Position numbers and translations under genes: made by a program. Positions 1-29,089 of a stretch of DNA of 29,089 bases are shown here, piece by piece. Numbering within the stretch: position 1 is the first letter of the stretch; the number at the start of each line of letters is the position of its first letter. Where the stretch lies: the IMG/VR virus record IMGVR_UViG_3300032257_000085, positions 1-29,089 of that record; one strand, written 5' to 3'. Origin of the DNA: a virus (taxonomy: Duplodnaviria; Caudoviricetes). The notes under the pieces were generated by a model that searched no databases, was not told where the DNA came from, and saw only the letters and a list, made by a program, of their open reading frames with translations.

Positions 1-45
1 TGGTAATTCGCGGCGCGATCTTTTTCTAGCTATAGAGTTTTTTGA
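1..45. other. possible cos-like packaging/terminus site
   Basis: GC-rich dyad TCGCG-G-CGCGA (8-18) in GGTAATTCGCGGCGCGA followed by T-runs, upstream of a gpA-family terminase. The layout is reminiscent of lambda cosN and its flank; not proven. Confidence 0.35.
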
Positions 46-79
46 ACGTGTTAGCACCAGTGATAGGTTTTGCCTATGG

Positions 80-805
80 ATGGTTGCATTGAACCGTGTG
101 TATAATGAGGCTATGAGTGTACAAGTAACCATCAAGCATGACCTTCACGATCTGGCAAAAGATATGCGTGAGGTTTATAAAAAACAAATTCCATTTGTTG
201 TAAATACAGCAATGAATAAATCGATGTTTGAAACAATGAAATATACTCGAAAACAATTTCCGAGATATTTACAAAACCCAGTTGCCTTTACCCGGCGTGG
301 GGTATTGGTTAAAAAATCTAATAAGAAAATTTTAAAGGGTTCAATTTATATTCCAGAAGATCAGTGGAAATATTTAAGGTGGATGATTAAGGGTGGCGTT
401 AAGGCATGGAGTTTAAGCCGGACCGGAATCATTGTGCCAACTAAAAACATGAAGCTTAATAAACACGGTAACATTCCAGGTAAAAACAGGCGGGCTGATT
501 TGTGGCGCTATGGTCATGCCTCTGCAAATAATGAGTTTGTTGTTTTACCAAAAACAAAAGGCAAACTAAGGCCTGGCGTTTATAAGCGAGGGCATATTTC
601 AAAGGCGGGCAAGTTTTCTGCAACAAGAAGTCGCTCAAGTAATATACAGATGATTGCTTCTTTCCAAAAGAAAGTTAATTATAAAAGAAAACAAATGCCT
701 TTTGATCAAATTGTAATAGATAAATTTAACCATGAAATGAATTTGTTTTTACATTCAACATTTGTTCGAGTAATAAAACAAGAAATGGCGAGGCGCGGAA
801 GATGA
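80..805 (+). CDS. basic phage protein, putative tail-completion/neck protein (gpZ / HK97 gp10-like); true start may be ATG at 113
   Basis: 241-aa very basic ORF with KQIPFVVNTAMN and NPVAFTRRGV motifs like those of gpZ-like proteins found near terminase genes. No gpZ-like gene is present in the head-tail cluster. Confidence 0.5.
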   Translation: MVALNRVYNEAMSVQVTIKHDLHDLAKDMREVYKKQIPFVVNTAMNKSMFETMKYTRKQFPRYLQNPVAFTRRGVLVKKSNKKILKGSIYIPEDQWKYLRWMIKGGVKAWSLSRTGIIVPTKNMKLNKHGNIPGKNRRADLWRYGHASANNEFVVLPKTKGKLRPGVYKRGHISKAGKFSATRSRSSNIQMIASFQKKVNYKRKQMPFDQIVIDKFNHEMNLFLHSTFVRVIKQEMARRGR

Positions 806-1383
806 CAATGGTAACTGTTGGTGATCTGGTTGGTCTTATCGGAATGACACCAGCCACAATTCGTAAGCGGTGCGGCGATGTAGCAAAAGAAAAAAACCCG
901 AATGGTCCAGGTAACATCATGCAAAGCAAACCGGCAATCATGGCTTGTCTGGAAATGGGTAAAAAGCAAGAGAAAACACTGGAAGAAGAAAAAATAAAAC
1001 TAACATCGGCTCAAGCTGAAAAAGTCGAGTTAGAGGTTGAAGTGCTTAAAGGTGTTCTGGTTCCAGCCGATGAAATTGAAGAACACCTAAATACTATTTT
1101 TGGTGCGTTCAAAGCAAGGCTGTTGAGCATACCAACAAAGGCAGCGCCATCTGTTATCGGGATTATCAATGTACTGGAAATTGAGGAAGCAATTAAAGAA
1201 TATATTTACGAGGCGCTTGAGGAGTTAAAAGATTATGAGCCGACAGAGCGCGATAGAGAAAATATTAACAAAATCCGTAAAGATACTAGAGCCACCACCG
1301 AAACAAACAGTAAGCCAGTGGTCAGACCAAAAAAGAAAACTAAGCAGCGAAGCAAGCGCCGAACCCGGACAGTGGAACACTGA
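802..1383 (+). CDS. terS: terminase small subunit (Nu1-like)
   Basis: N-terminal wHTH-like segment (TVGDLVGLIGMTPATIRK), then AQAEKVELEV...LVPADEIE typical of Nu1-like proteins; lies directly upstream of terL. Confidence 0.85.
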   Translation: MTMVTVGDLVGLIGMTPATIRKRCGDVAKEKNPNGPGNIMQSKPAIMACLEMGKKQEKTLEEEKIKLTSAQAEKVELEVEVLKGVLVPADEIEEHLNTIFGAFKARLLSIPTKAAPSVIGIINVLEIEEAIKEYIYEALEELKDYEPTERDRENINKIRKDTRATTETNSKPVVRPKKKTKQRSKRRTRTVEH

Positions 1384-3121
1384 CAGAGCGCCATATCAAC
1401 GCGGCATTATGGATGCCGTCAATGACTCAAGAGTTAAAGATATAACATGGATGAGTTCAAGCCAGGTCGGTAAGACCGAATTGCTGTTAAATATCATCGG
1501 GTATTTTATGGAATATGACGCATCCCCAATGATGCTACTACAGCCAACGCTTCAAATGGCCGAGGCGTTTTCAAAAGATCGTGTTGCGCCGATGTTAAGA
1601 GATACGCCAGCATTAAAGCATTTGGTAAAAGATGCGCGGGCGCGTGACTCAGGGAATACCCTATTACATAAAACCTTTCCAGGCGGTCACTTAACTATGG
1701 CTGGGTCCAACAGTCCAGCATCATTGGCATCCAGACCGATACGCATATTTTTAGGTGATGAAGTAGATCGATACCCATTATCAGCCGGAACAGAGGGCGA
1801 CCCAGTTAAATTAACAGCCAAGCGAACAACCACCTTCTGGAATCGCAAGATGTTTTTAACATCGACACCAACTATCAAAGGCGTATCACGTATTGAAATG
1901 GCTTATGATGCGTCAGATCAGCGCCGGTATCATGTGCCATGCCCGCATTGTGAAGAGAAAGCGCCGTTAAAATGGTCACAAATAAACTGGGATAAAGACA
2001 AAAAGGGTAAGCATTTACCAGAAACGGCTCGTTATGTTTGTGAGTCGTGCGGGGCTGAGTGGGATGATCATCAAAAAATAGTACAAATGAAGAAAGGCGG
2101 CGAATGGATTGCCGATGCTGAGTTCAAAGGTAAAGCGGGATTTCACTTAAACGAATTGTATAGCCCCTGGGTTAAGTGGTCCGAGGTCGTTGAAAACTTC
2201 TTAGAATCAAAAGACGATACTGAATTATTAAAAACATGGACTAATACATCGTTGGGGGAAACCTTTGATGATGATATGGGCGAAACCCTTGACCCAAGCT
2301 TACTGTATCAGCGCCGTGAAGAATATACAGAACAAGTACCTGAAAAAGCACTGGTACTGACAATGGGGGTAGATACCCAGGATGACAGGCTGGAATTAGA
2401 AGTTATTGGCTGGAATCGAAGCGAATCATGGAATGTTGATTACCGCGTATTGCATGGCGACCCATCACAGCCGCAGGTATGGGAAGAATTAGATGAAATA
2501 TTAGACAGTACATATCAGCATGAAAGTGGTACAATGCTGCATATTGCGGCCACTTGTATCGATTCAGGCGGTCATCATACTCAGATGGTTTACGACTATT
2601 GCAGAAAGAGAAAGCAAAAACGTGTATTTGCAATTAAAGGGGTTGGTGGAGCTGGCAGGCCAATTGTTTCAGCACCTACCGCAAAACAATCAGGTCGTAA
2701 TAAACGGAAAGTTGAGCTTTATACCGTTGGTGTTGATGACGCTAAATCAAATCTCTATTCTAATCTCAATCAAGCTATGGGCGGCGCGGGATATTGTCAT
2801 TTCCCGTTGGCAAGGGATGAGGAATTTTTTGCACAGCTTACAGCCGAAAAGGTTGTTACTAAATTCAGAAAAGGTTTTCCGTATCGTGAGTGGATTAAAG
2901 TCCGCCCCAGGAATGAGGCCATTGATTGCCGTGTTTATGGCACTGCCGCTAAGTACATACTTAATCCGTTATGGTCTGCTTTAGAGAAACGATTGATGCC
3001 AGAAGTCGAAGAAGAAGTGATTGAGAAAACAAGAGCTGAGGAAGTGAAAGCTGAAATCAACGCGACCCGAAAAGTCAGACGTAACCGCAACAAGAAATCA
3101 GGTTTTGTAAGGAACTGGTAA
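1235..3121 (+). CDS. terL: terminase large subunit, lambda gpA family
   Basis: Walker A SSQVGKTE, Walker B DEVDRYP, STPT coupling motif, CPHC/CESC Zn motif, nuclease motifs GVDTQDDRLE, CIDSGG and RNEAIDC. Confidence 0.97.
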   Translation: MSRQSAIEKILTKSVKILEPPPKQTVSQWSDQKRKLSSEASAEPGQWNTDRAPYQRGIMDAVNDSRVKDITWMSSSQVGKTELLLNIIGYFMEYDASPMMLLQPTLQMAEAFSKDRVAPMLRDTPALKHLVKDARARDSGNTLLHKTFPGGHLTMAGSNSPASLASRPIRIFLGDEVDRYPLSAGTEGDPVKLTAKRTTTFWNRKMFLTSTPTIKGVSRIEMAYDASDQRRYHVPCPHCEEKAPLKWSQINWDKDKKGKHLPETARYVCESCGAEWDDHQKIVQMKKGGEWIADAEFKGKAGFHLNELYSPWVKWSEVVENFLESKDDTELLKTWTNTSLGETFDDDMGETLDPSLLYQRREEYTEQVPEKALVLTMGVDTQDDRLELEVIGWNRSESWNVDYRVLHGDPSQPQVWEELDEILDSTYQHESGTMLHIAATCIDSGGHHTQMVYDYCRKRKQKRVFAIKGVGGAGRPIVSAPTAKQSGRNKRKVELYTVGVDDAKSNLYSNLNQAMGGAGYCHFPLARDEEFFAQLTAEKVVTKFRKGFPYREWIKVRPRNEAIDCRVYGTAAKYILNPLWSALEKRLMPEVEEEVIEKTRAEEVKAEINATRKVRRNRNKKSGFVRNW

Positions 3122-3122
3122 T

Positions 3123-3683
3123 ATGAGTACAACTATTCCAACAGTTGAGCCGGATGATTTTATTGCTGGTGATACGGTCAAATGGACCAAAAGCGTATCT
3201 GATTATAAACCAGAAGATTCATGGGTATTAACCTATTATTTTATTAAGTCTGGTGAACAGCAAAAAGTAACGGCAACAGATAACGGTGATTCAAAACATC
3301 TGGTTACTTTAACCGCAGCAGTCACAGCAGATTGGGTTCCCGGTGAATATAAGTGGCAGGCCGTTGTTACTAAAACAACAGAGCGTTATCCGGTTGATAG
3401 TGGTTCGCTGACGGTCAATAGAGATTTTGCACAAGACATATCAGGCCATGACAGCCGAACTTATTGGGAAACTGTTTTAGAGAATGTTAAAGCGGTTTTA
3501 GAAGATAGAGCGACCAAAGATCAATCAAGCTATACGATTCATGGCAGGCAGTTATCACGTACACCAATGGGTGATTTACTGGCTCTGTATTCAAGAGCTG
3601 AGGGTGAAGTGGCAAAAGAAAAACGCGCAGAAGCAATTGCGAATGGTAACGGGCATAGCGGTAAAATCCTAACGAGATTCTAA
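3123..3683 (+). CDS. head-tail adaptor, gpW-like, with N-terminal beta-sandwich extension
   Basis: Lies between terL and portal; C-terminal SYTIHGRQLSR..L..L motif of gpW-like proteins. Confidence 0.75.
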   Translation: MSTTIPTVEPDDFIAGDTVKWTKSVSDYKPEDSWVLTYYFIKSGEQQKVTATDNGDSKHLVTLTAAVTADWVPGEYKWQAVVTKTTERYPVDSGSLTVNRDFAQDISGHDSRTYWETVLENVKAVLEDRATKDQSSYTIHGRQLSRTPMGDLLALYSRAEGEVAKEKRAEAIANGNGHSGKILTRF

Positions 3684-3684
3684 T

Positions 3685-5190
3685 ATGTTTAATTTATTTA
3701 AAAGAAAACAAAAAACCGTAAAACGCCAGCACCATTATAAAAAGCGCAATTCATTTGAAGGCGCTCAAACATCATCAATCACGTATAGCTGGACCACAAC
3801 ACCCCAGCCGATTAATGAAGTTATCAAGAAAAACCTGAAAACATTGCGGGCGCGTAGTCGTGAACAACAGTTTAATAATGATTATGCCCGCCGGTTTATT
3901 GGTATGTGTAAATCAAATGTTGTTGGTGATAACGGAATTGTTTTACAGGCAAAATCAAAATCTAAAAACGGTGAGCTGGATGTAATGGCGAACCAGGCCA
4001 TTGAAGCTGCGTGGAAAGATTGGAGCAAAAAAGATAACTGCGATATTAAAGGTCGTTGTTCGCGTGATGAATTAGAGCGTTTATTTATCAGTACGGTTGG
4101 TGGTGATGGCGAATGTATTGTTCAATTGCTATACGGTAAATCACTTAACAAGTATGGTTTTGCTTTAAAGTTCATTGATGCCGAGTTATTAGACGTTGAC
4201 TTGAATGAGGATGTTCGCGGCTCAAATAATAAAATTAAATTAGGTATCGAAGTTAATCAGCACGACAAACCAGTTGCTTATTATTTCAAACAAACATCTG
4301 GTGATTATTATTACAACGGAAAGTTTTACACAAGGGTTCCAGCAAAAGATATTATTCATGGATTCATTACTGAGTATGTAGATCAGATGCGCGGGATTCC
4401 CTGGATGAGTACCGCTTTACTCAGACTGAATATGTTAGGTGGTTTTGAAAATGCGGCTTTAGTTAATGCGCGTGTTGGCGCATCTAAAATGGGATTTTTT
4501 ACATCTGATTCAGGCGATGAGTTTAAAGGCGATGGTACAGATGCCGAAGGCAATACGATTTCAGAATCAGAGCCGGGTACGTTTGAGCAGTTAGCAGCAG
4601 GAACATCTTTCCAGGCTTTTGACCCTGCATACCCTAATGGTGAATATACTTATTTCTTAAAGGGCATGTTGCGCGGTATCGCTTCTGGTTTAGGTGCAAA
4701 CTACAACACATTAGCCAATGATCTTGAGGGCGTTAATTATTCTTCACTGCGAGAAGGCGCGATAAATGAACGTGAAATATGGAAATTATTACAAAAATGG
4801 ATGATTAGTTCATTTTCAGATATAATTTACAACAAATGGCTTGAACGGGTAATTTTATCCCCAGGCATTCCGATTGGTAATTCACGCTTACAGCCTGAAT
4901 ATATCGATAAATATCGGGATGTTCATTTTCAGGGCAAGCGTTGGCAGTGGGTAGACCCGTTAAAAGAAATGAACGGGAACCAGGCTGCAATAGACGCTAA
5001 AATCAAAAGTCGTTCTCAGATTATCAGAGCGAATGGTGATGACCCTGATGAAGTGTGGCGCGAAATTGAGCGTGAAAACAAGATGCTGGATTCTATGGGT
5101 TTAACGCCAGAACCAGCAAAAGCGGAAGAAAAGCCGAACAAGCCAGAGGAAAAAGAAGATGACGACGAAAAAGACGACGAAGAAGATTAA
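3685..5190 (+). CDS. portal protein, lambda family
   Basis: LRARSRE..NNDYA, QMRGIPW, GVNYSSLR and WQWVDPLKE motifs; 501 aa. Confidence 0.96.
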   Translation: MFNLFKRKQKTVKRQHHYKKRNSFEGAQTSSITYSWTTTPQPINEVIKKNLKTLRARSREQQFNNDYARRFIGMCKSNVVGDNGIVLQAKSKSKNGELDVMANQAIEAAWKDWSKKDNCDIKGRCSRDELERLFISTVGGDGECIVQLLYGKSLNKYGFALKFIDAELLDVDLNEDVRGSNNKIKLGIEVNQHDKPVAYYFKQTSGDYYYNGKFYTRVPAKDIIHGFITEYVDQMRGIPWMSTALLRLNMLGGFENAALVNARVGASKMGFFTSDSGDEFKGDGTDAEGNTISESEPGTFEQLAAGTSFQAFDPAYPNGEYTYFLKGMLRGIASGLGANYNTLANDLEGVNYSSLREGAINEREIWKLLQKWMISSFSDIIYNKWLERVILSPGIPIGNSRLQPEYIDKYRDVHFQGKRWQWVDPLKEMNGNQAAIDAKIKSRSQIIRANGDDPDEVWREIERENKMLDSMGLTPEPAKAEEKPNKPEEKEDDDEKDDEED

Positions 5191-7000
5191 ATCAGACGGT
5201 TTGTTATGCCGGACGGTTCAAATCAATCGTGCGAATATTGATGAAGATACCCGCACTGTACAATTGTCTTTTAGTTCAGAAGCGCCGGTAGAACGGTGGT
5301 TCGGAAACGAGATTTTAGACCATGACCCTAAATCAGTCCGAATGGACCGGATTAAAAGTGGTGGTCCATTATTAAACGAACACAATCCCAGGGAACACAT
5401 TGGGGTAGTTGAGTCTGTTGACATTGGCAGCGACCGCAGGGGTACAGCCGATGTCCGTTTTAGTGAAAACGAAGATGCAGATAAAATCTATCGTGATGTA
5501 TTAAGTGGGATTAAATCAAATGTATCTGTAGGTTATCGGATACATAAAGCGGTACTCGAAGAAGAAAACAGTGAAGGTCCTGATACATATCGTGTAAACG
5601 ATTGGGAAATTCTTGAGATTTCAATGGTGAGTATGCCTGCTGATATTTCAGTTGGTGTAGGTCGCTCTGAGTCAATTTCTTCCGAGTTCGATATTGAAAC
5701 AATTTCAGAGGTTAGAACAATGGACCCAAAAGATAAAGATACCCCAGCAAAGACCGAGAAAAAGGTTGATGTTGCTGCTATTGAAACAGCGGCGCGTGAT
5801 ACTGCTATTTCTGCGGAACGTGCGCGTACAGGTCGCATTACTAAGATCGGTTCGCAATACGGCGGCGAAGAACTGGCTCGTCAATTCGTTGAAAACGGTA
5901 AATCCGTTGATGAGTTTATGGATGCGCTGGCTGAACAACGCGGCGAAACTGCTGCTAAAGCAAAGGCTGATGGAAACCTAATTGAGTCGCCATCTACTGA
6001 GCTTGGTTTGTCACGCAATGAAACAGAAAATTACTCTCTTATGAGAGCGTTAAATGCTTCATTAACTGGTGATTGGGGCAAGGCTGAGTTTGAGCGTCAA
6101 TGTTCGGTTGAAATCGAAGATAAAATTGGTCGTGAAGCACGAGGCTTCTTTGTTCCTTACGAAGTGCAAGCGCGTACAATGAATGTCGGCACAGATACAG
6201 CCGGTGGTTATATTGTGCAGACTGACGAAGGCGGCATGATTGATTTGTTACGAGCAAACACTGTTTTGGGTGCTGCTGGTGCGAGTTTCTTGCCAGGTCT
6301 GGTCGGTGATGTTGCTATTCCTAAGCAAACAGGCGCTTCAACTTTCTACTGGTTAGGTGAAGATGAAGATGGTACTGATTCAGAGCCAACATTAGGCCAA
6401 GTTCTTTTAATGCCTAAAACGTGCGCGGGTGCAGTACCAATGACTCGTAAGCTGATGAAGCAATCTAGCCCATCGGTTGAAGCGTTGGTTCAGAATGATC
6501 TAAATCGAGGCATGGCGCTTGCGATTGATCTTGCTGGTCTAAATGGTACAGGTGTTGATGGTCAGCCATTAGGTATTTTGAATACTACTGGTATAGAAAC
6601 TTCAACAATTGCCTCTCCTGGTTCACCTACATGGGTTGAAACAGTTGAGTTTGAAAGTGATGTTGATACAGCAAACGCCCTAACTGGCAGCTTAAATTGG
6701 GTTACTACTCCTGCTGTAAGAGGCACGATGAAAACTACGGCTAAAGATTCTGGTTCGGGTTTGTTTGTTTCCTCTTCCGATAATACCGTTAATGGTTATG
6801 ATGTCTTGACTTCTACACAAATGCCAACAAATGGCATTCTGTTTGGTGATTTCTCAAGCTGTATGATCGGTATGTGGGGTGTGCTTGACCTAATGGCTGA
6901 CACGGCAACTAAAGCCGCGTCAGGTGGTCTGGTACTTCGTGTATTCCAGGATGTTGATGTTGGTGTACGCCATATTGAATCATTCTGTAGGAATGCCTAA
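5159..7000 (+). CDS. prohead protease (HK97-type) fused to HK97-fold major capsid protein
   Basis: Protease motifs SFSSE.PV.R, LLNEHN, VSVGYRI, EISMVSMPAD; capsid motifs AGGYIV, GTG..GQPLGILN, LFGDFS. Confidence 0.93.
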   Translation: MTTKKTTKKIKSDGLLCRTVQINRANIDEDTRTVQLSFSSEAPVERWFGNEILDHDPKSVRMDRIKSGGPLLNEHNPREHIGVVESVDIGSDRRGTADVRFSENEDADKIYRDVLSGIKSNVSVGYRIHKAVLEEENSEGPDTYRVNDWEILEISMVSMPADISVGVGRSESISSEFDIETISEVRTMDPKDKDTPAKTEKKVDVAAIETAARDTAISAERARTGRITKIGSQYGGEELARQFVENGKSVDEFMDALAEQRGETAAKAKADGNLIESPSTELGLSRNETENYSLMRALNASLTGDWGKAEFERQCSVEIEDKIGREARGFFVPYEVQARTMNVGTDTAGGYIVQTDEGGMIDLLRANTVLGAAGASFLPGLVGDVAIPKQTGASTFYWLGEDEDGTDSEPTLGQVLLMPKTCAGAVPMTRKLMKQSSPSVEALVQNDLNRGMALAIDLAGLNGTGVDGQPLGILNTTGIETSTIASPGSPTWVETVEFESDVDTANALTGSLNWVTTPAVRGTMKTTAKDSGSGLFVSSSDNTVNGYDVLTSTQMPTNGILFGDFSSCMIGMWGVLDLMADTATKAASGGLVLRVFQDVDVGVRHIESFCRNA

Positions 7001-7006
7001 ATAGGG

Positions 7007-7031
7007 TAGGGGGTGGTAACATCCCCTATTT
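7007..7031 (+). terminator. stem-loop after capsid gene (weak intrinsic terminator or stabiliser)
   Basis: TAGGGGGTG-GTAA-CATCCCCTA, a 9-bp stem with a GNRA loop, followed by TTT. Confidence 0.65.
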
Positions 7032-7034
7032 AAA

Positions 7035-7346
7035 ATGATGCCAGAAATCGAAATCGAAATCACAGCAAACACGGTCTGTAACGGCGAAACAGTTTATGTG
7101 GGTGATGAAATCACTACAGATAAACGCCAGGCAGACATACTGATCAAAGCGGATAAAGCAAAAATTGCTGGTGTAACTTTAGCTAAACTTGAAGCGAGAG
7201 CCGAAAGAAAGCTTGAAGAAGCGGCTGCGGCGGAGGAAGAAGTTAAAAAAGCCAAAGCAGCAGAAGCCAAAAAAGCAGCGAAGGCCGATAAAACGGCAAA
7301 AACTGATGCAAAAAAAGCTGAATCTAAAACCGGAAAAGAGGAATAA
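7035..7346 (+). CDS. head-associated small protein with Ala/Lys/Glu-rich C-terminal tail
   Basis: Immediately after the capsid gene; N-terminal ...GETVYVGDEI...A..LI...KA pattern; low-complexity AK-rich tail. Confidence 0.6.
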   Translation: MMPEIEIEITANTVCNGETVYVGDEITTDKRQADILIKADKAKIAGVTLAKLEARAERKLEEAAAAEEEVKKAKAAEAKKAAKADKTAKTDAKKAESKTGKEE

Positions 7347-7348
7347 CC

Positions 7349-7786
7349 ATGTCTATCATTAAAGACTTTTCAAACAGCCTGGATGATAACGCATCACTTG
7401 TAGCACAAGTTGTTACTGCCGATGCCTTAAGTTCAGCGCTTGATTTACAACAATATGCAAATGGGGCTTTCCTGTTTTGTATTGGTGACTCAGGCGATAC
7501 GCTTTCAGGTTCAGTTTATATTGAACTTGAACTTCAAGAATCAGATGATGATTCTACCTATACGGCATGTGCTGATGCTGACGTTAAAAACACAGTGACA
7601 GGTACTAATACTGGTACAGTTGCCGTTATTAACGCACCAACAGAAGATCAACTGACTGTTTGGGGTGAATACACTGGTACTAAGCGTTATATCAAAGCTA
7701 ACGTCAATGTAACTGGCACTCACACCAATGGTACGCCGATTGCTGTTGTAGGCTTCCGTACTAATCCAGGTGAGTTACCTGTTTAA
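7349..7786 (+). CDS. putative capsid decoration/cement protein
   Basis: 145-aa beta-rich protein with LQESDD..TYT and KRYIK motifs, in the post-capsid position. Confidence 0.55.
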   Translation: MSIIKDFSNSLDDNASLVAQVVTADALSSALDLQQYANGAFLFCIGDSGDTLSGSVYIELELQESDDDSTYTACADADVKNTVTGTNTGTVAVINAPTEDQLTVWGEYTGTKRYIKANVNVTGTHTNGTPIAVVGFRTNPGELPV

Positions 7787-8061
7787 TGGCACTGGAATCT
7801 GATGCTGACAGAGTTGGTATGCTGTCTGATTTTGGCGAGAATTATGTAGTCAATAACAAGACATATACCGGCATATTCGACAATGAGTACATTGAAGAAT
7901 TAAATATGTCAGGGTCGGTTCCTATCCTTAATTGCAGGACGAAAGATGTTGCCACAGTAGATCGTGGCGACACTCTTCATGTAAGAGAAGCTAATTACAC
8001 GGTTAAAGAAAAACAACCGGACGAATTAGGTTTAACGATTCTTATATTGCAGAAACAATGA
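7786..8061 (+). CDS. head-tail joining / head closure protein (gpFII-like)
   Basis: 91 aa with GIFDNEY, RGDTL and YTVKEKQPDELGLT motifs; synteny. Confidence 0.75.
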   Translation: MALESDADRVGMLSDFGENYVVNNKTYTGIFDNEYIEELNMSGSVPILNCRTKDVATVDRGDTLHVREANYTVKEKQPDELGLTILILQKQ

Positions 8062-8495
8062 CGCATCGCGCAGAAAACATAATGGATGCTGTCACAACGA
8101 CAGTAACCGGGCTAACAACAACCGGAACAAGGGTTGTAAGAGGCCGTGTTTATTCAGTAGAAACCGCCCCAGCATTAACGGTTGAAATGGGTAGTGATTT
8201 TGTTGATCGTGAAACATCGGACTTTGTTAATGCAAATCGAACTTTAGTTGTAAAAATTACCGCTATAGTCAAAGCCAATTCCGAACCAGATTCACAATTA
8301 AATACTATCCGTGAAGAAGTTTATAATGCGTTATTAGCTGATCGTACATTAGGTGCAACGGCTGGTGTTATTGATGTTTGGCTTGATACAGATGATGAGC
8401 CGGAATTAAGTTCCGAAGCTGATCAAACAATAGGTAAGCAACAAATGAATTATATGGTAAAATACCGACATTCATACACCGATGCAGGCGCATAA
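8058..8495 (+). CDS. tail terminator (gpU-like)
   Basis: 145-aa acidic protein just before the tail tube; MTHRAENIMDAV and ALLADRTLG motifs. Confidence 0.7.
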   Translation: MTHRAENIMDAVTTTVTGLTTTGTRVVRGRVYSVETAPALTVEMGSDFVDRETSDFVNANRTLVVKITAIVKANSEPDSQLNTIREEVYNALLADRTLGATAGVIDVWLDTDDEPELSSEADQTIGKQQMNYMVKYRHSYTDAGA

Positions 8496-8496
8496 A

Positions 8497-8622
8497 ATGG
8501 CTGAGAATAAACGCGAAACTTTAATACCCAGGGGTGAGCGAAAGAAACAAAAAGCCGCCGCCGAAAAATCAAAACCAAAATCGAAACCAGTAGAGGAAAG
8601 AGAAGATGCTGACAAGTCGTGA
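8497..8622 (+). CDS. 41-aa charged hypothetical protein (absent from ORF track)
   Basis: ATG 8497 to TGA 8622, MAENKRETLIPRGERKKQK...; fills the gap between terminator and tube genes. Confidence 0.5.
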   Translation: MAENKRETLIPRGERKKQKAAAEKSKPKSKPVEEREDADKS

Positions 8623-9538
8623 AGTAATCCTTTGCAAAGAGGAATCCACTTATAATACCGATTCAGCACCTACCGCTTCTGCTGACGCTATTTTAATATC
8701 TAATCCATCGTGGGCCAATGAAGGTTTACGAATGAATGAGCGGGATGTTGTTAAAAAGACACTCGGAAAGAAAAAGAGTATTTACGGTGGTTCATTAAAA
8801 ACCGTTACTTTTGATGTTGAAATAAAAGGTTCAGGTACAGCCGGTACAGCACCCGATTTAGGTGTATTACTGGAAATTTGTGGCATGACTGAAACGGTTG
8901 TTGCTTCTACCTCTGTTACTTATGCCCCCGAATCAGACCCAGCATCAATGAAATCAGGTACATTATGGTATTACCAGGACGGTTTAATTCATAAATTAAC
9001 AGGTTGTCGTGGTAATTTCAGTGCAAATCTGGAAACAGGTAATGTTGGTATGTTCTCGTTTACGATTACAGGCCATTCTGTTGCGCCGATTGATGGCGCG
9101 ATTGTGACACCTACTGTTGATGCAACAGACCCAGTTTCTATTAAAGGTACATCATTTACAATTGATTCGTATGCAGCAACTATCAACTCATTAGCGTTTG
9201 ATATGTCAAATACAGTGGCAATGCCGGCTGATATGAATGCTACTGACGGCTATGGTGAAATATTTGTAGCCCAGCGTGATATTAATGGTACTTTTGACCC
9301 TGAAATGGAACTGGTTGCTACCGAAGATTTTGATGGTAATTTCAGATCAGGCGCGGCAATGGCCTTAACTACTGGTGCGATTGGTGCAACGGCTGGAAAC
9401 ATCCTTACAGTGACTATGCCTGCTGTTTCATACCGTGATATTTCCCCAGGTGATCGTGATGGTATCAGAACCTATGAATTGGCTTATGGTGCGGCTGAAT
9501 CATCTGGTGATGACGGCGTGAGTATCGCTTTCACGTAA
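8606..9538 (+). CDS. major tail tube protein (non-contractile tail)
   Basis: 310 aa beginning MLTSREVILCKEESTYNTD; HKLTGCRGNF motif; precedes the chaperone and tape measure; no sheath gene. Confidence 0.85.
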   Translation: MLTSREVILCKEESTYNTDSAPTASADAILISNPSWANEGLRMNERDVVKKTLGKKKSIYGGSLKTVTFDVEIKGSGTAGTAPDLGVLLEICGMTETVVASTSVTYAPESDPASMKSGTLWYYQDGLIHKLTGCRGNFSANLETGNVGMFSFTITGHSVAPIDGAIVTPTVDATDPVSIKGTSFTIDSYAATINSLAFDMSNTVAMPADMNATDGYGEIFVAQRDINGTFDPEMELVATEDFDGNFRSGAAMALTTGAIGATAGNILTVTMPAVSYRDISPGDRDGIRTYELAYGAAESSGDDGVSIAFT

Positions 9539-9585
9539 AAATGGGTGCATAATACCTATCTTTATAATATAAAAATAGGTGATTT

Positions 9586-9921
9586 ATGGTCCAGGCAATA
9601 AATGTTATCAGTGAATTTGATTTTGTTTGTGATGGCGATAAGGACGAGAGCGGTAATTTAAAGTCAGATGCAACAACATGGAAATTACGCGGCTTAAATG
9701 GCATGGAATGGGTGAAATGTGTTGTAACAGGCAGCGTAAACCATGAAATGGTTATTAATTATGGTTTAGTTGGCTGGAATAATTTTCTGGATGAAAAAGG
9801 CAATGAAATGGAATACTGCATTGCTAATATGTCGAGAATACCACCAGACATACTCACTGATATTTTTTTACAGATTAACTCTGCATCAACCATAGGGGAT
9901 GAAGAAAGAAAAAACTCATAA
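9586..9921 (+). CDS. tail assembly chaperone (gpG-like)
   Basis: Between tube and tape measure; LVGWNNF motif; ends at a slippery A-AAA-AAC. Confidence 0.8.
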   Translation: MVQAINVISEFDFVCDGDKDESGNLKSDATTWKLRGLNGMEWVKCVVTGSVNHEMVINYGLVGWNNFLDEKGNEMEYCIANMSRIPPDILTDIFLQINSASTIGDEERKNS

Positions 9922-10211
9922 TCGCAATTGAGGTTTATTCAAATCCAGATAAATTCAATTGCGAGGATTGCGGGCATCATCATTGTGATGCAGAAAAAAA
10001 GGTAAAGGGTTCAAATGGTGCTGCGGGGTATAATCTACATACCATCAACAATAAGTGGCACTTTCAAACATGCCTTTTACCGATGATTACTGATAGCAGT
10101 AATTTTATGTTAAAAATGCACAAGCATTATCAAAATGGTGTTTTGTTGCAATCGGGCGGGTTACTAGACCAGCCGAATTATTATCTTGAGGCTATGGAGA
10201 TTATCGGTTAA
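9909..10211 (+). CDS. -1 frameshift extension of tail chaperone (gpGT-like)
   Basis: Heptamer A AAA AAC at 9909-9915. The -1 frame stays open to TAA 10209-10211 and encodes ...FNCEDCGHHHC...QTCLLP...GGLLDQPNYYLEAMEIIG. Confidence 0.8.
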   Translation, partial: KKLIIAIEVYSNPDKFNCEDCGHHHCDAEKKVKGSNGAAGYNLHTINNKWHFQTCLLPMITDSSNFMLKMHKHYQNGVLLQSGGLLDQPNYYLEAMEIIG

Positions 10212-12223
10212 TGGCTACAACACATAATATCGACATAGAAGCGAAGGATAAAACCAAAGCCGCTACCGCTTCAATCGGTAGAAATCTCGACAAGACAGCA
10301 TCTAAAGCCGATAACCTGGCTGGCCGCTTCCGTAACATGGCAAGAGCCACAGCAGCGGTACGTGGTCCATTAGATGGTGTTGCAGCCAGAATGTCATCAT
10401 TAGGTTCGTTAATCGGTAGTGTGTCCATTGGCTGGGTTGCGATGGGTACAGCTATTGCCGGTGCTTCTGTAGTTCTTAAAAAATCCGTATCTGTTTTCAG
10501 TGACTATGAACAATCAATGATGGGTATTAATGCCCTGATTGAACGCACTGGTGATGCTGCGGGTGTTACAGGCCAGCAAATCTCTGATATGGCAGAAAGG
10601 ATAGGCCGAGATACATTAGCCAGTGCTGGTGAAGTCAGGGATGCTGCGGCTATCATGCTGACGTTTAAATCTGTTACGGGTGATGCGTTTACCCGATCTG
10701 TTGAATTAGCCCAGGATATGGCGGCTGTAATGAAACAGGACTTAAATTCATCTGTTAAGCAGTTGGGTAAGGTGCTTGAGGACCCAATACGCAATTTATC
10801 AGCTTTAAATCGTTCAGGCGTTTCATTTACTGCAACTCAAACCGCCATGATTAAGAAAATGGTTGAAATGGGTGATAAAGCAGGCGCACAAACTAAAATA
10901 ATGGATGTTTTAGCGGGCCAGTTAGGGGGGTATGGTGCAGCGGAAGGCCAGGGCGTGGCTGGTGCTATTGATTTAGTCGGTGAAAATTGGACTTTATTAA
11001 TGCGTAAAATCGGAGAAACGGGTATTGCTAAACAAGCAGCGGCATGGATGAAGCAATTAGCCAGCGGCATGAGGAATGTTGCTGAAAATATCAATCCTAC
11101 TTTACAGGAAGCATACAACCAGAAATTAAGAGAATTGCATCAATTAGAGAAGGAGGGCAGTGAAGCAAGAGGAAGAAGTGCCGAATCTCAAAAAAATCAG
11201 CGGTGGTTAAGAGAGCAACAGATTCATAATGAGTTGGCTTTATTAACAAAGGAATTAAAGGCTGAAAATGAAATAAATGCCGCTTTCCAGGCTGACGCAG
11301 ATATGATGGCTGGAATCAATGCGGCTAATGAGGCTGCGGCGGTTAAATTTCTAAAGTCAGAAGAAGATAAATTAAAAGCCATTAAGCGCAGGCAAAAAGT
11401 TCAGCAAGACGCGGCTGATAAATTCGGTGAAATGGTTAGAAGTGAGGCCGATACAGCAAGACAGGCTAACCTGGATAAATTAGCGGTAGAAGATGAAAAC
11501 TTTGCCGATAAAATGTTCAAGCTTGAAACACTACACGCAGCATCATTGATGAGTGATGAAGAGTTCTTTTTACAATCAGAATTGTTGGAGCAGGCACACC
11601 AGGACAGAGTAACTACTATTACCGAAGAAGCTGCAAAAAAACGAGAGCAAGTTGAAAACAGGGTAAATAACGCGGTGCTATCTTCGCGCGGCACATTTAC
11701 CAATAGCATGTTGTCATTAGGTAATGCGTTAGCTGGTGAAAACGAAAACTTACAAAAAGCAATGTTTATAATCTCCAAAGCGGTTGCAGTTGGTAATATT
11801 CTTATTGATACAGAAAGGGGAGCTATTGCTGCTATGGCTAGTCGGGCAGTATTGGGTCCGGAGGCAGCAATAGCAGCAGCAACTAAAATTAGGGCTTATG
11901 GTTATGCTGCGGCTGCGGCGACAGCAGCTACCGGTATTGTTGAAGCGGGTGCGAGGGTTCATGGTGGCTCAGTCATCGGCAACAGAGCTTATTTAGTGGG
12001 TGAGCGCGGCCCTGAATTGTTCATGCCTGGCAGATCAGGTAGTGTTATTAATAACAATGATATTACTAATAATAGCTCTACATCTCCTGTTATTAATTTA
12101 ACTCAGAGCATTACTTATGACACGCCATCAACATTATCAAGAACTATAAAAGAGGGTTCCCGTACAATCGTGAGTGCTATAATCGATGCGTTTGAAGCGG
12201 AAGGCAAGGGGCTTCCAGTATGA
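10211..12223 (+). CDS. tape measure protein
   Basis: 670-aa Ala-rich helical protein; QLGKVLEDP and C-terminal YLVGERGPELFMP motifs. Confidence 0.93.
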   Translation: MATTHNIDIEAKDKTKAATASIGRNLDKTASKADNLAGRFRNMARATAAVRGPLDGVAARMSSLGSLIGSVSIGWVAMGTAIAGASVVLKKSVSVFSDYEQSMMGINALIERTGDAAGVTGQQISDMAERIGRDTLASAGEVRDAAAIMLTFKSVTGDAFTRSVELAQDMAAVMKQDLNSSVKQLGKVLEDPIRNLSALNRSGVSFTATQTAMIKKMVEMGDKAGAQTKIMDVLAGQLGGYGAAEGQGVAGAIDLVGENWTLLMRKIGETGIAKQAAAWMKQLASGMRNVAENINPTLQEAYNQKLRELHQLEKEGSEARGRSAESQKNQRWLREQQIHNELALLTKELKAENEINAAFQADADMMAGINAANEAAAVKFLKSEEDKLKAIKRRQKVQQDAADKFGEMVRSEADTARQANLDKLAVEDENFADKMFKLETLHAASLMSDEEFFLQSELLEQAHQDRVTTITEEAAKKREQVENRVNNAVLSSRGTFTNSMLSLGNALAGENENLQKAMFIISKAVAVGNILIDTERGAIAAMASRAVLGPEAAIAAATKIRAYGYAAAAATAATGIVEAGARVHGGSVIGNRAYLVGERGPELFMPGRSGSVINNNDITNNSSTSPVINLTQSITYDTPSTLSRTIKEGSRTIVSAIIDAFEAEGKGLPV

Positions 12224-12822
12224 GTGGTGCTTTACCAATAACGCCAGGATTTAGTTCAATAGACGTTATACCCAGCAACATGGTTATAACGGAATATTCT
12301 GAATCTGGAAAAGTAGAATCGCGTAATACAGGGGGTACTGGGTTATCGTTTAAAATAACGTATGGCGTAATGAATCGCTCTATGTTTATGCCGGTATGGG
12401 CCTTTTTATTAAAGCAAAAAGGCAGTTTTGAATCTTTTACTTTTATTGACCCATCAACAGCAACACCACAAGGCATAGCAACGGGAACCCCTTTAGTTGT
12501 TGGCGCACATACAGCCGGTGATGAAACGATTGCAACGGATGGCTGGACAGCATCACAAACAGGCATTTTATTAGCCGGTGATGTATTAAAATTTGGTGGT
12601 CATAATCAAGTTTACCATTTAACTGATGATGCTGATTCAGATGGCGCTGGTGCTTCGACGCTTTCAATCTATCCACCACTCGAGGAAGCACTGGCTAATA
12701 ATGAATCGATAACTGTTAATGATGTTCCTTATACGGTTAAATTAGTCGGTGATATTTCAGAAAGAAAAACATCGGCCCCTTCACTTATTCGTTATTCATT
12801 TGAATGTCGTGAGGCTAAGTAA
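12220..12822 (+). CDS. distal tail protein (Dit-like)
   Basis: 200 aa directly after the tape measure gene; FL..QKGSFESFTF and LSIYPPL motifs. Confidence 0.7.
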   Translation: MSGALPITPGFSSIDVIPSNMVITEYSESGKVESRNTGGTGLSFKITYGVMNRSMFMPVWAFLLKQKGSFESFTFIDPSTATPQGIATGTPLVVGAHTAGDETIATDGWTASQTGILLAGDVLKFGGHNQVYHLTDDADSDGAGASTLSIYPPLEEALANNESITVNDVPYTVKLVGDISERKTSAPSLIRYSFECREAK

Positions 12823-15800
12823 TGGCTGATCGTAATATGACAGCAGCGGTTATTACCGCACTTAGTTCAGATCATCGTTTTTACCATGCAATCAGCTTTG
12901 ATTTTGCAACACCGTTGCGCTACACCAATTGCTATAAAGATTTAACAATCAGCGCGAATAGCTATATTTCATCTGATCATATAATTGAATATCCAGATAT
13001 TAAAGAAAGTTTAGGTATCAAGTCGCACGGCATTTCTATAAAAATGAGCGGTGTTGCGATTGCAAATCACGCTTTAGCATTAACAGAAAGTTATCTGAAC
13101 AAAGAAGTGGTTATATACCGTGTTTATTTGGACGCTAATAATGCACAGATAGCCGACCCGGTAGAAATGTATAAGGGTTATGTTGACTCATACGAAACAG
13201 AAGAAAATATTGAAAAGGGTACATCGGTAATAACTTGGAAAATAGCCAGTCATTTAGTTGATTTTGATCGCGTTGTTGGTCGTGAAATGTCGGACGATGT
13301 ACAGCAGAATTTACATTCTGGTGATTTAGGGTTTGAATATGTAGAGATTGCAAATAATGTTGATTTTTGGTCAGCAGAAGCGCCATTGCCACCAGCGCAA
13401 GCACCATTTACGCCATCATCACTACAACCAACAGAACCAGTATCAGTGGGTAAAAGTCCGTATTATACCCGCGCATCAAAAAAGAAAAGCGATAAAAAAT
13501 TACCTGTTTTATATGGCAAGGTAAACACTAATGGCATCCCTGTTTTTAAGAAATGGGCTGTTATTGGAGGTGCTGCTGTTTTCGATGTTGTTTATGCAAT
13601 TGGCGAGGGCGAATGTGAATCATTGGTTGAGGTCATGTTTCCTGGCAGAAAAACAAAGGCTTCAAGTTCCAATGTATCAAGTTACCTAACAACCACCTTT
13701 TATTCCGGCACTACAACTCAGGCTGCTGACGCAACATTGGTTGCAGATCATCCAGAATGGACAACCGCGCACCAGTTAAAAGGTGTTTGCTATGTTTACA
13801 TAAGATACACAAATAAAGATAAATGGGGTGATTCAGAACCAATACCAGAGTTTGTTATTGAAGGTAAAAAACTATATGACCCGCGTGATTTAACCACTAC
13901 ATATCAAGCAAATAATGCTCTTGCAGCTTATGATTACTTAACCAATACAACTTATGGCAGAGGTCTTGCTGCGGCTAGTTTAGGTAATATAGATGAGGCA
14001 GCGGATTGGTGCGATACAACAGTAACCACGCATGATGGTGGTGCGGGTACTCAAGCAAGATTTGAAGTCAACGGCATTATAGACACAAGTGAAGATTTAA
14101 AATCAAATATTGAAACAATATTAAATTCTTTTTATTGTCGTCTTGCCTATGTAAATGGAATTTATAATTTAATCTATGAAACAACCAGCGAAGCATCTGT
14201 TTATTCATTAGATGAAGATAATTTATATGGCACATTTAAGGTTAAAGAAAAAGGGAAAAATTATTTATTAAATAAAATAAAAGTCGCGTTTAATGATAGA
14301 AAGTCTGGCGATCAAAGTTCATTTACTGAATTTAGACCGAGACCAATATTAGTTGAATCGGCAACGTATTTATCAGCGGATAATAATCTTGAGTTATCAA
14401 GATATCAAGAGCTTCCATTAGAAACCGATCGATATAGAGCTAGATATCACGGACAGATACAACTTAAAAAAAGCCGTGAAAATATATTGGTCGAATGCGC
14501 GTGTATGCGTGGGTTATCGAATAGAACCGAATTGGGTAATATAGTTGATGTTACACGTACTACTCAGGGTTTTTCTGCTAAAAAATTCCGTGTCACAGCA
14601 ATGACTTTACGTGCTAATGGCTCAACGTCATTTGATGAGCTGGAAGAGTACGAAAGTGCGGTGATGGATAGAACAACACCCGTTGAAACAACCCCTGTTG
14701 CTGATACTGATTACCATGACCCTTACACTGTAGAAGCACCAACGTCATTAGTATTGGCTTCTGGTACTACGCATTTATTAAAAGCGGGTGATGGCACGAT
14801 TATTAGTCGTATCAATGGAACCTTTACCGGCGCAATTGACCCGTTTACAAATCGTTATCGTGTTGAGTATAAGATTAGCACTGAAACCAATTATACAAAC
14901 AGCATGATTTTAGAGGGGAACTCTAATAATGAGTTTTTCATAAGTCCGGTACAGGATGGTGTTACTTATAACGTAAGAATCTACGGCATGAATGTTTTTG
15001 ATCTGGATTCAAGCGCATTAACGGGTAATCATGTTGTTGTGGGTAAAACAGCAGCACCAACAACACCAACAACATTAGCTTCTGCTGCTTTAACAAACGG
15101 AAATAAATTAACATGGTCAGCAATTAGTGATGCTGATTATGATCATACTGATATTTATGCTTTCACATCTGACACAAGAGCCTCAGTAACGGTTGTTGGA
15201 ACATCCAGCACAAACGCATTCACACACGTTACCGGCGTGGCTATGTATTACTGGATTAAACACGTTGATACTACTGGCAATGAATCGGCGTTCAATGCAA
15301 CTGCTGGCGTATTAGGAACACCAACAGCGGTTGCGGCTGGTGATTTGTCTGGTTCGCTTGATTTTGCAAATGTAGATGGCGCGACAAAGCCTGCTGATAA
15401 TGCTGATGTAACAGGCTCTAATACAGCCAATGACACAAGCAATGTAAATGGTGTTGCAGCTGCAACAGTTCAAAGTGATGCAGCTGATGGTGCTACGTTT
15501 ATAGATTCAGATGCAGGTAACTTTGCGTATGAAGACCAGGTGACACCAGCGAATCAAGCAACGCTTACTGATACCAGTTTAATTCCTGACACTGTTGGTA
15601 ATACAACACACATAACCAGATTGAATTTTGATTCAATTGTTCCATTCTCAATAACTAATGGCGATGGTTCTGCTTATTGCGATTTAGGCAAGCTGTATGT
15701 ACGGGCAGACGTAACAGCCAGCGATGCAGTTGTCAGGCTAAAGCGCCCCCTCGGCGCTGTATCGGCAGGCACGTTTCATTGGTCAAAAGATAGAACAACT

Positions 15801-16211
15801 AAATTTATAGTCGCGCCAATATCGGCATCATCCAGAAGTACCTCGGACTTAATAAGGGTGGGTGTTGGGGATATAACGCAGCTTTCAGGCAATAAAGGTT
15901 ATGGTGTAGATTTTTATATGTCTGGCAGCACAATGTATTGCAGGGCATTTAAAATTGCAGGCACCGCTATGGCCACTGGCACTGCTTTTACAGTAACGCC
16001 ATACAATGACTATGAGATTGAATGCGTATTTTTGGCGGGTACATCATTAACAATATATGTAAATGGTGTATCAAGAGGCGTATTTACCACAAGCTTGCCA
16101 ACATCATATCAAGGCGCAAATTTGCCACTTCATGTTCGTGTTGATGGTCATGCGACTTATCCGGCTGAGTTGCGCGTGAGTGAATTTATAGACCAGCTTA
16201 TGGAGTCCTAG
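12822..16211 (+). CDS. tail tip protein: hub-like N-terminus fused to gpJ-like central fibre with FnIII-like repeats and a C-terminal beta-sandwich
   Basis: N-terminal ~175 aa ends in DLGFEY; then LPVLYG, IGEGE, H.LKGVCY, GKKLYDPR, N.AL..YDYLTN..YGRG and RFEVNG gpJ-type motifs; YNVRIYGMN and YYWIKHVDTTGNES FnIII ends. Confidence 0.85.
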   Translation: MADRNMTAAVITALSSDHRFYHAISFDFATPLRYTNCYKDLTISANSYISSDHIIEYPDIKESLGIKSHGISIKMSGVAIANHALALTESYLNKEVVIYRVYLDANNAQIADPVEMYKGYVDSYETEENIEKGTSVITWKIASHLVDFDRVVGREMSDDVQQNLHSGDLGFEYVEIANNVDFWSAEAPLPPAQAPFTPSSLQPTEPVSVGKSPYYTRASKKKSDKKLPVLYGKVNTNGIPVFKKWAVIGGAAVFDVVYAIGEGECESLVEVMFPGRKTKASSSNVSSYLTTTFYSGTTTQAADATLVADHPEWTTAHQLKGVCYVYIRYTNKDKWGDSEPIPEFVIEGKKLYDPRDLTTTYQANNALAAYDYLTNTTYGRGLAAASLGNIDEAADWCDTTVTTHDGGAGTQARFEVNGIIDTSEDLKSNIETILNSFYCRLAYVNGIYNLIYETTSEASVYSLDEDNLYGTFKVKEKGKNYLLNKIKVAFNDRKSGDQSSFTEFRPRPILVESATYLSADNNLELSRYQELPLETDRYRARYHGQIQLKKSRENILVECACMRGLSNRTELGNIVDVTRTTQGFSAKKFRVTAMTLRANGSTSFDELEEYESAVMDRTTPVETTPVADTDYHDPYTVEAPTSLVLASGTTHLLKAGDGTIISRINGTFTGAIDPFTNRYRVEYKISTETNYTNSMILEGNSNNEFFISPVQDGVTYNVRIYGMNVFDLDSSALTGNHVVVGKTAAPTTPTTLASAALTNGNKLTWSAISDADYDHTDIYAFTSDTRASVTVVGTSSTNAFTHVTGVAMYYWIKHVDTTGNESAFNATAGVLGTPTAVAAGDLSGSLDFANVDGATKPADNADVTGSNTANDTSNVNGVAAATVQSDAADGATFIDSDAGNFAYEDQVTPANQATLTDTSLIPDTVGNTTHITRLNFDSIVPFSITNGDGSAYCDLGKLYVRADVTASDAVVRLKRPLGAVSAGTFHWSKDRTTKFIVAPISASSRSTSDLIRVGVGDITQLSGNKGYGVDFYMSGSTMYCRAFKIAGTAMATGTAFTVTPYNDYEIECVFLAGTSLTIYVNGVSRGVFTTSLPTSYQGANLPLHVRVDGHATYPAELRVSEFIDQLMES

Positions 16212-16214
16212 CGC

Positions 16215-16562
16215 ATGTTTAAAGTTGTTGAAAATCTACTGTTCTGGTCTGCTGATAGGGGTAATTATCAGCAAATACCAACAATAGAATCTGAAACACT
16301 GGTAAATTCTAGTGGCCATACAAAGCTTAGTAATGGGTTAATTATTAACTTCGGTAAAGATACAAGAAACTCTGACTCATCTTATACAATAACTTTTGAT
16401 CAGTCTTATACAACCGCCCCAGTTGTTACCTGTACTCGTATAGCGGCAAATAGTGGTTCACCAATGAACGCGGCAACAGTTACTACAACAGGGTTCACAA
16501 TTGATAGAGATAATGCAATTGACGGCGATCAAACCATACACTACATAGCAATAGGTATTTAA
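16215..16562 (+). CDS. small tail-fibre tip / lectin-like protein
   Basis: GHTKLSNGLIINFG...ITFDQSYTTAPVV...YIAIG matches the G.QKLP.GLIIQWG...WIAIG pattern of tail-fibre C-terminal domains; GGAG SD at 16202. Confidence 0.7.
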   Translation: MFKVVENLLFWSADRGNYQQIPTIESETLVNSSGHTKLSNGLIINFGKDTRNSDSSYTITFDQSYTTAPVVTCTRIAANSGSPMNAATVTTTGFTIDRDNAIDGDQTIHYIAIGI

Positions 16563-16564
16563 AA

Positions 16565-16906
16565 ATGAATATATTAACATTAACAATTTTATATATCGTT
16601 ATCACAGCACAACTATTCAGCGCAACGTGGATAATCTATGTTGCAATAATGTACTGTAAAAATAATTGGGATGATTTACCGCTACCGGCAAAAGTTCTCG
16701 CATCAATGTGGTTGCCTGTAGGATTAATTCTTGATGTGATTTTAAATATATTAATGACAGTTTACTTTTTAGATTTCTTTATTCTCGATTGGACATTATC
16801 GAACAGGCTTAACAGAATCAGAGATACCAAAACAGGTTATCGATTGCGCCATGCTGATTACATTTGTGAAAACCTTTTAAACCCATTTGATAAAGGACAT
16901 TGCTAA
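16565..16906 (+). CDS. conserved-type phage membrane protein
   Basis: Hydrophobic N-terminal helices; DVILN...TLSNRL...IC..LLNPFDKGHC pattern seen next to tail-fibre genes. Confidence 0.55.
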   Translation: MNILTLTILYIVITAQLFSATWIIYVAIMYCKNNWDDLPLPAKVLASMWLPVGLILDVILNILMTVYFLDFFILDWTLSNRLNRIRDTKTGYRLRHADYICENLLNPFDKGHC

Positions 16907-17085
16907 TGGATAAATTCAATTTCATATTCAGAAAAAAATACAGCGCAACTCTAATCGGCATATTTTCAATACTGGTATTGTCATTTGCAGATTTATTAAC
17001 GCCTCATGCGGCTAACGCAATACTGGGTATTACTGTTGCCTTTGTCGGAATGCAAGGCTATGTAGACGGCAAACAGAATGATTAA
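16906..17085 (+). CDS. putative holin (2 TM)
   Basis: 59 aa from ATG 16906 (TAATG overlap); basic N-terminus and two hydrophobic segments; precedes the spanins. Confidence 0.6.
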   Translation: MDKFNFIFRKKYSATLIGIFSILVLSFADLLTPHAANAILGITVAFVGMQGYVDGKQND

Positions 17086-17485
17086 GTGGTTTGCAATACT
17101 GGGGGTGGTGTCTGCTGTAGGTGGCGCGGGTTACTGGGTAGCAACTGAACTGATTGAAAAAGGTAGATTAGAAGTTGCAAATGAAACGCAAACTGAAACT
17201 ATAAAGTCATTACAAGATGGAATGAATCATTATGTGAAAGCCATTCAGTTTATGAGTGATGACTTTATAAAGAGTGAGGCAAAAGCAAATGAACAAAAAA
17301 AGCGATTCAATCTTGATGGCATGGAAAAACTTATCAAGAACAATCCGGTTCGCGCCGCTGCTGTTGCTTACAGTAATACAGATGTCCTGTTTTCTGAAAT
17401 CGAAACCAGACGTAATAGTTTCCGCGATCGAAACAAAGCCGAAACTAAAATGCCAGATAAGCGCTTACCCGCCTACATTCCATAG
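17078..17485 (+). CDS. i-spanin (Rz-like)
   Basis: Single N-terminal TM followed by a helical periplasmic domain; overlapped by a lipoprotein ORF. Confidence 0.7.
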   Translation: MIKWFAILGVVSAVGGAGYWVATELIEKGRLEVANETQTETIKSLQDGMNHYVKAIQFMSDDFIKSEAKANEQKKRFNLDGMEKLIKNNPVRAAAVAYSNTDVLFSEIETRRNSFRDRNKAETKMPDKRLPAYIP

Positions 17486-17624
17486 ACCGAAGCCCGCTAT
17501 CATTCAGGGGCATATCTGTTTAACGACAGAAGATAATAAAAACTTCTGGAATAACTATATTGATGGACTTAAATACGAATCCCAGCTTGAGGACTGCATA
17601 CGCACGTTTGAAAATTACCAGTAA
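17316..17624 (+). CDS. o-spanin (Rz1-like lipoprotein)
   Basis: Overlaps the i-spanin in another frame; MAWKNLSRTIRFAPLLLLTVIQMS-C signal with lipobox-like Cys; Pro-rich segment. Confidence 0.65.
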   Translation: MAWKNLSRTIRFAPLLLLTVIQMSCFLKSKPDVIVSAIETKPKLKCQISAYPPTFHRPKPAIIQGHICLTTEDNKNFWNNYIDGLKYESQLEDCIRTFENYQ

Positions 17625-17653
17625 AGACATTAATTAGTACCGGATTTTAATAA

Positions 17654-17683
17654 AAGCGGCTTACAGGCAATCTGAGGCCGTTT
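17654..17683 (+). terminator. putative terminator ending the late operon
   Basis: AAGCGGCTT-A-CAG GCAAT CTG-AGGCCGTTT hairpin, A-run before and T-run after. Confidence 0.55.
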
Positions 17684-17708
17684 CATCAATATCTTTAAAT
17701 AACCTCTA

Positions 17709-17751
17709 TGTCAACAAATAAGTTGACACCATTCAACAAATATTATAATCT
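17709..17751 (+). promoter_or_regulatory. sigma70 promoter with palindromic operator over the -35
   Basis: TGTCAAC-N6-GTTGACA (17709-17728) contains TTGACA at 17723; TATAAT at 17744 or TAATCT at 17746 (17-bp spacing). Confidence 0.75.
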
Positions 17752-17787
17752 ATCCGCACATAATAACTAAATGGTGCGGAGATATAT

Positions 17788-18018
17788 ATGCCTAATGATT
17801 CAAAAGTGTACGAAGAAACTGTACGCATTATTAAACAGCTCAATCAAAACAATGTGACGATTGCTGATATTGCGGCTGAAAGTGGCATTCCTGATCAATG
17901 GATTAGAAATGTTGTTAATCACGAAACCAACAAAACCTATGTTGATCGATTAGAAGCATTAAATAAGCACGTTAAAAAGCGCCTCAGAAGTGTTATGCGG
18001 GGTAAAAACAATGGCTGA
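17788..18018 (+). CDS. Cro/XRE-like HTH regulator
   Basis: 76 aa; TIADIAAESGIPDQWIRNVV helix-turn-helix; first gene after the promoter. Confidence 0.7.
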   Translation: MPNDSKVYEETVRIIKQLNQNNVTIADIAAESGIPDQWIRNVVNHETNKTYVDRLEALNKHVKKRLRSVMRGKNNG

Positions 18019-18217
18019 TGATGTAGATAAAGCAAATGACCATGCGCTTGAGGACCTTGAAAGGCGTATAGCAGCCGCCAGAACTGTAGTCGATGATACA
18101 GTCATTCATATTACCTGTATTGGCTGCGGCGAAACCATACATCCAGTAAGGCGAAAAATATTACCGGTTGTCAAATTATGTGCTGATTGTCAGTATCATA
18201 AAGAAAATAAACTTTAA
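18011..18217 (+). CDS. TraR/DksA C4-type zinc-finger protein
   Basis: MADDVDKAND acidic N-terminal motif; CIGC...IHPVRR...CADCQ; start ATG 18011. Confidence 0.88.
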   Translation: MADDVDKANDHALEDLERRIAAARTVVDDTVIHITCIGCGETIHPVRRKILPVVKLCADCQYHKENKL

Positions 18218-18238
18218 TAATAAAACGGAGTAGTCGCA

Positions 18239-18856
18239 ATGAGTAAAACACACAGAGTAACACCAGCAAAAGTTAATTCAGATTCACAGGCCGATGAATT
18301 TTTTTCATTAACACCAACACAAGTATCAGCCGGTATTATTAAGGGCCTGCTTTTAAATGTAGGTGCTGACAATAAAAAGACATGGATTTTCAGGGCAAAA
18401 GTAAACAACATTGATTTTAATTCAAAGCTTGGCGATATAAGTGAAATGACGCTGAACGAAGCAGAAATAAAAGCTTTGGATATTCATAACGGCGCTGTCA
18501 CTCCATCAATAAATTCACCATGCACTAATAATCATGTTCAGCAGGTTTTAAATGATGAGTCATTAATACCAGATTCATATTTACAAATGATTGAATGGGG
18601 TAGCGAGAACTCAGGCAAGTTATCACACGCCGCTAAAAATGGTGAAATCAGAAGCATTAAAATATTACACACGGAAGGCCAGCGGCGCGGCAAAACATTT
18701 TTGAACAAAGAAGATGTTAAGGCCTTCTTTGAAGCAGAAAAAAACAACACCCCTAAAAATGAAACGAATGAAATAAACGAAAGCGCACAGCAACAACTGA
18801 ATCGAATTGAGCAAAAATTGGACGCTGTTTTAGATTCATTTGGCATTAAACTATAG
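18239..18856 (+). CDS. integrase arm-type DNA-binding domain plus Xis-like wHTH, no catalytic domain
   Basis: GLLLNV...KKTWIFRAK...KLG...MTLNEAEIKA (Arm-DNA-bind_3/DUF4102 pattern); AAKNGEIRSIKI...GKTFLNKEDVKAFF; no R-H-R-Y residues; only 205 aa. Confidence 0.6.
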   Translation: MSKTHRVTPAKVNSDSQADEFFSLTPTQVSAGIIKGLLLNVGADNKKTWIFRAKVNNIDFNSKLGDISEMTLNEAEIKALDIHNGAVTPSINSPCTNNHVQQVLNDESLIPDSYLQMIEWGSENSGKLSHAAKNGEIRSIKILHTEGQRRGKTFLNKEDVKAFFEAEKNNTPKNETNEINESAQQQLNRIEQKLDAVLDSFGIKL

Positions 18857-18866
18857 GGATATAAAA

Positions 18867-19052
18867 ATGAGTTTAACACTACGACACGATGACAGCTTAA
18901 AAGTTGTATTTGTTGACAATAACGAAACTGGCGCAACTGATGATGTGTATATGTATGCTTTTTTGGACAATATAAATTTATATGAACCTGATTATGTATT
19001 TATCCCAAATCTATACGCGGCTTATCAATATTATTTGAAGATTAAGGAGTAA
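18867..19052 (+). CDS. hypothetical protein
   Basis: ATG 18867 with upstream AGGGA; tight gene packing. Confidence 0.5.
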   Translation: MSLTLRHDDSLKVVFVDNNETGATDDVYMYAFLDNINLYEPDYVFIPNLYAAYQYYLKIKE

Positions 19053-19056
19053 TGAC

Positions 19057-19161
19057 ATGAATAACAAAGACGACCAACTACTACAAGGCGGCTGCATGTT
19101 AGCTATCTTAATTCTGCTTCTGATCATAGTGGCTATTGTTAAAAAGGTTATGGGGTGGTGA
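19057..19161 (+). CDS. 34-aa single-TM membrane peptide (absent from ORF track)
   Basis: AAGGAG SD; MNNKDDQLLQGGCMLAILILLLIIVAIVKKVMGW. Confidence 0.55.
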   Translation: MNNKDDQLLQGGCMLAILILLLIIVAIVKKVMGW

Positions 19162-19162
19162 T

Positions 19163-19360
19163 ATGACTGATTTTCTAACAACAGAACAACAAGAAATGTT
19201 CGATACTGTTAAAGGTTTGAATACGGCTATTTCTGAAATAACACGAAAAATGCCAGAGAGTTCATGCCCAAAACTAAAAAGTGATTTACGAGATATTGCT
19301 GATCTCTCACAAAGTTTGCATATTATTTCAAGAATGCTTAATCATAGTGTTAACAACTAA
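19163..19360 (+). CDS. hypothetical helical protein
   Basis: ATG 19163 after GGTGA SD; tight packing. Confidence 0.55.
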   Translation: MTDFLTTEQQEMFDTVKGLNTAISEITRKMPESSCPKLKSDLRDIADLSQSLHIISRMLNHSVNN

Positions 19361-19371
19361 GGGGTAAGATT

Positions 19372-19647
19372 ATGAGTGATTATTTTGGAGCAGCTACCTT
19401 AGAAGATTGGTTAGCTGAAGAAGTATTTAATATCGACAATCAAGTACCTCCAGAAGTTGTCTCTTTATTTGAGAAGTGGAGAGAAGGAATTGAGGCAGAC
19501 ATCGAGAGCTGGATGGATAGTGATGACGGTGACGGATGCAGATCATGGAGAGGGTGGGGACGTGGATTCAGCTCTATCTCAGAAAAAGATAATAAAGAGT
19601 TTGAACTAGCAGTGATTAGAGGTAAGGATATAATCACACGCAACTAA
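19372..19647 (+). CDS. hypothetical acidic protein
   Basis: Strong SD AAGGGGT; 91 aa. Confidence 0.6.
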   Translation: MSDYFGAATLEDWLAEEVFNIDNQVPPEVVSLFEKWREGIEADIESWMDSDDGDGCRSWRGWGRGFSSISEKDNKEFELAVIRGKDIITRN

Positions 19648-19663
19648 GAGGTGAGTAGATAAC

Positions 19664-19903
19664 ATGAGTGATGACATTAAACCATGCAGAAATGATTACA
19701 GGATAGCTCTGAGTGGCGTTATTAATCATTTAAAGCTAACTGGTATTGCTAACGGGTTTGATAGCTTTGCAGACGCAATGTATAAGCTTGATATGTGGGA
19801 TTTTGTATTTAATCAGGCTGATGTTATGGCCTATAAAGAAGCGAGTATCAGACGGCTTTATAATATTTTGAAGCCAGGAATAAAAAACCCTGAATTGACG
19901 TAA
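19664..19903 (+). CDS. hypothetical protein
   Basis: GAGGTG upstream; 79 aa. Confidence 0.55.
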   Translation: MSDDIKPCRNDYRIALSGVINHLKLTGIANGFDSFADAMYKLDMWDFVFNQADVMAYKEASIRRLYNILKPGIKNPELT

Positions 19904-19923
19904 AGCCAAAACAGGGTTAGTAT
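19895..19923 (+). promoter_or_regulatory. sigma70 promoter
   Basis: TTGACG (19895-19900), 17 bp, TAGTAT (19918-19923). Confidence 0.7.
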
Positions 19924-19929
19924 TACATA

Positions 19930-20292
19930 TCGGCTGCATTTTGAGATGCGGTTGAACAGTAATTAAGTGGGGTTATACGATTCAACTGTGCCAATGGCGC
20001 AATTATACATCACAAGCCCCACTAATCAACTATTCAACCAATGACTTGAATGCTGCTGGTCTCGTATCTGTCAGTAGGGATGATTCACTGTTTCGAGTAA
20101 AAAAAGATCATGCAGGAGGGTTTGGTGGGTACTCTGTATGTTTTAAAGTAAGGGCATTGGAAATGTCGGGAACCCATAACTCGCAAGCGATGAACTGGCT
20201 CCATTAGGCAAATCGTAAAGAGAACAGAGCAGTTACCAGGCTAAATAGCTTTGTAATTGCCATAGGGTTCTCTTTGCTCAAAACTTCACCAT
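19930..20292 (+). ncRNA. candidate large structured non-coding RNA or leader
   Basis: Longest ORF-free gap in the window (~490 bp). Nested helices: 19950-19960/20029-20039, 19966-19974/20015-20023, 19987-20001, 20217-20225/20267-20275, 20229-20236/20253-20260. Several contain G-U pairs. Confidence 0.55.
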
Positions 20293-20394
20293 TTGACATA
20301 TAAAAGAAAAGAGCTAAAAGATTAAAAGATATTAATATAAGGCAGTTTAAAAGTAGTTCTGGTACATGATTAACAGCAAATAAGGGGTAGGATT

Positions 20395-20622
20395 ATGGAT
20401 ATGAATCAGTTTAGAAGAATGAGGGGTATGCCGTTTGTGAAAGTTGGAATGCGTGTTGAATATTTATTAGATGGAAGGCAGGGCAGGGTTTCAGGTGCAA
20501 ATACTAGCGAAAACCTTAATATTACTTTTGACGGAGAAAATTATAGCGTAAATTGTCACCCAAAATGGCAGATGCGATATTTTGATAAAGATGGAAATAT
20601 AATAAAAGAATACACCGATTAA
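20395..20622 (+). CDS. hypothetical SH3/KOW-like small phage protein
   Basis: VKVGMRVE...GRQGRV..AN...NL.ITFDG...NCHP.W pattern; strong SD. Confidence 0.6.
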   Translation: MDMNQFRRMRGMPFVKVGMRVEYLLDGRQGRVSGANTSENLNITFDGENYSVNCHPKWQMRYFDKDGNIIKEYTD

Positions 20623-20650
20623 CCACCCCTAGCCATTAAGAGGAAAGACA

Positions 20651-20842
20651 ATGAATATTTACCATGTAAAAACCGATTGTTGTGGTTATGAGTTAAACCA
20701 TGTTTGTGTAGCTTTAGATGATAGTTTTGTAAAAGCTTATTTTAGGGATGATAATATTGAATCAATAACTAGAATAGGAACAAGAATAGATAACTCAGTC
20801 GATGTTACCATCGTTAAAATAATAGCCAGTGAATCACTATGA
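20651..20842 (+). CDS. hypothetical protein
   Basis: GAGGA SD; 63 aa. Confidence 0.55.
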   Translation: MNIYHVKTDCCGYELNHVCVALDDSFVKAYFRDDNIESITRIGTRIDNSVDVTIVKIIASESL

Positions 20843-21003
20843 CAGAACCATCAAAAAAAGTACAAGATATATGCAACACCTACTATCCATTCGACTGTAA
20901 AAGTTGCCCTATAGTGAATGAATGCTTTGAATCACAATTTAAACGAGATCATATTGAAATTATTAACCAGGCAGCAAAAGACCTAAACAACAAAAAGAAT
21001 TAA
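20839..21003 (+). CDS. 54-aa Cys-rich protein (absent from ORF track)
   Basis: ATGA overlap with the upstream gene; C-x7-C-x2-CP-x4-C. Confidence 0.55.
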   Translation: MTEPSKKVQDICNTYYPFDCKSCPIVNECFESQFKRDHIEIINQAAKDLNNKKN

Positions 21004-21021
21004 CACAAGTGGAGAAGTGAA

Positions 21022-21258
21022 ATGAGTACAGGTTCAGTAAATACAATTGTTGGAAGAATCAAGATAGCACCCGTTAAATCACCAATAGCGGTTTTAATAA
21101 GTGACTCAGGCAGTAAATGGCGGCTTGATGCTGTATTTGCTGATACGGTAAAAACAAAAGAATATATAGAAAGCAATCCTGATTCGGTGGTTGGTGTTTT
21201 CAATAGAACCATGAATCTAACTGATGTTAAAAATACTTTAATGAAGGCCAGCGTATGA
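21022..21258 (+). CDS. hypothetical protein
   Basis: GGAG SD; 78 aa. Confidence 0.55.
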   Translation: MSTGSVNTIVGRIKIAPVKSPIAVLISDSGSKWRLDAVFADTVKTKEYIESNPDSVVGVFNRTMNLTDVKNTLMKASV

Positions 21259-21473
21259 ATATTGAATGCCCTATCTGTAAAAAGCAAATAGCGCGTGATT
21301 ATATGGGTATATCGGCCCATTTAAGACGTAAGGACCACAACTTAACAAAAGCCCAGGTAAAGAAGCACCGTGATCAAATGTTATACATCAAACCCGAAAC
21401 TGGCAGTATGAGCCGCAAGAAAGAAAACAAAGATATTGAAAGCGCATTAACCAAAAGCACCGGAATCAAATAA
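21255..21473 (+). CDS. C2H2-like zinc-finger protein
   Basis: ECPICKK...ISAHLRRKDH; ATGA coupling. Confidence 0.6.
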   Translation: MNIECPICKKQIARDYMGISAHLRRKDHNLTKAQVKKHRDQMLYIKPETGSMSRKKENKDIESALTKSTGIK

Positions 21474-21487
21474 TAATTGGATATATA

Positions 21488-21528
21488 TCAACAAATAAGT
21501 TGACAAGTAAATGGGTGTCGATTAGTAT
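21488..21528 (+). promoter_or_regulatory. second copy of the operator/promoter
   Basis: TCAACAAATAAGTTGACA (21488-21505) identical to 17711-17728; TTGACA, 17 bp, TAGTAT (21523-21528). Confidence 0.8.
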
Positions 21529-21572
21529 TAGAACCGTACATTTAACTTACATAATAAATAGGATGAAATAAA

Positions 21573-21755
21573 ATGAGACTATTACCTACATTAATTATTG
21601 CTGCAATTATATTAACTCCCTGGTTTTGGAATGCTGCAAAGTTTGCGAGTTGTGATTTTGAATCGGATTATAAATGCGAGGCAATTCATGGCATGGGGGT
21701 GGTCATACCGCCAGCAGCATTCATAACCGTTTGGTTTGATGATGACGGTAAATAA
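21573..21755 (+). CDS. small membrane protein
   Basis: TM, then W.WN..KFASCDF...YKCEAIHG.G, then TM. Confidence 0.6.
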   Translation: MRLLPTLIIAAIILTPWFWNAAKFASCDFESDYKCEAIHGMGVVIPPAAFITVWFDDDGK

Positions 21756-21771
21756 CAAACAGGACGAAGTA

Positions 21772-21963
21772 ATGGTAAAGCACATATTAATTTATTTCAT
21801 AATGAATTTAGGTGGTACTTTTAACACTGTTTCCGGAACCGCAGAGTTTGATTCTATTGATTCATGCAAGGCGGCTAGCAACAGAATGACCAACAGAGTT
21901 AAGTTCATGCGCGGAAAATATTTTAAAAAAGATGACGTAAATATTATGTGCATTAAGAAATAA
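21772..21963 (+). CDS. hypothetical protein with Cys pair
   Basis: Hydrophobic N-terminus; EFDSIDSCKAA...MCIKK; likely start ATG 21772. Confidence 0.5.
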   Translation: MVKHILIYFIMNLGGTFNTVSGTAEFDSIDSCKAASNRMTNRVKFMRGKYFKKDDVNIMCIKK

Positions 21964-21974
21964 AGACATAAATT

Positions 21975-22109
21975 ATGCGAACTGCAATTATTTTATTAAT
22001 ATTCATATTTACAATGTGTACACAATTTGCATCATGTGACTATGACTATGAACCAATGAAAGTAATCGATGGTAGTAAGCGACCAGGAAACCCGTTTAAA
22101 ACAAATTAA
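21975..22109 (+). CDS. 44-aa membrane/lipoprotein-like peptide (absent from ORF track)
   Basis: MRTAIILLIFIFTMCTQFASCDYDYEPMK... Confidence 0.45.
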   Translation: MRTAIILLIFIFTMCTQFASCDYDYEPMKVIDGSKRPGNPFKTN

Positions 22110-22118
22110 GGCAATATT

Positions 22119-22550
22119 ATGTCCAGAGGCGTAAACAAAGTAATATTAGTGGGTAACGTAGGTAAGGACCCTGAAACACGTTATACGCCTAGTGGTGTAG
22201 CCGTTACTAATTTTTCACTGGCAACAACTGAAACCTGGAAGGATAAAAATACAGGTGAAAGGCAGGATAGAACCGAATGGCATAACATCGTTATATTCGG
22301 AAATCTGGCAGAAATAGCGGCTGAATATGTTACTAAAGGTAAACAGCTTTACGTCGAAGGCGGTTTAACTACTGAAAAGTGGCAGGACAAAAGCGGCAAT
22401 GATCGTTACACCACAAAAATAAAAGTCATTGAAATGCAGATATTAGGGGGTAAGCCTAATAATCAACAATCAAGCAATCAAAACCAGAATCAACAGCAAC
22501 AGCCAGCTAATAGCGGCTCTGACGTTGGCGATGATGATATACCTTTTTAG
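22119..22550 (+). CDS. ssb: single-stranded DNA-binding protein
   Basis: [26 protein letters not shown], and C-terminal DDDIPF. Confidence 0.98.
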
Positions 22551-22578
22551 CACTAAATTAACTTAACGGAGAAAGAAG

Positions 22579-22740
22579 ATGGAATTAAGCAAAGAGAGCG
22601 AAATCCGGCGAATGCAGGTATGGGTAGAGGCGTGGACAAAAACAGCTCAAAGTAATAGCTGCGTAAAACCAGATACAGCGACACACTATGCAGATGAATG
22701 CCTAAAAGAATTTGATACACGATTTAAAGAAAATGGATAA
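22579..22740 (+). CDS. 53-aa hypothetical protein (absent from ORF track)
   Basis: GGAG SD; MELSKESEIRRMQVWVEAW...ADECLKEFDTRF. Confidence 0.55.
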   Translation: MELSKESEIRRMQVWVEAWTKTAQSNSCVKPDTATHYADECLKEFDTRFKENG

Positions 22741-22753
22741 TATTTTTGATTTA

Positions 22754-22787
22754 TGGCGGGGCGTTTTGTAGTAGGGCGACCCCGCCA
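22754..22787 (+). terminator. GC-rich stem-loop
   Basis: TGGCGGGG-CGTTTT...AGGGCG-A-CCCCGCCA; no clear U-tract on the + strand. Confidence 0.4.
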
Positions 22788-22804
22788 CCTTATTAGGGTG
22801 ATTT

Positions 22805-23278
22805 ATGAACAGAAGAAACTTTATAAAATCAGTAGCTGCATTAATGGCGGGGCCAGTAGTGGCAAAAGCTAATTTATCGGAAGGGAGTCAAAAATTAAGC
22901 TTAGAGCCGGATCCGGTATTTTCTTTTAAAGGAAAAGAAGTCGAGCCTGAAACACGGCTTGAAAGCCATGAAAATATAGGCGGTATTTATAAAGGTAATA
23001 TTCTTGTTGCTGCCTTTAAAGATTGGAGGCTAACACATAGCCATAACGGTAATATCGTTTCATGGGAAATCGATGCCGATTTATATTTAGATTATATGGG
23101 GCTTAATTTATTTCCAAATGAAACATATCAAGTTAGGCTTTTTAATGGTGATATAGAGCGAACAGGAAGCGTTGTTTTATGGCAAGTATTTTATGAAATC
23201 GCGTGTACGGGTCATAAACAGTGTAGTTTAGAATTAAAAGGCATCGACGAATTAATGCAAACAATGAATGAAGGGTAG
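22805..23278 (+). CDS. Tat-signal protein 1; mature part tail-tube-like
   Basis: MNRRNFIK twin-arginine motif, short h-region, VAKA cleavage site. Confidence 0.6.
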   Translation: MNRRNFIKSVAALMAGPVVAKANLSEGSQKLSLEPDPVFSFKGKEVEPETRLESHENIGGIYKGNILVAAFKDWRLTHSHNGNIVSWEIDADLYLDYMGLNLFPNETYQVRLFNGDIERTGSVVLWQVFYEIACTGHKQCSLELKGIDELMQTMNEG

Positions 23279-23564
23279 AACACCAACAACCGTTGAACAA
23301 CGGTTTATGAGCAAGGTTGCTGAATTAGGGTGTATTGTATGCAGGAACAAATATAAGGTATTTAGCCCTGCTGCAATACATCACATTGAAGGCAAGACGA
23401 AGATTGATGCACATTTTATAATATTGCCCCTATGCCCTAAACATCATCAAACCGGGGGGTATGGGATAGCATTACACGCAGGCCGCGCCGAATGGGAAAA
23501 GCGATACGGAACCCAGGCAGAGCTACATTTACAGGTATTAGAGTTAATAGCAAACGGAGAATAA
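23268..23564 (+). CDS. Ref-like (RecA-dependent) HNH nuclease
   Basis: GCIVC...AAIHHIEG...AHF.ILPLCPKHHQ...WEKRYGTQ. Confidence 0.8.
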   Translation: MKGRTPTTVEQRFMSKVAELGCIVCRNKYKVFSPAAIHHIEGKTKIDAHFIILPLCPKHHQTGGYGIALHAGRAEWEKRYGTQAELHLQVLELIANGE

Positions 23565-23565
23565 A

Positions 23566-23757
23566 GTGATTTCAAATATAGAAAGCAAAATAGAAAGCAA
23601 AAAATTTTTACCGTTTTGGTGGATGGCGGCAGTTGAAATTTGTTTGATCATCACTGCTATATGGGCTTTGGCTGAATCAAAATACATTGAGTCAATATTG
23701 ATCGTTATTTTAATTGAGCTAAGAGACATTGTTTGGCAGTTAAGAACAGGAAATTAA
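23566..23757 (+). CDS. small membrane protein
   Basis: GTG start after GGAG; two hydrophobic segments. Confidence 0.5.
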   Translation: MISNIESKIESKKFLPFWWMAAVEICLIITAIWALAESKYIESILIVILIELRDIVWQLRTGN

Positions 23758-23778
23758 TAACAGTAAAAGGTGAATGGT

Positions 23779-23946
23779 ATGGCTAAATATAGTCCAAAAC
23801 AATTAAAAGAAATGGCACTTAAATTAATTGAAGCAAAAGAATCGAATGATTTTCGTTATCTGGAATTTTGTTTATCTGTATCGGTGAAAACAGGAAGCTT
23901 GCCCGAAGAAATCGAGAAAAGGATTTATGAGTATGCTAACAAGTGA
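23779..23946 (+). CDS. 55-aa hypothetical protein (absent from ORF track)
   Basis: ATG 23779 to TGA 23946, MAKYSPKQLKEMALKLIEAK...; stop overlaps the next start. Confidence 0.5.
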   Translation: MAKYSPKQLKEMALKLIEAKESNDFRYLEFCLSVSVKTGSLPEEIEKRIYEYANK

Positions 23947-24128
23947 ACAACAGCTATGAATATTTATTAGATTGCTTTGCCCGGAAAATAATATCAATGC
24001 CAGAGGGTAGAATGCAGTTATTTTTAAAGCGAATGACCAAGCATCACAATGATGAATTTATGGCTAATATGCGTGTTAGAATGGAAAAACAACGGCGATT
24101 AGCAATGCCTAAAAGGAACAGGTTATGA
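23943..24128 (+). CDS. hypothetical basic protein
   Basis: GTGA and ATGA overlaps at both ends. Confidence 0.5.
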   Translation: MNNSYEYLLDCFARKIISMPEGRMQLFLKRMTKHHNDEFMANMRVRMEKQRRLAMPKRNRL

Positions 24129-24367
24129 CACCAGAACAGGAAAAAAGGTTATTAGAGTTTAAGCCGTTTGATGCCTGGAACAATAATTGCTCTTTAACAA
24201 ACGCCGATTTTAAAGAATTATTATTTAAATATATTAAATTTGTTGGTGAAGCTGAGGGTGTTGATTATATTTGTGGTCATATTGACTTACGAGAGCATAC
24301 AGATACAAAATTTACTGATCAGGAATGGGAAGTATTAGTGAAATTATCGAAGAGGGCAAGAAAATGA
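24125..24367 (+). CDS. hypothetical protein
   Basis: 80 aa, translationally coupled on both sides. Confidence 0.55.
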   Translation: MTPEQEKRLLEFKPFDAWNNNCSLTNADFKELLFKYIKFVGEAEGVDYICGHIDLREHTDTKFTDQEWEVLVKLSKRARK

Positions 24368-24654
24368 ACAGAAGATCATTTCTAAAAAGAACATTGGCTG
24401 CGGCGGGTGTTATTGCGATGCCTGGATCGTTAAAGGCAAAGCCTGAAACGGTTTACGAAAAAACAACTGTTGAAAGCAAGTGGAAACGAGAACCAAAATT
24501 GATTTATGAATCTACACCAATATCACCAGACGAATCTAACTTTGGCGCGATATGGGTAGCAGAAAAAGGCGAGACATTTGTCAGAAAAGGTGATAAGTGG
24601 GTATCAACAACATGGCCTGAAATAAATAAAAACATTGTTCCACGTGAAACATAA
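24364..24654 (+). CDS. Tat-signal protein 2
   Basis: ATG 24364 (ATGA overlap); MNRRSFLKRTLAAAGVIAMPGSLKA. Confidence 0.65.
   Translation: MNRRSFLKRTLAAAGVIAMPGSLKAKPETVYEKTTVESKWKREPKLIYESTPISPDESNFGAIWVAEKGETFVRKGDKWVSTTWPEINKNIVPRET
24636..24651. promoter_or_regulatory. parS: chromosomal-type parS centromere site
   Basis: TGTTCCACGTGAAACA, an exact fit to the TGTTNCACGTGAAACA parS consensus. Confidence 0.8.
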
Positions 24655-24987
24655 ATGATAGAAAACAGTTTGATTAAAATAAAGCCGTTATCTGTCAATG
24701 TATGCTGGCAGGGAAAACGATTCAAGACACCTAAATACAAGGCATACGAAAGCCAGGTGTATCTGATGTTACCTAATATCGTAATACCTGATGGCGATTT
24801 AAAATTAAATATGACCATAGGGGTCAGCACAAAAGCGGCTGATTTAGACAATACAGCCAAACCCTTCATTGATATTCTTCAAAAGAAATACGATTTTAAT
24901 GATTCACGTATTTATCAGCTTGTAATGATTAAAGATATTGTTAAGAAAGGTGATGAATACATCGACTTCTACATTGAGCCGTACTAA
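24655..24987 (+). CDS. rusA: RusA-like Holliday junction resolvase
   Basis: PLSVN..W...T..Y..Y and DLDNTAKPFID.L...NDSRI motifs. Confidence 0.85.
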   Translation: MIENSLIKIKPLSVNVCWQGKRFKTPKYKAYESQVYLMLPNIVIPDGDLKLNMTIGVSTKAADLDNTAKPFIDILQKKYDFNDSRIYQLVMIKDIVKKGDEYIDFYIEPY

Positions 24988-25021
24988 GTTATAATCACGC
25001 TATAAACTCAATGGAACCCCA

Positions 25022-25363
25022 ATGAAATTAGGCAAAAAGCAAGAGTTGTTCATGCGTCTATTACCCAGGCTGATTGATAAGGCCCATAGTCTGGGCTTTG
25101 AAATAAGGGGGGGTGATCTATACCGTGACCCGAGTTTACATGGCGAATTTGGTAAAAAGGTTGGTTACGGGTCCAAAAATTCAAATCATAAATTAAAATT
25201 AGCGGTTGACCTCAATCTAATGAAGAATGGCAGGCTTGTTACAAGCACAAAAGGCCACGAAGAATTGGGTGAATGGTGGGAGCAGCAGCATGAATTATGT
25301 CGATGGGGCGGGCGCTTCAAAGACGGTAATCATTACTCTTTAGAGCATTGGGGTACGGCGTGA
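25022..25363 (+). CDS. endolysin, peptidase M15 family (L-Ala-D-Glu peptidase-like)
   Basis: SNHKLKLAVD (SxH...AxD Zn ligands) and WGGRFKDGNHYS. Confidence 0.88.
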   Translation: MKLGKKQELFMRLLPRLIDKAHSLGFEIRGGDLYRDPSLHGEFGKKVGYGSKNSNHKLKLAVDLNLMKNGRLVTSTKGHEELGEWWEQQHELCRWGGRFKDGNHYSLEHWGTA

Positions 25364-25785
25364 TGGCTAATCAACAGCTAATACATAAGGCTATCTGGAC
25401 TATTACGCTTACTTTATTTTTAGGAATTGTGAGTACGGCTGGAAGCGTTATATGGTCAACAAACGCGACTAATGAACAGATAAAGAATAATGTTGCTTAC
25501 AGCAAAGAAAATCGAACATTAATTAAGCAGAACCAACATGCAATTGCCTTAATTCATCAAAACGGGGCAACAATGATAGAGCATTTGGCTAAAATATCAG
25601 TTTCAACACAATATATCGAAAAATCTGGTGATGACAGAAATAAACTATTAAAGAAAGTAATTACAAGAGCTGATAAAACAGCTTTAGAGCAAGCCAGAAG
25701 AACGCGTGATGTCAACGCAATAAGGCCAGCTATTAATCGGTTAATAGATCATATAAATACAGATCAGGCACACGGGAAACAATAG
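25363..25785 (+). CDS. single-TM coiled-coil protein, possible holin/antiholin
   Basis: TGATG coupling to the endolysin; N-terminal TM AIWTITLTLFLGIVSTAGSVIW. Confidence 0.5.
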   Translation: MANQQLIHKAIWTITLTLFLGIVSTAGSVIWSTNATNEQIKNNVAYSKENRTLIKQNQHAIALIHQNGATMIEHLAKISVSTQYIEKSGDDRNKLLKKVITRADKTALEQARRTRDVNAIRPAINRLIDHINTDQAHGKQ

Positions 25786-25796
25786 GTATTATTTAA

Positions 25797-28283
25797 GTGA
25801 CTGTAGACGTACAAAAATATTCTGATCCTGATGTAGTCGGTGGTAATGCTGACGGGTCGAGCTGGGCTAATGCGTATGGTGGTATCGACGCGGCATTGAC
25901 TGCAGAACACGCTAATGGTCAGGATTACACAAACATTAACGAAGCAACAATATCCAATATTACTGCCTTCACTACTGCAAACCAGACATTAACATTTTCG
26001 CCATCCGGAGCTACAGCCAGATTTATATCTCAAGTAAGTACAACGCTTCAATATGAGGTATTAACTGGTACACCAACAACAGCAGATTCATTGACAGGTG
26101 CTACTGAAGGCAGTGCCGATGTAGATACAATTGATGACACGAGTGGCGGTGCCGTCACGATAAAGTCACGTAATAGTGACACAACGGGCATCTCTCATTC
26201 ATCAACTACCGTCACTGATGCCACTAATAAACTGATTATTGAAGGTGACTTCACAGGCGCTAAGCCTGACAGCACAAAAGCAGAAATCAATGTCGGAAAT
26301 GCCACAGCGGTCACGCTGAATACTGAATATGTACTGTTTAAGAACATACAGATTTTATGGGCACCCACCAGTAACTCAAGAAGAGGTATCACCTGGTCAG
26401 GAACCGGGCTACTGGAAACAGATACAGTAATCTTGAAATGCGCAGCGACTGGCGGCAATTACATTAGGGGTATTGTTCCAAGTGGCAATGTGTACCTGAA
26501 AAATACATTGTTACTAGATATCAAGCGCGGCTCTAATGATTACATCGGTGTTTACCAGGGCGGTGCAAGAACCTTAAGAGTCTATAACTGCGCGCTGGAT
26601 AATTGCTATCGTGGTGTAACTAATGACTCTAGTGTTGATGCTGAAGTCGTTAATACAGCAATGAATTGTAATATTCTAACAGCAGGAACAGGTACAACCA
26701 ATTTAACTAATTGCGCCTCAACAGCAGGAACAGGCACAAACGCGGTTACTATTTCAGATTGGAATGAACCTGATGTATTTGATAATCGTTTCTTAGATGA
26801 TTTTGATTTAGGGTGGAACTCTGTACTATTAAATACAGGCGTTGGAAGCAGTACGGATTCAGATGTTCCGGCAACAGATATTTATGGTAACACCAGAACA
26901 GCGGCAACAACTACTGATATAGGCGTTCATTACGATTCAGCGCAACACCCAACAGCTACCGACCCACGTATAGAATACGCCTTTAATGAAACAAGCGGGC
27001 TAGTTTGTGCTTCTAATTATAATACTAGATTGAATGGGGTGATCGGTGAAGAGATAACGGTAACAGACACCGGAGCTGCGATTACAGAATATCAAGGGTA
27101 TACAACTGATGGCACAAGTCATTATGTTTCACTGGGCAGTGGTGGTGGTACATTAACAAAATATAATTCTGATTATTCAACAGCCACAGCGACAAACACG
27201 GCTGTTTTTGCTGATCTTTCAGGCAGTCCTAATACGCTTGGCGGCATGAGATATTACAACAACTTGATTTATGTCAGCGCAGAGGTTGGTTCGTGTACGT
27301 CTTATCAGCCTGTATCTGTTGCCATTTATAATACATCGCTTGTATTTCAAGATGAGATTGATATGTCAAACGAAGAGTTTGAAATATCATGCTGTACAGT
27401 GAATGAAGATGATGGTTATGTCTATGCTATGGGTTATTGTTTTGGTAACCGAGTGTGGGTTTATGATCTTGCAACACCTTATGCGTTTGTAGGAACCATT
27501 GATCTGGATGCCAGAGTACATGCAAACGGCATATTTTATGACACAACAACGGCAACTATTTATGTGGCATGTAAAAATGATAGTGCTACGGCTGGAGCAG
27601 AAAGAATACTTAATTTTGATTTAAGTGGTAACTTAATTGGTAGTTGGAATGCACCTACAATTGCAGAAATGGAAGATATTGAAATTGCTGGTGGTGATTT
27701 CAGATATAACGATTATCCGACCCCACACATTACGACTGCGACTTACCCAACAGCACCAACGCGAACAGAGGGTAGTATTCATTTAGATAAAACTTATTAC
27801 ATTGATATATTCGATGAAATAAGTGATGAAGCTACTTTTATTATTGGTCTAAAAGCAACAACTTTTTTTGCCGATAATACCTTTTTTGATTCACACATAG
27901 GGGATACTGAATGGTTTGGTAGTATCGATGCAAGCGGCGTATTGAGTTTCGTTATTGATGGCGCAAGCCCTGTCACTCATACATTACCCAGCGCGACAAC
28001 AGAATATAAAATTGCTATTACAATCGGCGGCAGTGGTGCAACTCGAACAGTTAAGCTTTATGTTGATGACACGCTGGAAGATACACAAACTCAGGATTGG
28101 GTAGCACCTCCAGCAGAATGGTATTCATTAGGAGCTGGCAATAGCAATAACACTAAGAGTGATTGTGAGTTATTTTATTTCGCTGCCTTTGATTATGAAC
28201 TGAGCAGCACCGAAGTTTCAGACTACACGCCGCCAGCATACCCAACCAGTGGTATACTACCCTTAATGATGGCTTACACTTAG
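25797..28283 (+). CDS. large Thr-rich virion appendage / receptor-binding-like protein (beta-helix + beta-propeller + LamG-like)
   Basis: DGSSWANAY start motif, beta-helix-like NC/NT repeats, TDIYGNTR...DIG motif, propeller-like blades, C-terminal LYVDD...SLGA...CEL LamG-like motifs. Confidence 0.65.
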   Translation: MTVDVQKYSDPDVVGGNADGSSWANAYGGIDAALTAEHANGQDYTNINEATISNITAFTTANQTLTFSPSGATARFISQVSTTLQYEVLTGTPTTADSLTGATEGSADVDTIDDTSGGAVTIKSRNSDTTGISHSSTTVTDATNKLIIEGDFTGAKPDSTKAEINVGNATAVTLNTEYVLFKNIQILWAPTSNSRRGITWSGTGLLETDTVILKCAATGGNYIRGIVPSGNVYLKNTLLLDIKRGSNDYIGVYQGGARTLRVYNCALDNCYRGVTNDSSVDAEVVNTAMNCNILTAGTGTTNLTNCASTAGTGTNAVTISDWNEPDVFDNRFLDDFDLGWNSVLLNTGVGSSTDSDVPATDIYGNTRTAATTTDIGVHYDSAQHPTATDPRIEYAFNETSGLVCASNYNTRLNGVIGEEITVTDTGAAITEYQGYTTDGTSHYVSLGSGGGTLTKYNSDYSTATATNTAVFADLSGSPNTLGGMRYYNNLIYVSAEVGSCTSYQPVSVAIYNTSLVFQDEIDMSNEEFEISCCTVNEDDGYVYAMGYCFGNRVWVYDLATPYAFVGTIDLDARVHANGIFYDTTTATIYVACKNDSATAGAERILNFDLSGNLIGSWNAPTIAEMEDIEIAGGDFRYNDYPTPHITTATYPTAPTRTEGSIHLDKTYYIDIFDEISDEATFIIGLKATTFFADNTFFDSHIGDTEWFGSIDASGVLSFVIDGASPVTHTLPSATTEYKIAITIGGSGATRTVKLYVDDTLEDTQTQDWVAPPAEWYSLGAGNSNNTKSDCELFYFAAFDYELSSTEVSDYTPPAYPTSGILPLMMAYT

Positions 28284-28293
28284 AGATTAGCTT

Positions 28294-29089
28294 ATGCACA
28301 ATTACCTAATTACAAAAGGCACAACTGACGTAAGCGTTGAATTACGAATAGTTGATTCGACAGATGGTACGCCTGAAACTGGTGTTGTCTGGAACACGGC
28401 TGGTATTGATTTACAGTACAGAAGAGATGGCGCGGCATCAACAGCGATTACAGAGGCGACATTAGCAGCACTGACAACTGCGCATACAGATGGCGGCTTT
28501 CTTCATATTGGAAATGGCGTTTACAGATTCGATTTACCGGATGCAGCTTGCGCTAGTGGTGTTGATAAAGTGATTGTTCATGGCACTGTTACAGGTATGG
28601 TTGTTATTGGTTGTGTTATTCAGTTGACTGATGTTGATATATTCGATGGTGTTAGAGCCGGTATGACCGCTTTACCGAATGCTGCTGCTGATGCAGCGGG
28701 TGGGTTGCCTATTTCAGATGCGGGGGGTCTTGATCTCGATGGTATGAATACCAACATCAATGATATTGAAACAGATACAAATGAGCTTCAAGGTGATTGG
28801 GCTAATGGTGGCAGGCTTGATTTAATTTTAGATTCAAGAATGGCTGAGGCGAGTATTAATACAACGGCTGGGGCGGTTGATAATGTTACTTTAGTTGCCA
28901 CTACCACAACCAATACGGATATGAGGGGTACAGATTCAGCAGCAACAGCCGCAGCATTAGCAACAGCGCAAACAGACCTTGATACGATTACAGGTACTAA
29001 TGGTGTTCTAATTGACGATACAGAGGCAGCGGCCTTAGTTGATGATGTGTGGGATGAGGTTCTAACAGGTGGAGCTCATAATGTCACTA
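28294..29089 (+). CDS. putative virion fibre/structural protein, truncated by the window end (absent from ORF track)
   Basis: Open from ATG 28294 to the end: MHNYLITKGTTDVSVELRIVDSTDGTPETG...GNGVYRFDLPDAA...LVDDVWDEVL; Ala/Thr/Asp-rich. Confidence 0.7.
   Translation, partial: MHNYLITKGTTDVSVELRIVDSTDGTPETGVVWNTAGIDLQYRRDGAASTAITEATLAALTTAHTDGGFLHIGNGVYRFDLPDAACASGVDKVIVHGTVTGMVVIGCVIQLTDVDIFDGVRAGMTALPNAAADAAGGLPISDAGGLDLDGMNTNINDIETDTNELQGDWANGGRLDLILDSRMAEASINTTAGAVDNVTLVATTTTNTDMRGTDSAATAAALATAQTDLDTITGTNGVLIDDTEAAALVDDVWDEVLTGGAHNVT

Follow-up and report, generated by a model that had tools for sequence, protein, structure and literature searches.

The intergenic gap and the phage that carries it

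The window, that is the whole stretch of 29,089 bp that was analysed, corresponds to an entire virus record, rated 75% complete, and codes for a lambda-like head/tail module, lysis genes and an early region of small ORFs (47 ORFs scanned), whose products include an HTH protein, a DksA-like protein, an SSB, an HNH nuclease and a RusA-like protein. DNA identical to the window was found in microbial-mat runs, possibly the source of the record, and in a contig of 35,813 bp (L189), and proteins of this phage are on record on contigs of up to 37,285 bp, so that about 8 kb past the right end of the window are unseen. The few named relatives of the SSB point weakly to a gammaproteobacterial host. No tRNA or tmRNA genes were detected in the window with ARAGORN, and no repressor, integrase or recombinase operon was found in its visible part.

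Several features elsewhere in the genome deserve mention. A 17-nt block with palindromic ends (CAACAAATAAGTTGACA) occurs in identical copies at 17712-17728 and 21489-21505, forming the −35 of two further early promoter-like sites; it is absent from G001, the closest relative found, and is likely the operator of the 76-aa HTH protein encoded at 17788. The 205-aa orphan ORF at 18239-18856 combines an integrase-type arm-DNA-binding domain, an HTH_17-like domain and a coiled tail, with no relatives among 95 candidates and an Atlas score of 0.80, which we take as a lead only. The ORFs at 22805-23278 and 24325-24654 start with TAT-like (twin-arginine) signals, below the Pfam cut-off, which are unusual for phage early proteins. 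Finally, a gap of 289 nt (9922-10210) separates a 111-aa gene from the tape measure gene, and presumably holds a frameshifted tail-chaperone extension, following the lambda G/G-T layout.

The largest gap between the + strand genes of the window spans 491 nt (19904-20394). It contains one 53-codon frame with a TTG start (20046-20207), which has no match in PHROGs or Pfam and is disrupted by a 2-nt insertion in the homologous contig L187 and by a 1-nt deletion in a partial homologue from run X4 (see below). An initial annotation of this DNA had placed here a promoter and a large structured non-coding RNA, and all 19 of its motifs were recovered at the positions it gave. The predicted sigma-70 promoter (TTGACG-17-TAGTAT, 19895-19923, + strand), from which transcription would start near 19930, is present as described and has an equivalent in L187 (TTGCAA-17-TATATT, 9/12, with an extended −10, TG), but sites of the 9/12 class occur at chance level (16 found, 22 expected). 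The same stretch carries an inverted repeat over the sense promoter (19886-19918), which on the − strand forms a hairpin followed by a U run, resembling a terminator (z −7.0). This promoter hairpin is preserved in G001, with 34 of 37 positions identical, and the full element occurs in one copy per genome.

The 5' part of the element is a variable, rod-like hairpin (19929-20060) that folds on both strands (z −5.1 on +, −5.3 on −). This 130-nt rod has no sequence counterpart in L187, which has at the same position an unrelated 60-nt hairpin (z −0.6 on +, −5.3 on −). An antisense promoter is predicted at 20002-20029 (TTGATT-16-TATAAT, − strand, 10/12), with a counterpart of only 8/12 in L187 and none found in G001, and an antisense RNA of about 113 nt (19882-19995, − strand, z −4.4), possibly RNA I- or OOP-like, is predicted to end at the terminator-like hairpin. 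A transcript from the predicted antisense site would exclude part of the rod, and one from the weak site of L187 would share only some 10 nt with the sense RNA. In L187, the − strand of positions 894-1035 folds into three hairpins with a U tail at the end (z −6.25, versus −2.5 on +). A crude count of wobbles gave 7 on the + and 10 on the − strand for the 5' regions, versus 8 and 1 for the core (Fisher p 0.04, post hoc), and this bias, together with the strand folds, fits a putative antisense RNA over the promoter and 5' end. The earlier proposal that the G-U pairs favour a + strand RNA holds for the core, but the 5' rod folds at least as well on the − strand. Behind the core follows an A-rich tail (45 of 58 positions A+T), and no + strand terminator was found there in either the window or L187. 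No RNA runs are listed among the sequencing runs carrying the element, which says nothing on its expression.

Homologues and fold of the core

The structured core (20063-20302, + strand) is conserved in L187, with 155 of 218 positions identical (nhmmer E 2.6e-24). This contig came from a metagenome pattern scan that returned nine loci, comprising one identical copy, L187 as the one true homologue and seven chance matches. A second, partial homologue was found in run X4, from a cold seep and a different study, as a 241-nt contig of depth 2 that is 95% identical to 20139-20311, with eight substitutions and one deletion listed, and diverges after 20311. Of the pieces listed from X4 across 20 kb of the window, none is longer or closer than that of the core; this comparison does not rank genes, as the matching runs span only the stretch used to find them. 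In L187, a contig of 1.5 kb and too short to judge replication-gene content, the unit is preceded by small ORFs of no assigned function and by a terminator-like hairpin. It carries a promoter-like site of its own, and 3' of the core no same-strand gene is recognisable.

Other searches were negative. Five DNA patterns run against viral contigs gave 274 loci, none homologous (for two of the patterns full flanks were available for 80 loci), and one pattern run against a genome collection gave 16 loci, again none homologous. The search with model R1 matched none of the 50 related viral records covered, out of 56 and mostly fragments, BLAST of prokaryote genomes gave 0/400 plus 0/3, and the phage, plasmid and E. 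coli collections yielded short noise only. Protein-led scans from ORF 20395 and from a distal tail gene found no carrier of the element, and the core motifs are absent from six supplementary files of PMC10690425. In the collections searched the element family is therefore rare, being represented by two full sequences and one partial one.

Both homologues, the diverged L187 and the partial X4, keep the helices that had been drawn from the window alone. Among the 22 alignable pairs of those helices there are 8 double changes, 3 single changes (to or from G-U) and no broken pair between the window and L187. The helix CATGCAGGAG/CTCTGTATG has three double changes and one single change, the outer four pairs of GGCATT/AATGTC have two double changes (its two inner pairs could not be aligned and were excluded from the count), and AAAGAGAAC/GTTCTCTTT has three double and two single changes. 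Four of the eight X4 substitutions form two double-sided changes in AAAGAGAAC/GTTCTCTTT, the same as two of those in L187 and so not counted twice, and another turns a T-A pair into T-G. A model of 46 pairs on alignment A1 gave 8 double-sided and 5 single changes with no pair broken, while slid controls pair at 36-46%; as this model was partly derived from the alignment, the fair test is that of the 22 alignable pairs drawn from the window alone. All five single changes involve G-U on the + strand.

The resulting fold is enclosed by two proposed helices within 20070-20199 (+ strand), P1 (20070-74/20195-99) and P2 (20085-98/20179-93), whose pairing would rest on near-invariant letters, with 15 of their 17 pairs invariant and two single changes to G-U. 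Inside lie hairpin P3 (20109-20140, + strand), with a 13-nt loop and three double changes and one single change in nine pairs, and the small hairpin P4 (20153-20167, + strand), with GGA in its loop and two double changes in four pairs. The TGGGT of the P3 loop may form a pseudoknot with ACCCA (20126-20176, + strand), in which all five pairs are kept and invariant, and thus offer no covariation. This pairing fits in place of the long-range TGGTGGG/TTCACCA interaction proposed at first, which loses three of its seven pairs in L187. The long hairpin P6 (20215-20277, + strand) has three double and two single changes in 11 pairs (z −6.3), with a variable distal stem (20229-60), and is followed at 20278-20360 (+ strand) by conserved single-stranded motifs with invariant runs (AACTTCACCAT, CATATAA and AAAGATTA) and the A-rich tail, which may together be an unwinding or priming zone. 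A closing helix TGTCAG/TTGACA, present in the MFE structure of the window, was rejected as three of its six pairs are lost in L187. A GNRA reading of GCAA/GTAA at 20183-86 competes with P2. In L187, P4 (L187:1118-1136) has a CAAGGAUG loop, of which the window keeps only GGA; we take this L187 hairpin to resemble the CsrA/RsmA binding consensus. A CsrB-type sponge was rejected by eye, the GGA motifs being few and not conserved.

Taken by itself, folding energy is modest evidence, and it is the covariation that carries the proof. Over 417 nt the fold has a z of −3.7 on the + strand and −2.5 on the − strand, the cores alone reach −2.4 (window) and −0.2 (L187), and the best 150-nt tile of the element ranks 14th of 193 in the window. 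Coding tiles at 27751-27900 and 7351-8100 fold more strongly (z −6.2, −5.4 and −4.6, 20 shuffles each). These unexceptional MFE scores are what could be said for chance folding, an explanation that is largely refuted, and that we consider extremely improbable, given eight double changes and no broken pair in helices drawn before the homologue was known. The same very low probability applies to a decayed protein gene: the mismatches between the core and L187 are spread over codon positions as 24/21/18, with no periodicity, and the indels disrupt the frames, so that the core is not the remnant of such a gene. The covariation and the + strand G-U changes of the core thus bear out the claim of a large structured non-coding element, predicted to act as RNA.

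The window gave no Rfam match at E values up to 10, and L187 gave only sub-threshold noise against Rfam 15, outside the core; the unmatched Rfam 15 families include tmRNA, RNase P, SRP, 6S, introns, riboswitches, ROOL, GOLLD, OLE, raiA and HEARO. Comparison by eye with known motifs likewise led us to reject group I and II introns, RNase P, tmRNA, T-box, glmS and hammerhead. The element is real, and is uncatalogued, rare, structured and strikingly placed.

The replication slot and known replicons

G001 shares 77% DNA identity with the window over positions 2-11608, and its head and tail proteins are 67-91% identical. The early regions of the two genomes have nothing in common beyond a 60-aa gene and the promoter hairpin of 37 bp, which is the sole early non-coding match between them. 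Behind this hairpin G001 has a 125-nt leader, a DUF1376/primosomal initiator (O-like), whose gene contains four iteron-like repeats, and a P-like helicase loader, which agrees with the statement of the initial annotation that the element lies where a replication module is expected. The RNA element is absent from G001, and the G001 initiator has no match in the window. The small genes upstream and downstream are wholly different in the two phages, so the swap was not a clean one-for-one exchange. The early region of G001 (G001:C1:26414-36685) is inverted relative to the virion genes as compared with that of the window (17788-25363).

Among the 47 ORFs scanned in the window we found no replication gene other than that for SSB, and no initiator, loader, helicase, primase or iteron array is recognisable in the visible 29 kb, with about 8 kb unseen. 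Repeat families of at least three close copies are absent from the window, DnaA boxes are not above chance, and the GC skew shows no switch, which is uninformative as all genes lie on one strand. The replication genes of the lambda-like relatives belong to the early region, a part of the genome that the window shows in full. As a control, 83 of 193 ORFs from five of the six fetched relatives were scanned, with G038 and the virion regions excluded: G003, G005 and G002 have O-like initiators and G046 a polymerase and a primase, so that replication genes are shown in five of six related records, including G001. G037, which is complete, has no replication gene in the 17 of 32 ORFs scanned, and no match to the RNA. 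It is a phage of 38.7 kb with terminal repeats (L365, L366), and has a 294-aa unknown protein encoded 3' of the integrase.

The likeness to ColE1 RNA II suggested initially survives as a working principle, which is a live hypothesis, but not as homology. The element gave no blastn match in plasmids (PLSDB) or E. coli records, and on ColE1 model R1 and nhmmer gave noise only, none of it over the origin. The ColE1 record has G6 runs at 928 and 1175, whereas neither the window core nor L187 has a run of four or more G. ColE1 RNA II is about 555 nt long; the phage element comes to about 400 nt, with a pseudoknot-like core and no paired G-runs. Pairing of the rG stretch with template dC is described as essential for the ColE1 hybrid in PMC4412123. 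What the phage element would share with RNA II and RNA I (PMC12966454, PMC4412123) is a folded transcript, predicted in the phage, that is led by a promoter and has its control region in a variable 5' part, and in L187 a candidate antisense RNA of three hairpins.

The element also resembles the MRB (marine RNA-based) origins (pB1067 type) in layout. In PMC3035462 they are given as 488 bp, with an RNA II of at least 465 nt and an RNA I of 68 nt, and this 2010 paper names only two plasmid families with RNA-started, Rep-free replication. By the same account (PMC3035462) the MRB origins and the phage element have in common an ORF-free stretch of about 450-500 bp, no iterons, a 5' inverted repeat or terminator, a predicted short antisense RNA and a likely gammaproteobacterial host; the 491-nt gap, with no iteron array and a hairpin with a U run, has this layout, and its role as an origin is predicted. 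They differ in that the element lies in a tailed phage and not in a plasmid, and in that the RNA I region is conserved in MRB, with a core of 110 bp (PMC3035462), but variable in the phage element. No blastn match was found in PLSDB, nor any match on p23023, a putative MRB plasmid. Membership of the MRB group is unsupported, pB1067 itself having been compared by description only.

With the lambda O/P/ori module and its OOP RNA, as described in PMC3985674, the element shares the slot and an antisense terminator-like hairpin at the upstream edge, as is also seen in the O/P-type G001, where this hairpin could serve an OOP-like RNA (PMC3985674). In contrast to lambda, the visible window has no O-like gene with internal iterons and no P-like or DnaB gene, all of which G001 has in its O- and P-like pair, and carries instead a conserved 240-nt core, predicted to be a sense RNA. 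Transcript-primed initiation is known in phage from the T4 R-loop origins oriF and oriG, which, according to PMC4412123, likewise consist of a phage promoter followed by an A+T-rich stretch; T4, however, encodes its own replisome and its origin is a promoter plus an unwinding element (PMC4412123), whereas in the window an elaborate conserved fold lies in between and SSB alone is encoded. GOLLD, ROOL, OLE and raiA invite comparison as multi-domain non-coding RNAs of mobile elements, from which the present element differs in having no Rfam match and no tRNA genes in the window. It is also smaller than GOLLD, ROOL and OLE.

Replication origin or stand-alone RNA

In lambdoid mosaicism, modules exchanged at a common boundary tend to be equivalent in function, and this favours an initiator-free origin. 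We therefore propose, tentatively, that the element is an origin activated by its own transcript, working like those of ColE1 and MRB and probably belonging to neither. Host RNA polymerase would transcribe about 400 nt from 19930; the pseudoknotted core would fold co-transcriptionally and, within the A-rich tail, pin the 3' end to the template in an R-loop; and synthesis would be started by host RNase H and Pol I, or by a helicase that is loaded, together with the phage SSB, onto the displaced strand. How often the origin fires might be set by a short antisense RNA covering the variable 5' part, in the manner of RNA I of the ColE1 and MRB plasmids. All these steps are inferred. A more specific version, which is possible and rather doubtful, is that the O/P module gave way to a pseudoknotted RNA of a new class, which starts replication without the G-run coupling of ColE1, through an R-loop or host helicase loading. 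It would then be the third replicon run by RNA, evolved independently of the other two, and the first such case among tailed phages lacking a replisome of their own. In favour of an origin stand the hairpin-bounded slot, in which the element takes the place of the initiator, loader and iterons of G001, and, by analogy, a layout resembling that of RNA-based replicons, with an ORF-free stretch of about 450 bp, a 5' terminator-like repeat, a 5' part that folds on both strands and a sense-only core. Against it, the unseen 8 kb could hold a replication gene, and G037, although complete, is also without a recognised one; the two G6 runs of ColE1 have no counterpart and the 3' core is pyrimidine-rich, which leaves the holding of the hybrid unexplained; the antisense promoter is weak in L187; the terminator-like hairpin, being also present in G001, may be an OOP-like leftover; and the comparison draws on two full sequences, one of them on a contig too short for its replication-gene content to be judged.

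A close rival, nearly as likely as an origin, is a stand-alone early RNA that acts in trans, for instance in host take-over, as a decoy or against host defence, and was gained behind a strong early promoter, with replication depending on a gene in the unseen 8 kb or on an unrecognised protein. Invariant runs of 13 and 18 nt would suit a protein-binding site or catalytic core. The unit of L187 lies among different genes and comes with a terminator and a promoter of its own, phages are known to carry large RNAs such as GOLLD and ROOL, and G037 shows that a replication gene can escape recognition. However, a + strand terminator is missing behind the core in both sequences, the absence of initiator, loader and iterons in exactly this slot is left unexplained and, as a weaker point, of the 120 best among 1641 DUF1376 relatives, none is found on a contig of a length recorded for this phage. 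The covariation would be the same if the element were a folded single-stranded DNA signal, of the sso or ssi type, priming rolling-circle or displacement synthesis, and its position in the replication slot and the nearby SSB would fit; yet a promoter-like site precedes the element in both sequences, the five single changes all give G-U on one strand, and the 5' part prefers the opposite strand, so we consider this unlikely.

Somewhat less credit is due to a role in cis, as a leader that controls the five small genes downstream of the element as a riboswitch, through antitermination or at the level of translation. No terminator lies between the element and ORF 20395 in the window, and two TCAC motifs could, judging from the letters, compete for GATGA and so allow a switch. 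The L187 element, however, has its own upstream terminator and promoter and occurs without those genes, with no recognisable same-strand gene behind it, the core lies 90 nt from the next start codon, and Rfam offers no match, all of which weakens the antitermination or leader role also suggested at the outset. Less probable still is a replication-defective or helper-dependent phage, whose RNA would exploit a G001-like helper or be unrelated cargo. A G001-like phage appears at about tenfold contig depth in the same run X1 (window 9100-11140 and 21621-21755), its identity being inferred from one loose end, and the window has three one-mismatch copies of the G001 iteron versus 0.46 expected; these copies lie away from the slot, two in the tail-fibre gene, within the stretch for a repeated peptide, and the third at 24462, and the virion genes are full length.

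In the limited literature collection searched, we found no phage with an RNA in place of O/P. Even without a role as an origin, the element would remain a phage RNA that is uncatalogued, supported by covariation and rare. If the origin reading is true, a folded RNA exchangeable with the O/P module would show RNA in the role of a phage initiator, would be one way to explain phage genomes without replication genes, and would provide a compact origin orthogonal to ColE1; the element would then be a further variant of the RNA-run replicons.

Follow-up and report, generated by a model that had tools for sequence, protein, structure and literature searches.

A Phage Protein with a Twin-Arginine-Type Leader and a Predicted Tail-Tube-Like Barrel, Possibly a Decoy for Tube Sensors

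The closest described counterparts of the protein reported here are tail-tube proteins, the proteins that sense or block them, and twin-arginine (Tat) signal peptides. When the loop between strands beta2 and beta3 of the tail-tube protein is deleted, the tubes of T5 and SPP1 no longer grow, and YSD1 yields rings (PMC8718954). The tube sensor DSR2 is activated by tube monomers only, ring formation burying the binding surface, and an engineered loop-less tube protein (tube-delta-loop1) binds DSR2 stably and activates it poorly, i.e., loop loss uncouples binding from activation (PMC10981675). Avs sensors recognise the fold of tube, capsid and portal even where the phages share little sequence (reviewed in PMC13728456). 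Sensing that relies on the fold of tubes, capsids and portals is hard for phages to escape by mutation. Tail assembly is also the target of the accessory phage or satellite genes Tab (PMC10884400) and Tai (PMC11364771). The Tat pathway transports proteins in the folded state, and partners bound to them can be taken along (PMC9251779, PMC13673990); we found no phage-encoded Tat substrate in the available text of a 2026 Tat review (PMC13673990).

We describe a 157 amino acid phage protein that combines a Tat-type leader with a predicted tube-like barrel. It resembles tail tubes (PF06199 Phage_tail_2; R4C, 8gtb; SPP1 gp17.1, 6yeg; lambda gpV N-domain) and Hcp in its predicted barrel (93-100 of 101 residues, Z 5.9-7.2), in a weak colinear profile match and in acidic composition. 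Unlike tail tubes, it has a leader and a linker, its loop of 12 residues lacks the usual motif, its model shows no flanking helix, no Pfam or PHROG tube model matches it, and it lies outside the tail operon. As the loop and the gene position both depart from those of tail tubes, we do not file it as a tail tube protein. It would be like DSAD1 or tube-delta-loop1 in being a phage protein that binds a tube sensor without triggering it; for DSAD1 the action is allosteric and the available text describes no export leader (PMC10981675), and that our protein might bind DSR2 is something we infer. Tab and Tai differ from it in that they are defences of prophages or satellites and come with counter-defence genes; the available text of these reports mentions neither a tube fold nor a Tat leader (PMC10884400, PMC11364771), and no PHROG or Pfam link to our protein was found. 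PilZ domains (VCA0042, YcgR, BcsA) share the barrel topology with tied Z-scores, while our family is without the c-di-GMP motifs and the structural overlap is shorter. The parts are thus known, and the design, a Tat leader joined to a tube-like barrel, is what is new. In the full texts searched, which include few subscription papers and no supplements, we found no description of this design, of phage use of Tat, or of tube-related exclusion by such a protein.

Genomic setting and the twin-arginine leader

The window, i.e., the whole stretch of DNA that was analysed (29,089 nucleotides), corresponds to a virus record of 29 kb that is 75% complete and has lambda-like head genes; its closest sequencing runs are microbial-mat metagenomes, two of which may be its source. 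The features discussed below are as follows.

22805..23278, +: whole gene, 157 amino acids, with Tat-type leader, linker and tube-like barrel (open reading frame; same layout in three full-length homologues)
22805..22870, +: twin-arginine-type leader, residues 1-22, with RRxFxK, a 12-residue h-region, basic K21 and AKA (Pfam TAT_signal, E 0.005; 59-68% identity in 3/3 homologues)
22871..22972, +: poorly conserved linker, residues 23-56 (3-12% identity to homologues)
22973..23239, +: predicted six-stranded tail-tube/Hcp-like barrel, residues 57-145 (AF2 model, VIA alignment, hhalign to tube family)
23027..23062, +: shortened beta2-beta3 loop, residues 75-86, 12 residues against 27 in 49/49 tubes (anchors from the hhalign alignment)
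8606..9538, +: likely own major tail (tube) protein, 310 amino acids (PHROG 290 tail protein, E 2e-15)
24364..24654, +: second twin-arginine-leader open reading frame, 96 amino acids, in the same gene run (TIGR01409, 18.9 bits, above the 16.7 cut-off)

The gene order is ssb, a small PHROG 13068 gene, the Tat-leader gene and a Ref-like nuclease gene whose start is overlapped by the 3' end of our open reading frame (ORF); RusA-like and endolysin genes lie downstream. An initial annotation had placed the gene in an accessory region and not in the tail operon, which these neighbours confirm, the tube position about 13 kb away being held by another gene. That gene is likely the tube gene, judging from its position before chaperone-like and tape-measure-like genes. 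Our protein has no similarity to its 310 amino acid product or to the corresponding tube family, and the barrel has none to any other of the 39 ORFs of the window (a count that includes its own). The idea that the gene is a copy of the phage's own tube was thus rejected for this genome.

An identical protein is encoded in a second assembly (L008, among the matches listed and possibly of the same source), and in two further runs the contigs that cover parts of the gene agree with it at every position. Public gene calls (P0001) begin at Met14, so that the RR motif is lost; this start may partly explain why the leader was overlooked. Promoter and terminator counts in the region equal the shuffled background, and no RNA holder is listed for the gene region. 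Immediately 5' of the gene lies a G+C-rich 7-bp inverted repeat with an 18-nucleotide loop (22755-22786, +), which could be a regulatory hairpin.

The twin-arginine signal noted at first, NRRNFIK, is present as residues 2-8. This motif is followed by 12 uncharged residues (S9-A20, mean Kyte-Doolittle 1.89). The AKA proposed as a cleavage site is present in this protein (A20-K21-A22) and does not extend to two homologues, P0002 and P0003, in which the same position reads AKL and AKI; an AxA site for signal peptidase I is optional in Tat substrates. Pfam TAT_signal (PF10518) matches residues 1-20 with 17.1 bits, below its cut-off of 22.7, and TIGR01409 is not listed for the protein and is above its cut-off in one of the three homologues (P0005). 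The RR-x-F-L/I-K motif stands at the n/h boundary in all four members (N-RR-N-F-I-K here); the three homologues begin MNRRxFLK, and all have a lysine at position 21. Like described signal peptides (PF10518, TIGR01409), including those used in hitchhiker export, the leader has RRxFxK at the n/h boundary, an h-region and a basic c-region residue; it differs in being very short, in scoring below curated cut-offs and in heading a phage protein. Had the signal been poorly conserved, this would have spoken against the annotation. The leader is in fact far more conserved than either the linker or the barrel (27-29% identity in the three homologues), which indicates that it is under selection. Judged from its sequence, the 157 amino acid protein is a candidate Tat substrate.

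Is this leader peculiar to one family? Its exact pattern occurs in 56 viral stretches, corresponding to 46 distinct ORFs and 23 unrelated families, only one of which is the present family. RR is found in 55 of the 56; the KK version was found once, with a pattern narrower in codons. A domain scan covered 29 leader-bearing proteins (24 from 22 of the 23 families and five from other loci). It returned one strong virion match (Gp23), two weak ones (terminase, tail-fibre) and a polysaccharide deacetylase, while the rest had no match or fell in families of unknown function. The strong match is a stand-alone capsid piece (E 9.5e-12): an 84 amino acid ORF (L138:699-950, -) with a Tat leader and a 52-residue piece of the T4-type major capsid protein Gp23, in a jumbo phage of 527 kb (G006) that has a separate full Gp23. 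The same phage encodes a TatA-family gene (L163:1477-1692, -; Pfam E 2e-12, above cut-off); no TatA-family gene was found in our 75%-complete record or in G005. In another phage (G008), a Tat leader is followed by two tandem short pieces (L114:901-1137, +) that weakly resemble the first helix of the P22-type coat protein encoded by the same phage (E 0.008 and 0.77 in a comparison within its genome) and have no match in cultured phages. A capsid resemblance seen by eye in L120 and L118 was unconfirmed in the cultured-phage comparison. A complete 38-kb phage (G009) carries two adjacent Tat-leader ORFs just upstream of its terminase genes (L004:10001-10926, +); one of the two leaders matches ours over 23 residues with 70% identity and heads an unrelated domain. 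There are also three larger Tat-leader families (L104-L158; 13, 6 and 6 distinct ORFs of 150-316+ amino acids), whose scanned representatives gave no informative Pfam or PHROG match, and the mature part of the second Tat-leader ORF of our gene run likewise gave no informative match.

Homologues, the barrel and its loop

A search of 1.84 billion representatives returned five matches: the protein itself, P0002, P0003, P0005 and a repeat protein (P0004) that was dropped as spurious, so that three of the four non-self matches were kept. The three remote homologues are full length, 28-30% identical to our protein and have the same layout of leader and barrel. Matches that cover the leader alone (L003, L004, L005-L007, L009, L010) were not counted as homologues. 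Further profile searches of a protein index restricted by length gave no new family member, and a motif scan gave P0003's contig, one chance match and nothing else. P0003, the sole homologue with a readable locus, belongs to a four-gene opposite-strand insert in the head operon of a different phage (L002:9102-10483, +; the insert ends in P0003, and its gene roles were assigned by eye). The location of the family gene therefore varies and is non-structural in both readable cases. In the 62%-complete record of a close relative, with a tail protein 91% identical, no copy of the gene is seen, nor is there one in a complete phage that has the 130 amino acid tube type. The gene looks optional.

The initial annotation had noted that the mature region resembles a tail-tube fold. 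AF2 with the four-row alignment gives, for residues 52-152, a model of six strands and no helix (pLDDT 72.8); a single-sequence model (pLDDT 36) was not used. The alpha-helix that flanks the barrel of tubes is absent at that place in the model, where the local pLDDT is about 61. A homotrimer prediction scored 0.02 (“no answer”) and weighs neither way. Nothing reached an E-value of 0.001 in Foldseek; tail tubes and hubs are among the top viral rows, and the PDB list is headed by a PilZ protein, Hcp5 and tail hubs. VIA-align superposes the model on the R4C tube (8gtb; Z 7.2, 98 of 101 residues) and the SPP1 tube (6yeg; Z 7.0, 100 of 101) with rmsd 3.4-3.5, on Hcp (Z 7.0-7.8), on VgrG1 (Z 8.1), and on the DSR2-bound tube chain 8wfn_D (Z 6.5, 89 residues). 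PilZ domains reach Z 7.6-8.2 over 76-88 residues. Since a Z below 8 may reflect merely a common arrangement, structure alone cannot separate a tube from a PilZ barrel. The proposed fold thus stands as far as the end-to-end alignment with tubes and Hcp goes, and it is not unique, PilZ being tied on Z.

The barrel might accordingly be a generic split barrel of the PilZ kind with another ligand, its tube resemblance being a shared superfold. PilZ domains give the top Z-scores (7.8-8.2), the lower rmsd (2.4-3.5 A) and the top two Foldseek PDB rows, and Pfam and PHROG tube models match none of the four members. On the other side, the PilZ rows span 71-90 residues while the best tube rows span 98-101 of 101. 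The PilZ motif RxxxR occurs in none of the four members, and D/NxSxxG is absent from our protein and unaligned in the two members that have one. In hhalign, the family profile matches the 130 amino acid tube family colinearly over 91 columns (probability 10.7, E 0.0029), and this match outscores all 400 shuffled profiles and the reversed profile, in a control set made up solely of 200 column shuffles, 200 block shuffles and one reversal. The tube profile consists of 49 sequences of the 80 loci returned, and its family was chosen as the tube of P0003's phage; the best match in it is 18% identical. In the Atlas, the P0003 model meets the naming bar for Phage_tail_2, and the rows of our protein are tube-like and below the bar. 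Searching PDB, cultured phages, PHROG and Pfam by sequence was uninformative for the barrel; matches to T7 gp1.2 (E 0.3-9) were treated as chance. The colinear profile match, the Atlas name of P0003 and the missing PilZ motifs favour a tube origin, and we predict from these models that the barrel derives from a tail-tube protein. Across the four divergent copies it retains 10 invariant columns and a foldable core, and it is acidic in all four (13 D+E vs. 7-9 K+R).

The long polymerisation loop had been noted as apparently lacking. Counted between matched aromatic anchors of the profile alignment, the beta2-beta3 loop is indeed short in our protein and in P0005 (14 residues), and is near full length in P0002 (23) and P0003 (26), so that the shortening does not hold family-wide. 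The loop motif [DE][TS]xxGD is found in 38 of the 49 tubes and in none of the four family members. The family offers natural short-loop and long-loop variants.

A decoy for tube sensors and the alternatives

What might a tube-like barrel behind a Tat leader do? We rank first, with a probability of about 0.38, a decoy that binds host tube sensors and holds them at, or pulls them towards, the Tat machinery. This reading fits the evidence somewhat better than either function first proposed, superinfection exclusion or the poisoning of competitor tail assembly. The gene would be expressed alongside the neighbouring replication and recombination genes, before the real tube accumulates. Its product would fold in the cytoplasm, as Tat substrates do, and would bind, but not activate, a sensor of the DSR2 or Avs type that reads folds; the complex might then be removed, either by being tethered at TatBC or through hitchhiker export where the partner is small.

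The short-loop anatomy supports the decoy, since it matches that of the DSR2 uncoupling mutant, and because Avs sensors read by fold, a decoy need not match the phage's own tube in sequence. The other leader-bearing proteins also bear on it. We know of no periplasmic counterpart of the capsid pieces during infection; their leaders therefore indicate a cytoplasmic partner for the class. Several points weigh against the decoy. The loops of P0002 and P0003 are near the 27 residues of real tubes, PilZ barrels tie or lead on Z with no Foldseek match at the threshold used, and confirmed virion matches among the 29 leader proteins are few. DSR2 is a tetramer, probably too large to pass Tat, and the size of known sensors is thus a difficulty for export. 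Efficient export would also leave the decoy in the cytoplasm for a shorter time, and a sensor that reads folds might fire rather than be blocked. Furthermore, the loop-less YSD1 tube forms rings (PMC8718954), while DSR2 needs monomers (PMC10981675).

It is tempting to extend the decoy to the class as a whole, and we consider the extension rather doubtful: phages may keep a modular kit of Tat-tagged mimics of the parts most often sensed (tube, capsid, terminase), which would fold in the cytoplasm, clamp sensors without firing them and have them parked or expelled via the host's export machinery. The present gene would be the tube member of such a kit and would have lost the activating loop in evolution, in parallel to the engineered mutant of the DSR2 work. 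If true, such export-tagged mimics of structural proteins would amount to a new counter-measure, or to a new form of phage-phage sabotage, that uses the Tat pathway. This member is convenient for study, with a domain of 100 residues and a loop change parallel to the published DSR2 experiment (PMC10981675).

First among the alternatives, and in our view unlikely, is a chain terminator: a loop-less subunit would join the tube of a rival phage and halt ring stacking, and the leader would drag the complex to the membrane or out. The loop deletions in T5, SPP1 and YSD1 (PMC8718954) and the existence of the tail-assembly blockers Tab and Tai speak for it. The barrel resembles 130 amino acid single-domain tubes and not the phage's own 310 amino acid protein, so the phage's own tail would be spared; P0003, however, comes from a phage that itself has a tube of the 130 amino acid type. 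An identity of 18% to the best tube-family match is low for co-polymerisation, and the loop is almost intact in two of the four members. Moreover, Tab and Tai are prophage or satellite defences (PMC10884400, PMC11364771), and no tyrosine integrase was found in the three incomplete records examined, including our 75%-complete one.

Ranked next, and improbable as well, is superinfection exclusion or sensing in the periplasm, where an exported and cleaved protein, perhaps as a ring, would intercept the incoming tube tip or tape measure. In its favour are the leader, in which RR, h-region, basic c-region residue and AxA are all present in our protein, and the acidic barrel, tube lumens being acidic too (PMC8718954); Tat also transports folded complexes (PMC9251779). 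AxA is not at this position in two of the three homologues, however, and the same leader on capsid pieces is left unexplained, which weakens this reading. Our gene overlaps its neighbour and shares its orientation with the adjoining ssb and nuclease genes, an arrangement that speaks more for lytic than for lysogen expression.

Still less probable is that the leader is the working part, as a membrane tether or as a jam or modulator of the host Tat system, with the fused domain as interchangeable baggage from phage genes. One leader type does head 23 unrelated mature families and exceeds the domain in conservation, and the gene is rare, with no copy found in the incomplete record of the close relative. 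Against this, the barrel kept its identity, its invariant columns and its foldable core while the linker decayed, and the pairing of leader and barrel persists across different gene settings. The non-tube barrel comes last and is very improbable in view of the missing PilZ motifs, the shorter PilZ overlap, the profile match and the Atlas name of P0003.

Other features of the window

After the tail genes lie ORFs that by eye are holin- and spanin-like (16565-17624), and an M15-peptidase endolysin is encoded 8 kb from them (25022-25785); the lysis-like genes thus appear split. A 205 amino acid ORF (18239-18856, +) has a weak match to an integrase Arm DNA-binding domain (Pfam E 1e-4) and is without the catalytic integrase domain. 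The endolysin gene is followed by large low-complexity ORFs (828, 658 and 271 amino acids; 25797-29089 of the window and L008:12993-18496), which lie outside the main tail operon and are probably structural.

Follow-up and report, generated by a model that had tools for sequence, protein, structure and literature searches.

The stretch analysed here, called the window throughout, comprises 29,089 nucleotides and coincides with its whole database record, a linear virus contig rated 75% complete by CheckV, in which no terminal repeat was found. It belongs to a lambda-like siphovirus with all recognised genes on the + strand. A head and tail module (80..16562, featuring a gpA terminase, a lambda-family portal, a protease-capsid fusion, a tape measure and a tail tip) is followed by a spanin-like gene pair, by about 20 small genes, by the ORF carrying the site described in this work and by genes for a RusA-like protein, an M15 endolysin and a membrane protein; two large virion-type proteins are encoded after the latter. 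Among the small genes, a TraR-type zinc finger, a single-strand DNA-binding protein (SSB, 22119..22550) and a Ref-like RecA-dependent nuclease (23268..23564; PF16786, E=8e-18) could be recognised. The two genes at 17078..17624 are regarded as probable spanins because of their overlap and of an N-terminal hydrophobic stretch, the match to DUF2570 (E=0.01) being below cut-off. The lysis genes are apparently split, with the spanin-like pair after the tail genes, and endolysin and membrane protein 7.4 kb further on.

The region between head-tail and lysis genes is poor in familiar functions. Between 17624 and 24987 we could recognise neither a replication initiator nor a helicase, a recombinase or a divergent repressor operon; the 44 ORFs scanned in the 29 kb gave no match to an integrase, a repressor family or a replication initiator. 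A repeated element, TCAACAAATAAGTTGACA, occurs there in two exact copies, at 17711-17728 and 21488-21505, while 0.06 matches would be expected even at up to 3 mismatches. Both copies end in TTGACA; in the one at 17711, the inverted repeat GTCAAC-N6-GTTGAC covers a likely -35 box and precedes a small HTH-like ORF (17788), and the pair looks like a shared operator-promoter of early genes. ORF 17788 was considered as a counterpart of the Cro-like gene of the closest related record, G001, and discarded, since the two do not align. A 205-aa protein encoded at 18239-18856 shows a weak match to an integrase arm-binding domain (PF13356, E=1e-4), the catalytic domain being absent; it was also evaluated as a possible ParB, and rejected, as only weak HTH_17 look-alikes were obtained.

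The site of interest is found at the 3' end of a small ORF (24364..24654, +), whose start overlaps the preceding stop as ATGA and which encodes 96 aa, or 109 aa when read from an ATG at 24325. Its N-terminus is twin-arginine-like, with a match over cut-off to TIGR01409 (E=0.0014) and one below cut-off to PF10518 (E=0.003). Starts of this kind, MNRR(N/S/D)F, are found on small unrelated ORFs, in the window at 22805-23278 and 24364-24654, and also within the packaging genes of another virus locus, L246 (13127-13603 and 18034-18459). The last codons of the ORF, T GTT CCA CGT GAA ACA, read as the end of I-V-P-R-E-T-stop, in agreement with the sequence-only reading of this DNA, which had placed a parS site within the terminal VPRET. 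The stop is directly followed, in a TAAATG junction, by the ATG of a RusA-like Holliday junction resolvase (24655..24987, +), 3 nt past the site; this gene is assigned by its matches to phrog_11573 (E=6e-37) and to the RusA-like phrog_34 (E=2e-6), that to PF05866 (E=4e-4) being below cut-off. The endolysin, of the peptidase M15 type (25022..25363, +; PF13539, E=4e-6), comes next, along with the membrane protein (25348..25785, +), which has no family match and is a putative holin or antiholin because of its position after the endolysin; relatives about 50% identical to it are encoded in two other loci, L242 and L270.

The parS site itself, TGTTCCACGTGAAACA, lies at 24636-24651 (no strand assigned); its two arms are GTTCCAC and GTTTCAC. 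It shows 0 mismatches to the consensus given for chromosomal parS in PMC7022226, TGTTNCACGTGAAACA, and differs at 1 position from the perfect palindrome TGTTTCACGTGAAACA. The exact 16-mer is also present in two proteobacterial genomes, G051 and G060, within apparent origin regions. In the former it lies at the 3' end of what we take, from the translations, to be a recF-like gene, part of a dnaA-dnaN-recF-gyrB cluster; in the latter it is found upstream of genes which, again from the translations, are presumably gidA-gidB-parA-parB. The description of the site as a perfect copy of the conserved chromosomal ParB-binding sequence is therefore confirmed by both the consensus and these genomes. The further claim, that such a match is very unlikely to arise by chance in 29 kb, is also sustained: with the site masked, and under Markov models of orders 0-4, from 6e-5 to 1.2e-4 matches to the consensus are expected per window, and from 5e-4 to 1.4e-3 16-mers at most one mismatch away from the palindrome.

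Only one copy of parS is present within the 29 kb, and it contains the only CACGTG of the window. A second candidate, at 8201-8216 within the tail terminator gene (TGTTGATCGTGAAACA, two mismatches), was rejected, being absent from G001. For DnaA, Chi, KOPS, matS and LexA, whose motifs were taken from general knowledge, nothing notable was seen near parS. Three sequencing runs, X1 to X3, all labelled as microbial mat metagenome, provided contigs: the X3 contig spans 24246-24789, and the X1 contig, a possible source of the same DNA, covers 22500-28992, both with 0 differences to the window, so that an assembly error at parS is ruled out. The X2 contig, also a possible source of the same DNA, shows four differences, the three listed ones lying all away from parS; in a further run, X4, the position of parS was not covered. 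The site is thus real, and probably not a product of chance.

Occurrence of parS was evaluated throughout the virus contigs of IMG/VR, where counts refer to stored stretches, redundant contigs included, and are accordingly rough. An exact parS was found in about 7,900 stretches, as estimated from 1 of 64 parts, corresponding, against 2.9 million contigs, to a frequency of 0.27%. A core-swapped control, TGTTNCAGCTGAAACA, in which the arms are kept and the central CG is changed to GC, was found in about 360 stretches (22 of 64 parts), and a reversed control in 20. The core-swapped control is the sharper of the two, and the 22-fold excess it indicates, rather than the 400-fold one, is used here. 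Base composition at position 5 differs in the two populations: T, C, G and A are found in 96, 36, 3 and 2 instances, respectively, in 134 parS loci (a locus may hold more than one), and in 11, 41, 41 and 27 instances in 120 control loci. After scaling, the C variant, which is the one found in the window, is represented by about 2,100 matches vs 123 in the control, a 17-fold excess, while the G and A variants stay near the control (177 vs 123 and 118 vs 81, respectively). The excess, therefore, tracks a pyrimidine (T or C) at position 5, in line with chromosomal parS. Contamination by host DNA does not explain it: none of ten host proteins typical of origin regions was encoded within up to 3 kb of 80 parS loci with long flanks, in a search where positive controls were matched.

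The ParB_N domain was found in only 2 of 49 parS-bearing virus records, taken from the 134 parS loci by way of their first 50 distinct contigs, and in 1 of the 11 which are at least 90% complete. Virus contigs with parS thus usually show no ParB. The notion of a chromosomal-type site residing on phage DNA devoid of ParB, put forward from the window only, is thus found to extend to a population of virus contigs, in which parS is strongly enriched and ParB mostly missing.

The window conforms to this pattern. No match to ParB_N (PF02195) or to the ParA-type ATPase (PF13614) was found in six frames of the 29 kb, and the sequence-only reading, which saw neither parA nor parB, holds for this extent of a 75% complete record. 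The site might in principle be read by a parB, or by a parAB pair, encoded in the portion of the genome lying beyond the window. Such a portion, of 8-10 kb, exists: the proteins of the window are also found on a longer contig of this phage (37,285 bases), and the X2 contig extends 4,493 bases past the end of the window; moreover, the two ParB_N-containing records indicate that some viruses do combine site and protein. However, no ParB is found in the other 47 of the 49 records, nor in 10 of the 11 near-complete ones, and the G001 segment corresponding to the missing part contains structural and small early genes, none of 12 ORFs from it having a ParA- or ParB-named PHROG among the matches listed. 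Plasmid-type ParB, furthermore, usually reads its own sites, adjoining the par genes. A self-encoded partition system is accordingly regarded as very unlikely.

Relatives of the phage were searched for the same site. The closest record, G001, shares 79% capsid and 83% terminase identity with the window and, over 11.5 kb, 77% identity at the nucleotide level. Its completeness is 62%, and no parS was found in it within two mismatches. Its early region is different, featuring a lambdoid initiator, NinB, NinG and recombination genes; homologues of the carrier gene, the RusA-like gene, the SSB and the endolysin are missing. Either the early region has been replaced as a whole, or replication genes of the window phage lie beyond the window. 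A scan of relatives for the site, suggested along with the sequence-only reading, gave a negative result: parS was found, within one mismatch, in none of the 44 whole records, G001 included, whose capsid or RusA is related to that of the phage (1.04 Mb, mostly fragments). None of these contains a homologous carrier gene, and only near-identical strains cover parS. Metagenome loci, where parS was scanned within the fetched stretches, were also negative, whether selected by RusA (0 of 26), capsid (0 of 55), terminase (0 of 26) or signal peptide (0 of 3). One record, G024, the sole positive among 42, holds the same 16-mer, and is not counted as a relative, having been reached only via the signal peptide. 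Not one of 210 parS-bearing virus loci encodes a protein in common with the window, and a homologous parS-stop-start junction, sought in 76 loci, was not found in any sharing a protein with it.

Among the loci of the family defined by ORF 28294, 1 out of 80, L262, contains a site, AGTTTCACGTGAAACA. This one-mismatch parS (6263-6278, encoding VSRET) belongs to an unrelated phage, where it occupies the 5' portion of a small gene located downstream of replication genes and ahead of virion-type ones, a placement resembling that of the window's parS.

These data indicate that parS is apparently not a trait of this phage lineage; it looks like a recent, lineage-specific gain. They also bear on the simplest explanation, namely that the 16-mer drifted by chance, or neutrally, into the tail of an orphan gene, where it is inert or binds ParB without consequence. 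The site is in single copy and missing from all the 44 related records and from the related RusA, capsid and terminase loci; moreover, about 120 of the about 2,100 C-variant matches in IMG/VR (6%) are expected to be due to chance according to the core-swapped control, and the window was itself selected, from a very large scan, for having parS. On the other hand, only about 1e-4 sites are expected per window, and the C variant is in 17-fold excess, the G and A ones being close to the control. Absence in kin is not surprising either, as, with a background rate of 0.27% of contigs, about 0.1 site-bearing records are predicted among 44: the result does not refute a function for parS, yet it provides no indication of enrichment in the lineage. 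Taken together, a chance or neutral origin appears unlikely.

The carrier gene is an orphan. In IMG/VR, matches to its product are limited to the signal peptide (3 loci); among 5.8 billion proteins only the protein itself was retrieved, among 1.84 billion representatives itself and one weak, 26% match, and in Atlas matches of 0.82 or less. Failure to find a homologue beyond the signal-like stretch is counted against the interpretation we prefer. The idea that VPRET is kept for its peptide was also discarded, being unsupported: there are no homologues, and, given the codon use of the phage, the peptide IVPRET would be encoded by parS only about 1.1% of the time.

An orphan gene within a mosaic region, not common to the closest relative G001, might suggest that parS is a passenger, which arrived with host origin DNA, or with the gene itself from some other element, and has not yet decayed. 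The surroundings of the site do not fit such an origin well. The 40 bases on each side are unlike, by eye, those flanking the 16-mer in G051 and G060, and ten proteins from origin regions gave no match in a tblastn search of the window (E 0.01); furthermore, parS ends in frame at the stop-start junction of phage genes. This possibility is considered highly doubtful.

The nature of the host may be approached from the gene content. The best match of the SSB, in a search of 10 of the 64 parts of the species genomes, is a Gammaproteobacteria MAG (71% over residues 1-112); further matches, at 43-65%, are spread over several phyla, and matches among named proteins point to Woeseiaceae and Gammaproteobacteria, at 61%. 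The spanin pair, the SSB and the TraR-type protein, as predicted, are suggestive of a Gram-negative, probably gammaproteobacterial, host. Against this assignment, and hence counted against the host component of the preferred interpretation, the closest cultured terminases are those of Roseobacter phages (53-56%). A portal search of genome_contigs for prophage relatives gave none, and a blastn comparison to cultured phages was discarded, as it produced only short matches with E of at least 0.1. Eighteen genomes (11 with gammaproteobacterial labels, and 7 others) were chosen from 80 SSB loci; parS was found, within one mismatch, in 16 out of 18 of these bacterial genomes, reached via the phage SSB, and its commonest form in the gammaproteobacteria is TGTTCCACGTGGAACA. 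The phage site is one mismatch away from both common palindromes, and therefore does not discriminate between host classes. That the site argues against Enterobacteriaceae, another point of the sequence-only reading, agrees with a statement in PMC7022226, according to which members of this family have no par genes. Overall, the host is probably a gammaproteobacterium, judging from its phage's proteins.

Two observations, the virus-wide excess of parS and the lack of ParB in 47 of 49 records bearing it, make loading of host ParB the best reading of the site. According to this interpretation, to which we assign a probability a little above even, host ParB would be loaded by parS onto unintegrated phage DNA, aiding its positioning and inheritance. 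The host ParB clamp would load at parS and then spread; host ParA, and possibly SMC, would position the ParB-loaded phage DNA, which would be carried along at cell division or during a stalled infection. We infer, in this respect, a gammaproteobacterial host endowed with ParABS, binding of ParB to the site in the cell, selection acting on parS and a benefit in partition. According to PMC7022226, a single parS suffices for positioning by ParAB and is able to stabilise a plasmid. The presence of a single copy in the window weighs nonetheless against this reading, since five are found in phi29, and so does the failure to identify, in the 29 kb, a replication initiator or a repressor that would support an episome. 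Recruitment of host ParB, already proposed in the sequence-only reading, thus stands as regards the identity of the site and its enrichment on viruses in general, and fails to find a counterpart in related phages, no locus related by capsid, terminase or RusA having parS.

The immediate gene context suggests a different role, in which host ParB, bound at parS, would weaken or postpone transcription of the genes for resolvase and lysis. The site is located at the head of the block formed by resolvase, endolysin and membrane protein, 3 nt from the RusA-like start and 370 nt from the endolysin, and the one-mismatch site of the unrelated L262 is similarly placed, although in only 1 of 80 loci. According to PMC7022226, the P. 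aeruginosa ParB represses genes adjacent to its sites parS3 and parS4, and expression fell when a parS was placed upstream of a plasmid promoter; the same source reports, in contrast, that loss of Spo0J left genes beside the B. subtilis parS sites unchanged, and that few V. cholerae genes were altered by loss of ParB. The window's site lies, in addition, within an ORF, and not within a promoter, and was not found near any of 26 RusA relatives. A putative sigma-70-like consensus match (24968..24995, +; 10/12) is found just upstream of the endolysin, but 24 such matches were scored in the region vs 32.8 in shuffled sequences, so that it must be regarded as weak. Local control of this kind is, on balance, decidedly unlikely. 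Just as improbable, in our opinion, is a bolder version of host ParB loading, according to which the phage would persist unintegrated via host ParABS, ParB would also delay lysis, and this would be a habit of thousands of environmental phages; if true, the timing of the burst would be tied to the segregation state of the host, in a non-sporulating Gram-negative bacterium.

Use of a host centromere by a phage has a known precedent. In the Bacillus phage phi29, five parS sites are read by the host Spo0J (ParB) protein, with the result of entrapment in the spore, and Spo0A boxes restrain the lytic cycle; parS is carried also by the Bacillus phage Nf, as described in PMC2731898 and PMC9437464, both of which cite Meijer et al. 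2005. The window resembles phi29 and Nf in featuring, on a phage genome, a chromosomal-type parS to be read by a host protein. Unlike phi29, which has five sites along with Spo0A boxes and a Firmicute host, it carries one parS in 29 kb, and belongs to a lambda-like siphovirus whose host is probably Gram-negative and non-sporulating. Matches to 0A boxes are at chance level, 2 being found vs 2.83 expected, both within late structural-type genes. For these reasons the phage was not filed as a member of the phi29 type, and spore entrapment in its host is unlikely.

The site is, by sequence, that of a chromosomal ParABS centromere: it fits the consensus, is the same as those in G051 and G060, and overlaps a coding sequence, as parS also does on chromosomes. 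It differs in its viral location and in the lack of parAB, dnaA or oriC nearby. The plasmid prophages P1 and N15 have their own ParA and ParB proteins, acting on their own centromeres. The outcome predicted for the window phage, inheritance of unintegrated phage DNA, would be the same; in contrast to these prophages, however, neither parA nor parB is found in the 29 kb, and parS is adjoined by resolvase and lysis genes. Some likeness may also be seen to the CtrA-binding sites of alphaproteobacterial phages, associated with lytic deferment in PMC9437464: in both instances a host DNA-binding protein of the cell cycle would be used through cis sites alone. Those sites, however, are dense, intergenic and linked to promoters, and their binding has been shown, whereas the window features one intragenic, predicted site. 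As for chromosomal sequences, the P. aeruginosa parS given in PMC7022226 is TGTTCCACGtGGAACa.

The phi29 precedent implies that phage use of a host parS is not new in kind. In the literature listings covered, which mostly exclude subscription journals, we found nothing on host-type parS in Gram-negative phages or in viral metagenomes. The window phage is a weak exemplar, its site being present in one copy and in none of the related records, and its host being uncultured; its parS is best read, on present sequence evidence, as a borrowed host centromere. A Gram-negative phage carrying parS and devoid of ParB would need a payoff other than spore entrapment, candidates being inheritance in a carrier state, positioning within the cell and the timing of lysis. 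In this perspective, the excess of parS throughout the collection, about 7,900 stretches and 22-fold over the control, outweighs the single locus in importance.
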